Origin: Roseovarius sp.
GTDB lineage: Bacteria; Pseudomonadota; Alphaproteobacteria; Rhodobacterales; Rhodobacteraceae
Length of the DNA: 64,000 nt
Assembly (NCBI GenBank): GCA_048267045.1
Contig: JBLWYG010000002.1
Span: forward strand, 2,977 to 66,976
Direction: 5' to 3'
Shown here: positions 1 through 64,000 of the stretch, in pieces
Layout: each line of letters opens with the position of its first letter
How positions within the stretch are numbered: position 1 is the first letter of the stretch
The notes under the pieces: model-generated
Told to the model about the DNA's origin: nothing
The model's input: only the letters and a program-made list of their open reading frames with translations
Databases searched by the model: none
Made by a program: the position numbers and the translations under genes

Positions 1-385
1 CGTTCTGTTCGTGGTCTTCCAGATCCTCGATCAGGTCGACGACGTCGTCGCTGTCCAGCTCGCGCACGGCGTCTGCCAGCACTTCGGGATTGAGGTAGCG
101 CAGCACCTCCTCGCGGATCGAATCCTCAAGCTCCGACAGGATTTCGCCGTCGAATTCATCGCCGTATAGTCCGATCAACCGGCGCCGGTCGAACGCGTCG
201 ATCTGCTCAAGAAGGTCGGCGATGTCGGCGGCATGCAGCGGCTCAAGCTCGGCGATCAATGCGGCGCGATCATCATTGTCGACCGCGTGGATGATGCGCG
301 CGACCGCCTGACGATGCAGATCATAGGCATCCTCGCGCTCGTCCTCGGGGGCGGCAGCGTCCGGGGTCTGGTCCTGGTCGTTCAT
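1..385 (-). CDS. mgtE: Magnesium transporter MgtE, N-terminal part (runs off window start)
   Basis: Own translation, not in ORF track: MNDQDQTPD...LEPLHAADIADLLEQID...EILSELEDSIREEV...ELDSDDVVDLIEDL, the acidic MgtE_N pattern; GGGAGAG RBS before ATG at 385. Confidence 0.9.
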   Translation of the reverse strand, partial: MNDQDQTPDAAAPEDEREDAYDLHRQAVARIIHAVDNDDRAALIAELEPLHAADIADLLEQIDAFDRRRLIGLYGDEFDGEILSELEDSIREEVLRYLNPEVLADAVRELDSDDVVDLIEDLEDHEQN

Positions 386-561
386 CTACTCTCCCGCGTT
401 GCGCGTTTCGTCGATCTGCGCAGCATTACGCAAAGGCTGGGTGAAAAACAACGTGCTGTGCGGTGCGGACCGCCTGAAAATTGCATGACCGGCTCGGCCT
501 CGCCCCGGCCATCCCTGGCGCTAGGTTACGTCAAAGGACCGATCACGAGGAGAGCCGACAG

Positions 562-816
562 ATGACCCCACAGGACCCGCCAGCCACCGTGCGCCACCTG
601 CGCGCGGCCATTGCCGCCATCGAGGCCGAATTTGGCGCAGATTACGCCGCCAAGCACCCTGATCTGGTCGCCTCGCTGGTTCAATCGGCCACGATAGAAG
701 CGGCAGTTGCCACTGGCTATGGCGCCCACCAGGAGGCGCTGGGACTGGCGCAAAGCCTGACGGCACAGATCTGCGAGACGTTGCTGCGGCTGAAACCGAA
801 ATTCTTTGGTGGATAG
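562..816 (+). CDS. Hypothetical protein, 84 aa
   Basis: GAGGAG RBS before ATG 562; plausible helical protein (AIEAEFGADYAAKHPDLVASLVQSA). Confidence 0.7.
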   Translation: MTPQDPPATVRHLRAAIAAIEAEFGADYAAKHPDLVASLVQSATIEAAVATGYGAHQEALGLAQSLTAQICETLLRLKPKFFGG

Positions 817-879
817 ACTGTTGCCCGAAAAAGCTGACCTGCGAGTTTTCGCGAGGCACCGACGACACGCTGGCCGCAA

Positions 880-1314
880 TCAGCAGCCCGGACGGCCCAG
901 CACCATCACCCAGATATCGCCTTCCCGCACAAGCGCGAATTCCTGCGCACCCTCGCTCAGGATGTTGCGGCGATGCCCGGTCGAGGCCATCCAACTGGAC
1001 AGGACCTGCTCCACGCTGCTTTGCCCTTGCGCGATATTTTCGGCAATGAAGCAAAATCCGTAACCGACCGCGCGCACCCGGTCGCCAATGCCGGATCCGT
1101 TGGATCCCGTGTGACTGAAAAATCCGTTCTGCGCCATGTCGCGTGCGTGTCCCGCCGCCGCGCGGGTCAACGCCCCGCTGACGCGCAGCGGTTGCAGCCC
1201 GGCATTGGCGCGGAATGCGTTTGTCTGCCCCTGCGCTGCGGCGCCCATGTCCTGAGCGAGCGCGGGCGCGGCGCCAAGACAGAGGGTAAGGAAAAGGGCG
1301 GATATGAGGCGCAT
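880..1314 (-). CDS. Secreted CAP/SCP-domain protein
   Basis: Signal peptide MRLISALFL...ALA; motifs NAFRA, AAAGHARDMA, FSHTG, AENIAQG, WMASTGHRRNIL. Confidence 0.9.
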   Translation of the reverse strand: MRLISALFLTLCLGAAPALAQDMGAAAQGQTNAFRANAGLQPLRVSGALTRAAAGHARDMAQNGFFSHTGSNGSGIGDRVRAVGYGFCFIAENIAQGQSSVEQVLSSWMASTGHRRNILSEGAQEFALVREGDIWVMVLGRPGC

Positions 1315-1410
1315 GTTCAGGTTCTCCGGCAGTGGCAGTTGGTGCAGGTTAGCGATCCGGGCGGGGCCAGACCATCCTATTTTGGATGGCGCGGCATGCA
1401 TCCTTGTGCA

Positions 1411-2244
1411 TCACCGCACCCGCGACAAGATCGCAAGCGCGGCGCTGTGCTGCATCGGCCCCGCCGCCGCTACGATGCGCCCCCCGGCAGCGGCGGGCCC
1501 GCCCTGCCAATCGGTGACGATGCCGCCTGCCGCCTCAATCACCGCGATGGGCGCGCAGATGTCATAGGCGTTCAATCCGGCCTCGACCACCAGATCGACC
1601 TGCCCCATGGCAAGCAGTGCGTACGCATAGCAATCGCACCCATAACGCACGATTCGCGCGTGGCCCGCGATCTCGGCGAAGGCCGCGCCTTCGGCGGGCG
1701 TGCCGACGGCGGGGAAGGTCGTCATCACCGTTGCGGCGTCCAGCGCACGATCGCCGCATGTCTTGAGGGACCGCCGCCCCATCGGGCCGGTCATATCCGC
1801 CTGCCCAAGCCCCCCGACGAATCGCTCACCGATGTAGGGCTGGTCGATGATGCCATAAACCGGCCCCTGCACATCGACAGCTGCGATCAGCACGCCCCAT
1901 GTCGGCGTACCGGCGATGAACCCGCGCGTGCCGTCGATCGGATCCAGCACCCAGGTCAATCCACTGGTGCCGGCGCTGGGGCCGAACTCTTCGCCCAGGA
2001 TACTGTCATCGGGGCGGCGCTCAGCCAGAATATCGCGCATTGCGCGCTCTGCCGCGCGGTCGGCGGCCGTTACCGGATCGAACCATCCTTCGCTGAGGGC
2101 GCCGGGTAAGAACTTGTTCTCGATCGCCACCGCGCCCGCGCGGAAATAGGGCAAGATCGCTACCCGTGCGGCATCGGCCAGAAGGTGGGCGACCTTGATA
2201 ATGTCGTCCGCCTCGTCTGCGCGAAGACTGTCGGAGTAGGTCAT
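1411..2244 (-). CDS. hisN: Inositol monophosphatase family, HisN-like histidinol-phosphate phosphatase
   Basis: DPVTAADRAAE, GEEFG, WVLDPIDGTRGF, CDCYAY, DWQG motifs. Confidence 0.75.
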   Translation of the reverse strand: MTYSDSLRADEADDIIKVAHLLADAARVAILPYFRAGAVAIENKFLPGALSEGWFDPVTAADRAAERAMRDILAERRPDDSILGEEFGPSAGTSGLTWVLDPIDGTRGFIAGTPTWGVLIAAVDVQGPVYGIIDQPYIGERFVGGLGQADMTGPMGRRSLKTCGDRALDAATVMTTFPAVGTPAEGAAFAEIAGHARIVRYGCDCYAYALLAMGQVDLVVEAGLNAYDICAPIAVIEAAGGIVTDWQGGPAAAGGRIVAAAGPMQHSAALAILSRVR

Positions 2245-2280
2245 GGCGAAAGGCCCTCGCAGGTCACTATGCCACGTGAC

Positions 2281-2413
2281 TAAAGCGTTTCGGCGTCAAG
2301 GTAAAACAGGAGTTCGCCCCAAAGCGGGCGAACTCCGATCTAAGGTCGGGCATTTCAGTGGAGACCCCGCGATTCAGGTTTTTCCCGATACGTTCACTGG
2401 GCCGAACGCTTTG
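2281..2413. mobile_element. Diverged MITE-like element related to the 44198-44315 element
   Basis: Starts TAAAGCGTTTCG (same as one MITE end); 2371-2384 is a 14/14 reverse-complement match to 44211-44224; internal perfect 11-bp hairpin 2309-2336. Confidence 0.55.
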
Positions 2414-2502
2414 TTTCAGAGCTGACCGCTTCAGAGTCGCACAGCGCTGATCCCAACCTGCCGACACAGGTCCGATGCAAGATATCGGGCCGGTCCGGTG
2501 TG

Positions 2503-2886
2503 TCAGGCCACGTCGCTCAGCACGCGGGCCAGATCGAACAGGCGGCGTCGCTGGTTTTCGGGAATTGCGTAATACGACCGCACCAGATCCAGCGCTTCCT
2601 TGTCACCCAGAATGTCGGCCGGGCTGCCCTTGGCGGCTGGGGCGTCCGTCGTAGCGGCGCCCTGCGCAGTGTCCATTCCCTCAAAGAAAAACGCAACGTT
2701 GACGCCCATCGCCGCCGCGATATCCCACAGTCGCGAGGCGCTGACGCGGTTCGCACCTGTTTCGTATTTCTGGATCTGCTGGAATTTTATACCGACGCTT
2801 TCAGCCAACTGCTGCTGCGTCATTCCGGCCAGCCATCGCCGGTGCCTGATGCGTTTACCGACATGGATGTCGACGAGATGGGGCAT
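2503..2886 (-). CDS. XRE/HTH_3 transcriptional regulator (conserved alphaproteobacterial type)
   Basis: VDIHVGKRIRHRR...QQQLAESVGIKFQQIQKYETGANRVSASRL. Confidence 0.92.
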   Translation of the reverse strand: MPHLVDIHVGKRIRHRRWLAGMTQQQLAESVGIKFQQIQKYETGANRVSASRLWDIAAAMGVNVAFFFEGMDTAQGAATTDAPAAKGSPADILGDKEALDLVRSYYAIPENQRRRLFDLARVLSDVA

Positions 2887-3191
2887 ATTTTATTCCTTTT
2901 GATGGCGGCTCATACCATGCGATGCAGGGCCCGCAAATTTGCGCGCTACCTTGCACGTCCGCCTTAACTACACTCGAAAACGTGGGGCAAAGATTAACAC
3001 CGGCGCGGAGTTTTTCAACAATTATTGCATCTGTTGGGATTTTTGTTCGCATATTATTCAATTTAAGCGGGAGTGCAGGGTAAAATTCCCGACATGTCGC
3101 GGTCGAGTTTGACAGCGCTTGGCACCTTGGGCAGGGTGCGTAACGGCAGCGCACAAGCCGCCGCTCTGTCGCTTGAAAGGCTCCGAAAACC

Positions 3192-4157
3192 ATGACGATG
3201 CGCGCCCTCCGGCTGACCTCGCACGACGCGCCTCCGGCGCTGGCGGACGTCCCCCTGCCCCAGCCCGCCCCCGGGCAGATCCGGCTGCGCATCCATGCAT
3301 GCGGGTTGAACTTTGCCGATCTGCTGATGATCAAGGGAAGCTATCAGGACACGCCTGCCCTGCCCTTTACGCTGGGGATGGAGGTTGCCGGAATCGTGGA
3401 TGCGCTTGGCGACGGTGTTGTCGGCCCTGCGATCGGATCGCGCGTGGCGGTCTTTGGCGGCCAGGGCGGGCTGGCCGAATATGGCTGTTTTGACGTTGAC
3501 CGCGCGCTGCCCCTGCCCGACAGCCTGACATTCGAGGCCGCGGCCGCGTTTCAGATCGCCTATGGCACCTCGCATCTGGCGCTGGAGCATCGCGCACGGC
3601 TGAAGGCAGGCGAAACGCTGCTGGTTCTGGGTGCGGCGGGCGGTGTGGGCCTGACGGCGGTGGAGATCGGCAAGGCGATGGGCGCGCGCGTGATCGCCTG
3701 CGCGCGCGGCGCGGTCAAGCTGGAGGCGGCGCGCGCCGCCGGGGCCGACCATCTGATCGACGCCGAAACCGATGATATCCGCAAAATGATCAAGGATCTG
3801 GGCGGTGCCGACGTGGTCTATGATCCGGTCGGCGGGGACCAGTTTACCGCCGCATTCCGTGCCTGCCGTCCCGAGGCGCGCATTCTGACCATCGGATTTG
3901 CCAGCGGCGACGTGCCGCAGATCCCGGCCAATCACTTGCTGGTCAAGAACCTGACCGTCATGGGCCTCTATTGGGGCGGCTACCTGAGCTTTGCCCCCGA
4001 TGTGCTGACCGGATCGCTGCGCACCCTGCTGGACTGGGCCGCCGAGGCCCGGATCGCGCCGCGCGCGCAACACACTTATCCCTTGGACCGCGCGATGGAC
4101 GGACTGGACCTGCTGCGCACCCGAAAGTCGACCGGCAAGGTCGTCATCGCGGTCTGA
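3192..4157 (+). CDS. NADPH:quinone oxidoreductase (zinc-free MDR family)
   Basis: GLNFADLL, PFTLGME, LVLGAAGGVG, GFASG, GKVV motifs. Confidence 0.92.
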   Translation: MTMRALRLTSHDAPPALADVPLPQPAPGQIRLRIHACGLNFADLLMIKGSYQDTPALPFTLGMEVAGIVDALGDGVVGPAIGSRVAVFGGQGGLAEYGCFDVDRALPLPDSLTFEAAAAFQIAYGTSHLALEHRARLKAGETLLVLGAAGGVGLTAVEIGKAMGARVIACARGAVKLEAARAAGADHLIDAETDDIRKMIKDLGGADVVYDPVGGDQFTAAFRACRPEARILTIGFASGDVPQIPANHLLVKNLTVMGLYWGGYLSFAPDVLTGSLRTLLDWAAEARIAPRAQHTYPLDRAMDGLDLLRTRKSTGKVVIAV

Positions 4158-4349
4158 TCGCGGTCCTATCTTGGCCTCTCGGTCACCCCTCTCGCGGCTT
4201 TCTTTCGGGCAGCTTGCATCTCCGGGCCGGGCAACCTTGCAAATGATACGCAAAACCCTGACCGAAAAGCCTTGAAATACCCCACTCGCCCCACGATATT
4301 AAGCCAAAGCTCCAAATCGGGGTCTTGGCACATCAACTCGGAGGTACAG

Positions 4350-5069
4350 ATGGCTGAATACAACACAATCCGGACGGCGGGCGGCACCCGCACCGCCCAG
4401 ATTGACGAGGGCCTGCGCGCCCACATGAACAAGGTCTACAGCACCATGTCCGTCGGCATGCTGCTAACGTTCCTGACCGCTTGGGCCGTCGGCAACAATG
4501 CCTACATGATGGAAAACCTGTTCACCGGTATGATGCGCTGGGTCGTCATGTTCGCGCCGCTGATCATGGTCTTTGCCTTCGGCGCCGTCATCAACAAACT
4601 GTCGGCCGCCGCTGCGCAGCTGTTCTTCTATGCGTTTGCGGCCGTAATGGGCGTATCCATCAGCTATATCTTTGTCATCTTCACCGACTTCTCGATCGCG
4701 CAGGTTTTCCTGACGACGTCGATCGCCTTCGCCGGTCTGTCCCTTTGGGGCTATACCACCAAGAAGGACATCTCGGGCTGGGGCAGCTTCCTGATCATGG
4801 GTGTGATCGGCCTGATCGTGGCGTCGATCGTGAACATCTTCCTCGGCTCTCCGGCGATCATGTTTGCAATCTCGATCATCGGTGTTCTGATTTTCGCGGG
4901 CCTGACGGCCTATGACACCCAGTCGATCAAGAACGAGTATCTGGCTCATGCGCAACATGGCGACAGCGAATGGCTGGGCAAGTCGGCGATCATGGGCGCT
5001 CTGCGCCTCTATCTCGACTTCATCAACATGTTCATGTTTCTGCTGCAACTGATGGGAAACAGAGAGTAA
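4350..5069 (+). CDS. Bax inhibitor-1/YccA family membrane protein
   Basis: IDEGLRAHMNKVY, GYTTKKDISGWG, AYDTQSIK, GALRLYLDFINMF; GGAGG RBS. Confidence 0.95.
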   Translation: MAEYNTIRTAGGTRTAQIDEGLRAHMNKVYSTMSVGMLLTFLTAWAVGNNAYMMENLFTGMMRWVVMFAPLIMVFAFGAVINKLSAAAAQLFFYAFAAVMGVSISYIFVIFTDFSIAQVFLTTSIAFAGLSLWGYTTKKDISGWGSFLIMGVIGLIVASIVNIFLGSPAIMFAISIIGVLIFAGLTAYDTQSIKNEYLAHAQHGDSEWLGKSAIMGALRLYLDFINMFMFLLQLMGNRE

Positions 5070-5097
5070 ATTTCACTCTGCACCTCCGCTGAATACC

Positions 5098-5137
5098 AAA
5101 GCCTGCCAGGCATCTGCCCTGGCAGGCTTTTCTTTTT
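5098..5137 (+). terminator. Intrinsic terminator after the BI-1 gene (possibly bidirectional)
   Basis: Perfect 13-bp stem AAAGCCTGCCAGG/CCTGGCAGGCTTT followed by a T run. Confidence 0.88.
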
Positions 5138-5220
5138 CCGGCGCGCGGTTTGCCAGCGCATTCCTCGATGGCATGGAAGGTCGCCCTCGCTTCGATCCCC
5201 AAAGCGTCGCTGCCAGCGCC

Positions 5221-6114
5221 TCAGTCGCTCATCGCGCGGGCAAGACGCCTTATCCGCAGCGCGCGGTTCAACTCGCCCCCAAAAATCAGGAGAAGCGCCG
5301 CAAGATACATGAAATATATCGCCGCGATGATACCCGCCATGCCCGCATAATAGCTGGCATAGGTGCCAAAACTGCCAACGTAGAACGAAAAGACGGCGGC
5401 CAGCAGCGTCCAGGCGATAGCGGTAAACACGACCCCCGGCCATATATTGGAAAATGTCGTCCGCCGGGCCGGCAGCAGAACATGCGCCGCAAATAACGCA
5501 GTCACGAAGATGGAGGCCGACGCCGGGAACCGGATCAAGCTGATCGTGACCGACGCGGGATCGAAATCCGGTATCAACGTGTGCAGCCACGATCCCGCCC
5601 GCGGCGCAAGAACCAGAAGATACCCGACCAGCACCAGCGCCAGGCTGGCAAGGATGACCATGGCGACCTGAACACCGTAAATCACGAAAACGGAACGTGT
5701 TTCGCGAATCCCGTAGGCGCGGTTCAGCCCGACGCGGGCGCCATCGACGCCGCCGACCGCGAACCAGATCGTCAGCAGGATACCGACGCTCAGAACGTCT
5801 CCGCGCGGCACCGTCATCACCTGCTCGACCTCGGAAACGATGGGATTGATCAGGTCCGAAGGCACAATGGCGATCAGGAAATCGACCAGATCATTGGCCA
5901 TCGACCGGTCGCCGATGAACGCTGTCATCGCGCTGGTAAAGATCAGAAACGGAAAAAGCGCCAGCAGGGCGCGGAAGGCGACATTGCCCGCCAATCCAAA
6001 GGCATCATCGCTCCACAGCCTCAGAATCGCTTCGCGCATGACCGCCCGCGCGACGCGCCATCCCGTTGCATGAAACAGATCCTCGGGGTTTTCACTGAGC
6101 ACGCCGTGGGTCAT
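5221..6114 (-). CDS. YihY/virulence factor BrkB family membrane protein
   Basis: AGNVAFRALLALFP, GLNRAYG, WPGVVF, YYAGMAGII..YFMY..FGGELN; start uncertain (6114-6156). Confidence 0.88.
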   Translation of the reverse strand: MTHGVLSENPEDLFHATGWRVARAVMREAILRLWSDDAFGLAGNVAFRALLALFPFLIFTSAMTAFIGDRSMANDLVDFLIAIVPSDLINPIVSEVEQVMTVPRGDVLSVGILLTIWFAVGGVDGARVGLNRAYGIRETRSVFVIYGVQVAMVILASLALVLVGYLLVLAPRAGSWLHTLIPDFDPASVTISLIRFPASASIFVTALFAAHVLLPARRTTFSNIWPGVVFTAIAWTLLAAVFSFYVGSFGTYASYYAGMAGIIAAIYFMYLAALLLIFGGELNRALRIRRLARAMSD

Positions 6115-6442
6115 CACGACCTCGCGCCGCCTGTCATGGCCAGACTTGGCACTCATGCTTTGATCCCGCTCACGTGCATTTCCCGCACGGCCCCGCGGCA
6201 CGCGCCCGGGGAATGATATCGCCCCGGCATCCGGTGCACCACAGATAAACCTGCGCAAACGGGGGTTGCCAAGCATGGCGGGATCAAACAACCTCAAGTT
6301 ATTGCTGCACGCGCCGTGCCCCTTTCATAAATGGCGCATACCTTGGAGGGACTGATCCAGGACACGCCCGCGCTGCGCAGGCCGCAAAAAGGCGAACGTC
6401 CCTGCCCATACCCGGCAGGAAATTCAACAGGAGGAAAACACC

Positions 6443-7972
6443 ATGTCCAACGAAGCCAAAGTACCGCGCCGACCATCGCTGTTCCTCGCGCTCGTTCCCG
6501 TTGTCCTGACGCTGATGCTGCTTGCGCTGCAATTGTTCTATTTCAGCGATTTCACACCGCAGATCCCTCTTGCCATCGGGCTGGCGATCACGGGCGTTCT
6601 GGGCATCTATCTGGGGCATGACTGGAGCGGCCTGGAAGAGGGCGTGTTCCACGTCATCACCGTCTCGCTGCCATCGGTGTCGGTGCTGATCGTGGTCGGC
6701 ATGATCATCGGTGTCTGGATCGCCAGCGGTACGGTGCCGACATTGATCTATTACGGTCTGATCATCCTGTCGCCGCAGATCTTTCTTGCGGCGGCCATGA
6801 TCATGTGCGCAATCGTGTCGCTGTCGCTGGGCACATCATGGGGCACGGTCGGCACGGTGGGTCTGGCACTGATGGGGATCGGTGCAGGCTTTGACGTGCC
6901 GATGTACTGGACCGCGGGGGCGGTAGTGTCGGGCGCGTTCTTCGGTGACAAGATCTCGCCGCTGTCGGACACGACAAACCTTGCGCCCGCTGTTACCGGA
7001 CAGGACCTGTTTGCCCATATCCGCAACATGATGCCGACGACCGTGCCCGCCATGCTGATCGCATTGGCAATCTATTTCTGGGCCGGCTTCAGCCTGATGG
7101 AAAGCGCCGACGGGGCCGCGTTCGAGCGAATTGACGCGATTACCACCGCACTTCAGGCAAACTTCAGCATTTCTCCCTGGTTGCTGGTGCCCGCGCTGCT
7201 GGTCATCGTGCTTGCCGTCATGCAACAACCGCCCATCCCGTCGCTGTTCGCCGGTGTGCTGATCGGCGGCCTGGTGGCGATCATTGCGCAGGGCGTAACG
7301 CTGCACGAGGTGTTCCAGTTCGCGAACAGTGGCTACAAGATTGATACAGGCGTCAGCGAAATCGACGGTCTGCTGAACAGAGGCGGCATTCAGTCGATGA
7401 TGTGGACGATCTCGCTGATTCTGATCGCGCTGGGCTTTGGCGGCGTGCTGGAGCGTACGGGCTGCCTGCAAACCATCATCGCGGCAATCCTGACCAAGGT
7501 GCACAGCTTTGGCGGCGTGCAGACAGCCGCCATCGGCACCTCGGTTGCGACAAATCTGGTGGCCGGCGATCCCTATCTGTCGATTGCCCTGCCCGGCCGC
7601 ATGTATTCGCCGGTCTATCGCGGCATGGGATATTCAACGCTGAACCTGTCACGCGCGACCGAAGAAGGCGGCACGCTAATGTCGCCGCTCATCCCATGGA
7701 ATGCTGGGGGCGCCTTCGTCATCACTGCACTCGGGCTGGGCATATCGTCGGGGAACCTGGAAAACCTGCTGTATATTCCGCTGGCCTTTGCCTGCTGGAT
7801 CACGCCGGTAATCGGGATCATTTACGCTTGGACCGGGTTATTCTCGCCGCGCGCCGGTGAGGCCGAGCGCAAGGACTGGGTGAATAACGACCGTGAAATC
7901 ACGGATATGAGCGACTATGGCTATGAGCACCCGTTGACCTCCGACCAGGCCGAGCCGACCCCTGCCGAGTAG
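6443..7972 (+). CDS. nhaC: NhaC-family Na+/H+ antiporter / solute transporter
   Basis: GTVPTLIYYG, GTSWGTVGTVG, GAFFGDKISPLSDTTNLA, LNRGGIQSM, PLIPWN; GGAGG RBS. Confidence 0.9.
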   Translation: MSNEAKVPRRPSLFLALVPVVLTLMLLALQLFYFSDFTPQIPLAIGLAITGVLGIYLGHDWSGLEEGVFHVITVSLPSVSVLIVVGMIIGVWIASGTVPTLIYYGLIILSPQIFLAAAMIMCAIVSLSLGTSWGTVGTVGLALMGIGAGFDVPMYWTAGAVVSGAFFGDKISPLSDTTNLAPAVTGQDLFAHIRNMMPTTVPAMLIALAIYFWAGFSLMESADGAAFERIDAITTALQANFSISPWLLVPALLVIVLAVMQQPPIPSLFAGVLIGGLVAIIAQGVTLHEVFQFANSGYKIDTGVSEIDGLLNRGGIQSMMWTISLILIALGFGGVLERTGCLQTIIAAILTKVHSFGGVQTAAIGTSVATNLVAGDPYLSIALPGRMYSPVYRGMGYSTLNLSRATEEGGTLMSPLIPWNAGGAFVITALGLGISSGNLENLLYIPLAFACWITPVIGIIYAWTGLFSPRAGEAERKDWVNNDREITDMSDYGYEHPLTSDQAEPTPAE

Positions 7973-7999
7973 GCCAGAAACCCGACAGCCGCGCCTTAG

Positions 8000-8029
8000 C
8001 CCGTCCTGTTTACGATCAGACAGGGCGGG
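8000..8029. terminator. Stem-loop between convergent nhaC and histidine kinase genes
   Basis: 12-bp stem CCCGTCCTGTTT/AGACAGGGCGGG (2 G-U pairs). Confidence 0.6.
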
Positions 8030-8079
8030 TGAATGCAGAAGTGCGGTATCTTTGTATTCTGTGGAGGCGCCGATAGCGA

Positions 8080-9414
8080 TCACGCCCGTTCCGGCCCCGG
8101 CATCACGAATTCCGCCATGACCCCGCCGCGCTGCCCCGGCGCGGGCGAGTGCAGCGCCAGCGCGCCGCCAGCGCCCTCCGCGATGGCCTTGGCGATCGAC
8201 AGACCCAGCCCGCTGCCGCGCGACAGCGATTGCCCGCGCTCGAACCGCGCGGTGAGCTGCGCCAAAATCTCGGGCGGAACGGGCAGGCCGTCATTGGCGA
8301 CGCGCAGAAAGCCGCTGCGCAGCATGACCTGCACCGGCGCATCCTCCCTGCCGTGGCGCAGCGCATTCTCGATCAGGTTGCGGGCAAGGATGGCAAAGGC
8401 GTCTGGGTCGATATCGGACAGAACCGGGTCATCCGGTATGTCGCGCATGATGCGCCCGGCGCCTGCCGCGCGCTGAAAATCGGACAACACCATATCCAGC
8501 ACCGGGCGCATGTCCGAAGCGGTATCGCGCCGCAGCCGCCCCCCTTCGGCGCGGGCCAGTTGCATCAGCTTTTCCGATAGCCGGGTAAGGCGTTTGAGCG
8601 ATGTCTCGATCTCGGCGGCCCGGTCGCTGGTGACAGGGTCGGTGGTCTCGCTGAGAAGCCTCTGCGTCTGGGCCAGCGCCGCCGCGACCGGGGTGCGAAG
8701 CTCATGTGCAGCGTTGGCGGTGAAGCTGCGCTCGGCCTCCAACGTGCGGCTCAGCCGCTCAAACAGCTGATTGACGGCCTCGGCCACAGGCGTGATTTCG
8801 GCAGGCAGATCACCCTGCCGGACCGGCGACAGATCGCGCGCGCCCCGGCTGGACAGGTCGGCGCTGAACCGGCGCACGGGGCGCAGGCTGTAGCGGACAA
8901 TCGCGTAGACGCCCAGCAGGCTAAGCGGAATGATCGCGATCAGCGGCAGCGCCAATGCCATCAACGCCTCGCGCGCGACGGCCGCCCGGTGGCCCAGCGG
9001 CTCGGCCACGGCGATCGTGATCGTGCCCTGCAGCGCCGCATCGTAATACAGCCGATCCGTGGCTGTCTGGCGAAATCCCATCCCGTCGAAGGGTGGAAAA
9101 TCGGCATCCTCGGCGGCGTGCGACCGCATGAGGACACGGCCCTGATCGTCGCGCACCAGATAGGTGAAGTACTCATCATGCCGACGCAAGGTGGCGATGC
9201 GCTGGCCGAGCGCTTCGGCGTCACTATCCAGAATTTCCAGCACCGCCAGCGGCAGGATGCGCTGCGCCGTCTCCTCCAGCGCGGAATCGAACACCCGGTC
9301 CATCTCTGCCCGCAGCTGCGTGGCCGTGGCCCATGCAACCGCCAGCCAAAGCGCTGTCAGCCCCAGCCCCAGCCCCAGCGCCAGCCGCCCTTGCAGCGAT
9401 CGCGGCCCCCTCAT
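8080..9414 (-). CDS. Sensor histidine kinase (QseC-like, 2 TM, HAMP, HisKA, HATPase)
   Basis: FTANAAHELRTP H-box, NLIENALRHG N-box, GSGLGLSI G-box. Confidence 0.95.
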   Translation of the reverse strand: MRGPRSLQGRLALGLGLGLTALWLAVAWATATQLRAEMDRVFDSALEETAQRILPLAVLEILDSDAEALGQRIATLRRHDEYFTYLVRDDQGRVLMRSHAAEDADFPPFDGMGFRQTATDRLYYDAALQGTITIAVAEPLGHRAAVAREALMALALPLIAIIPLSLLGVYAIVRYSLRPVRRFSADLSSRGARDLSPVRQGDLPAEITPVAEAVNQLFERLSRTLEAERSFTANAAHELRTPVAAALAQTQRLLSETTDPVTSDRAAEIETSLKRLTRLSEKLMQLARAEGGRLRRDTASDMRPVLDMVLSDFQRAAGAGRIMRDIPDDPVLSDIDPDAFAILARNLIENALRHGREDAPVQVMLRSGFLRVANDGLPVPPEILAQLTARFERGQSLSRGSGLGLSIAKAIAEGAGGALALHSPAPGQRGGVMAEFVMPGPERA

Positions 9415-10070
9415 GCGGCCCCCAGCCGATAGCCCATGCCGCGCACCGTTTCGATCCGGTCATGGCCCAGCTTCTTGCGCAGGCGGCTGACATGCACCTC
9501 GATCGTGTTGCTGTCGATCTCTGCCTCGAAGGAATAGAGCCGCTCCTCCAGCTGCGCCTTGGAAAACAGCTGACCGGGCCGCTGCAGAAGCGCCTCCAGC
9601 AGCACCCATTCGCGCGCGGTAAGCGCCACCGGCCGGCCATCCCGCAGGACCGAGCGTGCGGCCAGATCAATCTCCAGATCCCGAAGCGTGATCAACGGAT
9701 TGGGATTTCCCGAATAGCGCCGCGCCACCGACCCGACCCGCGCCGACAATTCGGCCAGATCGAAGGGCTTGATCATGTAATCGTCCGCGCCCGCATTCAG
9801 CCCCTCGATCCGATCGCTGATCTGGTCCATCGCGGTCAGGATGATCACCGGCGTGACATCGCCGCGCGTGCGCAGCGCGCGCAGGAACGGCTGGCCGCGC
9901 CCGTCGGGCAGCATCAGGTCCAGCAGGATCAGATCATAGTTGGCCACGTCCAGAAATTCGCGCGCCGCATCCAGCCGCCCGGCCCAGTCCACAGAATGGC
10001 CGTCGGCGGCGATCTGGTCATGCACCGCCCCCGCCAGCACCGTATCGTCCTCGATCAGCAATACACGCAT
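9411..10070 (-). CDS. OmpR-family response regulator (QseB-like)
   Basis: LLIEDD, LLDLMLPDG, GADDYMIKPF, IETVRGMGYRL; 4-nt overlap with the kinase. Confidence 0.95.
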   Translation of the reverse strand: MRVLLIEDDTVLAGAVHDQIAADGHSVDWAGRLDAAREFLDVANYDLILLDLMLPDGRGQPFLRALRTRGDVTPVIILTAMDQISDRIEGLNAGADDYMIKPFDLAELSARVGSVARRYSGNPNPLITLRDLEIDLAARSVLRDGRPVALTAREWVLLEALLQRPGQLFSKAQLEERLYSFEAEIDSNTIEVHVSRLRKKLGHDRIETVRGMGYRLGAA

Positions 10071-10118
10071 CGGCCCGCCCCTCCTGGTTCGGTTTCTCCC
10101 TCTCTATCATTGACCAAG

Positions 10119-10167
10119 CTGACGCGCACCTGAAGCGGAACACAGCCGCGCTTCAGGTGACAGTCAG
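10119..10167. promoter_or_regulatory. Head-to-head pair of 11-bp-period CTGAC-N6-CTGAA boxes (probable site for the adjacent OmpR-type regulator)
   Basis: CTGAC(10119)-GCGCAC-CTGAA, 17-nt gap, TTCAG-GTGACA-GTCAG; same geometry recurs at 11211-11259. Confidence 0.7.
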
Positions 10168-10217
10168 CATCATGCGCGACAAGGGCACATCCCCGCCAAG
10201 ACAGAGGAGATGGGAAA

Positions 10218-10793
10218 ATGAAACACTATCTGATGACGGCAACTTTTCTAGCCGCGCTCACCGGCGCCAGTGCTGCCTTTGCCAGCGATGACTGCCACGC
10301 ACCGAAAGCCGACTGGCAATCGCAGGACGCGGTCGCGGCGATGGCGGCAAAACAGGGTTGGAGCGACTCAAGGATCGAGACCGATGACGGCTGCTACGAG
10401 ATCGACGCTCGCGATGCGCAAGGTCGCCAGGTCGAGGCAAAGGTTCACCCCGCGACGCTGGAGATCATCAAGCTGAAATACGGCGATGGCGACTGCCGTG
10501 TGCCTATGGAAGACTGGCAGCCTCGCGAGGCCGTACAGAAAATGGCCGAAGCCGAAGGCTGGACCGTGCGCCGCATCAAGACCGACGACGGTTGTTACGA
10601 GATCAAGGGCCGCGATGCCAAAGGTCGCGAGATCGAAGTCAAGGTCGATCCGGCCACGCTGGAAATGGTCGAGTTCGAATATGATGAGGACGATCAAGCC
10701 AACCGGACCGACATGGCCCCGGCTCTGGCGCCAAGCAAGGCCGCGCCGGCCAACGGGCTGTTCACCCCCGGCACGACACCCGTCGTCGAATGA
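10218..10793 (+). CDS. Secreted protein with two tandem PepSY domains
   Basis: Signal peptide; two repeats C..P..DWQ..AV..MA...GW....I.TDDGCYEI..RDA.GR..E.KV.PATLE. Confidence 0.88.
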   Translation: MKHYLMTATFLAALTGASAAFASDDCHAPKADWQSQDAVAAMAAKQGWSDSRIETDDGCYEIDARDAQGRQVEAKVHPATLEIIKLKYGDGDCRVPMEDWQPREAVQKMAEAEGWTVRRIKTDDGCYEIKGRDAKGREIEVKVDPATLEMVEFEYDEDDQANRTDMAPALAPSKAAPANGLFTPGTTPVVE

Positions 10794-11210
10794 TACCCGG
10801 CTGGAGCGTGAAGGACGTGTCTGAACGGCCGCACGCAAAAAGAACCAAGTGCGGGAAAGACTGCCCCACGCAGCGGCGCGTCATCAACTGGCGCGCCGCG
10901 ATGGCATGCAAAACGCGGCCCGGCCAGCCACCAAAGGCTGCAATCGGCGCCGGTGCCCGGCGCTCGTCCGCAAGACTGCGAAGCGCCTGACATCCGCAAG
11001 ATCACGCAGGCTTTTGCGGGAACGTCCGTGTTTACGGACCATGATACGGATAGCTGCCGATCCCGGCGCGCGCCCCGTCACTGACCCGGCGCATGACCTG
11101 CATCGCCGCGGCATCGGGGCGATCACATCTCGCGCCTTTGTGAGCGTTTCAACGCTGGCCAGACGGGCCGGATCAAACCGCCCCGTCACTGTTTGCAAGC
11201 CCCGATGAAC

Positions 11211-11259
11211 CTGACGCCAGGCTGAAGCAGTTTTCCCTAACCCGTCAGGCAGGCATCAG
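11211..11259. promoter_or_regulatory. Second CTGAC-N6-CTGAA box pair, upstream of the DUF2271 operon
   Basis: CTGAC-GCCAGG-CTGAA, 17-nt gap, GTCAG-GCAGGC-ATCAG; spacing identical to 10119-10167. Confidence 0.68.
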
Positions 11260-11306
11260 CGGCACCCGCGAAACAGGTCACGAAACACTCAACCTGGAGA
11301 ATCGCC

Positions 11307-11771
11307 ATGAAGACCCTGCTTTCGGCACTTGCCTTGACCACCGCCCTGACCGCGCCCGCGCTGGCCCGGCCCGTGACCCTGACCACCAACATGACGCAGT
11401 ATGGCGGCGACGGCGCCTACCTCGCGATCTACGTCACCGACGCACAGGGCACCTATATGGGCAGTCTGTGGATGGCCGGCGGGAAATCCAAGTATTACCA
11501 GCACCTCAGCGACTGGTATCGCGCCACCGGCGGCAATCCGGCACAGATCGACGGCATCACCGGCGCCAGCGTCGGCGCGGGTCGGCAATTGAAAATCACC
11601 CTCGATCTGGCCGATGCCTTGTTCGATGCCGGCTACGTGCTGCACATCGACAGCGCGGTCGAGGAAATGCGCGACAGCCCGTCCGAAGTGGTGGTTCCTC
11701 TGACGAGTGCGGGCGCAGGCCAGCCGGTCGCAGGGCGCCGCTATATCCGCGATTTCACCTACGACATGTAA
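11307..11771 (+). CDS. DUF2271-type periplasmic protein with a flavinylation motif
   Basis: Signal peptide; YGGDGAYLAIY, LSDWYR, IDGITGASV (DxxTGAS, the ApbE target motif). Confidence 0.85.
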   Translation: MKTLLSALALTTALTAPALARPVTLTTNMTQYGGDGAYLAIYVTDAQGTYMGSLWMAGGKSKYYQHLSDWYRATGGNPAQIDGITGASVGAGRQLKITLDLADALFDAGYVLHIDSAVEEMRDSPSEVVVPLTSAGAGQPVAGRRYIRDFTYDM

Positions 11772-11789
11772 GCTGAAAGGAGCCACGCC

Positions 11790-13997
11790 ATGCTGCGCGC
11801 GCTGCATAAATTCCCCGGCCTGATTGCCGCGTTGCTGATCGCCGTCCTGACGCTAAGTGGCGCGGTGCTAAGCGTTTTTCCCACGCTGGAGGCGGTGCAA
11901 GCTCCAGCTCAGTCCGAAGCTGATCTTACAGTCGCCACGCTCGCAGATCGCATCGTCGACGCCTATCCCGGCGTCGAGCAGATCCGCCGTGCGCCGTCAG
12001 GGCAGATCACCGCCTTTTATTTTGCGGATGGCCGCCCGGGTTCGGTCATCATAGACCCGGCAACCGGGACCAGTGTGGCCGAGTACAAGCCGTCCGCATT
12101 CAAGCGCTGGATGACCAACCTGCACCGTTCGCTGTTTCTGGACGATGCCGGACGCTGGGCCGCAGCAGTGGGGGCGGCATCACTTCTGGCTCTGTCAATT
12201 TCAGGCCTGATGCTGACCGTGCGCCGCATTGGCGGCTGGCGACGTTTTTTCGCGCGCCTGCGCGGGCCGGCCGTGGCCCGACTGCATGTCGAGATTGCTC
12301 GGCTGAGCGTGGCCGGCCTGCTGTTGTCATCGTTGACCGCGCTCTACATGACTGCCAGCACCTTCGGCATGATCCCTGAAGGCAGCGCCCCGGATTTCCC
12401 CAAGGGCGTCAGCGGCCAGACCGGCGCGGCGCCTGCCGCAATGCCGCTGCTGCAAGCCACGCCGGCGGCGGCGCTGCGCGAGTTGACCTTTCCATACCCC
12501 GGCGATCCCACCGATGTCTTCACGCTCAAGACCGCTGGCGGTGCGGGCTACGTGGATCAGGGCAATGGCGCGACGCTGATCTGGACCGAGGCAGGGATTT
12601 GGCCCCGGCTGACCGAAACCATCTACATGTTGCACACCGGTCAAGGCATGGCCTGGCTGGGGCTTGTCCTTGGGCTGATGGCGCTTGGCGTGCCGGTCAT
12701 GGCCGCCAGTGGCGTCTTGCTCTGGCTGCAATCGCACCGGGCGCGGCCACGGATCAGGGGCAATGTGGCCGCCGCGCAGGCCGACACGATCCTGCTGGTG
12801 GGTAGCGAAGGCGGCAGCACCTGGGGCTTTGCCGCGACGCTGCACGCCGCGCTGAGCCGCGCGGACCACAAGGTTCACACCGCAACGATGTCACAGTTTG
12901 CGCCTCTGCGTTACAAGCGGGCCGAACGGGTGATCGTTCTCGCGGCCACTTACGGCGATGGCGTTGCCCCGGCCTCGGCCAAGGGGTTTCTGGAACGGCT
13001 GGCCGCCCTGCCGGAGCCTCCGGACATGCCTCTGGCGGTGCTGGGGTTCGGTGACAGGCAGTTCCCGAAATTCTGCGCCTATGCTGCCGATGCGGCCCGC
13101 CTGGCCGAAGAAAAAGGCTGGACGCCGCTGATGCCGATGGCAAATGTTGACCGCCAGTCGCCGCAGGAATTCGCCCGCTGGGGGCGTGAACTGGGCGCCG
13201 TACTGGGCCATCCGCTGGAGTTGTCGCACAGTCCCGCGATACCGCGCAGCCACAGGCTAACCCTGATCTGGCGGCGCGACTATGGCGCCGACATGCAGAG
13301 CCCGGCCGCGATCCTGCGCTTTGCCCTGCCCACGCCCGGGCTGATGGCCCGGCTGGCGGGGCGCGGTCTGGGGCGATTTGCCCCCGGCGAGCTGCTGGGC
13401 ATCCTGCCCGACGGATCTCCCGTGCCGCGGTTCTATTCCCTGGCTTCCGGGCGCGGCGACGGTTTTCTGGAAATCTGCGTCAGCCGCCATCCCGGCGGGC
13501 TTTGCTCGGGCCACTTACTGCGGCTGCGGCCCGGTGACCATGTAGAGGGCTTCATCCGCCGCAATAGCGGTTTCAAGCCGGCACGGGGAAGCAGGCCGGT
13601 CATTCTGATCGGCGCGGGCACCGGAATCGGCCCGCTCGCCGGCTTTGCGCGCAGCAATGCCGCACGCCGACCCATGCATCTCTATTTCGGGGCACGGCAT
13701 CCGGGCAGCGATCTGTTCTACGGACCCGAAATGCAGGACTGGCAGGCGGATGGACGCCTTGCCTCGGTCACCACGGCTTTTTCCCGGATGGGCACGCGCG
13801 CCCATGTGCAGGACGCGCTGCGCAATGACGGCGAACACATTGCCCGCCTGATCGCGGGCGGCGCGCAGGTGCTGGTCTGTGGCGGGCGCGACATGGCGGC
13901 GGGCGTTGCAGATGCGCTGGCTGACATTCTGGCGCCGCAGGGGCTGACACCTGCCTTGCTGACAGCTGAGGGACGTTATGCCGAAGACACCTATTGA
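11790..13997 (+). CDS. PepSY-TM (His/heme) + flavodoxin + FNR fusion, transmembrane oxidoreductase
   Basis: TM His motifs NLHRSL, RLHVEI, MLHTG; flavodoxin GSEGGSTWGFA, ATYGDG, GFGDRQFPKFC; FNR PRFYSLAS, GLCSG, IGAGTGIGP, LYFGAR, terminal EDTY. Confidence 0.9.
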   Translation: MLRALHKFPGLIAALLIAVLTLSGAVLSVFPTLEAVQAPAQSEADLTVATLADRIVDAYPGVEQIRRAPSGQITAFYFADGRPGSVIIDPATGTSVAEYKPSAFKRWMTNLHRSLFLDDAGRWAAAVGAASLLALSISGLMLTVRRIGGWRRFFARLRGPAVARLHVEIARLSVAGLLLSSLTALYMTASTFGMIPEGSAPDFPKGVSGQTGAAPAAMPLLQATPAAALRELTFPYPGDPTDVFTLKTAGGAGYVDQGNGATLIWTEAGIWPRLTETIYMLHTGQGMAWLGLVLGLMALGVPVMAASGVLLWLQSHRARPRIRGNVAAAQADTILLVGSEGGSTWGFAATLHAALSRADHKVHTATMSQFAPLRYKRAERVIVLAATYGDGVAPASAKGFLERLAALPEPPDMPLAVLGFGDRQFPKFCAYAADAARLAEEKGWTPLMPMANVDRQSPQEFARWGRELGAVLGHPLELSHSPAIPRSHRLTLIWRRDYGADMQSPAAILRFALPTPGLMARLAGRGLGRFAPGELLGILPDGSPVPRFYSLASGRGDGFLEICVSRHPGGLCSGHLLRLRPGDHVEGFIRRNSGFKPARGSRPVILIGAGTGIGPLAGFARSNAARRPMHLYFGARHPGSDLFYGPEMQDWQADGRLASVTTAFSRMGTRAHVQDALRNDGEHIARLIAGGAQVLVCGGRDMAAGVADALADILAPQGLTPALLTAEGRYAEDTY

Positions 13998-14970
13998 TCC
14001 TGTGCGCCACGCGCTGAATGGCCCCACAATGGGCACCCGCTGGTCGGCGACTTTTCAGGCGCCGTCGATAGCGGATGTGGCGGCGGTCGAGGCGGCACTG
14101 GCCGAGACGGTGGATCTGGTGGACCGCCAGATGTCGACATGGACGCCCGCCAGCGACCTGATGCGGATCAACGCGGCCCCCGCGGGGCAATGGCTAGCGG
14201 TGCCGGCGGAGATGAAGGAAGTTCTGGCGATGGGGCTGGAGATCGGGCAAATGTCGGACGGCGCATTTGACATCGGAATGGGCGATGTCGTTACAGCCTG
14301 GGGCTTTGGCCCGCGTCAAGTGGACACAGAAGCGATCCGCGCCGAATTGGGCAAGCCCCGAACCCCGGCGCATCACTGCCTGGAGTTGGACCCCGAAGCG
14401 CCAAGGCTTCGCAAACATGGCGCCATCGCATTGGATCTGTCGGGCATCGCCAAGGGCTATGCCGTGGACCGCATGCTGGCCGCGCTTCGCCGTTTCGGAA
14501 TCGAAAACGCGCTTGTCGGCCTCGACGGCGAGATGCGCGCGTGCGGCGTGCGCCCCGATGCAAACGCGTGGACTATTGCCATCGAACGGCCCGACCGCGA
14601 GGCCCGTGCGCCACATTCCATCATCGAACTGGCCGATTGCGCCGTGGCAACCTCGGGCGATTACCGGCACTGGATCGAGGTCGGCCACAGGCGACTGTCG
14701 CATACCATGGACCCTGTTCGCCGCTGTCCGCTGGCGGACTCGCCCGCCTCCGTGACTGTTCTGGCCCGGACCTGCATGCAGGCCGATGCGTGGGCAACCG
14801 CGCTGATGGTCAAAGGGGGCTTGGAGGGGGCGGCAATGGCCCGTAGGCTGAACATGAACGCTCTTTTTCTGCTGCGGGACCGGCAGCGTTCAAGCGAGAT
14901 ACGGACCGGGCCACTGTTCACCGCAGCACCCCGGATTCAAGATCAACCCACCGAGGGTTTGCAAGAATGA
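13978..14970 (+). CDS. apbE: FAD:protein FMN transferase ApbE
   Basis: TMGT, DLSGIAKGYAVD, VATSGDYR, SHTMDP, ADAWATALMV. Confidence 0.93.
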   Translation: MPKTPIDPVRHALNGPTMGTRWSATFQAPSIADVAAVEAALAETVDLVDRQMSTWTPASDLMRINAAPAGQWLAVPAEMKEVLAMGLEIGQMSDGAFDIGMGDVVTAWGFGPRQVDTEAIRAELGKPRTPAHHCLELDPEAPRLRKHGAIALDLSGIAKGYAVDRMLAALRRFGIENALVGLDGEMRACGVRPDANAWTIAIERPDREARAPHSIIELADCAVATSGDYRHWIEVGHRRLSHTMDPVRRCPLADSPASVTVLARTCMQADAWATALMVKGGLEGAAMARRLNMNALFLLRDRQRSSEIRTGPLFTAAPRIQDQPTEGLQE

Positions 14971-16817
14971 TGACGTCGAGTTTTCAGGATCGTTTGAATG
15001 TCGTTTTGGTGGCAATTGCGCTGGCCGGGCTTGCCTTGGGCCTGTCGTTGTGGGCTGCAGGACAGCCCGGATTGGCCGATATCGCGTGGGTCGCCGGTGT
15101 CGTCCCGGTACTGGCCGCGCTGGCAATCGAAATTGTCCGCAGTCTGGCGCGGGGCGATGTCGGGCTGGACATCGTCGCCGCCCTGTCGATGACCGCAGCG
15201 CTGATCTTTGGCGAAACGCTGGCGGCGGCGGTCGTCGCCCTGATGTATTCCGGCGGCACGTTCCTCGAAAGTTTTGCCGAGCGCCGCGCCCGCCGCGAGA
15301 TGAGCGATCTTTTGTCGCGCGTGCCGCGATCCGCAACGCGGCATGAAAACGGCGCATTGGTCGAGGTCGATCTGGACGACATCGCGCCGGGCGATCTGCT
15401 GTTGATCAGGCAGGGCGACATCGCCCCGGTAGACGGCACCGTGGAGAGCGATGGCGCAGTCCTGAACCAGTCCGCCCTGACCGGCGAGGCGATGCCGGCC
15501 CGCCTTTCGCGCGGCGCGGGCGTGATGAGCGGTTCGACCAATGCCGGCGATGCGTTTGATCTGTGCGCCACCCACCGGGCCGCCGACAGCACCTATGCCG
15601 GGATCGTCCGGCTGGTCGAGGCGGCACAGAAATCCAAGGCGCCGATGGTGCGGCTGGCCGACCGCTATTCTCTGGTTTTCCTCGTGGTGACGATAGTGAT
15701 CGCCACCGCCGCGTGGTGGTTCAGCGGCGATCCCATTCGCGCGGTCGCCGTGCTGGTCGTGGCCACGCCCTGCCCGTTGATCCTGGCCGTTCCGGTCGCG
15801 CTGGTGGCCGGCATGTCGCGCGCCGCGCATTACGGCGTGCTGATCAAGGGGGCCGGCCCGCTGGAGGCGATGGCACGGATCACGACGCTGATCCTGGACA
15901 AGACCGGCACGCTGACCGACGGGCGCCCAAAGATCGTGGCCATCGAGCCCCAATCGGATCTGACCGAAGACGAAATACTGCTCTTTGCCGCCGCGCTTGA
16001 TCAGGCGTCCAAACATCCCATCGCCCAGGCCATCGTGGCTTCCGCGCAGGAGCGGGACTTGAACCTTCCCGTTCCGGGCGATCCGGTCGAGACGCCGGGC
16101 GCGGGCATCACCGGGATGGTGGATGGCCACCGCGTCGCCGTGGGTGGCGCGGATTTTGTCATCCGGCAGGTCGGCTCTGGCCACATAGATCATCCCGCCA
16201 GGACCGAGGCCGAGGTGACGGTGGCCGTTGCCGTCGATGGCCGCCTGGTCGGCTACTTGGTCATGGCGGACATGCTGCGCAGCGGCACGGCCGGTTTTCT
16301 GGCCGGGCTGCGCCGGATTGGACTTGGACGCATCCTGCTGGCCACGGGCGACCGGCAGGCGGTTGCGGATGGCGTCACCGAAGGGCTGGATCTGGACCTT
16401 GTCCACGCGCAGATGACACCGGATCAAAAGGTGCAGCTGGTCCTGTCCGAGCGCGAGCGCGGCCCGGTGATGATGGTCGGCGACGGCGTGAACGACGCCC
16501 CGGCGCTGGCGGCTGCCGATGTGGGAGTGGCGATGGGCGCGCGCGGAACGGCGGCGCCCGCCGAGGCAGCGGATGTGGTCCTGCTGGTCGACCGGCTGGA
16601 CCGCCTGCTGCCGGGGCTGGAGGTAGCACGCGGCGCGCGGCGGATCGCGCTGGAAAGCGTGATCGCGGGTATCGGGCTATCCATCATCGGCATGATCGCC
16701 GCGGCCCTGGGGTATCTCAGCCCGGTTGAGGGCGCGCTCCTGCAAGAGGTGATCGACGTCGCGGTGATCCTGAACGCGCTGCGGGCGCTGCGGATCGTCC
16801 CGGCGGACGCAAATTGA
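14967..16817 (+). CDS. Heavy-metal P1B-type ATPase, P1B-5-like signature, no hemerythrin domain
   Basis: LTGEA, ATPCPLILAVP, DKTGTLT, SKHPIA, VGDGVNDAP, QEVID; ATGA overlap with apbE. Confidence 0.88.
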   Translation: MMTSSFQDRLNVVLVAIALAGLALGLSLWAAGQPGLADIAWVAGVVPVLAALAIEIVRSLARGDVGLDIVAALSMTAALIFGETLAAAVVALMYSGGTFLESFAERRARREMSDLLSRVPRSATRHENGALVEVDLDDIAPGDLLLIRQGDIAPVDGTVESDGAVLNQSALTGEAMPARLSRGAGVMSGSTNAGDAFDLCATHRAADSTYAGIVRLVEAAQKSKAPMVRLADRYSLVFLVVTIVIATAAWWFSGDPIRAVAVLVVATPCPLILAVPVALVAGMSRAAHYGVLIKGAGPLEAMARITTLILDKTGTLTDGRPKIVAIEPQSDLTEDEILLFAAALDQASKHPIAQAIVASAQERDLNLPVPGDPVETPGAGITGMVDGHRVAVGGADFVIRQVGSGHIDHPARTEAEVTVAVAVDGRLVGYLVMADMLRSGTAGFLAGLRRIGLGRILLATGDRQAVADGVTEGLDLDLVHAQMTPDQKVQLVLSERERGPVMMVGDGVNDAPALAAADVGVAMGARGTAAPAEAADVVLLVDRLDRLLPGLEVARGARRIALESVIAGIGLSIIGMIAAALGYLSPVEGALLQEVIDVAVILNALRALRIVPADAN

Positions 16818-17000
16818 AACCCTGCGCGCTCAGGCAGCCCCGAGCGATGGCCGCGCCCTGCCCCCTTACCGCAACGCAGACGCGGCTGCCTCCAGAGCCG
16901 GAACACCTGCGGGCCGCCGAATGTGGCCGCCCCCGACGGGACCTCACAAACACGCCATAGGAGACGCCAAGCGGTGGCGGGCACCTTGGAATGATGACGA

Positions 17001-17056
17001 AAGCATTTCGCCTTTAACCTGAGACATCAGACGGAGGCAAAACGCGCGCAACGCTG
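17001..17056 (+). mobile_element. Truncated half copy of the MITE at 44198-44315
   Basis: 51/56 nt identical to the reverse complement of 44258-44313. Confidence 0.85.
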
Positions 17057-17058
17057 TA

Positions 17059-17084
17059 CAGCGGGCGGCTGACCCCGCCCGCTG
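17059..17084. terminator. Stem-loop downstream of the acetamidase/formamidase gene
   Basis: Perfect 10-bp stem CAGCGGGCGG/CCGCCCGCTG, no strong U-tract. Confidence 0.55.
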
Positions 17085-17093
17085 CCGCCGGTG

Positions 17094-18416
17094 TCAAAGC
17101 CCGTATTGTTCGCGCGCGTAGTTGCCAAGACCCACGGCGTCCAACTTGCCCAGAGGAGCGAGGAACGTCACCTGTATCACGCCCGGCGCGCGTCCGATTT
17201 CAATCGCGCCATTCACCGTCGCCCGGTTGCGAATCTCGGCCACGGTCACGTCCAGCAGCCTGGCAGCCCGCGCCAGGCCGTTTTCGATGGCGTCATTGAG
17301 GTTTGCGGCTGTTCCGATGACGGAAATCGGCGCCAGGGGCTCAATGTCGGTCACGCCCCACCTGGCCGCCAGACGTTCGCCCTTGGCCTTTTCCTCGGCG
17401 CTGAATGGCTTGGCCATCGGCGGCAGATCCTCTACCAGCGGGAACAGCACCGGCCCATCCAGCGGATAATCCTTTACCACCTCGACCTGCAAGGTCACGC
17501 TGCCCGACACGTCCATCGTATGACCGGCAATCTCGCCATCGCCCTGCCCCGCGTGCATGTCGCCCATATAGACACCCGCGCCCTTCACCTTGACCGGGCA
17601 GACCAGAATGGCCCCGGCGCGCACCGCGTCGATATCCATGTGGCCGTCGGTCTTGTGCTCGGCCAGTTGCTCGGCAGTGATGCCGTAGTCATGCGGCGCC
17701 CCCACAAGGAACGCGCCGAAATCGCCCGCATTGTGGCTGTCAGGCATCGGCATCGACGGACAGGTCCCCAACTGTCCCATGAAGGGGCGCATGCGCACCA
17801 GCGTGCCCGGCATGTCCGAGGGCGCATAGTTCAGGATGGAATGCTGGCGGCTGGCGTCCGGCAGCGCCGAATAGTGGTCGGCCTGCATCGCAATCGTCTC
17901 GGCCGCCGCTTTGGACAGGGTCAGGCCGACGCTGTGGGTGTCGTCAAAGGTGACAGTATAGCCATGCACGATCTCGAACGGGGTCACAGCATTGCCGCAG
18001 GCATCACATTTCACGGACTGCCCGCCGACCCCCTCGATATGCGTCTCTGGCCAGACCGTGTCGCACACCGGGCAGCGCGCGGCGACGTAAGGATCGCCCA
18101 GACAGAACCCCTCGGGCGAGCTGTCATGGCCCGACGCCGTGGCGATGGAGGTCACGGTAATGTCGCGGATGCGTATGGCAACGCCGTCGCCCACCTCGGC
18201 CCCGTCGACATGGACCGGCTGCGTTACCTCATGCCCGCCGCGCAGGCGCGGCGTGATCATCGGCCCCCAGCATCCCGGCGCGGTATTGGCGATGATGGTG
18301 CCACCATCCTCGACCGGGCCCAGCATTGGGGCGTTCGGGTCCAGAACGCTGTTGGTGAATTCATCCACGACAACGCTGCGGCGCGCGCTATGATCTGTCT
18401 TGCTACCGTCCGCCAT
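17094..18416 (-). CDS. Acetamidase/formamidase (FmdA/AmdA) family protein with a Cys4 insertion
   Basis: [34 protein letters not shown]; CPVC...CDAC insert; GGAGG RBS before ATG 18416. Confidence 0.85.
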
Positions 18417-18540
18417 GATATCCTCCGCCATGTTGCTATTTCCTTATTCAAACTTAGTTTACAATTCCCGGCACGCAAGCCGCGTTTGTGATCGCAATCG
18501 CGACCAGCGGAAAGCACCTGGGCCAACGAAGGCAGATGAT

Positions 18541-19209
18541 ATGGAAATGAATACTGACTTTTCGCAGCGCATCGTCGTGCATTCGGCAGATCTTCCCTGG
18601 CAGCCATCGCCCTCGCCCGGGGTCGAGCGGCGCATGCTGGACCGGATCGGCGGCGAGGTCGCGCGCGCGACCAGCATCGTACGCTTTGCGCCCGGCCACA
18701 GCTTTGCGCCGCATACCCATGGCGGCGGCGAGGAATTCGTTGTGCTGGAGGGCGTCTTTCAGGACGAGCATGGCGATTACCCGGCGGGCACCTACGTGCG
18801 CAATCCGCCGACGTCCCGCCACACGCCCCGCTCGGACGAGGGCTGCACCATTTTCGTCAAGCTGTGGCAGTTCGACCCCGAGGATCGCGATCAGTTCCGC
18901 AAGGGTATGCAGGACGGGCTGGCATCAGCCAGCAATGGCGTGCAGCGCGCCGAGTTGCACCGGGACGCGCACGAGGTCGTCAGCTATTATCAGTTGGACC
19001 CCGGCGCGGCGCTGGACACAGGCGCGCCGGGCGGCATCGAGGTGCTGGTGCTGGACGGGTCGGTGACCGAACGGGGCGACGTTCTGCTCAAGGGATCGTG
19101 GCTGCGCCTGCCCGAAGAACAGCCTCTGGCGGCGGTCGCGGGCGCTGAAGGCGCGGCGCTCTGGATCAAGACCGGGCATCTTCGCCATGTCGCGGCGCCC
19201 GATGTTTGA
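18541..19209 (+). CDS. Tandem ChrR-like cupin protein
   Basis: [43 protein letters not shown]; second cupin [10 protein letters not shown]...WLRLP. Confidence 0.88.
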
Positions 19210-19304
19210 AGGATTGCACGGCGCCCCGCTGCGCTGAAGATTACTACCTCGAAACGATGGCGACGAAAAATGCACCGCCGTGGCAAGCGGTGCAACCCCC
19301 GGCT

Positions 19305-19712
19305 CTACCGCGCCGGCGCCTGCCGTATATATTTCCACGCAACCGCAGAGATGCCCGCCCAGACCGCGATCCGCAGCGTCATTGCACCGACGGTGCGCAT
19401 CTCATACGCGCCGCCTTGTTGGATGTGCAGGCCAAAGGCCAACATCACCAGAAACGTCACCGCCAGTATCGCGAGCGAGATCCAGACCGCAGACCGCTCG
19501 CGCCGAAACAGACCGATACCGGCAAGCATATAGGCGAAGCCTGCCATAAAATTGAACCGCAGTACAAACGGTACGACGTCACCCATCGCCGCGCGCGCCT
19601 CGTCGCTGCCGAACAGCGCCCGACCGCCGGAGAGGACCGTAAGCGCCCCGAACACAATGGCCACACCTGCCGCGATCCGCAGTGCGCGACTGCCTGGGTT
19701 TGCCTTTGTCAT
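19305..19712 (-). CDS. Small multi-pass membrane protein of unknown function
   Basis: Four hydrophobic segments; FVLRFNFMAGFAY, YEMRTVGAM; GAGG RBS. Confidence 0.7.
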   Translation of the reverse strand: MTKANPGSRALRIAAGVAIVFGALTVLSGGRALFGSDEARAAMGDVVPFVLRFNFMAGFAYMLAGIGLFRRERSAVWISLAILAVTFLVMLAFGLHIQQGGAYEMRTVGAMTLRIAVWAGISAVAWKYIRQAPAR

Positions 19713-19914
19713 GTCATTTATCCTCGGCTGTCTCTCAGTCGTCCGCCGCGCAGGTTGAACGTGCTGGCGTTTTGTTCGGTGGCCAGATTGCGCACATGCT
19801 TGGTTTCGACGCCAGCGCGCTTACTGTCGCAGTACCGCTGCCCAGAACGGCCTGCGGGCGGATCGTCGTCCGGGTTACGCAACGATCGGCGGCAGCCTGC
19901 CTTCCGACAGCCGT

Positions 19915-20265
19915 CTAATCCGGCACCTTCTTGACGAATTGCGATTTCAAACTCATCTGCCCGAATGTGGGGATTTTGCAGTCGATGTCGTGATCCCCAT
20001 CGACCAGCCGGATGCCGCGCACCTTGGTCCCGACCTTCACCACAGACGACGAGCCCTTGACCTTGAGATCCTTGATCACCGTCACAGTGTCACCATCTTG
20101 CAGTATGTTGCCGACACTGTCGCGCACATCGCCAGCGGCGTCGGACTGCGCCTCCGACGACCATTCGTGGCCGCATTCGGGGCACATGAGAAGCGTATCC
20201 GCCTCATAGGTATAGACGGACGCACATTCGGGGCATGGGGGCAGATTCTGGGTCATGTTCTGCAT
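19915..20265 (-). CDS. yjdM: Zinc-ribbon protein YjdM (PhnA-like)
   Basis: LPPCPEC...CPECGHEW, DSVGNILQDGDTVTVIKDLKVKG, DHDIDCKI. Confidence 0.93.
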   Translation of the reverse strand: MQNMTQNLPPCPECASVYTYEADTLLMCPECGHEWSSEAQSDAAGDVRDSVGNILQDGDTVTVIKDLKVKGSSSVVKVGTKVRGIRLVDGDHDIDCKIPTFGQMSLKSQFVKKVPD

Positions 20266-20454
20266 ATAGACGGCTCGCGCGCTCCTGACCAGCGGCTGAT
20301 CGGCCTGCGCGAGGCTACCCGCGCCGTGCTGAATGGGCGCGGGCGCCGGTCATCGCCGCCCCGCGAGCTGCCACCAGCAGCGCTGCGTGCTGGCCGGAGA
20401 CTGGCCGCGCGGCAGACCGGTAGCATTCGAGGCAGCCTGTCCGCAGACCTGCTG

Positions 20455-20922
20455 TCACACCATATCCTTCAGACGGCCCAGACGCACCCCATGCAGCAAC
20501 ATGACCGTGTCGGCCTCCTGCGGCTCGAACCCCAGCCGGTCATAGACAGCACGCGCGCCGGGATTATCCTCGTATACCGTGAGTTTCAGGAAACGTGGCG
20601 CGCCCCAGATGGTCTGGTTCAGTGCGGCGGACAGCAGGCGCCGACCCATGCCGGTGCCGCGCGCGGCCTCGGCCACCCACAGGTCGCTGACATAGAGACC
20701 CGTGCCGCCGTGGATCGTGGAGAAAACCGGCATCGCCAGCAACGCAGCAGTACTATCCTCGGCCATCAGGCCCAGCGCGAAGGGGTGCGCTCCAAAAAGA
20801 GCCGCGCCCAGCGCGTCCCCATCGGCGCGATGCGCATCGCCCAGATGGTTCGACAGATGGCGCAGGCCTGCGTGGAACGCGGGCAAGGTTTCGGGCGTGA
20901 CGATCTGGATTGCCGCACTCAT
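20455..20922 (-). CDS. GNAT N-acetyltransferase, SSAT/diamine-acetyltransferase-like
   Basis: FSTIHGGTGLYVSDLWV, ARGTGMGRRLL, NPGARAVYDRLGF; overlaps the BKACE stop by 4 nt. Confidence 0.85.
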   Translation of the reverse strand: MSAAIQIVTPETLPAFHAGLRHLSNHLGDAHRADGDALGAALFGAHPFALGLMAEDSTAALLAMPVFSTIHGGTGLYVSDLWVAEAARGTGMGRRLLSAALNQTIWGAPRFLKLTVYEDNPGARAVYDRLGFEPQEADTVMLLHGVRLGRLKDMV

Positions 20923-21848
20923 TGGATGGCCGTCGCGTCGCCGCCCTTCAGGTGCAGCATCGCGCGCGCCTCGCCGGGGGTGGCGATGTCGCGCCCCAGA
21001 TCCTCGACGATGCGGCGGATTTTGGTGACCTGCTCGGCATTGGTTCTGGCCAATGTCCCGCGCGAGATCATCAGCGAATCCTCCAGGCCGACGCGCACGT
21101 GCCCGCCAAGAATGGCCGACATGGTGATCAGCGGCATTTGATGGCGACCTGCCGCAAGCACGGAAAAGGTATAGCTATCGCCAAACAGCTTGTCGGCAAT
21201 CGCCTTCATGTGAGTCAGGTTTTCAGGGTCCGGGCCGATGCCGCCCAGCACGCCGAATACGAACTGGATGAACAAAGGCGCCTTTGCCAGCCCGCGATCC
21301 ACGAAATGTTTCAGCATATAGAGGTGACTGACGTCGTAGCACTCAAACTCGAACCGCGCGCCGCGCTTGTCGCCCATCTGGTGCAGCACATGCACCATGT
21401 CGCGCGGTGTGTTCTTGAAGATCAGATCGTCGGAATTCTCAAGAAACGGTTTTTCCCAGTCATGTTTCCAGTCCGTGATCCGCTCGGCGGCAGGATAAAG
21501 CGCGAAATTCATCGTGCCCATGTTGAGCGAGCACATTTCCGGCTCGGCCTGCATGGGCGCGGCCAGGCGCTGCTCCAGCGTCATGGTTGCGCTGCCTCCG
21601 GTGGTCAGGTTCAGCACCGCGTCGCAATTCTGCTTGATGCGCGGCAGGAAGGCGTTGAAATGCTCGGGGCTGGCCGAGGGCCGCCCATTCTCAGGATCGC
21701 GCGCATGCAGGTGCAGAATCGCCGCGCCGGCCTCGGCGGCGCCGATGGATGCTTCGGTGATCTGATCGGCGGTGATCGGCAGATGGGGCGACATCGACGG
21801 CGTGTGGATGGACCCGGTGATCGCGCAGGTGATGATGATCTTCGACAT
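20919..21848 (-). CDS. Beta-keto acid cleavage enzyme (BKACE/Kce, DUF849)
   Basis: IITCAITGS, AGAAILHLHARDP, TTGG, SLNMGTMN, EFECYD, GGHVRVGLED. Confidence 0.93.
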   Translation of the reverse strand: MSKIIITCAITGSIHTPSMSPHLPITADQITEASIGAAEAGAAILHLHARDPENGRPSASPEHFNAFLPRIKQNCDAVLNLTTGGSATMTLEQRLAAPMQAEPEMCSLNMGTMNFALYPAAERITDWKHDWEKPFLENSDDLIFKNTPRDMVHVLHQMGDKRGARFEFECYDVSHLYMLKHFVDRGLAKAPLFIQFVFGVLGGIGPDPENLTHMKAIADKLFGDSYTFSVLAAGRHQMPLITMSAILGGHVRVGLEDSLMISRGTLARTNAEQVTKIRRIVEDLGRDIATPGEARAMLHLKGGDATAIQ

Positions 21849-21851
21849 ATC

Positions 21852-23186
21852 CTATTCCGCCGCCAATTTGGGCATTTCGGCCATGAATTGCGCCAATGAG
21901 CGGTCCAGCATGTCGGTCATCTCGTCCAGTTGCGCCTCGGTCACGATCATCGGCGGGCAGACGAGGAAATGATCGCCCGACGTGCCGCCCCGCGTGCGGC
22001 GCGAATAGATGATCAACCCGTTGTCATAGGCGATATCGACCAGCCGGCTATGCGCGTTCAGCCCCTTGGGCAGCGGCGCTGTGGTGCCGCGATCCGCCAT
22101 CAGTTCGAACGCGGTCAGCAGACCCTTGCCGCGCACGTCGCCGATCAGTGGATAGCGCTGCATCAGGCCGCGCAGCCGTTCGGCCAACTTGTCGCCCATC
22201 TTGGCGGCGTTGCTGACCATATCCTGCCGGGCAATCTCGTCCAGAACAGCGGACCCAGCCGCGCAGGCCAGCGGGTTGCCGGCATAGGTGAACCCGTGGA
22301 TGAACCCGCCCGCGTTCATCACCGCATCGACCATGTCATCGCGCGCGATCATCGCGCCAAGAGGCGCGTAGCCGGCGCCAAATCCCTTGGACAGACAAAT
22401 GAGGTCGGGCGCGGTATCCCAATGTTCAGCGCCGAAAAACGCGCCTGTGCGCCCGCCGCCTGTCATCACCTCGTCATGTATCAAGAGCACGCCGTATTCG
22501 GAGCAAATCTCGCGGATGCGCTGCATATAGCCCAGTGGCGGCACCAAAGCCCCGGTAGAGGCGCCGCCGACAGGTTCGACGATGAAGGCCATGACCGTTT
22601 CCGGCCCCTCGTCGAGGATCTTCTGCTCCAGCAGGTCGGCGTAATACCAGCCTGTTGCCGCATCATCAGGATCGAGCCCATCCAGATAGGCGCGCGGCGC
22701 GGGGATTTTCGGCATCCGCTGCATCATCGGATCAAACGGCGCCGTCATCGTCGACATGCCGGTAATGGCCAGCGCGCCCAGCGTGCAGCCGTGATAACTG
22801 GGAAAGCGGGAGATCACCTTGAACCGCTGCGCCTGTCCTTGGGTCAGCACGTATTGGCGCGCCAGCTTCAGACAGCTTTCCACTGCCTCCGACCCGCCGG
22901 AGACAAAGAACACCTTGTTCAGATTCTCAGGCGTCAACGCCACGATCTTCTGCGCCAGATCCTCCGATGCGTCCGTCTGGAAATGCAGGCGATAGCCGAA
23001 AGTGGATTTCTCCATCTGCGTACGCATCGCGCCCAGAACGGCAGGGTTGGAGTGGCCAATATTGGACACCATCGCGCCGGACGAGCCGTCGATGTAGCGT
23101 TTGCCATGGACGTCATACATATAGATGCCGTCCGCCCGGTCCAGCACGGGGCGGGGCGATTTCGTCTGGTAAAAAAGGTTAGACAT
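21852..23186 (-). CDS. Class-III PLP-dependent aminotransferase
   Basis: YIDGSSG, SGGSEAVE, SYHGCT, FIVEPVGG, IHDEVMTGGGRTG, SKGFGAG (PLP Lys), HGFTYAGNP. Confidence 0.93.
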   Translation of the reverse strand: MSNLFYQTKSPRPVLDRADGIYMYDVHGKRYIDGSSGAMVSNIGHSNPAVLGAMRTQMEKSTFGYRLHFQTDASEDLAQKIVALTPENLNKVFFVSGGSEAVESCLKLARQYVLTQGQAQRFKVISRFPSYHGCTLGALAITGMSTMTAPFDPMMQRMPKIPAPRAYLDGLDPDDAATGWYYADLLEQKILDEGPETVMAFIVEPVGGASTGALVPPLGYMQRIREICSEYGVLLIHDEVMTGGGRTGAFFGAEHWDTAPDLICLSKGFGAGYAPLGAMIARDDMVDAVMNAGGFIHGFTYAGNPLACAAGSAVLDEIARQDMVSNAAKMGDKLAERLRGLMQRYPLIGDVRGKGLLTAFELMADRGTTAPLPKGLNAHSRLVDIAYDNGLIIYSRRTRGGTSGDHFLVCPPMIVTEAQLDEMTDMLDRSLAQFMAEMPKLAAE

Positions 23187-23195
23187 ATTATGCCC

Positions 23196-23957
23196 TTAGC
23201 GGCTGAGGTGTTTGCGCAGGAAATTCTTGGTGCGCTCTTCCTCGGGGTTCTGGAAAATGACGTCGGGCGGGCCTTCCTCGACCACGACGCCCCGATCCAT
23301 GAACAGCACGCGGTCGCAAACGCTGGCGGCGAAATCCATCTCATGGGTAACGATGATCATGGTCATATGCTGCTCGGCCAGCTTTTTCATCACAAGGTTC
23401 ACTTCCTCGACCAGTTCGGGGTCCAGCGCTGATGTCGCTTCGTCAAACAGCATCACCTTGGGCTTCATCGCCAGCGCGCGGGCAATCGCCACGCGCTGTT
23501 TCTGTCCACCCGACAGACGCGAGGGGAAGACGTCGATCTTGTCCGACAGGCCGACATGGGCCAGCTGCTCCTCGGCCAGCTTGTTCGCGTCGGCCGTGGA
23601 CATACCCTTGAGCATCTTGGGCGCCAGCGTGATGTTGTCGCGCACGTTAAGATGGGGAAACAGGTTGAAGTGCTGGAACACCATGCCGATGTCCTGCCGC
23701 ACCTGATTGACGTGCTTTTCATACTGGCGATGCGGCAGCTTCTTGTTGATCTGCACGCCCTCCAGCCAGACCTCGCCCGAACTCAGGGGGTCAAGCTCGT
23801 TGATGGCGCGCAGCAGCGTGGATTTGCCCGAGCCTGACGGACCGATGATGGCAACGATCTGGCCACGCTCGACGGTCAGATTAATATCCTTTAGCACCTC
23901 AAGCGAGCCAAAGCTTTTCGCGGCGTGGCGGATTTCGATGAAGGGGGTATCGGTCAT
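23196..23957 (-). CDS. Polar amino-acid ABC transporter ATP-binding protein
   Basis: [34 protein letters not shown]. Confidence 0.95.
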
Positions 23958-23967
23958 GAAAGTCTCC

Positions 23968-24624
23968 TTACCGCTGGGCCGCGATGCGGCGCTCAAGGCG
24001 GCGCAATCCGGCCTCAAGGCACAGGTTGATGACGTAATAGAGTGCGGCGACGGTTATGTAGAATTCGAACGGGCGATAGGTGCGGCTGATCGCCTGCTGC
24101 GCCGACAGGGTCAACTCGGCCACGCCGATGACGGACACCAGTGCGGAATCCTTGAGCAGCGCGATCATGTTGTTACCCATCGGGGGCACCACCGCCTGCA
24201 CCGCTTGTGGGATCACGATCCGGCGCAGCGTCTGGCCCCGCGACAGGCCCAGAGTGCGCGCGCCCTCGTACTGCCCCTTGTCCACCGACAGGATCGACGC
24301 CTGGATCAGCTCGGAATTATAGACCGCGAAATGCAGGCCCAGCCCGATGACGCCGGCAACAAAGGCCGGCAGGTCGATGCCGATCTGGATCAGGCCGAAA
24401 TATATCAGGAACAGTTGCAACAGCAGCGGCGTGCCCATGAACAGCCACGCAAACAGGCGGAATGGCAGGCGGACCACCCAGTGACCGTAAAGCGCGATGA
24501 CGGCAAAGACGATCCCGCCGAAGAAGCTGAGCAGACCGGCCCCGATGGTGATGGCAATCGTCCAGACCATGCCGAGCAGAAGCATGCCCCAGTAGCCGGG
24601 GACGACGGTGAAATCAAGACCCAT
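23968..24624 (-). CDS. Polar amino-acid ABC permease
   Basis: [28 protein letters not shown] loop, LLKDSAL. Confidence 0.93.
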
Positions 24625-24672
24625 GGCGGCCTCCTGTCAGCGGTGCGGTGGGGATTGCAGGGACCGAAACGC

Positions 24673-25320
24673 TCATGAAATGCGCGCCCTGCGGTCCAGC
24701 CAGTTGATGCCCTGCCCGACCACATAGATGAAGATCATGTAAAGAACGCCGGCCATCAGGAACATCTCGAACGGCTTGTAAGTCGACCCGATGAACCGCT
24801 GCGCGGTCTGGGTCAGCTCGATCACCGAAATCGGCGCCAGCAGCGCGGTGCCCTTGATCAGCGCGTTGATATTCACGCCCAGCGGGCGGATCATCATGCG
24901 CGCGGCCTGCGGCAGAACCACCTTGCGCATCGTCTCCCACTTGCTCATGCCCAGTGTACGCGCCGCCTCGGTCTGGCCGCGATCAACCGACAGGATGGCG
25001 CCGCGGATCGTCTCGGTCATGTAGGCGCCGATATTGACACCCAAGGCGATCGTACCGGCCGTGAAGGCATCCAGCTGAATGCCGATCTGCGGACCGCCAA
25101 AATAGAGAATGAACACCTGGATCAGCGCCGGCGTGCCGCGAAACAGGCTGACATAGGTCGCCGCAATCCAGCGCAACGGCGCCAGCCGTGACATGCGCAT
25201 CGCCGCACCCACCGCGCCGCAGGCAAGGCCCAGCAAGCAGGTCAGGACCGACAGCTGCACCGTGACCAGCGCGGCTTGCAGGAAGAAGGGGTAAACCCGC
25301 AGCATCAGCTCGATATCCAA
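24673..25320 (-). CDS. Polar amino-acid ABC permease
   Basis: FRGTPALIQVF, AYMTETIRG, GQTEAARTLG; TTG start with CAGGAG RBS. Confidence 0.93.
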   Translation of the reverse strand: MDIELMLRVYPFFLQAALVTVQLSVLTCLLGLACGAVGAAMRMSRLAPLRWIAATYVSLFRGTPALIQVFILYFGGPQIGIQLDAFTAGTIALGVNIGAYMTETIRGAILSVDRGQTEAARTLGMSKWETMRKVVLPQAARMMIRPLGVNINALIKGTALLAPISVIELTQTAQRFIGSTYKPFEMFLMAGVLYMIFIYVVGQGINWLDRRARIS

Positions 25321-25449
25321 GCGAAATCTCCTGTGATGGGGGCGCCGGACGGCACGGCGCGGCAGTCAGGCAAGGAGCCGGGGCGATCGGGTCCCGCTCC
25401 GGCCTGCCATGTCGGGCCCGCCGGACAATGCCCGGCAGGCCAGCACGAT

Positions 25450-26241
25450 TTAGCGGATGTCGCCGCCGACCCACTCGTTCGCGAGTTCCATGTAGGTGCC
25501 GTCTTCCATCATGCTGTCCAGCGCCTCCTGCATGGCGGCCTGAAGCTCGGGGTTGTCCTGACGGATGGCTATGCCGGCCGGGAACGCCTCGGCGTCGGGC
25601 GCCGGGATTTCGGCCAGATCGTACTGGCCCGATTTCATCGCCAGCAGGACCGGGATCGAATCGTTGATGACAACGTCGATACGTCCGTTCGTCAGCTCCA
25701 GCAGCAGTTCGGGCAGGCCCTTGTAGGTCTTGACGTTGTAGCCCTGCTCGCGCGCCCACTCGTCATGCGTCTCGCCCAGCGTCAGGCCGACGGTGACATC
25801 GGGATCATTCAGTTGATCCAGCGACGTGATGTCCGACCCCGCGACGGTAAAGAACGCGCGCTTGGTGTTGTAGTAAGGGCCGACGAAGTCGATGACCTTG
25901 TCACGCTCCTCGGTAATGGACATCGAGCCGACGACCGCATCGAACTTGTTCGCGATGAGGCCCCCGATGATGCCGTCCCACGCGGTGGTGACGATTTCCG
26001 TCTCCAGCCCCATGCGCTTGGCAATCTCGGTGCCGATGGCCGGATCGAAGCCCACGACTTCGTTATTTTCATTCACGAAGTTGAAAGGCGGATACTGGCC
26101 CGTCATCGCGATGCGCAGAACGCCAGCCTCCTTGATCGCCTCCAGATCGTCGGCGAATGCGGGCTGCGTGATCATCGCACCCAGCAGCGCGGCGCTGCCC
26201 ATCAGGACCGTGCGGCGCATCATCTTGGCAATCATTGTCAT
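25450..26241 (-). CDS. Amino-acid ABC substrate-binding protein (SBP family 3)
   Basis: Signal peptide; TGQYPPFNF, GFD, WDGIIGGL, SMSITEER. Confidence 0.93.
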   Translation of the reverse strand: MTMIAKMMRRTVLMGSAALLGAMITQPAFADDLEAIKEAGVLRIAMTGQYPPFNFVNENNEVVGFDPAIGTEIAKRMGLETEIVTTAWDGIIGGLIANKFDAVVGSMSITEERDKVIDFVGPYYNTKRAFFTVAGSDITSLDQLNDPDVTVGLTLGETHDEWAREQGYNVKTYKGLPELLLELTNGRIDVVINDSIPVLLAMKSGQYDLAEIPAPDAEAFPAGIAIRQDNPELQAAMQEALDSMMEDGTYMELANEWVGGDIR

Positions 26242-26338
26242 ATTCGGTTTCTCCCGTTGAATATTGTCTGTTTCAGGCTGCGGCACCCGGCAGGTGCGCT
26301 CTTTGGGCCTTGCCATGAGGTTTGCACAGGCACCAATC

Positions 26339-26353
26339 ATCATGCAAATAGAT
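26339..26353. promoter_or_regulatory. Candidate LysR T-N11-A box in the divergent SBP/lysR intergenic region
   Basis: ATC-ATGCAAATA-GAT dyad; short motif, could be chance. Confidence 0.4.
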
Positions 26354-26382
26354 AAAGCCAATGGCCCGGATTGAGAGAATCA

Positions 26383-27339
26383 ATGATGCGCCCATATGAA
26401 CAACGCTTTGTCTGGAATCTGGACTGGAACCTGCTGCGCACCTTCATGGTGATGGTCGAACAGGGCGGAATCACCCCCGCCGCCACCTTTCTGGGGCTCA
26501 AGCAGCCGACCATCAGTTCCGCGCTCAAGCGGCTTGAGGCGCAGGTGGGCAAGCGGCTGGTCAACCGGTCGTCGACGCATTTCAGCGTGACGCCGATGGG
26601 CGAGGTTCTGTATCGCGAAACCAGCACGATCTTCGGGTCGGTCATGCAACTGCCCATATTGCTGAGCGGCGCCGAGGATGCCGTGACCGGCCAGATCGCC
26701 ATCGCACTGGCCAGCCATATCGCGTGCCCGCATTTCGACGCCGTTCTGGAGCGGTTCAACACCGCCCATCCTGACGTGACCTATACGCTCAGCATCAATG
26801 AGAGCGAGGAGGTCATCACGCGGGTCGAGCAGAACCGCGTGTCGTTCGGGATCTGCCTTGTGTCGCACAAGCGGCCCAAGCTGGAATACCGCGTGCTCTA
26901 CCGCGAATATTTCGGCCATTACTGCGGACCGGGGCATCGCCTCTTCGGCAGGACCGGGCTGAAACTGTCCGATCTTGCGGACGAGGTGGCCGTGTCCTTT
27001 CAGACCGACAGCAGCGCCGGGCCGCTGTTCGAACTGGCGGGCCTGCGCGCGCGGGCGGGTATGCGCTCGGAGCTCAAGGGCGTGTCGTCCAGCCTGTCCG
27101 AGGTGCGGCGCATGATCATGTGCAATGTCGGCATCGGCGCCCTGCCCGTCCATGTCGCGGCGCGCGATGTTGCCGCCGGGCGCTTGTGGCAATTGCCGCC
27201 CAGCACGAATCTGCCTGCCATCGACATTCACGTCGTCACCAATCCCGCGCGCAGCCAGAACCGCGCCGAGGCCGTGCTGTCACGGATGCTGGTCGACGAA
27301 ATTGTCGGCACCCCCCTGTCCGAGCGGTCCTATTCGTGA
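26383..27339 (+). CDS. LysR-family transcriptional regulator
   Basis: LDWNLLRTF..., QPTISSALKRLE HTH plus substrate-binding domain. Confidence 0.93.
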   Translation: MMRPYEQRFVWNLDWNLLRTFMVMVEQGGITPAATFLGLKQPTISSALKRLEAQVGKRLVNRSSTHFSVTPMGEVLYRETSTIFGSVMQLPILLSGAEDAVTGQIAIALASHIACPHFDAVLERFNTAHPDVTYTLSINESEEVITRVEQNRVSFGICLVSHKRPKLEYRVLYREYFGHYCGPGHRLFGRTGLKLSDLADEVAVSFQTDSSAGPLFELAGLRARAGMRSELKGVSSSLSEVRRMIMCNVGIGALPVHVAARDVAAGRLWQLPPSTNLPAIDIHVVTNPARSQNRAEAVLSRMLVDEIVGTPLSERSYS

Positions 27340-27416
27340 CCGGTCGGCCCACGTGCGGCGTTGACACCGTCGCCGCTCGGCCTACTAGTTACCGCAACCC
27401 CCCGGGAGGGATTTCT

Positions 27417-28148
27417 ATGACCAACAGGACACTTCTGCTGACCGGCGCCAGCCGGGGTATCGGGCACGCGACGGTAAAGTCGTTTCAGGCGGCCGGCTGG
27501 CGCGTTCTGACCGTGTCGCGCACCGCGTTCGACACGCGCTGCCCCTGGCACGCGGGCGCCACCGATCATTTTCAGGGCGATCTGGCCGATGCGGGCGCGC
27601 GCGCCGATCTGGTCGCGCGGGTGCGCGAAACACTGGGCGGCACCGGCCTGGGCGCCATCGTCAACAATGCCGGAATATCGCCCAAGGGCGACCGCGGCAC
27701 CCGCATGGGCATCGCCGATACCGCCGATGAGGTCTGGCACCAAGTGCTGAATGTCAACCTGATCGGCCCTGCCGCCCTGATGCGCGACCTCATGCCGGAG
27801 CTTCAGCAGGCACAGGGGACGGTGGTAAATGTCGGCTCAATCGTCGGCAGCCGCGTGCACCCCTTTGCGGGCGCCGCCTATGCCTGCTCCAAGGCGGCGC
27901 TGGCAGCGTTGACGCGCGAGGCGGCGGCAGAATTCGGACCCCGCGGCATCCGCACCAACATGGTCACACCCGGCGAGATCGAGACGGAAATCCTGTCCCC
28001 CGGCACCGAGGAGATCACCCGCACCATTCCGCTGCGCCGCCTTGGCCAGTCCGAAGAGGTCGCACGCGTGGTACTGTTCCTGTGCTCCGCCCAGGCATCC
28101 TACGTCAACGGCGCGTCCATCGACGTTAACGGCGGCCAGCACGTCTGA
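27417..28148 (+). CDS. Short-chain dehydrogenase/reductase
   Basis: TGASRGIG, VNNAG, S..G, YACSK, NGASIDVNGG. Confidence 0.92.
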   Translation: MTNRTLLLTGASRGIGHATVKSFQAAGWRVLTVSRTAFDTRCPWHAGATDHFQGDLADAGARADLVARVRETLGGTGLGAIVNNAGISPKGDRGTRMGIADTADEVWHQVLNVNLIGPAALMRDLMPELQQAQGTVVNVGSIVGSRVHPFAGAAYACSKAALAALTREAAAEFGPRGIRTNMVTPGEIETEILSPGTEEITRTIPLRRLGQSEEVARVVLFLCSAQASYVNGASIDVNGGQHV

Positions 28149-28182
28149 GCCACCAGATGCGCCGCGGTCCCCGGGGGAGCGG

Positions 28183-29340
28183 CTAGAGCCCCGTCTCCAG
28201 CCGGTCCAGCACGCGCGCCAGCATCGCATCGCACGCGTCCAACTGTGCGGCGTCGATGAATTCATCCGGTTTGTGCCCTTGCGCCATATGCCCCGGCCCG
28301 CAGACCGCCGTGGCCATGCCGAGGCGGTTGTGGAACAGCCCCCCCTCGGTGCCGAAGGCGACCTTGATCGCGGGATCATCGCTGCCTGTCACATCACGCA
28401 GAAACGCGACAATGGCGGACTCCGGGTTCGTCTCAAGGCCGGGATAAGTGTTGGTTTCAGCAAAATCGATGGCGACATGCGGATGGCTGTCGCGATAAGG
28501 CGCGACGATCTGCGCTGCGTCCCCGGCAAGGTCCGCGACGATGCTGGCAGGATCATCCGCCGCGATATTGCGAATCTCGAAATCCAGCGTGCAGTGATCT
28601 GGCACGATGTTCAACTGCACACCGCCGTGCATGATGCCCGCGTGAAGCGTGGTGTAGGGGATCGAATACGACTCGTCGCGGGCACCATTTGCGGCGATAT
28701 CGGCCTGCCTTGCGCGCAGGCGGGCCATGAAATCGGCGCCCAGATGCAGCGCATTGATCCCCTCGGGCGCAAGGGCCGAGTGGCTGGCATGGCCGGTGCA
28801 GGTGGCGCGCAGGGCCGTCTTGCCCTTGTGGCCGGTGGCAATCTGCATTCCCGTCGGCTCGCCCACGATGCACAGCGCGGGGCGGATGCTGCGCGGCTCC
28901 AGCGCGTCGATCAGGCTGCGCACGCCGACGCAGCCGATTTCCTCGTCATAGGAAAAGGCCAGATGCAGCGGTGTTTTCAGATCGCGCGTCGCGGCCAGCC
29001 GGGCAGCATGAATGGCGGCGGCGACAAATCCCTTCATGTCCGCCGTGCCGCGCCCGTAGTATCGTGCCCCATCGCGGCGCATGCTGAAAGGATCGCCCGA
29101 CCAAACCTGACCTTCGACCGGCACCACATCGGTATGACCCGACAGCATCACGCCGGGGCGATCGCGTGGGCCGATGGTGGCGAAAAGGTTGGCGCGCGCG
29201 CCGTCCTTCGTGCCGACCGTCTCGAACTGGACGCCAACATCACTCAGAAGCGCAGCGATATACGAGATCAGATCCAGATTGGGCGTCCGGCTGATGCTGG
29301 GAAAGGCGATGAGCCGGTCAAGGATGTCCAGGGTTTTCAT
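28183..29340 (-). CDS. argE: M20A deacylase, acetylornithine deacetylase ArgE-like
   Basis: LSGHTDVVP, GRGTADMKG, DEEIGC, GEPT, HSA, GTEGG, GHKPDE. Confidence 0.85.
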   Translation of the reverse strand: MKTLDILDRLIAFPSISRTPNLDLISYIAALLSDVGVQFETVGTKDGARANLFATIGPRDRPGVMLSGHTDVVPVEGQVWSGDPFSMRRDGARYYGRGTADMKGFVAAAIHAARLAATRDLKTPLHLAFSYDEEIGCVGVRSLIDALEPRSIRPALCIVGEPTGMQIATGHKGKTALRATCTGHASHSALAPEGINALHLGADFMARLRARQADIAANGARDESYSIPYTTLHAGIMHGGVQLNIVPDHCTLDFEIRNIAADDPASIVADLAGDAAQIVAPYRDSHPHVAIDFAETNTYPGLETNPESAIVAFLRDVTGSDDPAIKVAFGTEGGLFHNRLGMATAVCGPGHMAQGHKPDEFIDAAQLDACDAMLARVLDRLETGL

Positions 29341-29508
29341 TCCCCTAGGTGTCCCCCGGCACGACGCCGCAGGGCGGCTCGGGCGGGTTGGCGCGCGGCT
29401 GTGATGGCCCCCGTCGAATGTCCCGGCGATCGGCTTTGGCGCTGCTCCGGACGGTCGCATGATACGCGTTCAGCAGACGCGCGTCCGAAAGACGCATCGT
29501 GTCGTAAA

Positions 29509-30663
29509 TCATGTATTTTGCCCCGGACTGGCCAGACGGGGCGCGATGCGGCCGCTGAGATATTGTGCAAAATCGTAATTCGGCCGCTCCAGATGCGACA
29601 GGTGGCCCGGCGCGGCAAAGGTCGAGCACAGACCGCGATAAACCTTTTCGGTGCAGCCGCGATCCTCGACATTGACTTCGTCCAGCAGGGTTTTCAACTG
29701 TTCGAACAGCGGCGCGGCCTCGGGATCGGCGGCGTGGTGGCGCGACATGCCGCCGCCGAACGTGATGCGCACCTTCCCCACGCCCTCGGGATGCAGGCTG
29801 AGATACCAGAAATACCCCGGCGTCAGCGTGATCAGCAGCGACGGGTAGATCGCCAGCAGAAAGGTGGTGCGCGCAGCGTCACCTGTCAGCGCGGTGTTCT
29901 TTTCGTGCGGCATCGCGATTTTGAAGGCCGCATCCTTGAGGATCGTGTGGTAATTGAAAGCCGGGCGCCCCTCGGGGCAGACCATTTCCTCCAGTTTGCT
30001 GAGGCCGCCGATCGTGCCGGCATGGCAGACCGGCAAGTGATAGCTTTCCATGAAATTCTCGGCCAGCACCTTCCAGTTCGTGTCCCAGACGTGGGTTTCG
30101 TGAAACGATTCGCGGTAGCCTTCCATATCGTAGCCCGCGATCATCTGCGCAACTTCGGCCAACTGCTGGGCCACGGGGGGCGCGTCGGGGTTCAGCGTGA
30201 CGAACACCCAGCCCAGCCATTCCTCGCAACGGACCTTGGGCAGTTTGTACTGGTCCTTGCAGAAGCCTTCGTTCAGCGTCATGCCGGGCGCGCCGCGCAA
30301 GCTGCCATCCAGATTATAGGTCCACGCATGATAGGGGCAGACGATGGCGCGGGTGTTGCCGCGCCCGTGCAGCAGCGTCGACATACGGTGCAGGCAGACG
30401 TTGGACATGGCGCGCAAGTTGCCTTCGCGGTCGCGGATCACCGCGATGGGCTGGTTCGCCAGGTCGGTCGTCAAGTAGTCGCCGGGATCGGCCAGTGCAT
30501 CGGCGCGGCCGACGCAGAACCAATCCCTTGCAAAGATGTGATCCAGCTCCTGTTGCAGAAACTCTTCGGAAGTATAAACCGATGGCGGCATCGCCCGCGC
30601 ACCCTCGAATGGTTGCGATGCGTTTGCCATCAACTCGTCAATTGCGCGTGTCTCGTGTCCCAT
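29509..30663 (-). CDS. Rieske non-heme iron oxygenase alpha subunit (choline monooxygenase/betaine demethylase-like)
   Basis: CLH...CPYH Rieske ligands; ENFMESYHLPVCH; EDRGCTE. Confidence 0.92.
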   Translation of the reverse strand: MGHETRAIDELMANASQPFEGARAMPPSVYTSEEFLQQELDHIFARDWFCVGRADALADPGDYLTTDLANQPIAVIRDREGNLRAMSNVCLHRMSTLLHGRGNTRAIVCPYHAWTYNLDGSLRGAPGMTLNEGFCKDQYKLPKVRCEEWLGWVFVTLNPDAPPVAQQLAEVAQMIAGYDMEGYRESFHETHVWDTNWKVLAENFMESYHLPVCHAGTIGGLSKLEEMVCPEGRPAFNYHTILKDAAFKIAMPHEKNTALTGDAARTTFLLAIYPSLLITLTPGYFWYLSLHPEGVGKVRITFGGGMSRHHAADPEAAPLFEQLKTLLDEVNVEDRGCTEKVYRGLCSTFAAPGHLSHLERPNYDFAQYLSGRIAPRLASPGQNT

Positions 30664-31037
30664 GGCTCGTCCTTTCGGGTCAGTGTGCCGCCGATGTCAG
30701 TTTCGGCGCAGTATAGCGCCGGACCAGCGTCCCGTCCCTTGCCTTTTTGGCTGGTGCGGGGCCTGCGCCGACAGGCGCCGATGCAAACTCAAGGCCTGGG
30801 CCACCACGCGGACGCACAAAAACGACGCGCCAATGTCGCAAATGGGCATTTTGCGGGTTGATCTGTGACCTCAGCAGGTTAGTGTCGCGCACCAATGCGG
30901 CCCGGCGCGCAGGAGCAGCCTTTCAGACCCCGCGTTCTGAACGGGGCGACTTCATATCCTGGGCGCTAAAACGCTTCGACCGGTCCGGCAACGCAGATGT
31001 GCCGACCACAACAGAATGAATGGAGGAGTAACACCAG

Positions 31038-32009
31038 ATGAAACGCATTATTTACGGCGCCGCTTTTGCGGCCCTCGCGGCCCCCACGGCGGCCCTGGCA
31101 CAGGAGCAGTGCGGCGAGGTCACGATCACGCAGATGAACTGGGATTCGTCGGCAATCGTCACGGCGGTTTCGAAATTCCTGATGGAGCAGGGCTATGGCT
31201 GTGACGTGACCGCAGTGCCGTCCGATACGACACCCGCCGTCACATCGCTGTCGGAGAACAACGAGCCTGACATCGTGACCGAGCTGTGGACGAATTCCAC
31301 CGGCGATGTCTACAAGAAGATGAAGGCCGACGGCAAGATCGAGGAAGTCGGCAGCGTGCTGGATCCCGGCGGTGTCGAAGGCTGGTGGCTGCCCACCTAT
31401 CTGGTCGAGGCGCATCCCGAACTGGCGACGATCCAGGGCGTGATGGAGAACCCCGAACTGGTCGGCGGCATGTTCAACAACTGCCCCGATGGCTGGGGCT
31501 GCCGCATCGCCAACGACAACCTGATCCGCGCCTTCGGGCTGGAAGACGCAGGGTTTGAAATCTTCAACCATGGCTCCGGCGAAACGCTCGGCACGTCCAT
31601 GGCCTCGGCCTACCAGAACGAAGAGCCGTGGTTCGGCTACTACTGGGGCCCGACAACGCCGCTGGGCAAGTTCGACATGACCAGCATCGATCTGGGCGAA
31701 TTTGACGAGGCGGCACATCTGGCCAACCAGAACGTCGATACACCGGATCCAAAGCCGTCATCCTTTCCCTCGGCCCCCGTCCTGACGATCGTGACCAAGG
31801 ATTTCATGGAGGAGAAGCCTGACATCGCGGAATTGATGAGCAAGGTGACCTTCAAGACCGACACGATGAGCCAGATCCTCGCGTGGAAAGAGGAAAACAA
31901 CGCCTCCAATGAGGAAGCGGCAGTTTATTTCCTGCAGAACAACCCCGACGAGTGGAAAAGCTGGATCAACGATGCCGCCGCAGAAAAGCTGGCGCCACTG
32001 TTGAAGTGA
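31038..32009 (+). CDS. Betaine-type ABC substrate-binding protein (ProX/OpuAC superfamily, TmoX-like clade)
   Basis: Signal peptide; CGEVTITQMNW, GYGC, ELW, CPDGWGC, YYWGPT. Confidence 0.88.
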   Translation: MKRIIYGAAFAALAAPTAALAQEQCGEVTITQMNWDSSAIVTAVSKFLMEQGYGCDVTAVPSDTTPAVTSLSENNEPDIVTELWTNSTGDVYKKMKADGKIEEVGSVLDPGGVEGWWLPTYLVEAHPELATIQGVMENPELVGGMFNNCPDGWGCRIANDNLIRAFGLEDAGFEIFNHGSGETLGTSMASAYQNEEPWFGYYWGPTTPLGKFDMTSIDLGEFDEAAHLANQNVDTPDPKPSSFPSAPVLTIVTKDFMEEKPDIAELMSKVTFKTDTMSQILAWKEENNASNEEAAVYFLQNNPDEWKSWINDAAAEKLAPLLK

Positions 32010-32170
32010 TCGCATGCGGGTAGCGCCGCGCGCTCCCGCCCGACATTCGCAGAAATTGCGCCGAATGGGTGAGGCGCAGATAACCGACGGGGCCGGGTCT
32101 GCTGATCCGGCCCTGTTCCTGATTGAATCTGTTGAAATGGGCCGTGATCGACGGTCCGTATGAGGAATGC

Positions 32171-33205
32171 ATGGCGACATACGATTTCATTTTCGATACG
32201 CTTGGTCTGAGAAACTGGTGCGGCCCAAGCGGCGAGGCCGAAGGCGGCATGACCTCCATGGCGCAACTGCTGGCGCAGGCCTCTGGCACCGAAATCGAGA
32301 AATCGCCTTGGGAGACCCCTTTTCCATCAATGGATGCGCTGCACGATGCCTGCCCGTCCTTTCCGCAATCGCGGGAACTGACCTCGGGACTGGAAGAGGG
32401 GTTTTTGTCGGTCAAGGATGCGCTCAAGGTCGTCGTTGATCCGCTGACCCAACCACTGAGCTGGGCGCTGAACAATGCGTTGTGGATCATGCAGTCCGTG
32501 CCATGGTTCATCATGATCCCGCTATTGATGCTGATCGCCTATGGCGTCAGCCGTTCGGCGAAGCTGGTCGGGTTGGTGGTGCTCTGCTTCGGCTTTCTGG
32601 CCTTTGTGGATTACTATGATTACACGATGCAGACGCTGGCGATCATCTTTGTCTGTGCGTTCATATGCGTTCTGTTCGGTGTGCCTATCGGCATTGCCAT
32701 GTCGCGTAGTGACAGGGTTCAGCGCTCGATGATCCCCGTTCTGGACATGCTACAGACATTGCCGCCCTTCGTCTATCTGATCCCACTGATTTTCCTGTTT
32801 TCTGTAACCGAACCAAAGCTTTACGGAATTGCGATCATCCTTTACGCGATCGTGCCCGTTGTGCGCCTGACCGATCTGGGGATCCGTCTGGTCGACAAGG
32901 ACGTGATCGAGGCGGCCGATGCCTTTGGCATGAGCCAGAGGCAAAAGCTGTTCAACGTCCAGATCCCCTTGGCGCTGCCGAACATCATGGCGGGCGTCAA
33001 CCAGACCATCATGATGAGCCTGGCGATGGTCGTCATCGCCTCGCTGGTATCTGCCCCCGGTCTGGGTGTGCTGGTGCTGCGCGGCATCCGGTCGCTGGAG
33101 TTGGGTGTCGGGTTGCTGTCCGGTCTGGGTATCGTGTTGATCGCGATCATTCTGGACCGCGTGACCAAGGCGGCGCTGGCCCGCATCAACACAAGCCAAT
33201 CATAA
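32171..33205 (+). CDS. Betaine-type ABC permease (ProW-like) with an N-terminal extension
   Basis: LDMLQTLPPFVYLIP, EAADAFG, GVNQTIMMSLAMVVIASL. Confidence 0.92.
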   Translation: MATYDFIFDTLGLRNWCGPSGEAEGGMTSMAQLLAQASGTEIEKSPWETPFPSMDALHDACPSFPQSRELTSGLEEGFLSVKDALKVVVDPLTQPLSWALNNALWIMQSVPWFIMIPLLMLIAYGVSRSAKLVGLVVLCFGFLAFVDYYDYTMQTLAIIFVCAFICVLFGVPIGIAMSRSDRVQRSMIPVLDMLQTLPPFVYLIPLIFLFSVTEPKLYGIAIILYAIVPVVRLTDLGIRLVDKDVIEAADAFGMSQRQKLFNVQIPLALPNIMAGVNQTIMMSLAMVVIASLVSAPGLGVLVLRGIRSLELGVGLLSGLGIVLIAIILDRVTKAALARINTSQS

Positions 33206-33218
33206 GGAGGTGACGGAC

Positions 33219-34286
33219 ATGAGCGATGCAGACATCAAGATTTCGATCCGCAATCTCTACAAGATTTTCGGCGACGCCCCCCTGCCCGCCCTGCAACATG
33301 TCAAGGACGGCATGGGCAAGACCGAACTGCTCCAGGCGCATGGCCATGTGTTGGGCCTGAATGACATCAACGTGGATGTGCCGACGGGCAAGACGACGGT
33401 CATCATGGGGCTGTCGGGGTCGGGCAAGTCGACCCTGATCCGGCACCTCAACCGCCTGATCGAGCCAACTGCCGGTGAGATCTGGGTCGATGGCGAGAAT
33501 ATCCTGAATTACAGCGACAGGCAGTTGCGCCACCTGCGGCAGCATAAAATGTCGATGGTGTTCCAGAAATTCGCCCTGTTTCCACATCGCACGGTCCTGC
33601 AGAACGCCGGGCTGGCGCCCTCTGTCGAGGGTCAAAGGGAACGCAACTACGCCGATGAGGCGCGCAAATGGCTGGATCGGGTCGGCCTGCATGGACAGGG
33701 CGACCAGTATCCGCATCAGTTGTCCGGCGGAATGCAGCAGCGCGTCGGCATCGCACGGGCGCTGACCAGCAATTCCGACATCATGCTGATGGACGAGGCG
33801 TTTTCGGCACTGGACCCGCTGATCCGCACGGACATGCAAAACCTGTTGATCGAATTGCAGGACGAGTTGCACAAGACGGTCGTCTTCATCACACATGATC
33901 TGGACGAAGCGCTCAAGCTGGCGGATCATCTGGTGATCCTGAAGGACGGGTTTGTCGTCCAGCAGGGCGAGCCGCAGCATATTCTGCTGAACCCGGCGGA
34001 CCCCTATATCGAGGATTTTGTCAGCGATATCAACCGTGCGCGGGTGTTGCGCGTCCGCTCCGTAATGGATCGGACGTCCGAGCCGTCGGGCGACCATGCA
34101 GGCGAAATCGACCACGACGACACGCTTGAATCCGTCATCGCGCGGTCCGGGGGCAACACCATGCTGAGCTACCGTGTGGTGAAGGACGGCGTGCCGGTCG
34201 GGGTTCTGAATATGCGCAAACTTGTCCGCGCGCTGGTCCCGTCGGAGCAATCGGGAGACACCGAAAGTGCGCGGCGCAGCGGCTAA
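33219..34286 (+). CDS. Betaine-type ABC ATP-binding protein (ProV-like)
   Basis: GLSGSGKS, LSGGMQQRVGIARAL, MDEAFSALDPLIR, FITHDLDEAL. Confidence 0.94.
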   Translation: MSDADIKISIRNLYKIFGDAPLPALQHVKDGMGKTELLQAHGHVLGLNDINVDVPTGKTTVIMGLSGSGKSTLIRHLNRLIEPTAGEIWVDGENILNYSDRQLRHLRQHKMSMVFQKFALFPHRTVLQNAGLAPSVEGQRERNYADEARKWLDRVGLHGQGDQYPHQLSGGMQQRVGIARALTSNSDIMLMDEAFSALDPLIRTDMQNLLIELQDELHKTVVFITHDLDEALKLADHLVILKDGFVVQQGEPQHILLNPADPYIEDFVSDINRARVLRVRSVMDRTSEPSGDHAGEIDHDDTLESVIARSGGNTMLSYRVVKDGVPVGVLNMRKLVRALVPSEQSGDTESARRSG

Positions 34287-34333
34287 GCTGTCGTGGCGCC
34301 GTCACGCCACGCGGTCACGTCAGATATACGAAA

Positions 34334-34360
34334 CGGGGCGGCCACGATGGGGCCGCCCCG
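34334..34360. terminator. Terminator between convergent proV and DJ-1 genes
   Basis: Perfect 10-bp stem CGGGGCGGCC/GGCCGCCCCG; TTT follows on the minus strand. Confidence 0.72.
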
Positions 34361-34372
34361 GTCTGCATTTTT

Positions 34373-35047
34373 TCAGAGCAGCGCCAGCAATTTCTTCGCC
34401 GCTTCTTCGGACGAGGCCGGGTTCTGGCCTGTCACCAGCTTGCCGTCGGTCACAACAAAGGATGCCCAATCGTCGCCTTTCCTGTACGCGCCGCCATTTG
34501 CCTTCAGCATGTCCTCGACAAGGAACGGCACAATCTCCGTCAGCCCCACGCCCTCTTCCTCGGTGTTGGTAAAGCCGGTCACGGTCTTGCCTGCCACCAA
34601 GGGCTTGCCATTTGGCCCCTTGGTGTGACGGAACACAGCGGGCGCATGGCAAACGGCGCCGACAGGCCGATCGCTGGCGGCGAAGGTTTCGATCAGTTTT
34701 TTGCTGTCGCTATCCTCCGCGAGATCCCAGAGCGGGCCGTGGCCGCCGGGATAGAATATCGCGTCAAAACCATCGGCGGAAATGGTGGACAGAACTTCGG
34801 TATTCGCCAGATCCTTCTGCGCCGCGTCGTCGCCTTTGAAGCGCTTGGTGGCAGCGGTCTGGGCATCGTCCGTATCGCTTGACGGATCAAGCGGCGGCTG
34901 GCCGCCCTTGGGCGACGCCAGCGTGATGTCCGCCCCGGCATCCTTGAAGACGTAATAGGGCGCCGCGAACTCTTCGAGCCAGAATCCGGTCTTGTTGCCG
35001 GTATCGCCCAATTGGTCGTGTGACGTCAGTACCATGAGTATTTTCAT
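34373..35047 (-). CDS. DJ-1/PfpI family, Hsp31-like (glyoxalase III-type)
   Basis: TGFWLEEFAAPY, PGGHGPLWD, AVCHAP, VTGQNPAS. Confidence 0.92.
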   Translation of the reverse strand: MKILMVLTSHDQLGDTGNKTGFWLEEFAAPYYVFKDAGADITLASPKGGQPPLDPSSDTDDAQTAATKRFKGDDAAQKDLANTEVLSTISADGFDAIFYPGGHGPLWDLAEDSDSKKLIETFAASDRPVGAVCHAPAVFRHTKGPNGKPLVAGKTVTGFTNTEEEGVGLTEIVPFLVEDMLKANGGAYRKGDDWASFVVTDGKLVTGQNPASSEEAAKKLLALL

Positions 35048-35282
35048 TGGTCGGTTGCCTTTTCATAAATTCAATCAATCGCTCGGGTCGGTGCAACGCG
35101 CGCCGATAGCCGCGTCTCGGCGTGCCAACAAACGCGGCGGGCACCCGTTCCAGATGTATCGGTCACGTCCCCGCGATAGCCGCTTGTCCTTGGCTAGGTA
35201 GGCTGGCGATGGGCAATGTCAAAACGGCCAGGAATGGTGCGGTGGCGCTACGGCATGGATCCGGTCGATTGCGGTCTGAGCT

Positions 35283-35636
35283 TTATTTTACGCGGGCCCG
35301 CTCAAGCTGATTTATCGCAGCGGAGGTGGAAAACGGGTTTACGTAAAGACGATCATGGCTTTCGACGCCCACGTCAAAGACACAATCCTCGTTTGGGCGC
35401 GCAACACACAGCAGCACATAGCCTTCCGCTGCTTGTCGTTTGTTCAGCGCAGTGCCTTTGGGCTGACGCACAGACCCCGAAATCATCTTGGCCGCGCAGG
35501 TGATGCACCCGCCATATCGGCAGGCAATGGGCAGAACGTAGCCTGCCGCCTCGACCACGTCGATGATCGCCTCGTCCTCGCCCACGTCGAACGACAGGCC
35601 GCCGCGGTTGCGGAACGTGACCTTGTGCTTGCGCAT
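35283..35636 (-). CDS. Plant-type [2Fe-2S] ferredoxin
   Basis: LPIACRYGGCITC...LLCVA (C-x4-C-x2-C...C). Confidence 0.92.
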   Translation of the reverse strand: MRKHKVTFRNRGGLSFDVGEDEAIIDVVEAAGYVLPIACRYGGCITCAAKMISGSVRQPKGTALNKRQAAEGYVLLCVARPNEDCVFDVGVESHDRLYVNPFSTSAAINQLERARVK

Positions 35637-35698
35637 GTGTCCCTCCGTGCAAATCCCCCGGCCAGATCACACAAGGCCGGGGATCGTGGCGTACGGTG

Positions 35699-37063
35699 TC
35701 AGATCCAGATGTCGGATGAACAATCGCCACCGGGATACCGGGTTTCGTGGGCGCGGGACGGCCCATTCGGTTCGCCGTTGAAATCCACGAGGAAATCCTC
35801 GCGGATCGTCATGCCGCCATTCACGTTGTCGCAATCGACCAGCAGCATGAGGCCGCCATTGTCCTTCATCGACGGATAGAACTGGTTGTCCCAGGTCGAG
35901 AACAGCGACGTCGTGACATACATGCGCTTGCCGTCCAGCGACAGCTGGATCATCTGCGGCCCCCCATCAACCGTCCGGCCATTGACTTCGGGCGCCTTGC
36001 CCAGCAAACCGCCGATCCAGACCTGGCCGGTCAGCTTCGGGTTCGCCGGATCAGAGATGTCATACTGGCGCAGATCGCCATGCAGCCAGTTCGAGAAATA
36101 GAGATACCGGTCATCCATCGAAATCAGGATGTCCGTTATCAGGCTGGGCATCGGCACGGGAAAGCCCTCGACATCCACCGTGGGCACGTCGATGACCTTG
36201 TTGATCTCAACTTTGCCATTGTCCTTGTGATAATGAAAAATGTTCGAGGCCAGCGCCGCCCCGACAAACCCGTGAGTGCTGTCCGGATCATGATGAAACC
36301 GCGCCTCCAGCGGGATCATGCCGTCTGCCCCCAGATCGACCGATTGCTCGACCTTGCGGTTCTTGAAATCCCAGAAATGGATATGCTGGCCGTATTTGCC
36401 GCGCGCCACATCCTCCAGATCAAATCCCGGCATGAAGGTGTTGGGCGACGCCCATTCGGTCGAGATCATCATATTGTGCCGTGGCTGATACCAGAAGTCA
36501 TAGTTGTACTTCATCTCGCCAAGGTCTTTTTCCCAGCGGCCAAGAATGTTGAAATCCTTGTCCAGATGCAGGAAACCGCCCGGCCCGTTACCGTCCGCAT
36601 CGCCCAGCATCGACACGATTATATCCGCGCCAAGGCAATGCACCGTATGCGGGGCGGACAGATTGGTCTTGGCCTTGATCTCGTCCCCGTTGATCGTCTT
36701 GTAAAGCGTCGGTTTGCGCGGATCGGATGCGGTGTCGACGATGTAGAAATTCGTCGTGCGCACTCCGGGAATGATCAGGTATTTGCGCTCCATGCTGCCA
36801 TCCGTGTTGCAGGACGAACAGGCATTCCAGCCCATATGGTGCAATTCGTCACCGACGATGGGCATCTCGGTGCGGTGGATTACCTGGCTGTAGGTCGGAC
36901 TGTCCTCGTCAACATCGATGGTTGCCAGATAGTCCGGTTTTTCAACGCCGGTCCCGGTATAGATGCAGATCGTGTAAACGACTTTTTCGCGCGGCGCCTT
37001 GATGGCCTCTTGCGGCGACGCATAGCCGGGTCCTGCACAGCAGCTACCGTTTGAGTCAGACAT
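35699..37063 (-). CDS. Selenium-binding protein SBP56/SELENBP1 family (methanethiol oxidase-like), cytoplasmic
   Basis: GPGYASP, DYLATID, DELHHMGWNACSSC, YDFWYQPRH, NWLHGDLRQYDISDP, GGPQMIQLSLDGKR, WDNQFYP, YPGGDCSSDIWI; no signal peptide. Confidence 0.93.
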   Translation of the reverse strand: MSDSNGSCCAGPGYASPQEAIKAPREKVVYTICIYTGTGVEKPDYLATIDVDEDSPTYSQVIHRTEMPIVGDELHHMGWNACSSCNTDGSMERKYLIIPGVRTTNFYIVDTASDPRKPTLYKTINGDEIKAKTNLSAPHTVHCLGADIIVSMLGDADGNGPGGFLHLDKDFNILGRWEKDLGEMKYNYDFWYQPRHNMMISTEWASPNTFMPGFDLEDVARGKYGQHIHFWDFKNRKVEQSVDLGADGMIPLEARFHHDPDSTHGFVGAALASNIFHYHKDNGKVEINKVIDVPTVDVEGFPVPMPSLITDILISMDDRYLYFSNWLHGDLRQYDISDPANPKLTGQVWIGGLLGKAPEVNGRTVDGGPQMIQLSLDGKRMYVTTSLFSTWDNQFYPSMKDNGGLMLLVDCDNVNGGMTIREDFLVDFNGEPNGPSRAHETRYPGGDCSSDIWI

Positions 37064-37314
37064 GTCATTCCTCCCTTTTATCATATCGTTTCCGGCGTGG
37101 CCCCGAGCTTGGGCAAATCTGTTTGCCGACGATCCGTAACACCACACGCTGCCGCTGCAGCGCTGTCTTGCCGGACGCAACAGCATCATATGACGATATG
37201 GCGCAGGCGCGCGCCAAGGAAATCCCTTGGACGCAAACAGGATCCGGTTTCTACTTCGTACGCTGGCGGCGAGACCCCTGGCGTCGCAAGTTTGATCAAG
37301 GCAGGAGATACAGG

Positions 37315-37839
37315 ATGAACACTCTTCGCGCACTCATCGCCACATCTGCTATTCTTTGTGGAACAGTCACCACCGCACAAACGGCCACCAATACGATGAC
37401 CGTCAAAATTGACGGATCACAGACCGTTTTATCGATGTCACCAACCTTCGCCCGTGCGCCATCCAGTTGGAGCACCTTTCCTGCGGCGGACCATGTCGAC
37501 GAAATCCAGGCAATTGGATACCTGTTGGAGGACGATGCCCTCGAGATGCAGGTCAACGTCTATTTTGTGATATGGAACCTGAGCGAAGGCGCGAATATCG
37601 AACAGCCCAGCATCGAAATCGTCCGGCGCGATGACACGGGTCGCTGGGAGACCATGGAACAGGAAGACCCGCCAATCGTGACGTTGACCACCTACGACCG
37701 CTCTGACGCCGGATTGCTCATCGAGGCTGCATTTTCAGGAAATTCCGTCTACTGGCCGACCATTTACAAAAAGCCCGAGGACCGCGGGCCGTCAGCGCAG
37801 GTCAGTGGCGAGTTTTCGATCTTCTATCCTGTGGACTAA
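37315..37839 (+). CDS. Secreted hypothetical protein, 174 aa
   Basis: CAGGAG RBS; signal peptide MNTLRALIATSAILCG; alternating beta-strand pattern. Confidence 0.72.
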   Translation: MNTLRALIATSAILCGTVTTAQTATNTMTVKIDGSQTVLSMSPTFARAPSSWSTFPAADHVDEIQAIGYLLEDDALEMQVNVYFVIWNLSEGANIEQPSIEIVRRDDTGRWETMEQEDPPIVTLTTYDRSDAGLLIEAAFSGNSVYWPTIYKKPEDRGPSAQVSGEFSIFYPVD

Positions 37840-38152
37840 CCTGTCGCACATGCGGGCATCCTGATGACCACCCCTGCGTCAAATTGTTCTGACGACCAAG
37901 ACACTCCGCCGGTGGCTCGCGACAAGGCGTGAGCAAAACAGATCATATTTTTCTGATGGTTAAAACGCATATCTCACCTTTGACCTCAAGCAAATGGAAC
38001 GCGGAACACCCGAGGGTTGAAAGCCTTTTTTCTGCTTCTCGCGGCTGTTTCCTTGCCAAGCAAGATCGAGGCGTTAGGGTGATGCCTTAGATCGCCGCCC
38101 CGTGACTGTCTTGTAAAAAAATGTGTGCGCGATCACTCTGGGAGGAGAAAAC

Positions 38153-39283
38153 ATGTCAAATAATGGGAATATTGACCGCCGTTCGTTTCTGACAAAATCG
38201 GCGCTTGCCGGGGGTGTTGCCACCGGCGGCATGCTGGCTGCGCCAGCTGTTCTTGCGCAATCGCCTATTGTCATAAAGATGCAGACATCGTGGAACGATG
38301 CCAATATATGGCAGGAATTTGCGCGCGATTATGCCACCCGCGTCGAGGAGATGTCGGGCGGACGGCTGAAGGTCGATGTGCTGCCCGCCGGTGCGGTCGT
38401 TGCCGCGTTCCAGGTGCTGGATGCCGTGAATGACGGCCTGATCGATGCGGCCCATTCCGTTCCCGTCTATTGGTATGGCAAGAACAAGGCGGCGTCGCTG
38501 TTCGGGACCGGTCCGGTGTTCGGCGGATCGGCCACCACCATGCTGTCGTGGTTCTACCAAGGCGGCGGACAGGAACTGTACCATGAACTGCTCCAGGACA
38601 ACATGGATCTGGACGTCGTTGGCTACCTTGGCTTTCCGATGTTCGCGCAGCCCTTTGGCTGGTTCAAGGAAGAGGTCAACACCGTTGCCGACCTGCAGGG
38701 TTTCAAATATCGGACCGTGGGTCTGGCAGCCGACCTGATGTCCAAGCTGGGCATGTCCGTCGCGCAATTGCCGGGCGGCGAAATCGTGCCCGCAATGGAG
38801 CGCGGCGTGATCGACGCGTTCGAGTTCAACAACCCGTCGTCGGACAAGGATTTCGGCGCACAGGATGTGGCAAAGAATTATTACCTGTCATCATACCACC
38901 AGGCCTCGGAAAGTTTCGAATTCCTGTTCTCCAGGACCTTCCTGGAAGATCTGGACCCGGACCTTCAGGCCATCCTCAAATATGGTGTCGAAGCAGCCTC
39001 GACGGCGAATACCGCCAAGGCCATGGACCGGTATTCGGCAGATCTTCAGTTCCTTGAAAACGAGGCCGGGGTCACGGTGCATCGCACCTCGAAGGAGATA
39101 CTCGACGCGCAGCTCAAGGCATGGGACGAACTGATCCCCGAGCTGGAAACGGATCCGTTCATGAAAAAGACCCTCGACAGTCAGCGCGACTGGGTCAGCC
39201 GCGTGTCATATTACGAACTCATGAACTCGCCCGATTACGGGCTGGCCTACGATCATTATTTCCCCGGCAAGGTGAAACTCTGA
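38153..39283 (+). CDS. TRAP substrate-binding protein, TakP-like, Tat signal
   Basis: DRRSFL twin-arginine; MQTSW, DAVNDG, YWYGK, KYRTVGL, ERGVIDAFEFNNP. Confidence 0.9.
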   Translation: MSNNGNIDRRSFLTKSALAGGVATGGMLAAPAVLAQSPIVIKMQTSWNDANIWQEFARDYATRVEEMSGGRLKVDVLPAGAVVAAFQVLDAVNDGLIDAAHSVPVYWYGKNKAASLFGTGPVFGGSATTMLSWFYQGGGQELYHELLQDNMDLDVVGYLGFPMFAQPFGWFKEEVNTVADLQGFKYRTVGLAADLMSKLGMSVAQLPGGEIVPAMERGVIDAFEFNNPSSDKDFGAQDVAKNYYLSSYHQASESFEFLFSRTFLEDLDPDLQAILKYGVEAASTANTAKAMDRYSADLQFLENEAGVTVHRTSKEILDAQLKAWDELIPELETDPFMKKTLDSQRDWVSRVSYYELMNSPDYGLAYDHYFPGKVKL

Positions 39284-39356
39284 GCGCGTCAGCCAAATGT
39301 GAAGCGAGTCCCGGCGCATTGCGCGCCGGGGTTCCCGTGCAAAAAACAGGGGTAGC

Positions 39357-39941
39357 ATGAGATCATTCATTCGGTTCGCCGATAACCTTTCCGCGTGGTT
39401 CGGAAAGGCGTTTGCCTGGCTGATCCTCCTGATGTCCCTGGGGACCGGTTACGAAGTTTTTGTCCGGTATGTGATGAACAATCCCACCGCCTGGGCGCTG
39501 GACGTGTCATTCATCATGTATGGAACGCTGTTCATGATGGGGGGGGCCTATACCCTGTCGCGTGGGGGCCATGTCCGGGGCGATTTCCTCTACCGGCTGC
39601 TGCAGCCCAGAACGCAGGCCAAGATCGACTTTGTGTTGTATCTGGTCTTCTTCTTCCCCGGCGTGACAGCGCTGATTTTTGCCGGTTGGAAATATGCCGC
39701 CCGGTCATGGCAGTACGGCGAAGTGTCCGTCAACAGTCCGGCGGGCGTGCCGATCTACCAGTTCAAGGCGGTGATCGTGGCTGCGGGCATACTGCTGTTC
39801 ATTCAGGGATTGGCGCAGATGTGCCGGTGCATTCTGGCAATGCGTGACAACTACTGGCTTGAGGCCGACGAGGACGTCTTTGAGACCGAAGACCTCATCA
39901 TGCGGGCTGCAAACAAGGCCGAGAAAGACCATATCACATGA
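39357..39941 (+). CDS. TRAP small permease DctQ
   Basis: YEVFVRYVMNNPT, GGHVRGD, four TM segments. Confidence 0.9.
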   Translation: MRSFIRFADNLSAWFGKAFAWLILLMSLGTGYEVFVRYVMNNPTAWALDVSFIMYGTLFMMGGAYTLSRGGHVRGDFLYRLLQPRTQAKIDFVLYLVFFFPGVTALIFAGWKYAARSWQYGEVSVNSPAGVPIYQFKAVIVAAGILLFIQGLAQMCRCILAMRDNYWLEADEDVFETEDLIMRAANKAEKDHIT

Positions 39942-41356
39942 CCGATCCGCAAATTGCCTTGATGATGCTTGGGCTGTTTATTGTCTTTGTTTTCCTTGGT
40001 TTCCCGATCGCCTTTACGCTGATGGCGATGGGCATAGGCTTTGGCTACTACGCGTATTTCGACGCCCGCCGCATGTGGCGCAGCTTTGACAGGCTGGACG
40101 AAACTGCGGGCCAGTGGGAGCAATGGACCACATGGTTCGAAGGGTTATTCAACAACCGAATATTCGATCTGTTCGTGAACCAGACGTTCACTGTGATGTC
40201 CAACGAAGTGCTGACCGCTGTGCCCCTGTTTCTGTTCATGGGCTATATCGTAGAGCGTGCGAATATCGTGGACCGGCTCTTTTCGACGCTCAATGTCGCC
40301 TCCAAGAACGTGCCCGGATCAATGGGCGTCGCCGCCCTGATCACCTGCGCGCTATTCGCGACCGCAACGGGGATCGTGGGCGCCGTGGTGACCCTGATGG
40401 GGCTGCTGGCGCTGCCGGCGATGCTGAAGGCGCGCTATGATCCGTCCTTTGCTGCGGGCATCATCTGCGCCGGCGGGACGCTGGGCATCCTGATTCCGCC
40501 CTCGATCATGTTGATCGTCTATGCGGCGGCCACCAATGTCTCCATCGTCAAATTGTACGCGGCCGCCCTGTTGCCGGGGCTGACGCTGGTCGGGCTTTAT
40601 CTGGTCTATATCGTGGCCCGGTCGATCTTGCAGCCGTCCTCGGCGCCCCGTCCCACCGATGACGAAGTGCCGGACATGCCGGCGGGCAAGCTGCTGCTGA
40701 TGATCGTCACCTCCTTTGTGCCGCTGGCATTTCTGATCTTTGCGGTGCTGGGATCGATCCTGTTCGGTCTTGCCACCCCGACCGAGGCGGCGTCGATCGG
40801 GGCGTTGGGCGGAATATTCCTGGCCTTCGTCTACCGTGCCATGACGTGGCAGCGGATGCGCGAAAGCGTCTATCTGACGGTACGCACCACGGCGATGGTC
40901 TGCTGGCTTTTTGTCGGCTCCTACACATTTTCGGCCGTGTTTTCCTATCTGGGCGGCGAGCAGGTGATCTCGGAATTCGTGCAGTCTCTGGATCTGTCAC
41001 CGATCATGTTCCTGATCCTGGCGCAGCTGATCATCTTTCTGCTGGGCTGGCCGCTGGAATGGTCCGAGATCATCATCATCTTCGTGCCGATCTTCCTGCC
41101 GCTGCTGGCCATCTTCGAGATTGATCCGCTGTTTTTCGGCATCCTCGTGGCGCTAAACCTGCAAACCAGCTTCTTGACGCCACCCATGGCCATGTCGGCC
41201 TATTACCTCAAGGGAATCGCCCCGCCCGAACTGCGTCTGACGCAAATCTTCAGGGGCGTAATGCCGTTTCTGTTCTGCGTCATCCTGTCGATGGTGTTGA
41301 TGTATGTCTTCCCGTCGATCGTGTTCTACCTGCCGGAGCAGTTCTATGGTCCGTGA
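39938..41356 (+). CDS. TRAP large permease DctM
   Basis: AVPLFLFMG, ATGIVGA, GTLGILIPPS, LQTSFLTPP. Confidence 0.93.
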   Translation: MTDPQIALMMLGLFIVFVFLGFPIAFTLMAMGIGFGYYAYFDARRMWRSFDRLDETAGQWEQWTTWFEGLFNNRIFDLFVNQTFTVMSNEVLTAVPLFLFMGYIVERANIVDRLFSTLNVASKNVPGSMGVAALITCALFATATGIVGAVVTLMGLLALPAMLKARYDPSFAAGIICAGGTLGILIPPSIMLIVYAAATNVSIVKLYAAALLPGLTLVGLYLVYIVARSILQPSSAPRPTDDEVPDMPAGKLLLMIVTSFVPLAFLIFAVLGSILFGLATPTEAASIGALGGIFLAFVYRAMTWQRMRESVYLTVRTTAMVCWLFVGSYTFSAVFSYLGGEQVISEFVQSLDLSPIMFLILAQLIIFLLGWPLEWSEIIIIFVPIFLPLLAIFEIDPLFFGILVALNLQTSFLTPPMAMSAYYLKGIAPPELRLTQIFRGVMPFLFCVILSMVLMYVFPSIVFYLPEQFYGP

Positions 41357-41375
41357 GGCAAGGCAATCCGCCGCC

Positions 41376-42707
41376 ATGGCACCTGCCCCCAGCGTTGCGC
41401 TGCTGCGCGACAGGCTGGCATCCGGTGCGCTGGACGCAATCACCCTGGTCGAGGGCTACATCTCGCGGATCGAGGCGCGCGAGCCGGAAGTGGGTGCTTG
41501 GGCGTGGTTCGACGCCGAATTTGTCCGCGCGCAGGCCCGCACGCTGGATGCCTACCGCCGCGCTGGCCGCCCGCTGGGGCGTTTGCACGGGCTGCCGGTC
41601 GGGATCAAGGACATCATCGACACCGCCCGGATCCCGACCGCCAATGGCTGTGCGCGCGATGCCGGTCGTGTGCCGCTGCGGGACGCATTTGTCGTCGAGC
41701 GGCTCAAAAGCGAGGGCGCGATCATCATGGGCAAGACGGTCACGACCGAGTTGGCCTTCATGCATCCGGGCAAGACCGCCAATCCCCATAATCTGGCCCA
41801 TTCGCCGGGCGGATCATCCCAAGGGTCCGCGGCGGCGGTAGCCGACGGCATGGTGCCGCTGGCCATCGGCACGCAGACCGGTGGCTCCGTTATCCGGCCC
41901 GCGTCCTACTGCGGGGTCACTGGCTACAAACCGACCTTCGGTGCGATCCCGCGCCGGGGCATCCTGACGCAATCGCCGTCGCTGGACACTGTCGGCGTAT
42001 TCGCCAGCGATCCCGCCGGGGCAGCGCTGCTCGCGGAGGTGCTCTTTGGCTTTGACGCCGACGATCCGGCGACCAATCCGGAACCGGCCCCCGCCCTTTT
42101 TGCCGCTGCCAATTCCAAGCCGCCGCTGACGCCTGTCTTTGGCTTTGTGCGTCCGCCGGGATGGGCCGACGCGGACTCGCAGCTGCAGGGTGCGTTCAGC
42201 GAACTGCTGGACGCGCTTGGCGATCAGGCGTTCGAAATCCCGCTTCCGTCCCTTTTTGACAGTGCCGCAGAGCATCGCAAGCTGATCAATTTCGCCGAGA
42301 TGGCGTATCATTTTTACCCCTATTGGAAGCATGGCCCTGACCAATTGGGACAGGAGACCCGCGATGCCATGGAAGAGGGAAACACGATCCCTGCCCGCGA
42401 TTACCTGTCGGCGCGCGACATGCCCAAGCTGCTGAATGCCGCATTGGACGAGATGCTGACGCGCTGCGATGCGATCCTGTGCCCTGCGGCGACTGGTCCC
42501 GCGCCCAAGGGGCTGGACACGACGGGCGATCCGATCTTCAATGGTCTCTGGACACTGTGCGGCACGCCCTGCATCAGCTTGCCGTTGCTGACGTCGCAAG
42601 AGGGGATGCCGATGGGTGTTCAACTGGTCGGTGCACGCGGCAATGACGCGCGGCTGATCCGCACCGCGCAATGGCTGCATGACTGGGCGGATGGTGCGTC
42701 CAAATGA
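41376..42707 (+). CDS. Amidase-signature family protein
   Basis: GIKDIID (Lys), GKTVTTE, PGGSSQGSAAAVA, GTQTGGSVIRPASYCG. Confidence 0.92.
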   Translation: MAPAPSVALLRDRLASGALDAITLVEGYISRIEAREPEVGAWAWFDAEFVRAQARTLDAYRRAGRPLGRLHGLPVGIKDIIDTARIPTANGCARDAGRVPLRDAFVVERLKSEGAIIMGKTVTTELAFMHPGKTANPHNLAHSPGGSSQGSAAAVADGMVPLAIGTQTGGSVIRPASYCGVTGYKPTFGAIPRRGILTQSPSLDTVGVFASDPAGAALLAEVLFGFDADDPATNPEPAPALFAAANSKPPLTPVFGFVRPPGWADADSQLQGAFSELLDALGDQAFEIPLPSLFDSAAEHRKLINFAEMAYHFYPYWKHGPDQLGQETRDAMEEGNTIPARDYLSARDMPKLLNAALDEMLTRCDAILCPAATGPAPKGLDTTGDPIFNGLWTLCGTPCISLPLLTSQEGMPMGVQLVGARGNDARLIRTAQWLHDWADGASK

Positions 42708-42720
42708 GGGGGTTGGAAAC

Positions 42721-42882
42721 ATGAACCGGATACTTGCGCTCTTTGCATTTGTCGCGCTGGCGGCATTCTTGCTGATCCTCGCGTTCAAGGTGCCCAGCCC
42801 CGATCTGGTGATCGTGATCATCATCACGCTGGCGTTCGTGGCTTTCGACTTTGCCACATCAAGCCGCAACAAGCAGGACTGA
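42721..42882 (+). CDS. Small two-helix membrane protein, 53 aa
   Basis: GAGG RBS; MNRILALFAFVALAAFLLIL...DLVIVIIIT; sits inside the operon. Confidence 0.7.
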   Translation: MNRILALFAFVALAAFLLILAFKVPSPDLVIVIIITLAFVAFDFATSSRNKQD

Positions 42883-42886
42883 CCGG

Positions 42887-43846
42887 GTGGCGAAGCCAGT
42901 CATCTGGATCACCCGCACCCTGTCTGACGCGACGCTGGACCGGGCCCGGCGTGACTACGAGGTCATTTGGGATGCCGCCGATACACCCGGCAGCGCCGAG
43001 GACATCATCGCGATGAGCGAAAAGGTGGACGGGATCATCCCCTGTCATTCCGAACAGTTGACCGCCGACGTGGTGGCACAGCTGGATCCCCGGCTGAGGA
43101 TCGTGGCGAACCATTCGGTCGGGGTGGATCATTGCGATTTGCCTGCACTGAAATCCAGGGGCATTACCGTCACCAACACACCCGGCGTCTTGTCCGATGC
43201 CACGGCGGAACTAGCCATGATGCTTATGCTGGCCGCCGCGCGCCACGCCGTCAGCGGAGATCGCATGGTGCGCACGCGGCAATGGGACAGTTGGTCCCCC
43301 GCGCTGCTGGTCGGAAAGCAGGTGACGGGCGCGCGTCTGGGGATCATCGGCATGGGAGGTGTGGGACGCGCCCTGGCCCGCAAGGCGCGTGGTTTCGATA
43401 TGGAAATCCACTACCACAACCGCCACCGCCTGGCGCCAAAGGATGAGGCCGGAGCTGTCTATCACGACGATCTGGGTGATCTTCTGGCGTTATCCGACTT
43501 TCTGTCGCTGCATTGCCCCGCCACGCCCCAGACAATTGGCCTGATGGGGCAAGACCGTCTTTCCCGCCTGCCCGAGGGCTGCGTGATCGTGAACACCGCG
43601 CGAGGCAATCTGATCGAAGAGACCGCATTGCTGGCGGCAATCAAGAGTGGGCATCTGGGGGCCGCAGGTCTTGACTGTTTCAAGATTGAGCCGGGCGGTA
43701 ACCCGGCATTCGCCGCGCATGACAATATCGTCATGATGCCTCATGTCGGCAGCGCCACGCGAACAACCCGCGACGCCATGGGGTTCAAGGCACTGGATAA
43801 TCTCGACGCCTTCTTTCGCGGTGAGGTCCCACCAGACCGGCTTTGA
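42887..43846 (+). CDS. D-2-hydroxyacid dehydrogenase (glyoxylate/hydroxypyruvate reductase-like)
   Basis: SVGVDH, TNTPGVLSDATAE, GIIGMGGVG, NTARG, PHVGSAT; GTG start. Confidence 0.92.
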   Translation: MAKPVIWITRTLSDATLDRARRDYEVIWDAADTPGSAEDIIAMSEKVDGIIPCHSEQLTADVVAQLDPRLRIVANHSVGVDHCDLPALKSRGITVTNTPGVLSDATAELAMMLMLAAARHAVSGDRMVRTRQWDSWSPALLVGKQVTGARLGIIGMGGVGRALARKARGFDMEIHYHNRHRLAPKDEAGAVYHDDLGDLLALSDFLSLHCPATPQTIGLMGQDRLSRLPEGCVIVNTARGNLIEETALLAAIKSGHLGAAGLDCFKIEPGGNPAFAAHDNIVMMPHVGSATRTTRDAMGFKALDNLDAFFRGEVPPDRL

Positions 43847-43901
43847 TCGGGCTTGGATATAGACGTACCCGTATGACCGGCTGCATGGGTTCCACCCGAT
43901 C

Positions 43902-44488
43902 CAGAACCATCATGGCCGCCTTGGCGGCCCAGCCGAATACGCCGAGGCGCGCATCGGCAGGCCGCCGTCGGTTTTTCAACGCGGACCGCGTCGATGGCAG
44001 CCTCGGCATCGCGCGTGGCACACGGATCACTTCACGGAGGCAGCAAATTCGCCTCGCACCAGGAAGGTCATCCGATGCCCGCCTTGCTCTGCTGCGCCGG
44101 CTGGGTGCGAGGTCTTGCCAGTCAGTTTGATTTCCAGGCCCTGTGACGCGCAGATGATTGGCGCAAAACAGAGCCATTGGACCAGCGCGTTCGCCGTTAA
44201 AGCGTTTCTCGAAAAACCTGAATCACAGCTTTTCGCGGACCGCGCGCACCATAATACCAGCGTTGCGCGCGTTTCGCCTTTATCTGATGTCTCAGGTTAA
44301 AGGCGAAACGCTTTAAACACTGAGGCGACGCCGTGCCCTGCCAGACCGGTCATGGCGCGGCTTGGCGAGAAGGACTTTATTGTATTCACGATATTGCGCG
44401 ACATTTCGCGATCTTCGCCGGAAACTTTGGGCCGCTTGTGGATTCCACATCGAAATTCGGTCAGGTCGATCACATCGGAATAGGTCAT
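43902..44488 (-). pseudogene. Decayed M20D amidohydrolase, MITE-interrupted, with internal deletions
   Basis: N-term LTEFRCGIHKRPKVSGED...GLAGHGVASVF|MITE|NGERAGPMALFCA; middle CASQGLEIKLTGKTSH (44105-44152); C-term GVFGWAAKAAMMVL (43902-43943); metal-binding motifs missing. Confidence 0.72.
44198..44315. mobile_element. 118-bp MITE with TA duplication (IS630-type target)
   Basis: 28-nt terminal inverted repeats, 21/28 match, both starting TAAAGCGTTTC; internal 14-bp hairpin 44269-44311; excising it restores the host reading frame. Confidence 0.85.
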
Positions 44489-44571
44489 GGATGATACCTG
44501 CGTCAGGCGCTTGGTTTCCGGCCCAAGACACCACGGCCAAAAGGCGCGCCAGGGCCGCGCCGCATCCACAG

Positions 44572-45255
44572 CTATCGGCAGAAATAAACCGCACCGCCCA
44601 CGCCGACCAGCGTCACCGCGCCGGCCGCGACGACGGCAGGGGCCGACAGAGCGGCGCCGATCGAGGCCCCGGAGGTGCCTAGGGCACCGGAGATGAAGCT
44701 GCCGGAGCCTTTCATGATCAACGCGCCGGAACTATGGTTTATGATCGCCCCCACATCCGGTGACAGCGCCGATTGCGCCGTGTTCATCGCGGCGCGGCCC
44801 GCAATATCCAGACCGGTGCGCGCCAGGGATCGGGCCTCGTCCTTTGTCGTGTTCACGCGCTCGCAGAACGTTCTGGGGTTCTTGCAGATCAGATAGGCAT
44901 TGCGTTCACCCTCGGAAAACCCCGTATAGGTACCTGCGTCCTTGTCGTAGATCAGGCAGAACGGCTTGCGCTCGGCATCGGTCAGACCCGGCGTGAATTC
45001 CCTCAGTGTCAGGTAGGCGGGGCAATCCACTTCGCCCCAACGCCCGAAAATCCGTTCGCGAACCGACGTGTTGCCTTTCATTTCCTTTTTCGGGACGAAC
45101 TGGTCCGGGTCGGTCATGTCCTGCGGCGATACCGTATAGTCAATCTGATGCAGTTCACCGTTCAGCGACGTAGTGCAGCTCGCCGCCCATGCGGGCGCGG
45201 CGACTGCCAATTGAAACAAGGCGAATATCGAGACGCGCAGCAACATCAGAAGCAT
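44572..45255 (-). CDS. Exported hypothetical protein with a Cys-containing domain and a Gly/Ala-rich hydrophobic C-terminus
   Basis: GGGAG RBS; signal peptide ..AAPAWA; five Cys in the soluble part; C-terminal GASIGAALSAPAVVAAGAVTLVGVGGAVY. Confidence 0.72.
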   Translation of the reverse strand: MLLMLLRVSIFALFQLAVAAPAWAASCTTSLNGELHQIDYTVSPQDMTDPDQFVPKKEMKGNTSVRERIFGRWGEVDCPAYLTLREFTPGLTDAERKPFCLIYDKDAGTYTGFSEGERNAYLICKNPRTFCERVNTTKDEARSLARTGLDIAGRAAMNTAQSALSPDVGAIINHSSGALIMKGSGSFISGALGTSGASIGAALSAPAVVAAGAVTLVGVGGAVYFCR

Positions 45256-45343
45256 GCTCCCTGCAAGGCTTTCGGGATGGCCGTGGCCCATGAAGAATGA
45301 TGACCCGCGTCCAGGCATTTGTCCGTTGGGCAATCTGCAGAAG

Positions 45344-46075
45344 TTACAACTCTGCGCCCGCTTTCTTTTCCAGCCATCTCAGATACGCATTCACGCCGAG
45401 CACTGCAATGATCCTCGGCGGTAACTTGCGTGGTAGCGCCGAAGACAGGGCGCGGTCCAGCATGTCGGACCGCGTCCCGGTCGCAAGCTCTGCCGCCAGT
45501 ATCCCCGATAGCGTCCTCCCGCGTCGTTCCCAGCCCCATTCTGACAGCACGCCGAGAAAGGGCCGTCTTCGACTTCCCTGACCACACTGACGGTATTTCT
45601 GCTAATGCAAAGCCTGCCGCCCCACCGATACTGCATTTCAACACCTTTCAGCATCGGAAAGTGCGCGGCAAAAGCGCCGACATGGGCGCGCGCGACGGCA
45701 TCAATGCGCCGCTGGTCCACCTTCATGGAGGGATCAAAGGTAAACCTGTTGTGCATGACGATACGGTGGCCGCCCGCAGATTGAACTCTGCGAACCGTCG
45801 TTCCCATCGGGTCAGCGCGCGCCGCGAGCGCGCCATCGACGCGTAGGTAGCATCAACCGACCCTCTAGAAGGCCAAAGCTGTTCAGGTGACCGTCAACGG
45901 CAAGAACGATGTTCGGCGCAGTCACCTTGCCTTTGGGCATCGTGGCGACCCAGTGCTTGTTCCGGTCAAGGGACGTGATCGGACTGTTCTCGAAAAATTG
46001 CACGCGGTTAGTAGCCAGCCCCGCTGCAACGCCGGGACTGTAGGCTGCGGGCTGGATGATTGCCGTGCAGGCAGT
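45344..46075 (-). pseudogene. 5'-truncated, frameshifted FAD-dependent (DAO/PuuB-like) oxidoreductase
   Basis: Fragments IIQPAAY...FFENSPI...VLAVDGH; FPMLKGVEMQYRWGGRLC...ACCQNG; TLSGILAAELA...LPP in three frames; no N-terminal GxGxxG. Confidence 0.8.
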
Positions 46076-46637
46076 GACTAAGATCGCGGAAATCATAGCA
46101 ATATGCTGATCGATGGATTTCGAGACCCGCTGGCTGTCAGCTTCGGATTTCGGACTGAAAAACGTCTGGTTCAGCCGGGTGTGATCGACAAGCATGCGCT
46201 TGAAGCTGGCAAACAGATAGGGGTTTGCGCCATTTCGCCAATCTGCTCGTGAAAGCGATATTGAGCCATGCCGCCTTCTCGGTCTCACCGGCGAGTGCCG
46301 CCGAAGTAAACCCGGATTGCACGGCTTTCAAATCCGCAATCTGCCGACTGGTTCTGTTTTCCGCAGCCAGCCTTGCGGTCTACGAATAGACCAGCGGCGC
46401 CGTCTGGAAAAACACGCGCATCACGGACAGGTCCATCGAAACCACCTTTGCGCCGCGGTTCTCTTCGAGCCGAACATAACCGTCGCCCGCGAGGCGGTGC
46501 AGGACCTCGCGCAGGGGTGTCTGCAAAATCCCATACTGCTCTGACAGGCTGACCTCATCCAGATCCGACCCCGGCGCGATGTCCTGCGACGGGATCCGCC
46601 TGCGCAGATCGGCCACGCAGTTCGATTTCTTGCTCGT
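46076..46637 (-). pseudogene. GntR (FCD) regulator pseudogene
   Basis: GGGAGG RBS followed by ACG instead of ATG; LDEVSLSEQYG..TPLREVL HTH; in-frame TAG at 46380-46382; frameshift; truncated after DQHIAMISAI. Confidence 0.8.
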
Positions 46638-46657
46638 TACCGCCTCCCGGCTCACAC

Positions 46658-46672
46658 AAGATGTACACACTT
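46658..46672. promoter_or_regulatory. Candidate GntR-type operator upstream of the gntR pseudogene
   Basis: Near-palindrome AAGATGTACACACTT with TGTACA core. Confidence 0.4.
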
Positions 46673-46869
46673 AAAATGCGAATCGATCAATGCGGATGTT
46701 TCCGTGGCGGACACGTTCGCAGCAGGGCGGGATTCCTACGTGTCGGACTCCCCGGTGGGGTACGGGTCTTTGGTTTCAGGCAGCGCCTTCCGCTGCCGCG
46801 CGGCTATCGATCAATCAGGCAGGTCCGCAACCCGCCGGGCGCGCTTCAAAAGAAGGTGGGGAACTCGGG

Positions 46870-47580
46870 CTACCCGCAATAGTGCGACCACAGTGCAGTT
46901 TGCGGTGGCGAGAAACGGTACTCGGGATGCGCTGGCGTCACACGTGGGCCGACGAAGTCGTCATGCACATAGATCAGATGCCCCGTTTCGGTCCTGACCC
47001 AGCCGCGATGGTCGAGGTCCCCGGAAAATCCATGATCCGGAAGTTGGTAGATCGAAGATGGAAATTCCATCCGAAGAGATTGGCAGATGAACTGGTCTTT
47101 TACCGCGGCTGTCAAAAACGGATCGGATCCCGGATCCGGAATAGTCACCAAATGACCGGCTTTGACACTTCGACTGCGAATTTCGAACGTCAGGGGATTG
47201 TCCAATTCGAAAAACCGGGTGGCTCCGCCGTGTCCAAACAGATTTTCTTCATCTTGCCACACATCGCCCGCAGCGAAAGTCAGGCGAAATGTTCCCGGCG
47301 GCACCAGTATCTTGAAGAAAGCGCCGCCATTTATAAAGGCCGCCAAGGCTTCTTTGCCTGTATCATCCTCAATGAGTTTCAGAAAGTAATCCTGTCCTTC
47401 GGGCGTTTTCACCTGAAGCGGAAATACTGCCGGCAGGCCCGTGCGGTTCCACATAAGCCCGGTCGGCCCGGAGGATGATGCCGCATCGTCCGCTCCGGCG
47501 CCCGCAAGTGGGGCCACCGCCCAGAACAGAAGCGCGAGGCCATATTTGGCCAACTTTCCGATACGCGGCAGCTTGGACAT
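46870..47580 (-). CDS. Exported hypothetical protein, 236 aa
   Basis: GAGGA RBS; signal peptide; GLMWNRTGLPAVFPLQVKT, VPPGTFRL beta-rich domain. Confidence 0.7.
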   Translation of the reverse strand: MSKLPRIGKLAKYGLALLFWAVAPLAGAGADDAASSSGPTGLMWNRTGLPAVFPLQVKTPEGQDYFLKLIEDDTGKEALAAFINGGAFFKILVPPGTFRLTFAAGDVWQDEENLFGHGGATRFFELDNPLTFEIRSRSVKAGHLVTIPDPGSDPFLTAAVKDQFICQSLRMEFPSSIYQLPDHGFSGDLDHRGWVRTETGHLIYVHDDFVGPRVTPAHPEYRFSPPQTALWSHYCG

Positions 47581-47819
47581 GTTATCCTCGTACGTTGGTT
47601 TCCCCTTTATATAGTAGTTACGGCAGCTCTTTTCTGCAAAGCTACCGCGCAAGGACGGTTGCCCGCCTGCGCGTGACCGCCCCCCGGGCAAAATACCAGT
47701 GCCATCACCGCTCAGACGGGGGGCATTATGGCCCGCAGGACTGATGATCCCCCGTTCGAAAAGTGAACACGGCGCGCACAGTCCATGATAGACTGACAAA
47801 ATAAGCGATGGAGGGAGAT

Positions 47820-48110
47820 ATGCGCTACATCACAATTACCACCTGGGAAATTGCCGCCGGGGAAAATCACGACATGGCCCTGCGCGCGATCGAGGAAAAA
47901 CGTCTGCCCGCATTGAAGGGTTTCGGCGCAAGCCGCGTTACGGTGATCCGCACAAGCGAACGGACCAGTGCGGTTATCACAGAATGGCCGGACAAATTCA
48001 CCAGGGATGCGGCGGAATTGAAAATCGACGAGGTTCGCAGATCAGCCCACCGCGAGGATCAAATGCGCATGACCGGTGAAATGAAGGGCGATATTGTCGC
48101 CGATGTCTGA
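47820..48110 (+). CDS. Small hypothetical protein, possibly ABM/dimeric alpha-beta barrel-like
   Basis: GAGGGAG RBS; MRYITITTW...VITEWPD pattern; fold call is a guess. Confidence 0.65.
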   Translation: MRYITITTWEIAAGENHDMALRAIEEKRLPALKGFGASRVTVIRTSERTSAVITEWPDKFTRDAAELKIDEVRRSAHREDQMRMTGEMKGDIVADV

Positions 48111-48487
48111 CACCCCCGCCCTGCGGGCCACGCCAGACCTGCCAGCTTGCCATTAAGGTCCGCAATGGCGACGCGCATTAGAAAGACTTTCTGGCGAACA
48201 CCATCAGGGGTGGCAGCTACCGCCCCTGCCCCCGCAGAACGGAACAACGTCCGCTCTGCTTTTGATCCCCCCCGAATGCCGCGCTTTGAATTGCGGCGCA
48301 TCAGCGTGAAGCCGCAGGCCAGCGCCGCCGGTGCGCAGGTGCCTGGCTGTTCTTGATGCTCACATCAGTGACGCGGCGGCTTGATCGCAGACAGACATCC
48401 GCACCCTGGTGATTGCCGATCCTGCCCGCCCTGCTTCGGGCCGCGTTGGCGCGCCGCGAAAGGCTCTAACTGTATCCCAGCCGGTTT

Positions 48488-48501
48488 TGTCAAGCTTGAC
48501 A
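48488..48501. promoter_or_regulatory. Perfect 14-bp palindrome containing a consensus -35 (TTGACA), upstream of the APC operon
   Basis: TGTCAAGCTTGACA; about 100 nt upstream of ATG 48604; no clear -10 seen. Confidence 0.55.
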
Positions 48502-48603
48502 TAAAGTCGCACCCTGTGCGTTACTGCCCTTCTAAAGTTTTCACTGCCAATAAACAGCGCCGCCCGAAAGAGCGCTGCCAATCATAACCAACAGGAGCAT
48601 TAA

Positions 48604-48894
48604 ATGCCTGACCTTACCGAACGCATCAAGAAGATGCACAGCCAAGATACCGCAGTTGCGTGGGCTTTTGTCGTCGGCCTCTGGCTGGCAATCATCTTTG
48701 TCGCTCTGGCCACCTGGAATCTCGCTCCCAGTGGCACGGCGCGCATTGTGTTGCTGATCGGCGGCGCGACAATCCTGGTACTCAACACGGCCGCGATCGT
48801 CGCCATGTTGCGCCATTATCGCGAGGATCGCGATTTCATGTACGGGCTGGACATCAAGTTCCTTGATCTTGCCCGGGCTCAGAAAAACCGCTGA
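48604..48894 (+). CDS. Small two-TM membrane protein (APC operon gene 1)
   Basis: CAGGAG RBS; two hydrophobic helices; C-terminal HYREDRDFMYGLDIKFLD. Confidence 0.8.
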   Translation: MPDLTERIKKMHSQDTAVAWAFVVGLWLAIIFVALATWNLAPSGTARIVLLIGGATILVLNTAAIVAMLRHYREDRDFMYGLDIKFLDLARAQKNR

Positions 48895-48905
48895 GAGGAC
48901 CCGAC

Positions 48906-49286
48906 ATGGCTAACTACATCCCCCCCGTTCAAAGCAAGATCGGGCAAATCATTGACGTCATCGTTCTGCTGGTTCTGGCAGTCGGCGCGCTTTACCTGCC
49001 GCTCTTCATGGGTCTGGCAGGCAGCGCACAAACATCGAATGTGCCGGATAACCCCACTTGGGAAACCTTGGGGCAAAACCCCACCATGGTCGAGAAATGG
49101 AACGAGCTTGGCTATGCCACTGCCGCCGACGCGGCCGAGATGATCACCGCACGTTTCGACTATTCCTTCTCGATACTCAACCTTCTGGTGATGATCGTCG
49201 TTGTCGTCGGCTATTACGCCATCGTGCTGCGGTTCTCCAACAAGGAGTACTGCGACGTGATTTCCGAAAAATTCGGCGACAAGTGA
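48906..49286 (+). CDS. Two-TM membrane protein with a soluble loop (APC operon gene 2)
   Basis: GAGG RBS; TM-loop(NPTWETLGQN...RFDY)-TM. Confidence 0.8.
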   Translation: MANYIPPVQSKIGQIIDVIVLLVLAVGALYLPLFMGLAGSAQTSNVPDNPTWETLGQNPTMVEKWNELGYATAADAAEMITARFDYSFSILNLLVMIVVVVGYYAIVLRFSNKEYCDVISEKFGDK

Positions 49287-49299
49287 ACAGGGACTGAAC

Positions 49300-49467
49300 A
49301 TGGATATCTGGAACATCATGGAATACGCCGCCTGGGGGCTTTCAATCGTCTTCGGGCTTTATATCGTCATCGACTGGATCAAGATCGACAGCACCTACAG
49401 CGAAGAGGAACTGATGTCCTCGCGCGAGGGCGAGCTTGAGGCGATGACGGAAGAACACAAACTCTGA
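49300..49467 (+). CDS. Single-TM small protein, 55 aa (APC operon gene 3; not in ORF track)
   Basis: Own translation MDIWNIMEYAAWGLSIVFGLYIVIDWIKIDSTYSEEELMSSREGELEAMTEEHKL; AGGGA RBS; fills the gap exactly. Confidence 0.78.
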   Translation: MDIWNIMEYAAWGLSIVFGLYIVIDWIKIDSTYSEEELMSSREGELEAMTEEHKL

Positions 49468-49481
49468 ACGGGGAGAAGAAG

Positions 49482-50897
49482 ATGTCTGATACGGATATCA
49501 CATCCACCGAAATGGATGGAATGGGCCCCGGTGGGACCAAGATTGGTCTGGCGCGGGTTTTGGGACCGGCGCATATCTGGGGCCTTGGCGTCGGGATCGT
49601 CCTTGTGGGCGAATACATGGGCTGGAACTTTTCCGTCGGCAAGGGCGGCGCCTACGCCGCGCTGCTGGCGTGCTGGTTTGCCGGCATACTCTATTCCTGC
49701 GTCGCCATGATCGACAGCGAGGTGACATCGACCGTCGCCGCCGCGGGCGGTCAATATACGCAGGCCAAACATATCATCGGCCCGCTGATGGCTTTCAACG
49801 TCGGGCTTTATCTGGTTTTCGCCTACACGATGCTGGAGGCTGCAAATGCAATCACCTTCGGATTCCTGATTGATACGGTGGCCGGGATGACCGGGCATGA
49901 GGGTCTCGACGAGAAGCCATTTATCATTTTGTCGATCATGTTTCTGGCGTGGCTTAACTATCGCGGCGTTCTGGCGACGTTGACCTTCAGTCTTGTCATC
50001 ACCGCCTTTGCCTTCTGTGCGATCATCGCGCTGTTTCTGTCGACGGCTGTATTCATGTCCGACAGCCCGCTGCGCCATGTCGAACTGATGACCGATCTGC
50101 CCTATGGGTGGCTGGGCGTTCTGGCGGCGATGCATTTCGGCCTGTGGTATTATCTTGGGATCGAAGGCACCTGCCAGGCGGCCGAAGAGGTCCGCTCGCC
50201 CGCGCGCTCGCTGCCCTTCGGCACGCTGGCCGGGGTGATGACGCTTCTGATCGCGGCAACGCTGACATGGTATGTCTGCGTGGGCCTGATGCCGTGGGAG
50301 TATCTGGGGCAGGCCGGCGTTCCGCTGTTCGATGCGGCACGTATGTCGGGATCAATGACGCTGATGGTGCTCTTGGGTATCGGCACGATGTTTGCTACGC
50401 TGGCCTCGGCCAATGGCTGCATCAACGATGCCAGCCGGGCGTGGTTCGCCATGGGGCGCGATCACTATCTGCCGGATTGGTTCGGTGCCGTGCACCCCAA
50501 GTTCCGCACGCCCTACCGGTCGATCATCTTCCTCGTGCCGATCGCGCTGGTTTTTGCCTTGGGCGCACCTTTGGATCAGGTGATCACCTTCTCGATCCTG
50601 TCGGGCCTCTTGGGATACACCTTCATGCCGCTGAACGTGATCCTCTTCCGTCGCAAGTGGCCGCTGGACACGATCAAGCGCGGGTATGAGCATCCGTTCC
50701 ACCCGGTTCCGGCGATCATTCTGCTCTCGCTTTGCGGGGTCACGTTCTTTGCCGTGTTCCTCGGCTACGGCTCGCAGCTGGTCGCGATGCTGAGTTTCTA
50801 CATCATCGTGTCGCTGTGGTTCCACTTCTGGCGCTACCGCTTCGTGCGCCGTGCCGCGCAGTTCACGATGCCCTGGCCCAGGCCGCGCGGCTACTGA
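49482..50897 (+). CDS. APC-superfamily permease, ethanolamine transporter (Eat)-like
   Basis: LGPAHIWGLGVGIVLVGEYMGW, AAAGGQY, YLGIEG...AEE, HPKFRTPY; about 12 TM. Confidence 0.9.
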   Translation: MSDTDITSTEMDGMGPGGTKIGLARVLGPAHIWGLGVGIVLVGEYMGWNFSVGKGGAYAALLACWFAGILYSCVAMIDSEVTSTVAAAGGQYTQAKHIIGPLMAFNVGLYLVFAYTMLEAANAITFGFLIDTVAGMTGHEGLDEKPFIILSIMFLAWLNYRGVLATLTFSLVITAFAFCAIIALFLSTAVFMSDSPLRHVELMTDLPYGWLGVLAAMHFGLWYYLGIEGTCQAAEEVRSPARSLPFGTLAGVMTLLIAATLTWYVCVGLMPWEYLGQAGVPLFDAARMSGSMTLMVLLGIGTMFATLASANGCINDASRAWFAMGRDHYLPDWFGAVHPKFRTPYRSIIFLVPIALVFALGAPLDQVITFSILSGLLGYTFMPLNVILFRRKWPLDTIKRGYEHPFHPVPAIILLSLCGVTFFAVFLGYGSQLVAMLSFYIIVSLWFHFWRYRFVRRAAQFTMPWPRPRGY

Positions 50898-50910
50898 GAA
50901 ACCCTACAGA

Positions 50911-50944
50911 CCGGCCCGCCCATTCGGCGGGCCGGATACTTTTG
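50911..50944 (+). terminator. Internal terminator-like hairpin after the APC permease
   Basis: Perfect 10-bp stem CCGGCCCGCC/GGCGGGCCGG followed by ATACTTTT. Confidence 0.6.
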
Positions 50945-50957
50945 TACCGGAGGACCG

Positions 50958-51656
50958 ATGGACCGATTCATCACAGGCGCGATCCTGATCGGGGCCGCGA
51001 TATTGTTCGTGCTGCTCTATCGCCACCTGCGCCGTGCCGCAGCCCAGCGTATCACGCAGCGTACCGGATACCTGGATGCCTGCCGCGCGCTGCTGTACAC
51101 GCCCCAAATGGGGCGGGGCGACAGTGGTTTTGCCCGGCTCGGTGGCTGCTATCGCGGGGCTGGGGCCGACATCCAGGTGCTGCCCGACACGCTGACCTTT
51201 CGCAAGCTGCCTGCGCTTTGGGTGCTGGTCACGTTGCCCGGTCCGCTGCCGGTGGGCGCCACGATGAACCTCATGATCCGCCCGACCGGGGTCGAGCCGT
51301 TCTCGCGCTTTCAGACCCTGACGCATCAGTTGGACCGGCCCGACGATTTCCCCGAAGATTGCGCGATCCGCACCGACTGCCGCGCCCATACCCCGCCGGA
51401 GGATCTGGTGCGTGCGCATCTGCACATCTTTGACGATCCGAAGGTCAAGGAACTCGTCCTCTCGCCCAAGGGTGTGCGCATCGTGTTTCTGGCCGAAGAG
51501 GCGCAGCGCAGCCGCTATCTGATCTACCGCGACGCTGAAATGGGCGTCACGCCACTGGCCCCCGACCTGGTGGGGTCCAAGCTGGAGCAGTTGATCGCCC
51601 TGCGCGCGGATCTGCTGGACGTCCAAGACGCCGAGGTGCAAGAGTTGCGCGCATGA
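50958..51656 (+). CDS. N-terminally membrane-anchored hypothetical protein, 232 aa
   Basis: GGAGG RBS; TM at residues 5-22 followed by a basic stretch and a soluble domain. Confidence 0.78.
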   Translation: MDRFITGAILIGAAILFVLLYRHLRRAAAQRITQRTGYLDACRALLYTPQMGRGDSGFARLGGCYRGAGADIQVLPDTLTFRKLPALWVLVTLPGPLPVGATMNLMIRPTGVEPFSRFQTLTHQLDRPDDFPEDCAIRTDCRAHTPPEDLVRAHLHIFDDPKVKELVLSPKGVRIVFLAEEAQRSRYLIYRDAEMGVTPLAPDLVGSKLEQLIALRADLLDVQDAEVQELRA

Positions 51657-51940
51657 GTATCGTATCCCGCCCCCCGCTCAACCCCCGCCTGGTACTGGCC
51701 GCGGCCATCATCCTGCCGGCCTCGGGTCAGGTGCTGAATGGCCAGCCGGTGCGCGGGTTGCTTTTTGCGTTCTTCATCTTGCTGCTCGGCGGCTTCACGC
51801 TTCAGACCGCCGCGCCGGACGTGTCGATCGTGGGCAAGCTGGCAGGCGGCATCTTTGTCTATGCGATGGCAATTTTCGATGCTTACAAGACCGCGCGCAT
51901 CCGCCACGAGGTCTGGACGGCCGCCAGGCCCAAAGGCTGA
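51653..51940 (+). CDS. Small membrane protein, 95 aa
   Basis: ATGA overlap with upstream gene; LPASGQVLNG..RGL..., AIFDAYK (TM2-like pattern). Confidence 0.75.
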   Translation: MSIVSRPPLNPRLVLAAAIILPASGQVLNGQPVRGLLFAFFILLLGGFTLQTAAPDVSIVGKLAGGIFVYAMAIFDAYKTARIRHEVWTAARPKG

Positions 51941-52071
51941 GCCGCAGACCCTTCGGGCGCAACAGCGCCGATCACCTCGCTCGGGCGGTCATCGATAGCG
52001 CTGAGTTGACCTGACATGCCCTTTTTTCAAAATCCGCGTGCCCTGTCGACCAGTATCCGTTGACCCCGTAC

Positions 52072-52833
52072 TCAGGTGACCGGAGTGGGCGCGATATCGT
52101 CCGCACTGCCTTCGCCGCGCCGGACCAGATGACGCAGATAGCGGCGTTCGAACCAGCGGAAGGCCCATGTGATGCACAAAACGATGAGGAAGTAGAGCAC
52201 CGCCGCCGTGATGAACCCCTCATAGGCCAGATAATAGCGCCCATTCAGCCAGCGTCCGACCCCCAGAATATCCTGAAGCGTGATCGTGCTGGCGATGACC
52301 GATCCGTGCAGCATGAAGATGACCTCGTTCGAATAGGCCGGGATCGCGCGGCGGAAGGCCGAGGGCAGAATAATCCGCCGCATGCGGCTGCGATAGGAAT
52401 GACCGGTCGCGATTGCGGCCTCCACCTCGCCGGTTGGCGTGTCGGCGATGGCACCGCGCAGCAGTTCGGTGGTGTAGGCTGCGGTGTTCAGGGTGAACGC
52501 AATCAGCGCGCACCACCAGGCCGACGACAGGACCGGATCCCACAACCAGCTGTTGCGAATGACGTCAAACTGCCCGACGCCGTAGTAGATCAGATAGGTC
52601 TGAACCAGCAACGGCGTGCCACGAAAGACATAGGTATAGACCTGCACCAACGGGTTCAGCACGGCGTGCCCGGACGCGCGGGCGATCGCCATAGGAATGG
52701 CCAGCAGCCCGCCCAAGAGCAGCGCAAGAAACGTAAGGTTCAGCGTGGTCCATACGCCATAAAGGAAGCGGTCAAAATTATCGGCGATCAGCGCAATGTC
52801 GAGCGGGATATAGGACAGCAAGGTTTCCATCAT
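52072..52833 (-). CDS. Basic amino acid/opine ABC permease (HisM/OccM-like)
   Basis: FRGTPLLVQ, NTAAYTTE, GEVEAA, YSNEVIFMLH. Confidence 0.92.
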   Translation of the reverse strand: MMETLLSYIPLDIALIADNFDRFLYGVWTTLNLTFLALLLGGLLAIPMAIARASGHAVLNPLVQVYTYVFRGTPLLVQTYLIYYGVGQFDVIRNSWLWDPVLSSAWWCALIAFTLNTAAYTTELLRGAIADTPTGEVEAAIATGHSYRSRMRRIILPSAFRRAIPAYSNEVIFMLHGSVIASTITLQDILGVGRWLNGRYYLAYEGFITAAVLYFLIVLCITWAFRWFERRYLRHLVRRGEGSADDIAPTPVT

Positions 52834-53522
52834 CCGGCCCTCACCACACCGCGGCTGTAATGCCGTTCCAGCGCACGTAGCGCCACGTCCGAGACGGCCG
52901 TCAACATCAGGTAAATGACAAAGGCCGCCGCCATGAAGGTGAACAACTGCCCGGTGGAGCGGCCCGCGGTAAACGCGTTATAGACCAGATCCTGAAGGCC
53001 GATGACTGAAACCAGTGCGGTCGTCTTCAACTGCACCAGCCAGTTGTTGGTGAACCCCGGCAACGCATAGCGCACCATCTGGGGCCAGATGATGTGTCGA
53101 AATATCAGCGACTTGGGCATGCCACAGCTGATCCCTGCCTCGATCTGGCCGCGCGGGATCGCCATGATTGCGCCGCGGAACGTTTCGGTGAAATAGGCGC
53201 CGAAGATCACGCCGATCGTCCCGGCGCCCGCCGCGAACTGGCTGACTTCGACGTAGCCCCACAGCCCGGTCATCACGCCGATATTGTTCAGCGTCACCTG
53301 ACCGCCGTAAAACACCAGCAGGATCAGCACGAGGTCGGGCACACCGCGTACGACAGTCGTGTATGCTCTGGCCAGACGCTGGGCCAGACGGCTGGAGGAC
53401 AGTTTTGCCCATGCTCCCAGCAACCCGAACACCAGCGCGAAAACAAGCGACGTCAGCGCCAGCTTGATCGTCATGAGCGTGCCGTCAATCAACTGGGATT
53501 GGTATTCCAGGATGAGGTCCAT
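52830..53522 (-). CDS. Basic amino acid/opine ABC permease (HisQ/OccQ-like)
   Basis: RGVPDLV, GAYFTETFRGA, GQIEAG, ALPGFTNNW. Confidence 0.92.
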   Translation of the reverse strand: MDLILEYQSQLIDGTLMTIKLALTSLVFALVFGLLGAWAKLSSSRLAQRLARAYTTVVRGVPDLVLILLVFYGGQVTLNNIGVMTGLWGYVEVSQFAAGAGTIGVIFGAYFTETFRGAIMAIPRGQIEAGISCGMPKSLIFRHIIWPQMVRYALPGFTNNWLVQLKTTALVSVIGLQDLVYNAFTAGRSTGQLFTFMAAAFVIYLMLTAVSDVALRALERHYSRGVVRAG

Positions 53523-53589
53523 CAGGCGTCCTCTGTTTGTGGGTCAGGGCGGCGGGAGATGCCGCCCCGACTGTTCGGTTCAGATCGGA

Positions 53590-54381
53590 TCATTCGCCCG
53601 CGGGGCGTCCGCCATAGATGTCGAACTCGAAATACTTGTCGTTGATTTCGGCGTAGGTGCCATCTTCGCGGATTGCCAGGATCGCGGCGCTCAACTCGTC
53701 GCGCAGTTCTTCCTCGCCCTTGCGCACGGCGATGCCGACGCCTTCGCCGTAGCATTCGACGTCGAGGTGATCACCGCCAAGAAATTCGTAATCCGCCCCT
53801 GCATCCGTATCGAGAAAGCCCTCCTTGGCGATCAGGCTGTCTGACAATTGCACGTCCACACGGCCCAGCGCGAGGTCACGGAACACTTCGTCCTGCGATC
53901 CGTAGAGAATGATTTCCGAGTCAGGGAACATCTTTTCAGCATAGCACTGGTGCGTCGCGCCGCGCTGGACGCCTATGCGTTTTCCAGCCAGCCCTTCCGG
54001 CGTGCCTTCGAAATCGGCATCCTTGGGGGCCACCACGCGGGCGGGTGTCTGATAATACTTGTCCGTGAAATCGATCTGGCGCTTGCGCTCTTCGGTGATC
54101 GACATGGATGCGACGATGGCGTCGAACTTCTGCGCCTTGAGCGCGGGGATCATGCCGTCCCACTCCTGCTGCACCAGTTCGCATTCACGCTGCATTTCGG
54201 CGCAAAGTGCCTTGGCGATGTCAATGTCGAACCCGACAAGCGTGCCATCCGATGATGTGGACGAAAACGGAGGATATGCGCCCTCAACGCCTATGCGAAG
54301 CGTGTCTTGCGCGGCAGCGGGGATCGCAATCGCGGCAAGAGCGGCGGTAAGGGCAGTGGTCAAAACAGTTCTACGGATCAT
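53590..54381 (-). CDS. Lys/Arg/Orn/opine-type ABC substrate-binding protein
   Basis: Signal peptide; EGAYPPF, GFDIDIAKALC..M..EC, WDGMIPAL, SMSITEER. Confidence 0.92.
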   Translation of the reverse strand: MIRRTVLTTALTAALAAIAIPAAAQDTLRIGVEGAYPPFSSTSSDGTLVGFDIDIAKALCAEMQRECELVQQEWDGMIPALKAQKFDAIVASMSITEERKRQIDFTDKYYQTPARVVAPKDADFEGTPEGLAGKRIGVQRGATHQCYAEKMFPDSEIILYGSQDEVFRDLALGRVDVQLSDSLIAKEGFLDTDAGADYEFLGGDHLDVECYGEGVGIAVRKGEEELRDELSAAILAIREDGTYAEINDKYFEFDIYGGRPAGE

Positions 54382-54409
54382 TTCTTGGGTCTCTCCTGTT
54401 GGTGGTTCG

Positions 54410-55180
54410 TTAATTCATGCGCGATAGAAACGCCTGAAATTCGGTGGTTTGCGGGTTGGAAAACAGCTGCGTGGGCGGGCCTTCTTCGCAAACCTCGCCC
54501 TTGTGCAGAAAAACGGTCTTGGTCGACACGTCACGGGCAAAGCCCATTTCATGCGTGACGACCAGCATCGTGCGACCCTCATCGGCCAGATCACGCATCA
54601 CGCCCAGCACCTCGCCCACAAGTTCGGGATCGAGCGCGGACGTAGGTTCGTCAAACAGCATCACATCGGGGTCCATCGCCAGTGCCCGCGCAATGGCGAC
54701 GCGCTGCTGCTGACCACCCGACAGATGTGCCGGGTAGTAATCCGCGCGATCCGACAGACCGACCTTTGCCAAGAGGGCCTTGGCCTTTTCGCGCGCTTCG
54801 GCCTTGGGCGTTTTCTGCACGTAAAGCGGGCCTTCCAGCACATTTTCCATCACGGTCATGTGTGACCAGAGGTTAAAGCCCTGAAACACCATTGCAAGGC
54901 GCGCGCGCATCCTTTCGACCTGCCGGATGTCCTCGGGGACCGTGTCGCCATGACGGTTGGTTGTCATGCGCATCTTCTCCCCGGCCAGCCAGATGTCGCC
55001 GGAATTCGGGGTCTCTAGCAGGTTGATGCAGCGCAGAAATGTGCTTTTGCCGGATCCGGACGCGCCGAGGATGGCGATGACTTCGCCTTTCTGCGCTTCC
55101 ATTGACACGCCCTTGATGACTTCGTGGCTGCCGAAGCTTTTGTGCAGATCCTCGATCTTCAATGCTGCGGGATCGCTCAT
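54410..55180 (-). CDS. ABC ATP-binding protein (HisP/OccP-like)
   Basis: GASGSGKS, FQGFNLWSHM, LSGGQQQR, FDEPTSALDPE. Confidence 0.94.
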   Translation of the reverse strand: MSDPAALKIEDLHKSFGSHEVIKGVSMEAQKGEVIAILGASGSGKSTFLRCINLLETPNSGDIWLAGEKMRMTTNRHGDTVPEDIRQVERMRARLAMVFQGFNLWSHMTVMENVLEGPLYVQKTPKAEAREKAKALLAKVGLSDRADYYPAHLSGGQQQRVAIARALAMDPDVMLFDEPTSALDPELVGEVLGVMRDLADEGRTMLVVTHEMGFARDVSTKTVFLHKGEVCEEGPPTQLFSNPQTTEFQAFLSRMN

Positions 55181-56568
55181 GCTGTCTCCTCCTGATCGTC
55201 GGTCAACGCCGCCAACTCGCCCAGCGTGATCGGCTTGATGGGCGAACGGGCCCTCGGCGGGGCGATCATGCCCATGCGCGATGTCTCGCCCGCGCCCAGA
55301 ATTCCACGCACGCTTGCGTCACACATGCGACCTTGGCACGGCCCCATGCCGACGCGCAACGATGTTTTGATCTGACGGTGTCCTTGCGCGCCCTCGCCCA
55401 TGCCCTGGCGGATTGCACCGGCCGTCACCTCCTCGCAGCGGCAGATGATCGTCTGGTCCGCGGGCGACAGAATTTCGGCCGGGGGCGGATAAGCGGCGTC
55501 CAGAAAAGGGCGGATGGCGCGGGCGCGAAACAGCACCGCGCGGGCGGTTGCCGCGCGCTGGTCGCGGGCATCGGCGCTGATGCGCCCCGCCGCCCGCAAG
55601 ATATCAAGAGCGGCCAGTTCCCCGGAAGCGGCGGCTGCCTCGGCGCCGCCAATGCCCGCCCCGTCGCCCGCGACATAGAGGTCGGCGCGATCAGTGGCGC
55701 CCCAAGTGTCGTGAACCGGCTGAAAGGCAACCTGCGCCGCATTCCATTCGTGCCTGATACCTGCCGCACGGCTCATGTGGGTGGACGGGATCACGCCCTG
55801 ATGGGTCAACAGCAGGGCGCAGTCCAGCGTCTCGCGCTTGCCGCCGGAGCGGAATGAAAAGCGGATCGTGCCGCTTGCGTCGGTCGTCGCCCCGAAGCCC
55901 GAGGCGGCGGTGTAGCGCCGCACTCCCGCCTTGCGGATCTTCGCGACGAGGCCAAGCCCCTTGAGCAGCGTTCGCGCTGCAAAAGCCGCCTTCGGTAGAT
56001 AGCGCAGAGCGCCCAGCATCATGCGAGGTGTCTGGGTCTCGACCAGCGCCTTCGGCGGGCATCCGGCATCAATCATCTGCGCCGCGACCAGATACAGCAG
56101 TGGGCCGGAGCCCGCCAGCACCGCGTCACGCGGCAACATGCCGGCGGTCTTCATCAATATCTGCGCGGCCCCTGCCGTCATCACACCGGGCAGCGTCCAT
56201 CCCGGAAACGGCACGGGCCGCTCCTGCGCGCCGCCTGCCAGCAGGACATGCGGCGCTGACGTGCCGCGGCTGACCCCATTGCGGGACCACATGACGCGCG
56301 GTCCGGCATCCAGACGCCAGACCGTCGCACCAAATTGCGTCGTCACGCCAGGATGGTCCAGCGCATCGACCAGCCGCGATCCCGCCGCATAGTCCCTGCC
56401 CAGCCAGCCCCGCGTGTTCCGGTTCTGGCCGACATTGCGATAGATCTGACCGCCGGGCTGTGCCTGCTCGTCCAGCACCAGCGTTTGCAGACCGCCATGG
56501 GCCGCCACCCGCGCCGCAGACATGCCGGCAGGGCCGGCGCCGATGATGATTAGATCAAATTCAGGCAT
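55177..56568 (-). CDS. Opine oxidase/dehydrogenase A-type subunit (OoxA/OdhA family, BFD-like C-terminus)
   Basis: IIGAGPAG, PGGQIYR, ERPVPFPGWTLPGVM, ICRCEEVT, GMGPCQGRMC. Confidence 0.88.
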   Translation of the reverse strand: MPEFDLIIIGAGPAGMSAARVAAHGGLQTLVLDEQAQPGGQIYRNVGQNRNTRGWLGRDYAAGSRLVDALDHPGVTTQFGATVWRLDAGPRVMWSRNGVSRGTSAPHVLLAGGAQERPVPFPGWTLPGVMTAGAAQILMKTAGMLPRDAVLAGSGPLLYLVAAQMIDAGCPPKALVETQTPRMMLGALRYLPKAAFAARTLLKGLGLVAKIRKAGVRRYTAASGFGATTDASGTIRFSFRSGGKRETLDCALLLTHQGVIPSTHMSRAAGIRHEWNAAQVAFQPVHDTWGATDRADLYVAGDGAGIGGAEAAAASGELAALDILRAAGRISADARDQRAATARAVLFRARAIRPFLDAAYPPPAEILSPADQTIICRCEEVTAGAIRQGMGEGAQGHRQIKTSLRVGMGPCQGRMCDASVRGILGAGETSRMGMIAPPRARSPIKPITLGELAALTDDQEETA

Positions 56569-56878
56569 CCGTGCCACTGCCCAGTCTTCGCAGCCCTGTC
56601 TGGCGACTGACCACCATTCCGCTGCGCACCTGCGTCATGCAGGCCTGGACGTTTGGAACGCCGTCAATCTCTACCAGACAATCGAAACAGACGCCCATCA
56701 TGCAAAAGGCCGTCCGCCCGCTCCCCTTGACCGTTTGCCGGGTATATGCGCCGGAGTGGGCCAGAAGCGCCGCCGCAACAGATGTTCCCTCGGGCGCCGT
56801 GACTGTTTCGCCCTCATAGCGGAACTGCACGGTTGCGCCCGTCTCAGGCGGCGCTCGAAAGCGCGAAGCGATTTTCAT
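56561..56878 (-). CDS. [2Fe-2S] small subunit (OdhC/HcnA-like)
   Basis: FCMMGVCFDCLVEIDG..VQAC; GGAGG RBS. Confidence 0.9.
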   Translation of the reverse strand: MKIASRFRAPPETGATVQFRYEGETVTAPEGTSVAAALLAHSGAYTRQTVKGSGRTAFCMMGVCFDCLVEIDGVPNVQACMTQVRSGMVVSRQTGLRRLGSGTDA

Positions 56879-57968
56879 CGAATGCCTCCAGGTCAGGTGC
56901 CGCAGATGTGCCATCTATCCAGTCCGCTACGACAGAGGCATGCAGCGATGCAAGCGTGATACCGCTGTGGCAGGTGACGAGATACGCGCCGGGATGCCGG
57001 GCAGAGCGCGCATAGACCGGATACCCGTCGGGCGACAGAACACGCAGTGCGCCCCAGGCCCGCACGACGCGCACAGTCGCCAAAGCCGGATAGACGGCGA
57101 CCGCGTGACGTGCCAGTTTCGTCATCATGTCCAGCGTTTCGCCGTCGTCCAGACCTACATCGGCCTTGGTCCCGCCGATCTGCACGCCGCCCTCGTCCAC
57201 CTGCCTGATCGTCCCAGACAGAAACGGCAACCGGTCGCGCAATTTCTCGGTAATAAGCACCTCGCCGCGCTGAGGGCGAATCCGTGTCGCAAAGCCCAGA
57301 TCAGGCGCCAACGATGTCGCGCCCAACCCGGCGCAAAGAATGACCTTGTCTGCACTGACTGTTTCGCCGCCGACCATCGACAGATCGAAGCCGCCCCCTG
57401 TGACCGGCGCGATACGCGCAACCTGCGCGCCCATGGTCACGCGCCCACCAGAGGCCGTCACGGCGCGTCGCACCGCGCGCAGAAATCGCAACGGATTCAC
57501 CTGCCCGTCCTGCGGCGAAAAGCTGGCCCCGACGACATGCGGCCCGATGCCCGGGATCTGCGCCCGCAGATCATCGCCGCTCAGCATCTCATGACTGATC
57601 CGGTTGCCCAGATGCCGCTGCTGCTGCGTCAACATTCCGGCAAATTCGTCCATCTCCGCCGCGTCCGTGAAAAACTCGAAACCGCCGGGCTGATCCAGTG
57701 CAACATCAATGCCGGACAAATCGGCCAACTTGCGGGCAAACTCCGGCCATGCGGCCTGCGCGTCATGTGTCCATCTGGCGTAAGGCGCGAAATTCCAGCC
57801 CTTGCCCTGCCCCCAGACCAGCCCAAAATTGCCTTGGGATGCGCGCGCATCACTGTCCGCGCCGTCCAGCACATGCACCCTGCGACCCGCCAGAAGCAGC
57901 CCCAGTGCCACCGACAGCCCCACAACGCCGCCGCCGACAATGATGATTTCAGGGTCCGTGCGATCCAT
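56844..57968 (-). CDS. Opine oxidase/dehydrogenase B-type FAD subunit (DAO family)
   Basis: VGGGVVG, ASQGNFGLVW, DGQVNP, WGALRVLSPDG.P, CHSGITL. Confidence 0.88.
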   Translation of the reverse strand: MDRTDPEIIIVGGGVVGLSVALGLLLAGRRVHVLDGADSDARASQGNFGLVWGQGKGWNFAPYARWTHDAQAAWPEFARKLADLSGIDVALDQPGGFEFFTDAAEMDEFAGMLTQQQRHLGNRISHEMLSGDDLRAQIPGIGPHVVGASFSPQDGQVNPLRFLRAVRRAVTASGGRVTMGAQVARIAPVTGGGFDLSMVGGETVSADKVILCAGLGATSLAPDLGFATRIRPQRGEVLITEKLRDRLPFLSGTIRQVDEGGVQIGGTKADVGLDDGETLDMMTKLARHAVAVYPALATVRVVRAWGALRVLSPDGYPVYARSARHPGAYLVTCHSGITLASLHASVVADWIDGTSAAPDLEAFDENRFALSSAA

Positions 57969-58034
57969 GCGATTCCTCCCCGGGCAATGTCGCATCTTTC
58001 CTTTTATATGAATAATCGTGATATTTGTTAAACT

Positions 58035-58051
58035 CATTCCTGTTGGATATG
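58035..58051. promoter_or_regulatory. Candidate LysR box between lysR and the oxidase operon
   Basis: CAT-N11-ATG dyad (T-N11-A) in an AT-rich intergenic region. Confidence 0.4.
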
Positions 58052-58059
58052 TATTTGCC

Positions 58060-58968
58060 ATGATTGCGCGCCTGACCCACCGCCAGATCGAGGCCTTTCG
58101 GGCCGTGATCGAAACCGGCAAGATCACCGCGGCAGCCGGGGTGCTGGGCACCACGCAACCCTCCATCAGCAAGTTGATTGCCGATCTGGAACAGGCAGCC
58201 GGATTCGATCTGTTCGAGCGGCGCGGCCGCCTGGTTGCGCCGACGCCCGAGGCGCTGGCCCTCTATGAGGAGGTCGAGCGATCCTTCGTCGGCATGTCCG
58301 AGATTTCGCGCGTCATCGAGGATATCCGGGATTTCCGCAAGGGCAGCCTGCTGATCGCCGGAATGCCGGCGCTGGCGCTGAAACTGCTGCCCGACGTCAT
58401 CGCGCAATTCATCGCCGAAGAACCCGGCATCACCGTGTCCCTGCGCACCCGCAGTTCGCAGGCCGTTTTGCAGCATCTCAGCTCGCAGCAATTCGATCTT
58501 GGCTTTGCGGCGCTGGAAAAGGACCATCCGGCAGTCATTCGCAAGCCGATCTTTACGGCGCCCATGCTCGCGGTTCTGCCGATTGGCCATGAGCTTGAAT
58601 GCAAGGATGTTCTGGAGCCTGCCGACCTTGACCAGCAACCGTTCATCGCGCTCGGGGCCGAAATCGGGACGCGATCCGAGACTGACCTGTTCCTGTCGGC
58701 GGCTGGCGCACGCCCCCGGATTGTGGCCGAAGCGCAGCTGTCCGCGTCCATTTGCGAGCTGGTGGCGGCCGGTGCCGGTGTCTCCATCGTCGAGCCGGTC
58801 ACAGCCACGCATTTCGCGAATGCAGGGCGTATCACTGTGCGTCCGCTCGTGCCGGAACAGCCGTTCCGCTATGATTTACTGTTGCCGGCCCTGCGAAACC
58901 CATCCCGCGTCGCGCGCCGCTTTCTGGAGCTCGTCGAGGACCGCTTTGCAATGGTCCTCGTGACGTGA
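58060..58968 (+). CDS. LysR-family regulator (OccR/NocR/LysR-like)
   Basis: LTHRQIEAF, TQPSISKLIADLE, FERRGR, PTPEA. Confidence 0.93.
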   Translation: MIARLTHRQIEAFRAVIETGKITAAAGVLGTTQPSISKLIADLEQAAGFDLFERRGRLVAPTPEALALYEEVERSFVGMSEISRVIEDIRDFRKGSLLIAGMPALALKLLPDVIAQFIAEEPGITVSLRTRSSQAVLQHLSSQQFDLGFAALEKDHPAVIRKPIFTAPMLAVLPIGHELECKDVLEPADLDQQPFIALGAEIGTRSETDLFLSAAGARPRIVAEAQLSASICELVAAGAGVSIVEPVTATHFANAGRITVRPLVPEQPFRYDLLLPALRNPSRVARRFLELVEDRFAMVLVT

Positions 58969-59112
58969 GAGGGATGTTTCTTGCCACCGCCTGTCGCCTC
59001 TGCTTACGCGATCCGGTGGTCTTGCGAGGATGCGGCGTTTTTCGGGGCGGCTCTTGCTGTCATTGCAAAAGCAGCTGAATCCGGCGCATGGTGGGCGAAA
59101 AGGGAGGCGCCG

Positions 59113-59922
59113 TTGAAGATCGCGCTTTGGCAAACCAAGCCGCAGCATGACACAAGCCAGGCCCTGGCCGCGCTGGATCGGATGGCGCAGCGTGCCCGGA
59201 CCGAGGGTGCCGATCTGATCGTGACCCCGGAAATGGTGTTGGGCGGCTACAATGTCGGCCCGGACAGGTGCAAGGCACTGGCCGCGTCGGCGGGCGAGCT
59301 GACGGAGGCGCTGAAATCCATCGCCAAAACGCATGACATCGCGCTGGTCGTGGGCATCGCCCTGCCGGGGCCGGACGGCCCATATAACGGCGCCATCGTG
59401 CTGGACGCGGCGGGGGCCGAGCGGCATCGCTATCACAAGACCCATCTCTACGGCGATGTTGATCGAACCCAATTCGCTGCAGGCGGGGCGCTGTCTGGGG
59501 TGTTCGAGCTGAACGGCTGGTCTATCGGCCTCGCGATTTGTTACGACATCGAATTTCCCGAAGTCGCCCGCGCCCTTGCCTTGCAAGGGGCCGACGTCAT
59601 GCTGGTGCCAACCGCAAACATGATACCGTTTGACAGTGTCGCCACCCGGCTGGTCCCCGCCCGCGCCGAGGAAAACGCGATCTACGTTGCCTACGCCAAC
59701 TACGTCGGTACCGAAGGGGACTTCGACTACGGCGGCCTGTCCTGTATCTGCGGCCCGGACGGCAACGACCTTGCCCGCGCCCGCCGGACTGCCCCTGATT
59801 TGCTGTTCGCCACTCTGGATCACGACGCGCTCCGGGCCAGCCGCGACCTGCAAAACCATCTCGCTGACCGCCGTCCGGATTTATACGGACGCCCCAATGT
59901 TGAAGGTCTCACCGATGAATAG
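59113..59922 (+). CDS. davA: Carbon-nitrogen hydrolase, DavA (5-aminovaleramidase)-like
   Basis: E-K-C triad: TPEM, YHKTHLYG, ICYDIEFPE; RAEEN..Y..YAN; TTG start with GGGAGG RBS; overlaps davB. Confidence 0.78.
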   Translation: MKIALWQTKPQHDTSQALAALDRMAQRARTEGADLIVTPEMVLGGYNVGPDRCKALAASAGELTEALKSIAKTHDIALVVGIALPGPDGPYNGAIVLDAAGAERHRYHKTHLYGDVDRTQFAAGGALSGVFELNGWSIGLAICYDIEFPEVARALALQGADVMLVPTANMIPFDSVATRLVPARAEENAIYVAYANYVGTEGDFDYGGLSCICGPDGNDLARARRTAPDLLFATLDHDALRASRDLQNHLADRRPDLYGRPNVEGLTDE

Positions 59923-61561
59923 AGTCTCAGTCTTCGGGCCGGATTTTCCGTTTGCCTATGATGATTGGATCACCCACCCCAAGGGGCTGGGCCATCTGCC
60001 GGACATCGCCCATGGCGCCAAGGTGGCGATCATCGGCTCGGGCGCGGCGGGGATCATCGCGGGATACGAGCTGATGAAACTGGGCGTTCAGCCGGTCGTG
60101 TTCGAGGCGGGCCAGTTCGGCGGGCGCTTGCGTTCACAACGCTTTGAGGGTGCCGATGGCGTCATCGCGGAACTGGGCGGCATGCGCTTTCCCGTCTCCT
60201 CCACCGGGTTTTACACCTATGTCGACAAGCTGGGCATCCAGAGCCAGCCGTTCCCCAATCCGCTGACCCCAGCGGCAGGTTCGACCGTTGTCGATCTGCT
60301 GGGCAAAACCCACTATGCCGAAACGCTGGCCGACCTGCCGCCGCTGTTTCACGAAGTCGCCCAAGCCTATGACAAGGCGCTGGAGGACGGCGCAAATTTC
60401 ACCGCGCTGAAACAAGCGATCCGCGACCGGGACAACGCCCGGATCAAGGAAATCTGGAACCCCATCGTCGAGCAATGGGACGAAAGGACCTTCTATGATT
60501 TCGTCGCCTCCTCGGACGCTTTTCAGGCGCTGTCCTTTCATCACCGCGAAGTCTTTGGTCAGGTCGGGTTCGGCACCGGCGGCTGGGATTCCGATTTCCC
60601 CAATTCCATGCTGGAAATCCTGCGCGTCAATGTGACCGAATGTGACGACCATCAACGCTACATGGTTGGCGGGGTCGGTCAGGTTCCGCACAAGCTGTGG
60701 GAACATGCCGCCGACAATATCGTTCACTGGCCCGCGGGCACCACTCTGTCCAAGCTGAACGGCGGAGCCACCCGCTCGGGGGCGACCCGGATCAGGCGGC
60801 AGGGCGACAAATTCGAAGTGACCGATCAGTGGAAGCGGGTCGAGACATTCGACGCCGTGCTTGTCACCTGCCAGAGCCACATGCTGTCCACCGTGATCGA
60901 GACGGAAGAGACCCTCTTTGCCCACGATCTGTGGATGGCGCTGGACCGGACCCGCTATATGCAATCGGCCAAGACATTCGTGATGGTCGACCGCCCCTTC
61001 TGGAAGGACAAGGATCCAAAAACCGGCCGTGATGTCATGTCGATGACGCTGACCGACCGCATGACGCGCGGCACCTATCTGTTCGACAATGGACCGGGTA
61101 AGCCCTCGGTCATCTGCCTCAGCTATTCATGGATGACCGACGCGCTCAAGGTGCTGCCCCTGCCGGTGGAGAAACGCGTGGAACTGGCTCTGTCGTCACT
61201 GGCGAACATATATCCCGACGTGGATATCCGGTCGCATATCCTGGGCGACCCGATCACGGTCAGCTGGGAAGATGACCCCAATTTCCTGGGTGCATTCAAG
61301 GGTGCGCTGCCGGGGCATTACCGCTACAATCACCGGATGTTCGGTCACTTCATGCAAGACGACCTGCCGCCGCACGAACGCGGGATCTTCATGGCGGGCG
61401 ACGGCGTCAGCTGGACACCCGCCTGGGTCGAAGGGGCGGTTCAGACCTCGCTCAACGCAGTTGCCGGAATCATCCGCCATCTGGGCGGCGGATCTCATTC
61501 TGAAAACCCATCACCCTGCGATGCCTATGCCGAATGGGGGCCGGTCAAACTGCCGGACTGA
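59915..61561 (+). CDS. davB: Lysine 2-monooxygenase DavB-like flavin amine oxidase
   Basis: FGPDFPFAYDDW, AELGGMRFPVSS, VGFGTGGWDSDFPNSMLEI, MSMTLTDRMTRGTYL, SWTPAWVEGAVQTSLNAV; closely follows Pseudomonas DavB as I recall it. Confidence 0.85.
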   Translation: MNRVSVFGPDFPFAYDDWITHPKGLGHLPDIAHGAKVAIIGSGAAGIIAGYELMKLGVQPVVFEAGQFGGRLRSQRFEGADGVIAELGGMRFPVSSTGFYTYVDKLGIQSQPFPNPLTPAAGSTVVDLLGKTHYAETLADLPPLFHEVAQAYDKALEDGANFTALKQAIRDRDNARIKEIWNPIVEQWDERTFYDFVASSDAFQALSFHHREVFGQVGFGTGGWDSDFPNSMLEILRVNVTECDDHQRYMVGGVGQVPHKLWEHAADNIVHWPAGTTLSKLNGGATRSGATRIRRQGDKFEVTDQWKRVETFDAVLVTCQSHMLSTVIETEETLFAHDLWMALDRTRYMQSAKTFVMVDRPFWKDKDPKTGRDVMSMTLTDRMTRGTYLFDNGPGKPSVICLSYSWMTDALKVLPLPVEKRVELALSSLANIYPDVDIRSHILGDPITVSWEDDPNFLGAFKGALPGHYRYNHRMFGHFMQDDLPPHERGIFMAGDGVSWTPAWVEGAVQTSLNAVAGIIRHLGGGSHSENPSPCDAYAEWGPVKLPD

Positions 61562-61641
61562 CGGCGCATCTTCAGGCCGCGTTCGGGACGAACGTCAGGT
61601 TGGGGCAGGATATAACGACGCGGTGCGCCGCCTCGCCTGCC

Positions 61642-62451
61642 TCAACGCTGGGACATCTTCTTGCTCCGGTTCATTTGCAAGGCGGCAACGATGATCCCGA
61701 GCGACACCAGACCGATAATGATAGTGGCCAGCGCATTCACATCCGGGCTGACGCCCAGCCGGACCTTGGAAAAGATCACCATCGGCAGGGTCGAGGCACC
61801 GGGGCCCGAGACAAAGCTGGCAACCACCAGATCGTCCAGGCTGAGCGTGAAGGCCAGCAGCCAGCCCGACATCAGCGCCGGCGCGATCACCGGCAGCGTC
61901 ACGTCGAAAAATACCCGCACCGGGCGCGCGCCCAGATCCAGCGCCGCCTCTTCGATGGACAGGTCCATGTCCACCAGCCGCGACTGGATGATGACGGCCG
62001 CATAAGCCGCGCCAAAGGTCGAATGAGCGATGATGATGGTGAGCAGACCGCGCCCGCCGGGCCAGCCGATGACGTTCTCCATCGCCACGAACATCAGCAG
62101 AAGGGACAGGCCGATGATGACCTCGGGCATGACCAGCGGCGCGGTTATCATCATGCTCAGCAGCGTCTTGCTGCGGAAGCGCCGGAACCGGATCAGCACG
62201 AACGACGCCACGGTTCCGATCACGATTGACAGGGTCGCGCTGGCCAGGGCGATGCGCAGGCTGACCCAGGCAGCGTCCAGGATTTGCGGATCGCGGAACA
62301 ACTCGCCATACCACTTGGTCGAGAACCCGCCCCAGACCGTCACCAGCCGACTTTTATTGAAGCTGAAGATCACGAGCGACAGGATCGGTGCATAAAGGAA
62401 GACAAACCCAAGGATACCGACGATGGTGAGGAACCAGGATTTACGTTTCAT
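61642..62451 (-). CDS. potI: Polyamine ABC permease PotI/PotC
   Basis: FNKSRLVTVWGGFSTKWY, PLVMPEVIIG, EAALDLGA, SLDDLV. Confidence 0.9.
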   Translation of the reverse strand: MKRKSWFLTIVGILGFVFLYAPILSLVIFSFNKSRLVTVWGGFSTKWYGELFRDPQILDAAWVSLRIALASATLSIVIGTVASFVLIRFRRFRSKTLLSMMITAPLVMPEVIIGLSLLLMFVAMENVIGWPGGRGLLTIIIAHSTFGAAYAAVIIQSRLVDMDLSIEEAALDLGARPVRVFFDVTLPVIAPALMSGWLLAFTLSLDDLVVASFVSGPGASTLPMVIFSKVRLGVSPDVNALATIIIGLVSLGIIVAALQMNRSKKMSQR

Positions 62452-63380
62452 CAGCGTTCCCCCCCACCTGCTGCCTGCGCGCGGCGCAGCAGCATGATCG
62501 GGATGACCAGCACGAACAGCATCACGATGGCCACGGACGACGCGATGGGCCAATCGCGGTTCGAGAAAAATTCGTTCCACAGGACCTGTCCGATCATCAG
62601 CGTATCAGGCCCACCCAGAAGTGCCGGGATCACGAACTCGCCTACAGCAGGAATGAACACCAGCATGCAGCCGGCAATGATCCCGCTCATCGACAGCGGT
62701 AGGGTAACGGTAAAGAACGTGACGACGGGGCGTGCGCCCAGATCCGCGGACGCCTCGAAATACGCATCGTCCAGCTTCACCAGATTGGCATAAAGCGGCA
62801 GGATCATGAATGGCAGGTAAGTATATACGATTCCTACATAAACCGCGAAATCCGTCTGTAACATCACCAGTGGCTGGTCGATGATCCCGGCGCTCAGCAG
62901 GAAGTTGTTGATGATGCCGTTGCCCTTGAGAAATCCGATCCACGCATAGACGCGCAGCAGGAAGGACGTCCAGAACGGCAAGATGACCAGCATCAGCAGC
63001 AGGTTGCGCCGGTCTGGCGCCGACCGCGCGATCAGATAGGCCATCGGATATCCGATCAGCAGCGCGATGATCGTGGCAATACCAGCTATTTTGGCCGACC
63101 CCAGATAGGCTGCGACATATAGCGGATCGTCTATCAAAAACAGGTAGTTGCCAAAATTCAGGTTTATCGTGAAAAACCCATCGACCCACTCCGTGATCGG
63201 CAGATACGGGGGCCGGGCGATGGCGGCTTCGGACACCGATATTTTCGCAACCACCAGGAACGGGATCAGGAAAAACATCAACAGCCAGATGGTCGGGATG
63301 GCGATGACCAACAAACGCCCCTTGAGGCCCATGCGCCCCAAAACCGTCCCTATCCGCGATCCCAGCGGCAGGCTGCTCAT
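62451..63380 (-). CDS. potH: Polyamine ABC permease PotH/PotB
   Basis: LPFWTSFLLRVYAW, YLPFMILPLY, EASADLGA, FIPAVGEFVIP; TGATG overlap. Confidence 0.9.
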   Translation of the reverse strand: MSSLPLGSRIGTVLGRMGLKGRLLVIAIPTIWLLMFFLIPFLVVAKISVSEAAIARPPYLPITEWVDGFFTINLNFGNYLFLIDDPLYVAAYLGSAKIAGIATIIALLIGYPMAYLIARSAPDRRNLLLMLVILPFWTSFLLRVYAWIGFLKGNGIINNFLLSAGIIDQPLVMLQTDFAVYVGIVYTYLPFMILPLYANLVKLDDAYFEASADLGARPVVTFFTVTLPLSMSGIIAGCMLVFIPAVGEFVIPALLGGPDTLMIGQVLWNEFFSNRDWPIASSVAIVMLFVLVIPIMLLRRAQAAGGGER

Positions 63381-64000
63381 GATGTCACCACGATTCCGGC
63401 GCTGCCGGCCCAGCCCAGATTCACCCGATCCCCATAGGTCAGCGCGCTTTCTTCGGAGCGGGTCAGGTTCGATTGGCTGACTCGCAGGCGTTTGCCGCTG
63501 TCCAGCCGCACCTGATAGACTGACGAATTGCCCATATAGGCAATTTCGTCGATGGTGCCGCTCAGCTTGTTGCGCAGATCGCCCAGATCGTCCTTGCTGA
63601 TCTGCACCTTTTCCGGGCGCACTGCGACGGCAACCTTCTGGCCGATCACGCCGCTGATGCCATGCGGCACGTAAATGTCCATGCCCGCATCGGGCGAGCG
63701 CACCATGACATGATCCTCGCCATCTTCGGTGATCCGGCCTTCGAAGATGTTGACGGAACCTATGAAGTCGGCCACGAACCGGTTTTGCGGGAATTCGTAG
63801 ATCTCGCGCGGTGTGCCGACCTGTACGATTTCACCAGCGGTCATGACACCGATCCGGCTGGACAGGGTCATCGCCTCTTCCTGGTCGTGGGTGACGACGA
63901 CAAAGGTCACGCCCAGGCTCTCTTGGATCTTTATCAATTCGAACTGGGTTTCCTCGCGCAGCTTCTTGTCCAGCGCGCCCAAAGGTTCATCCAGCATCAG
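63377..64000 (-). CDS. potG: Polyamine ABC ATP-binding protein PotG/PotA, C-terminal part (runs off window end)
   Basis: LDEPLGALDKKLRE, VTHDQEEA, FVADFIG, TOBE-like tail. Confidence 0.9.
   Translation of the reverse strand: MMLDEPLGALDKKLREETQFELIKIQESLGVTFVVVTHDQEEAMTLSSRIGVMTAGEIVQVGTPREIYEFPQNRFVADFIGSVNIFEGRITEDGEDHVMVRSPDAGMDIYVPHGISGVIGQKVAVAVRPEKVQISKDDLGDLRNKLSGTIDEIAYMGNSSVYQVRLDSGKRLRVSQSNLTRSEESALTYGDRVNLGWAGSAGIVVTS

Follow-up and report, generated by a model that had tools for sequence, protein, structure and literature searches.

Inducible and specific transport of methylamine was measured in the 1980s in Pseudomonas/Aminobacter MA, Hyphomicrobium and Arthrobacter, and to our knowledge the genes for it have never been named. 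Among carriers of the APC superfamily, those of the Eat type are importers, and Eat itself carries a small primary amine that lacks a carboxylate. GkApcT of Geobacillus kaustophilus, an amino-acid carrier, was reportedly crystallised in complex with MgtS, a small membrane protein of E. coli, so there is an earlier case of a single-helix small protein bound to an APC carrier; small membrane proteins are also co-encoded with secondary transporters in the DUF485/YjcH-ActP, TRAP and TTT systems. We know of no bacterial APC carrier that needs dedicated partner subunits, and of none described with five of them. The entry of methylammonium is usually credited to AmtB/Mep, and some drawings of methylamine gene clusters include amtB (PMC8292978, PMC5520151). 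TmoP of Methylocella silvestris is an APC-type TMAO permease (Zhu et al. 2014; cited by PMC4543880 and PMC5520151), and a 2026 model of how Aminobacter NyZ550 uses methylamine still shows the "MA transporters" as hypothetical (PMC13199381).

Here we describe a cassette consisting of a promoter and six intact same-strand genes (g1-g6; Table 1), which we regard as the best unpublished candidate for a bacterial methylamine uptake system. It spans 48,487-51,942 of the window, that is, the whole 64,000-nt stretch of DNA that was analysed, and the source genome is small (2.95 Mb) and marine. The plasmid of Aminobacter NyZ550 carries the cassette as well. No paper naming or describing the cassette genes was found in a literature search. 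The layout and gaps of the six co-oriented, tightly spaced genes were exactly those claimed in a first-pass annotation of this DNA: from g1 to g6 the genes are separated by 11, 13, 14 and 60 nt, and the g5 stop and g6 start then overlap by 4 nt (ATGA). The membrane helices of g1, g2, g3, g5 and g6 (2, 2, 1, 1 and 2-3) were predicted from hydropathy. The neighbours of the cassette in the window are a 100-aa ORF without assignment, a truncated GntR fragment (46380-46670), and, in convergent orientation, an ABC transporter of the Lys/Arg/opine type with an oxidase.

Table 1. Features of the cassette, in positions of the window
Feature	Position	Strand	Description
Palindrome TGTCAAGCTTGACA	48488..48501	+	TTGACA at 48496-48501, the right half, is the conserved -35 box
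-10 region and 5' leader	48519..48603	+	inferred -10 CGTTAC, 17 nt past the -35 box
g1	48604..48894	+	96 aa, two predicted membrane helices
g2	48906..49286	+	126 aa, two predicted membrane helices
g3	49300..49467	+	55 aa, one predicted membrane helix
g4	49482..50897	+	471-aa APC-superfamily permease
G+C-rich hairpin	50911..50935	+	CCGGCCCGCC-CATTC-GGCGGGCCGG, then tail ATACTTTTGT
g5	50958..51656	+	232 aa, N-terminal membrane anchor
g6	51653..51940	+	95-aa membrane protein, 2-3 predicted helices

Judged by its sequence, g4 is a member of the APC superfamily: it matched Pfam AA_permease_2 (PF13520) over residues 36-429 with 3.7e-30 and 105.6 bits (cut-off 27), and PF00324 (AA_permease) with 103.5 bits. 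The best-scoring named family was Eat (TIGR00908), with which g4 has in common the LeuT-type APC architecture, EG...AAEE in TM6 and the TM1 signature G-[ED]-[YF]-x-G-W, which reads G43-E44-Y45-M46-G47-W48 in g4 and SGDFAGW and SGEYFGW in two annotated eat genes. The earlier label "Eat-like" is therefore correct as to the TM1 family signature but not beyond it, since its identity to those two eat genes is no higher than 26-28% and its score against TIGR00908 (175.6 bits) lies far under the curated cut-off of 381.75 that defines the equivalog. The gene contexts differ too; true eat genes adjoin eutBC or an aldehyde dehydrogenase gene and have no small partners, whereas g4 lies by methylamine genes and has five. 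By sequence comparison g4 is a distinct APC subfamily; it shares 67-98% identity with its orthologues, and the relatives that come next fall to 28%.

The nearest solved structures to g4 by sequence were those of GkApcT (6F34/5OQT, E = 1e-19), which has a carboxylate-binding G-T-G in TM1 where g4 has V-G-E. MgtS is neither dedicated to GkApcT nor co-encoded with it, whereas the cassette encodes five conserved partners. AmtB/Mep would perform the same service, the entry of NH4+ or CH3NH3+, but its fold and family are unrelated to g4, and in the Pfam and NCBIfam profiles no Amt/Mep (Ammonium_transp) match was found for any of the six proteins. TmoP resembles g4 in being an APC-superfamily permease inside a methylated-amine gene island. 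It differs in that tmoP, presumably Msil_3606, is by locus-tag arithmetic a single gene between dmmD (Msil_3605) and dmmABC (Msil_3607-3609), with no room for partners. A separate 600-aa APC gene, which adjoins tmm2 on pAMI6, showed no significant similarity to g4.

The six genes were found in identical order in 81/81 related loci as far as the contigs reach, with the exception of L064, and the same genes in the same order occur also in Aminobacter, Sinorhizobium and Paraburkholderia; the cassette spans Alpha- and Betaproteobacteria. Syntenic g1, g2 and g3 were each present in 80/81 loci and g6 in 75/81, and five of the six absences of g6 are explained by contig ends. Locus L064 extends about 2.2 kb past the permease, yet contains no match to g5 or g6, which is unexplained. 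The median spacing across loci is 2, 9, 5, 52 and -4 nt, the last value being the g5-g6 overlap in 75 loci. When compared with the five closest relatives, all six genes gave dN/dS values of 0.03-0.34 (g1 0.05-0.16, g2 0.07-0.13, g3 0.07-0.22, g4 0.03-0.06 and g6 0.05-0.20), which indicates purifying selection and therefore that all six are real coding genes. Both g4 and g5 were present in 18/18 assessable genomes, one further locus being cut by a contig end, and in the lone degraded copy (G706) the permease and g5 are both broken. The similarity to relatives at the DNA level starts at 48486-48487 and forms a block running from the promoter to the g6 stop, beyond which the flanks change completely. 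The first-pass annotation had made its proposal of a multi-component amine transport module depend on the co-occurrence of the small genes with the permease; the six are syntenic in every complete locus, and this synteny, together with the joint presence of g4 and g5, strongly supports the proposal.

The partners of g4 are all labelled "hypothetical protein" in public records. No Pfam or NCBIfam match below E = 0.01 was obtained for g1, g2, g3, g5 or g6, nor did they match a DUF485/YjcH-type or any other named small transporter-subunit profile; in belonging to none of the DUF485/YjcH, TRAP and TTT families they differ from the small subunits of those systems. Conserved elements are nevertheless evident in them: a cytoplasmic tail in g1 (AMLRHYxED..F.YGLD.K.LD), an acidic loop of about 55 aa in g2, probably periplasmic, with PTWE.LGQN and ITARFDYSF, an acidic tail in g3 (SSREGE.EA), and the motifs LPGAGQV...RG and GG.FVYA....DAY..AR in g6. 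The AlphaFold2 model of g5 (pLDDT 93.4, pTM 0.88; core domain alone 90.1 and 0.87) predicts an N-terminal anchor, a cytoplasmic beta-rich domain and a long C-terminal helix. The g5 protein had no Pfam and no PDB sequence match, and its family comprises 468 clusters at 50% identity, of which the best 150 listed are nearly all single-stretch proteins of about 220-240 aa. Its sole recurring fold match was 7TM3 chain 4 (TM-score 0.34-0.45), a subunit of the eukaryotic multipass-translocon assembly, and this is a weak structural echo.

The palindrome that had been noticed upstream of g1 is perfect, but conservation of the system does not extend to it. The source genome (2.95 Mb) has a single copy, and among the related loci the full palindrome is seen only in L013, L015 and L017, its left half being confined to Roseovarius-type relatives; what is kept is the TTGACA half alone, found between -150 and -80 relative to the start of g1 in 74/84 loci, while CTTGACAG was found in 63/84. 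The promoter spacing, read off the sequence and the conserved promoter alignment, suggests that transcription starts near 48531, giving a 5' leader of about 72 nt. The leader holds a local hairpin (CAGCGC...GCGCTG) and the ribosome-binding site AGGAG, and neither a consensus RNA structure nor a match to an Rfam family was found. In river and lake metatranscriptomes, g1-g4 were found in one piece, along with the divergent mgsA, on assembled contigs of relatives, in which DNA carry-over is possible; those of L080 start 67-79 nt 5' of g1, and the transcript contigs thin out or stop past g4. It appears that g1-g4 are transcribed together from the conserved TTGACA promoter. The hairpin reported earlier in the 60-nt gap between g4 and g5 was borne out, with a stem of 10 G-C pairs and a T-rich tail (folding energy -29.8 kcal/mol, z = -3.3). 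Its stem, GGCCCGCC/GGCGGGCC, is kept in 65/77 loci, the remaining 12 having g4-g5 gaps of <=18 nt, and we read it as a terminator or attenuator separating g4 from g5-g6.

The first-pass annotation could not match the locus to any described system, a verdict overturned by the comparative context, which ties the cassette to genes of methylamine use and of the N-methylglutamate pathway. Among 50 loci with full 8-kb flanks, 42 have mgsABC-gmaS, an XRE regulator or mgdABCD beside the cassette, and the divergent mgsABC-gmaS operon is its commonest and nearest neighbour. That no enzyme or regulator is adjacent, as had also been stated, is thus true of the source window but not of most relatives. In Sinorhizobium Ak57 the cassette stands in the middle of an island (tdm-tmm-dmmDABC ... 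gmaS-mgsCBA-glxA-mgdABCD), and in Aminobacter it shares an island with mgsABC-gmaS-mgdABCD, at a distance of about 11 kb. The gene gmaS was present in 17/18 cassette genomes as against 131/400 (33%) overall in a sample of 400 genera (Fisher p = 3.5e-8), and the source genome, which is not among the 17/18, is gmaS-positive as well. In the source window and the closest relatives the cassette is unlinked to pathway genes; the source genome has mgsABC-gmaS-xre-tmm on contig C13 and mgdABCD on contig C22, away from the cassette, and a motif comparison within this genome found no regulatory motif common to the cassette and the pathway genes of either contig. Only about 13% of the gmaS-bearing genera of the family have a cassette, and methylamine use can therefore do without it. 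On balance we favour, with moderate confidence, the view that the six genes are a self-contained cassette importing methylated amines, most probably monomethylamine (methylammonium), which would feed the GmaS/N-methylglutamate pathway.

The cassette could instead import another small amine, such as dimethylamine, trimethylamine, TMAO, ethanolamine or other C1-C3 compounds, its linkage to the N-methylglutamate genes reflecting only a shared methylated-amine island. Consistent with this, tmm is present in 20-21/24 cassette genomes and within 8 kb of the cassette in about 23 loci, the Sinorhizobium cassette lies between dmmDABC and gmaS, and the TM1 signature is common to g4 and the ethanolamine permeases. 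However, it is mgsABC-gmaS that most often and most closely neighbours the cassette, and in two complete genomes the cassette and gmaS occur without tmm. Ethanolamine is further disfavoured because neither the window nor the gene clusters recurring beside the 81 loci contain eut genes; no eutBC stands beside any cassette examined, as it or an aldehyde dehydrogenase gene does beside true eat genes. For TMAO, the dedicated transporters TmoXWV and TmoP have already been named (PMC4543880 and PMC5520151). We therefore consider a different amine unlikely. An outward valve for excess ammonium or methylammonium, acting when methylated amines are the carbon source, appears quite improbable: Eat-type permeases placed by catabolic genes (eutBC, aldehyde dehydrogenase) stand in uptake contexts, and the cassette is present also in the small marine source genome, although growth on methylamines does yield surplus ammonium, as in the cross-feeding of PMC7574528, and many cassette carriers (Paracoccus aminophilus, P. 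aminovorans, Aminobacter and Gemmobacter) are methylotrophs using methylamines as carbon source.

It is very improbable, in our view, that the cassette is a sensor ("transceptor") detecting external methylamines and signalling to the pathway regulators instead of carrying bulk flux. A sensing role had been raised in the first-pass annotation. Such a role would give a function to the predicted cytoplasmic domain of g5, which has none assigned, and "an unidentified sensor system" is said to switch on the methylamine genes of Aminobacter (PMC13199381); but profile searches of the six proteins found no recognisable signalling domain (kinase, HTH, PAS or GGDEF), in most gmaS genomes the pathway is regulated although the cassette is absent, and the dN/dS of the permease is that expected of a working carrier. 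We give least credence to the idea that the five small genes are unrelated to the permease function and merely co-inherited, for example with a separate membrane-stress or assembly role. The position of g5 and g6 behind a terminator-like hairpin would fit it, but one and the same gene order is kept in two classes of proteobacteria while the flanks change completely, the conserved gaps fit translational coupling, g4 and g5 co-occur perfectly and are both broken in the degraded copy, and the block of DNA similarity starts at the promoter and stops at the g6 stop.

In the methylamine import that we favour, g4 would be the translocator, with a LeuT-type APC fold, and the acidic TM1 residue E44 would bind the ammonium group of a substrate lacking a carboxylate. 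The g1, g2 and g3 proteins would be co-translated small membrane subunits of the g4 carrier, while g5 and g6 may be produced in smaller amounts, as they lie past the hairpin, and form an assembly or gating module at the cytoplasmic face. A more far-reaching form of this model is offered only tentatively, and we regard it as rather doubtful: the six proteins may form an obligate hetero-oligomeric secondary transporter in which g1-g3 are integral and g5-g6 are a dedicated new-fold chaperone or gate at the cytoplasmic face, matching methylammonium entry to the capacity of GmaS. If true, bacteria would have their first described APC carrier built of several subunits, and the cassette would challenge the view that bacterial APC carriers need no dedicated partners.

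The cassette defines five small protein families without annotation. The methylotrophs concerned are abundant in sea and soil, and methylated amines, as sources of nitrogen and carbon, are relevant to climate; if the uptake step were known, its gene could serve as a functional marker, and affinity and flux could be approached.

The six co-oriented reading frames that the first-pass annotation had described were all recovered at the same positions, with the same gaps and the same overlap of g5 and g6, which confirms its observation on the locus; its interpretation, a multi-subunit complex for the transport or sensing of amines, is partly supported. Along g1-g5 the genes are spaced by 11, 13, 14 and 60 nt, there is a 4-nt overlap between g5 and g6, and a purine-rich ribosome-binding site lies ahead of each of the six. 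By hydropathy, g1 and g2 have two membrane helices each, g3 and g5 have one each, and g6 has two or three. No Pfam, NCBIfam or PDB sequence-profile match was obtained for g1, g2, g3, g5 or g6, and public records label all five as "hypothetical protein". The dN/dS ratio against the five closest relatives was 0.03-0.06 for g4 and 0.05-0.34 for the other five genes, including 0.07-0.22 for the 55-aa g3.

Coordinates of the cassette genes and the upstream palindrome in the window
Feature	Position	Strand	Description
Palindrome TGTCAAGCTTGACA	48488-48501		single copy in the genome
g1	48604-48894	+	96 aa
g2	48906-49286	+	126 aa
g3	49300-49467	+	55 aa
g4	49482-50897	+	471 aa, APC permease
g5	50958-51656	+	232 aa
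g6	51653-51940	+	95 aa

The six genes form an invariant unit that has a promoter of its own. The permease g4 has 585 relatives among species-representative genomes, and we compared by tblastn the loci of the best 80 of these together with one congener. The order and orientation of g1-g6 were identical across these 81 loci, contig ends and one locus (L064) aside; g5 and/or g6 were absent from six loci, five of which are explained by a contig end, and at L064 neither gene was found despite ~2.2 kb of sequence 3' of the permease. The median intergenic gaps over all loci were 2, 9, 5, 52 and -4 nt. All six genes were also found in Aminobacter aminovorans pAA01, Sinorhizobium meliloti Ak57 and Paraburkholderia caribensis, the last a betaproteobacterium whose permease is 67.6% identical to g4. 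A class-level draw of 400 genomes gave three hits, too sparse for statistics, and a family-level draw of one genome per genus (400 genera of the family of the window's genome) was used instead. It contained a g4-type permease in 19 genomes and g5 in 18, and in the single permease-positive genome without g5 the permease lies at the extreme end of a contig. One genus representative (G706) carries a degraded cassette, with a permease fragment bearing two TAA stops and a split g5 (C111:8904-9677, C143:698-1149), and has an intact gmaS, an N-methylglutamate-pathway gene, elsewhere. The first-pass annotation had named a lack of co-occurrence between the small genes and the permease as what would refute its reading; the six genes travel together, and this test therefore favours a functional unit.

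The boundaries of the unit are sharp. Similarity to the DNA of relatives begins at 48486-48487, at the palindrome, and ends at ~51,924-51,942, at the g6 stop, and the flanks are unrelated. In three transcriptomic runs (X35-X37), a relative with 89% identity is represented by 7-9 kb contigs whose match to the window is confined to 48487-51924, with different sequence on both sides; this relative is yet another genome with sharp boundaries of the cassette module. We considered a mobile element, and flanking direct or inverted (terminal) repeats were not above chance. The neighbouring DNA has features of its own. Compared with the congeneric locus L013, the window holds ~3.2 kb of extra DNA (44558-47753) between conserved TRAP-amidase-dehydrogenase genes and a 100-aa ORF; in it are a truncated GntR/FadR-type HTH fragment (46380-46670, 95 aa) and two ORFs, of 252 and 308 aa, that belong to no family, and a small hairpin element (44197-44316) lies directly upstream of it. 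On the other side and convergent with the cassette (52072-58172, minus strand) lies a Lys/Arg/Orn/opine-type ABC transporter, after which come a soxA-like oxidoreductase (465 aa) and a ThiO/D-amino-acid-oxidase-like protein (441 aa); this opine-oxidase-like set stands beside the cassette in no relative.

The genes around the cassette in other genomes point to methylamine metabolism. When every ORF within 8 kb on either side of the cassette at the 81 loci was clustered and the recurrent clusters were annotated, the upstream, divergent clusters were a class-II amidotransferase, a GXGXG protein, an FMN glutamate-synthase-like protein and a type III glutamine-synthetase-like ligase, that is, mgsABC-gmaS, while those downstream were mgdABCD, a sarcosine-oxidase-like enzyme of four subunits, and a regulator of XRE/cupin type; the trimethylamine monooxygenase gene tmm was also present in ~23 loci. 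At least one of mgsABC-gmaS, the XRE regulator and mgdABCD was in the flanks of 42 of the 50 fully flanked loci. In Sinorhizobium Ak57 the cassette is flanked by tdm-tmm-dmmDABC-purU-xre on one side and gmaS-mgsCBA-glxA-mgdABCD on the other. On pAMI6 of P. aminophilus JCM 7686 the cassette and mgsA diverge, and the published account of that genome covers the mgsABC-gmaS operon and leaves the cassette genes unmentioned. In Aminobacter, mgsABC-gmaS-mgdABCD lies ~11 kb from the cassette, with ppc and glyA in the same island. On plasmid pMET1 of Aminobacter NyZ550 (L097 1655-2302), the cassette comes ~6 kb downstream of ppc-glyA and of a gene for a response regulator, which is probably the secR2 that PMC13199381 places on the plasmid, and the NyZ550 cassette sits within a serine-cycle and methylamine island. 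The exceptions to this linkage are the window and its closest relatives L013, L014, L016 and L017; the equally close L015 has mgdA and mgdB inside its 8-kb flank. In the window's genome, mgsABC-gmaS-xre-tmm is on contig C13 and mgdABCD on C22, which is why the first-pass annotation noticed no enzyme near the cassette.

The phyletic pattern agrees in the family-level draw, where gmaS was present in 17 of the 18 cassette genomes vs 131 of 400 overall (odds ratio 40, Fisher p = 3.5e-8), and the sole cassette genome lacking it is an 88%-complete assembly in which tmm is present. Cassette and gmaS occur without tmm in two complete genomes, so what the cassette genomes have in common is monomethylamine catabolism, not trimethylamine oxidation. 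The cassette was found in only ~13% of the gmaS-bearing genera; it is an optional accessory that the pathway does not require.

The permease matches Pfam AA_permease_2 (3.7e-30), and among named families it scores best against the ethanolamine permease TIGR00908. We aligned g4 with two Eat references, one adjoining eutBC (Moraxella) and one adjoining an aldehyde dehydrogenase (Paracoccus). The earlier description of g4 as Eat-like holds for the TM1 signature G-[ED]-[YF]-x-G-W (G43-E44-Y45-M46-G47-W48 in g4) and the TM6 motif EG...AAEE, both of which are common to the three proteins, but not for the family score, which at 175.6 bits is well under the cut-off of 381.75. Orthologues of g4 are 67-98% identical over two proteobacterial classes and identity drops to 28% with annotated eat genes, so that g4 represents a sharply bounded subfamily; unlike g4, neither Eat gene has small partner genes. 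Among solved structures the nearest is GkApcT, an amino-acid carrier (6F34/5OQT, E = 1e-19), whose G-T-G-I-F aligns with V-G-E-Y-M of g4. The acidic TM1 residue may replace the substrate's missing carboxylate and pair with the ammonium group, which would fit a small-amine substrate. A second APC permease, 600 aa long and without significant similarity to g4, adjoins tmm2 on pAMI6 of Paracoccus aminophilus (L093 154-1959, minus strand) and is probably a TmoP-type TMAO permease and the "tmoP" of published drawings; a methylated-amine island can thus have two distinct APC carriers. In Methylocella, the locus tags are Msil_3605 for dmmD and Msil_3607-3609 for dmmABC, and the published TMAO permease is reportedly Msil_3606. 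If so, it would, unlike g4, be a single gene without partner genes, as read from the locus tags.

The AlphaFold2 model of g5, with 55 orthologues as the alignment, is a confident one, with a pLDDT of 93.4 and a pTM of 0.88. It opens with a long N-terminal helix (2-36) that includes the membrane anchor and closes with a long C-terminal one (202-231), and a beta-rich domain lies between the two. The domain would be cytoplasmic by the positive-inside rule, because Arg22, Arg25 and Arg26 come after the anchor. Foldseek found no close relative of the model in the PDB; the sole recurring match was chain 4 of 7TM3, the ribosome-multipass-translocon assembly, with a probability of 1.0 and a TM-score that rises from 0.34 with the full model to 0.45 with the core domain. 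A TtfA-like protein, the MmpL3 accessory factor, was rejected, as the full model gave a weak match to 6T84 (E = 1.7e-3, TM-score 0.29-0.36) and the core domain gave none; so was "DUF3137", a UniRef name on one relative that a Pfam scan of 55 members did not reproduce. When 1.84 billion representative proteins were searched with a profile, 468 clusters were returned, and nearly all of the best 150 were ~220-240 aa long and matched over a single stretch; no larger multidomain fusion is therefore seen among these 150. The g5 proteins form a small, dedicated family whose fold has no close relative in the PDB.

Upstream of g1, the palindrome reported in the first-pass annotation is present in the window, but across the orthologous loci only its right half is kept. 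This half, TTGACA, lies 80-150 nt 5' of g1 in 74 of 84 loci, inside the consensus gttttnCTTGACAGAATGTCGCAGG-N-TTTCCT, while the full TGTCAAGCTTGACA is limited to three Roseovarius-type relatives. As an operator of a regulon the palindrome was rejected: no copy lies near the methylamine genes on C13 and C22 even at two mismatches, and it is missing from most orthologous promoters. If TTGACA is the -35 box and the spacer is 17 nt long, transcription would be predicted to start ~75 nt ahead of g1, near 48531. In river and lake metatranscriptomes, assembled contigs from strains ~94% identical to locus L080 have 5' ends 67-79 nt upstream of g1. These contigs span g1-g4 unbroken (7088-9445 and 7607-9749), and depth is nearly zero across distal g5 and all of g6, with the divergent mgsA covered. 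The hairpin that had been noted in the 60-nt g4-g5 gap is there (50911-50935); 10 G-C pairs precede a T-rich tail, and the folding energy is -29.8 kcal/mol (z = -3.3). Its stem GGCCCGCC/GGCGGGCC lies 3' of g4 in 65 of 77 loci, and in the other 12 g4 and g5 nearly abut. Provisionally, from these contigs of relatives, the main transcript would cover g1-g4, and read-through would give weaker expression of g5-g6. The window's own RNA matches are long contigs of the 89%-identical relative, which may be DNA. A structured RNA leader or riboswitch was rejected, since RNAalifold gave no consensus pairs in 37 leaders and no Rfam family matched. In most orthologous promoters (L035-L091), an inverted repeat TTTCC-N4-6-GGAAA lies at about -90 to -70 from g1 (in L051, CTTTCCCTGTGGAAAAC), spans the inferred -10 box and transcription start, and is a candidate operator. 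The window promoter is without this repeat, and its lineage-specific palindrome covers the -35 box instead.

We propose that g4 moves methylammonium inward and that g1-g3 would be co-translated subunits; the conserved acidic loop of g2 is probably periplasmic, and the tails conserved in g1 and g3 are cytoplasmic. The g5-g6 pair would then be a lower-abundance assembly or gating module. Rival readings are that the substrate is another amine, that the cassette is an export valve or a sensor, or that the six genes are functionally independent neighbours. The last has to be set against the co-occurrence of the small genes with the permease, and the choice of substrate against the position and phyletic pattern that tie the cassette to monomethylamine catabolism.

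We found no description of the cassette genes among the papers searched on methylamine transporters and permeases or on the N-methylglutamate pathway together with a permease. The 2026 study of Aminobacter NyZ550, for which RNA-seq on MMA, DMA and TMA against glucose plus NH4NO3 exists, draws "MA transporters" as hypothetical (PMC13199381), and pMET1 of this strain bears the cassette (N7E70_RS28870 to RS28895). As judged from its genes, the cassette would be a new multi-component variant of the Eat-type APC carrier and the best candidate for a bacterial methylamine uptake system.

Follow-up and report, generated by a model that had tools for sequence, protein, structure and literature searches.

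Why do davA and davB, genes of the 5-aminopentanamidase and lysine 2-monooxygenase types, lie back to back with an opine-type dehydrogenase and importer in a marine Roseovarius? The locus occupies positions 52072 to 61561 of the window, the whole 64,000-nucleotide stretch of DNA that was analysed. Import and cleavage of opines, as known from crown gall, is a familiar kind of system; what differs here is the davAB pair joined to it. We consider it reasonably probable that this is a chromosomally encoded counterpart, in a marine (Roseovarius-type) setting, of the occ and noc opine-catabolism regions of Ti plasmids, in which davAB would act as the disposal module.

Gene content and control regions

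Gene calls and profile searches of the window identified seven minus-strand genes, encoding an oxB–oxC–oxA dehydrogenase (BCA) and an importer in the order ATPase, periplasmic binding protein (SBP), permease, permease. This content, together with gene order and strands, confirms the leftward arrangement of B–C–A oxidase and His/Occ-type ABC genes described in the first-pass annotation. The junctions are tight (overlaps of 4 to 71 nt, or gaps of 28 and 67 nt), making a single seven-gene operon plausible.

The oxB gene (56844–57968), whose ATG follows GGAGG at a distance of 7 nt, encodes the β (catalytic) subunit, a DAO-family protein (191 bits) of the OoxB/NoxB/OdhB kind with the motifs GGGVVG, R-A-W and CHSGITLA; it shares 39–40% identity with OoxB and NoxB, a pair that itself shares 39%. 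The oxC gene (56561–56914) overlaps both neighbours, although translation may in fact begin at the ATG at 56878, and encodes an OdhC-like γ subunit, a small [2Fe-2S] protein (Fer2_4, 96 bits) with a C-X4-C-X2-C-X12-C motif, 49% and 34% identical to the products of the unnamed 2Fe-2S genes between ooxB and ooxA and between noxB and noxA respectively. The α subunit encoded by oxA (55177–56577), which is OoxA/NoxA/OdhA-like, combines Pyr_redox_2, Fer2_BFD (BFD) and SO_alpha_A3 domains, conserves GAGPAG, CRCEE and GMGPCQGRxC, and is 43% identical to both pTi OoxA and NoxA. Overall, identities to the pTiAch5 OoxB, 2Fe-2S and OoxA proteins and to the Nox proteins are 39–49%, apart from the 34% of OxC with its nox equivalent; OxBCA is thus as close to Oox and Nox as these are to each other. 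BCA has the full set of motifs given by Watanabe et al. (2015; PMC4575208).

The importer genes encode a HisP/NocP-like ATPase (54410–55180; NCBIfam HisP, 358 bits), which overlaps the oxA stop by 4 nt; an SBP of the Lys/Arg/Orn-opine family, PBP cluster F (53590–54381; TIGR01096, 258 bits, just above the cut-off of 256); a HisQ/NocQ-like permease (52830–53522; NCBIfam HisQ, 245 bits, and Pfam BPD_transp_1); and, 4 nt into the latter and last in the operon, a HisM/NocM-like permease (52072–52833; NCBIfam HisM, 214 bits, and Pfam BPD_transp_1). The DNA to the left of this last gene is not conserved in relatives.

Divergent from the operon, the plus strand carries a LysR-family gene (58060–58968; HTH_1 and LysR_substrate), whose product shows 39% identity with OccR (150 bits) and 24% with NocR, and then davA and davB, as previously described except that the davA start is corrected to 59113. 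For every part of the locus a homologue exists in the occ/noc regions of Agrobacterium Ti plasmids, and homology supports the earlier assignment of BCA to the Oox/Nox/Odh opine dehydrogenases and of the ABC and LysR genes to occ/noc-like systems.

DavA (59113–59922; CN_hydrolase, 160 bits) is an ω-amidase of the 5-aminopentanamidase type, with its Glu (TPEM), Lys (YHKTHL) and Cys (AICYD) triad readable in the sequence. Its TTG start, 6 nt after GGGAGG, is conserved in relatives, and the protein is 72–88% identical across Roseovarius loci. The davB gene (59897–61561), overlapping the end of davA, encodes a basic L-amino-acid 2-monooxygenase of the lysine 2-monooxygenase type (884 bits to PDB 3WE0), ∼67–70% identical to that solved Pseudomonas L-Lys oxidase/monooxygenase and with all ten substrate contacts kept (R102, W235, D238, C254, Q258, Y416, W418, F473, A515 and W516).

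The first-pass annotation had pointed to two dyads beside lysR. Both lie where it placed them, but across the window neither pattern is enriched over chance (CAT-N11-ATG, 23 against 24.8 expected; TTGC-N7-GCAA, 3 against 1.7). The first (58034–58051) coincides with CATATCCAACAGGAATGA, one of two conserved boxes in the 91-bp lysR/oxB control region (57969–58059), the other being ACGATTATTCATAT (58006–58019). It is probably a real operator, since both boxes and a spacer of 87–94 bp are kept in 15 orthologous loci, davAB and RidA/arginase types alike. The second (59054–59068) lies in the 144-bp lysR–davA spacer (58969–59112) and is conserved only in part: in five loci its right half-site, a −35-like TTGCAA, is kept with the downstream block TGTCATTGCAAA...GCATGGTGG...AAAAGGA and the start codon, whereas its left half-site is not. 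This spacer holds no significant RNA hairpin (z = 0.15). A search upstream of davA did not turn up a second lysR/oxB operator box, so that co-regulation of davAB is at most putative.

Related loci

Some 23 orthologous Rhodobacterales loci keep the LysR/BCA/PTQM core, with LysR orthologues (76–91%) adjoining the BCA–ABC operon in both locus types. The operon ends with RidA in 13 of them, five of which add arginase, and with arginase alone in one more; these endings mirror ooxA–RidA–ocd and noxA–arginase of Ti plasmids. The linkage to davAB recurs in three layouts. In the Roseovarius clade (L003, L004, L008, L022 and L080) davAB follows lysR. In a Marivita locus (L012), in which the regulator and ABC system differ, BCA is followed by convergent davB–davA. 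In uncultured marine Gammaproteobacteria (L158, L161, L162 and L148) a single operon reads P-T-Q-M-B-C-A-ureohydrolase-davA-davB, the ureohydrolase being of the agmatinase type; a further locus (L157) is a deletion derivative that retains 30 codons of the A gene.

This recurrence, with the Marivita layout and the fused gammaproteobacterial operon, backs the functional tie between opine module and davAB that had been suggested for the window alone, and indicates that the coupling of BCA to davAB is probably functional. Nevertheless, davAB is dispensable for the system: among 401 genus representatives of the family, an oxB orthologue occurs in 10 genera and DavB in 22, and the two occur together only in this genome. 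We suggest that davAB may be a plug-in disposal module, taking the place of the RidA and arginase (or ocd) of relatives and Ti plasmids.

Substrate and released amino acid

In the scheme that we propose, the OccR-like LysR would bind the conserved 91-bp divergent region and, sensing the substrate, switch on the seven-gene operon. The importer, in NocP-T-Q-M order, would bring in an N2-(1-carboxyalkyl) basic L-amino acid, that is, an opine of the octopine family. The heterotrimeric FAD/FMN/[2Fe-2S] dehydrogenase OxB–OxC–OxA would oxidise its secondary amine, and hydrolysis of the imine would give a 2-keto acid and a free basic L-amino acid. DavB would turn the latter by oxidative decarboxylation into an ω-amino (or ω-guanidino) amide, DavA would hydrolyse the amide, and unlinked GabT/GabD-type enzymes would finish the route. 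GabT, GabD and a guanidino-type ureohydrolase are encoded in the genome; were arginine the product, the ureohydrolase of contig C3, 67% homologous to that of the gammaproteobacterial operon, would also be required.

The SBP pocket bears on the substrate class. Its residues (E33, Y36, W74, A91, S94, R99, A114, Q139, T143, H144 and D181) include, in the side-chain half, the arginine (guanidinium)-binding set of OccJ and NocT, and the ligand contacts do not differ between loci of the davAB and RidA/arginase types. The position of LAO Gln122 is His here, and in LAO the Q122A change alone permits octopine binding (PMC5740067). D181 corresponds to Asp161 of LAO, which published work judged incompatible with octopine in LAO and which is Asn or Ser in OccJ and NocT; the SBP agrees with the OccJ octopine signature at only 7 of its 10 positions and with the NocT keto-acid signature at 1 of 4. 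On this evidence the main SBP ligand could be free Arg, Lys or Orn, as with SAR11_1210, which was annotated as an opine binder and turned out to bind arginine with picomolar affinity (PMC11485210). The core substrate would most likely be an opine built on arginine, octopine for instance, while lysopine and octopinic acid may plausibly serve as co-substrates.

The earlier proposal was instead that the substrate (for example lysopine, saccharopine, CML or CEL) releases L-lysine, which DavBA would convert to 5-aminovalerate. The similarity of DavB to the solved lysine enzyme fits this, as does the family-III CoA-transferase beside the closest DavB outside the clade (L057, 91%), such transferases recurring near DavB and suiting a lysine-to-glutarate route. 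Lysopine is a ligand of OccJ (0.14 µM), and the opine dehydrogenases of marine invertebrates include a lysopine dehydrogenase (PMC11084901). The absence of arginase and ornithine cyclodeaminase, also cited in its favour, holds for the window and its contig but not for the genome, which has an arginase-x-ocd operon on contig C43 (and RidA on contig C34). The SBP pocket is the same in arginase-linked relatives, and the ureohydrolase of the gammaproteobacterial operon needs a guanidino substrate and would be useless for lysine. Moreover, the characterised DavB-type enzyme, whose ten contact residues are the ones kept here, accepts Orn, Lys and Arg, with kcat/Km values of 200, 74 and 24 (PMC5832979). 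The Nε-linked candidates saccharopine, CML and CEL are disfavoured because the distal pocket binds a cation: the Glu for a free cationic terminus is kept, and an added carboxylate would have no partner. We therefore regard release specifically of lysine as possible but doubtful; the sequence does not establish lysine over arginine or ornithine.

Alternatively, an ordinary octopine-type LysR–BCA–ABC locus and an independent lysine-catabolic pair, with its own promoter and signal, might be neighbours by coincidence. The lack of phyletic co-occurrence in the 401 genera would fit, as would the −35-like TTGCAA without an operator box before davA. DavA adjoins DavB in nearly all DavB loci, but the pair is found in many unrelated contexts, and close relatives of DavB (L057 and L082, 91–93% identical) have no BCA neighbour. 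Adjacency in three layouts, one a tightly packed operon in another bacterial class, makes this explanation unlikely; with either gene set confined to only a few percent of genomes, chance adjacency is very unlikely.

That there is no opine system at all, the importer serving free basic amino acids (L or D) and BCA being a heteromeric dehydrogenase for another secondary or primary amine such as D-Arg, D-Lys or N-alkylated basic amino acids, is quite improbable. In favour of such a reading, the SBP is overall nearer HisJ/LAO (its top PDB matches, ∼210–220 bits, ∼215 in this comparison) than NocT and OccJ, which match in part, it keeps Asp161, the SAR11 precedent applies, RidA in relatives would suit imino-acid products and the wider enzyme family holds D-hydroxyproline and proline dehydrogenases and HCN synthase. 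Against it, arginase, ureohydrolase and DavB work on L-amino acids or their products, the one-operon versions need BCA to supply an L-amino acid, RidA also directly follows ooxA in the true occ operon, and OxBCA is no further from Oox and Nox than they are from one another.

Comparison with known systems

A counterpart of the Ti-plasmid regions thus remains our preferred reading. The octopine-type occ region of pTiAch5 (occR / occQMPT-ooxB-[2Fe-2S]-ooxA-RidA-ocd) shares the divergent LysR (39%), a PAAT-family ABC importer and the B–C–A block (39–49%), and relatives of the window locus likewise carry RidA right after the operon. Unlike occ, the window locus is chromosomal and marine, places the dehydrogenase first and then the transporter as P-T-Q-M, lacks RidA and ocd, and has davA–davB after the regulator; its SBP differs from OccJ in having D181 for Asn202, H144 for Ala164 and A114 for Asn111. 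The noc region of nopaline-type Ti plasmids (nocPTQM, nocR, noxB-[2Fe-2S]-noxA-arginase-ocd) shares the P-T-Q-M order, the oxidase block, arginase directly after the operon (in relatives L001, L017, L018 and L021) and His at the NocT His170 position. Unlike noc, the window locus has an OccR-like regulator, lacks arginase and ocd, and is missing three of the four NocT keto-acid signature residues.

To judge from its description by Watanabe et al. (2015; PMC4575208), OdhABC, a flavin-containing opine dehydrogenase present in both Pseudomonas putida KT2440 and Bradyrhizobium japonicum, resembles BCA in the order OdhB-C-A with a small overlapping γ gene, in its ADP-binding, R-x-W and two [2Fe-2S] motifs and in its ∼40% identity to Oox and Nox; it differs in that the window BCA is linked to davAB. 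Within 52072–61561 we saw no gene resembling an NAD(P)H opine synthase. The Pseudomonas DavB/DavA lysine route (L-AAO/MOG of Pseudomonas sp. AIU 813; PDB 3WE0 and 5YB6-8) shares, beyond the identity and contacts of DavB, the translational coupling of davB to an upstream CN-hydrolase gene. Here, however, the pair's neighbours are an opine-type dehydrogenase and importer instead of davT and davD.

The arginine 2-monooxygenase pathway runs from EC 1.13.12.1 through 4-guanidinobutyramidase to guanidinobutyrase. The window locus differs from it in having its ureohydrolase homologue elsewhere, on contig C3, whereas the gammaproteobacterial operons appear to resemble it, with a DavB-type monooxygenase, an amidase and a ureohydrolase of the agmatinase/guanidinobutyrase family encoded together after BCA.

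Gene organization and the predicted oxidase

The genome that carries the locus (G000; 2.95 Mb in 96 contigs) has Roseovarius species as its nearest relatives, and the window lies on its contig C2. Seven ORFs run along the minus strand from 57968 down to 52072, joined by overlaps of 4–71 nt or separated by gaps of 28 and 67 nt. The first three encode a DAO-family flavoprotein (oxB, 56844-57968), a 117-aa Fer2_4 [2Fe-2S] protein (oxC, 56561-56914) and a Pyr_redox_2/BFD/SO_alpha_A3 protein (oxA, 55177-56577); oxC overlaps both neighbours, oxA by 17 nt and oxB by 71 nt, or by 35 nt if it starts at 56878. Downstream of oxA, on the same strand, follow genes for a HisP-like ATPase, a Lys/Arg/Orn-family solute-binding protein (SBP), a HisQ-like permease and a HisM-like permease. 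To the left of 52072 the DNA has nothing in common with related loci. On the plus strand, a divergent lysR begins 91 bp from oxB; it is followed after 144 bp by davA, a CN-hydrolase gene with a TTG start at 59113 behind GGGAGG, a start codon kept in relatives, and then by davB, which overlaps the end of davA. DavA matches CN_hydrolase with 160 bits and its Glu-Lys-Cys triad is readable in the sequence. DavB matches the L-lysine oxidase/monooxygenase structure of Pseudomonas sp. AIU 813 with 884 bits and retains all ten substrate-contact residues of that enzyme, including Asp238, which serves the cationic side chain. The gene content proposed in the first-pass annotation is thus borne out by ORF layout, domain matches and the DavB score. 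The window's genes, like those of their Rhodobacterales and gammaproteobacterial relatives, are annotated as generic oxidoreductases only.

To the right of davB and on the opposite strand, from 61642 to 64000 and on to about 71300 of contig C2 (4600-11340 in the locus extract L079), there are genes for a potFGHI-type polyamine importer and then for an FAD oxidase with weak AmaA/PuuB-like matches, together with a glutamine-synthetase-like gene of the gamma-glutamylputrescine-synthetase type and a divergent GntR gene. This set looks like a gamma-glutamylation polyamine route situated beside the lysine/arginine genes.

OxB is 39–40% identical to OoxB and NoxB, and OxA shares 43% identity with OoxA and with NoxA, a Ti-plasmid pair that is among the best non-roseobacter plasmid matches; OxC is 49% and 34% identical to the products of the small 2Fe-2S genes lying between the Ti-plasmid B and A genes. 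Oox and Nox are themselves merely 39–40% identical, so that the window's subunits (39–43%) stand as far from either as these two do from each other. The flavin-containing opine dehydrogenase of Watanabe et al. has a B-C-A order with an overlapping gamma gene, and the motif list for the type-1 enzyme comprises an N-terminal GxGxxG in beta and alpha, R-x-W (FMN) in beta, C-X4-C-X2-C-X11-12-C in gamma and CxC...CxxxxC in alpha (PMC4575208). All of these cofactor motifs are present in OxB, OxC and OxA, aligned with those of OoxB/C/A and NoxB/C/A, and the beta–gamma–alpha order with an overlapping gamma gene is also the layout in pTiAch5 and pTi1D1460. The best PDB matches of the oxidase are glycine oxidases only, and no solved structure of an Odh-type enzyme was found in the PDB. 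Judged by sequence, these three subunits (BCA) are probable members of the opine-dehydrogenase subfamily, a placement with good though not conclusive support.

Orthologous loci and the control region

A scan of species genomes returned ∼23 orthologous loci in Rhodobacterales, with OxB 63–87% identical, and one more on a plasmid of Leisingera caerulea. LysR, BCA and the four importer genes are common to them, and they fall into two groups. Thirteen loci of the first group close the operon with RidA, five of the 13 adding arginase, and one further locus has arginase alone. The second group, the Roseovarius clade, consists of four genomes, one metagenome contig and the window; it is without RidA or arginase and has davA-davB after lysR. 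The locus is also present in cultured bacteria, namely Roseovarius dicentrarchi YLY04, Roseovarius sp. M141 and Pro17, and R. arcticus. In a tree of the OxB orthologues, drawn to time the change from arginase to davAB, the basal position of the RidA + arginase loci is the only branching order that can be read. The family census of 401 genera places a second group of OxB paralogues, 47–52% identical, in ∼23 of them; a single in-frame stop in many of these matches marks the point where the search continued beyond the gene into the gamma gene that overlaps it, and one such locus, in Litoreibacter (L028), has RidA.

Ornithine cyclodeaminase (ocd) and arginase had been described as absent, and this holds for the window and its contig, on which we found no arginase, ocd or RidA, but not for the genome, which has RidA on contig C34 and, on contig C43 (19438-22357), arginase, a 313-aa ORF and ocd in a row, with a seemingly divergent AsnC/Lrp-type regulator. 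Through the C43 cluster, which is not linked to the BCA–davAB locus, the genome is predicted to have an arginine-to-proline route of its own.

The spacer between lysR and oxB measures 87–94 bp across 15 orthologous loci and contains two conserved boxes, CATATC-N7-GAATGA and ACGATTATTCnTATG. Two T-N11-A dyads had been proposed, at 58035-58051 and 59054-59068; both are present at these positions, but such bare patterns are no commoner than in shuffled sequence. The first lies inside the lysR/oxB spacer, and there is good evidence for a real operator in this region, because the spacer length and both boxes are kept in the 15 loci. In the second dyad only the right half, a −35-like TTGCAA, is conserved, together with a downstream GCATGGTGG block and the ribosome-binding site, while the left half is not. 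Upstream of davA there is no second copy of the operator box, and the lysR–davA spacer contains no terminator-like structure or structured RNA (z = 0.15). Because the box is not repeated and no terminator-like structure intervenes, davAB may have its own promoter or may be expressed by read-through from lysR; its control by the LysR protein is conjectural.

The association of the oxidase with davAB

Among 401 genus representatives of the family, 10 have an OxB orthologue and 22 have DavB, and the window's genome is the only one with both; phyletic co-occurrence of BCA and DavB across these genera is therefore absent beyond it. Relatives of DavB at 91–93% identity exist without BCA. In two other settings, nevertheless, the two gene sets are again adjacent. 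In Marivita sp. S0852, BCA (OxB 74% identical) is directly followed by a convergent davB-davA, with a LysR gene (29% identical) and an ABC system that differ from those of the window. The Marivita and Roseovarius arrangements may derive from one ancestral juxtaposition rather than from two independent events. In uncultured marine Gammaproteobacteria, the order ATPase-SBP-permease-permease-B-C-A-agmatinase-family ureohydrolase-davA-davB forms a single tight operon, in which DavB is 63%, BCA ∼45% and the SBP 65% identical to the proteins of the window. One variant of this operon stops after the ureohydrolase, and in another BCA is directly followed by DavB. In a third gammaproteobacterial locus (L157, 4720-6050), BCA and davA are deleted while the ABC genes, the ureohydrolase and davB are intact. 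We considered whether this locus proves that the transporter handles free arginine, and rejected the idea; it is a deletion derivative, because 30 codons of the A gene and the first codons of davA remain.

Directly upstream of the full gammaproteobacterial operon lies a fructosamine-kinase-family gene (PF03881; 4762-5640 in loci L161 and L162, 465-1355 in L158), which overlaps the end of a pseudouridine-synthase gene. Its position could be due to chance, or could hint at a connection with amines of glycated or Amadori type.

DavA and DavB form a stable unit, their pairing being kept in nearly all DavB loci. On the Sulfitobacter alexandrii plasmid NZ_CP018080.1 (L163, 1-8656) the pair ends a dipeptide-importer/amidohydrolase operon, where davAB has been appended to genes whose products probably release a basic amino acid from some conjugated form; that operon also has an Asp/Glu-racemase-family gene, a DHDPS-family gene and an SDR. 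The stability of the pair and its recurrence at the end of this operon suggest that davAB is a plug-in module disposing of a released basic amino acid. Of 11 plasmid records with DavB, none is from an Agrobacterium or Rhizobium plasmid.

It is very unlikely that the repeated adjacency of BCA and davAB arose by chance, because both gene sets are rare, each occurring in a few percent of genomes, and the adjacency recurs, once as a single operon. We regard a functional coupling of the two as fairly probable on these genomic grounds. No link between davAB and opine oxidases was found in the searchable literature.

The predicted amino-acid product, and comparison with known opine systems

Of the possible substrates of the predicted enzyme, the likeliest is an octopine-family compound, a basic amino acid with an N2-carboxyalkyl group. 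In order to compare pockets, the SBP residues were mapped onto the residue table of Vigouroux et al. (PMC5740067), in which the octopine signature of OccJ is E30-Y33-W71-S91-R96-Q159-N111-T163-A164-N202 and the keto-acid signature of NocT is G97-M117-H170-S207. At the OccJ positions the window's SBP reads E-Y-W-S-R-Q-A-T-H-D, a match at seven of ten that includes the whole arginine part, and it matches one of the four NocT positions; it thus has neither of the signatures that mark the SBPs of the occ and noc regions. Its arginine-side set of Glu, Tyr, Trp, Ala and Gln is that of OccJ and NocT; the corresponding residues of the Lys/Arg/Orn-binding protein LAO are Asp, Tyr, Phe, Ser and Leu. The keto-acid side differs: the Asn111/Met117 position is occupied by Ala, the position of NocT His170 likewise by His, and that of LAO Asp161 likewise by Asp. 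The single change Q122A, which removes Gln122, sufficed to let LAO bind octopine (PMC5740067). From these residues the predicted pocket seems suited to a side chain of the arginine type and to leave space around the alpha-nitrogen, and it fits neither published opine signature. Beside davAB, RidA or arginase alike, no roseobacter orthologue departs from these contact residues, and those of the Gammaproteobacteria are almost identical; because they are invariant across locus types, all of these loci should take up the same ligand class.

The first-pass annotation held that the substrate releases lysine, naming lysopine, saccharopine, carboxymethyl-lysine and carboxyethyl-lysine as candidates. 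Release of lysine is not implied by the sequence, and as the main reading we consider it possible but doubtful. The closeness of DavB to a solved L-lysine oxidase/monooxygenase is consistent with it, and family-III CoA-transferases recur beside DavB, suggesting a glutarate route; moreover, OccJ binds lysopine at 0.14 µM (PMC5740067), and a published list of marine-invertebrate opine dehydrogenases includes lysopine dehydrogenase (PMC11084901). Against it, the SBP has the arginine side-chain set of OccJ and NocT, invariant beside arginase, RidA and davAB alike; relatives carry arginase or ureohydrolase in the locus, and arginase-x-ocd, RidA and a ureohydrolase are encoded elsewhere in the window's own genome. 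Either arginase or ureohydrolase requires a guanidino compound. Nor does DavB itself argue for lysine: the reference DavB-type enzyme also takes ornithine and arginine (monooxygenase kcat/Km of 200 and 24 per second per mM, respectively, against 74 for lysine; PMC5832979), and the contact residues do not tell the three apart, because the ureohydrolase-linked gammaproteobacterial DavB differs by A515G only. The N-epsilon conjugates saccharopine, carboxymethyl-lysine and carboxyethyl-lysine fit poorly, because the distal SBP pocket appears built for a free cationic terminus.

A tentative proposal, which we put forward at low confidence, is that DavBA in these marine loci acts on arginine from octopine-type opines and, with an agmatinase-family guanidinobutyrase, constitutes the arginine 2-monooxygenase pathway. 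Arginine would be converted to 4-guanidinobutyramide, then to 4-guanidinobutyrate, and finally to GABA and urea. The ureohydrolase for this route is in the same operon in the Gammaproteobacteria and on contig C3 in the window's genome, which also holds GabT and GabD. The C3 gene (44162-48972 with its neighbours) belongs to the agmatinase/guanidinobutyrase family, is 67% identical to that of the gammaproteobacterial operon and is followed by a PotD-type ABC importer; this unit probably serves the uptake and hydrolysis of a guanidino compound. On this bold reading, the gammaproteobacterial operon would encode the arginine 2-monooxygenase pathway in full. If the proposal were true, genes would be assigned to an old pathway that is poorly linked to genes, and a widespread bacterial sink for marine-invertebrate opines would be recognized; it also makes a concrete, testable suggestion as to what DavB-type enzymes may do with arginine or ornithine in the living cell.

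To our knowledge, opine catabolism is known almost solely from crown-gall and rhizosphere bacteria; here many marine Rhodobacterales, as well as uncultured Gammaproteobacteria, are found to carry a conserved, regulated occ/noc-like system. Octopine-family compounds are anaerobic end products of marine invertebrates, and the carriers would consume them if the proposed function holds. A literature search on roseobacter growth on octopine returned nothing useful.

As in the occ and noc regions, a gene for a putative LysR activator is divergent from an operon for a PAAT ABC importer and an oxidase. The window's LysR is 39% identical to OccR and just 24% to NocR, whereas its transporter genes share the nocPTQM order. 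On Ti plasmids, RidA and ocd come after ooxA, and arginase and ocd after noxA, a layout shared with the RidA/arginase group of roseobacters; the occ and noc regions thus include their genes for arginine and ornithine (arginase/ocd, with or without RidA), while the window's locus is without them. The exchangeable amino-acid module provides a readable record of how such loci were assembled: Agrobacterium has arginase/ocd, most roseobacters have RidA, alone or together with arginase, Roseovarius and Marivita have davAB, and the Gammaproteobacteria have a ureohydrolase plus davAB. We conclude that the locus is a predicted occ/noc-like opine-catabolism system, a marine variant in which DavBA stands in place of arginase, ocd and RidA.
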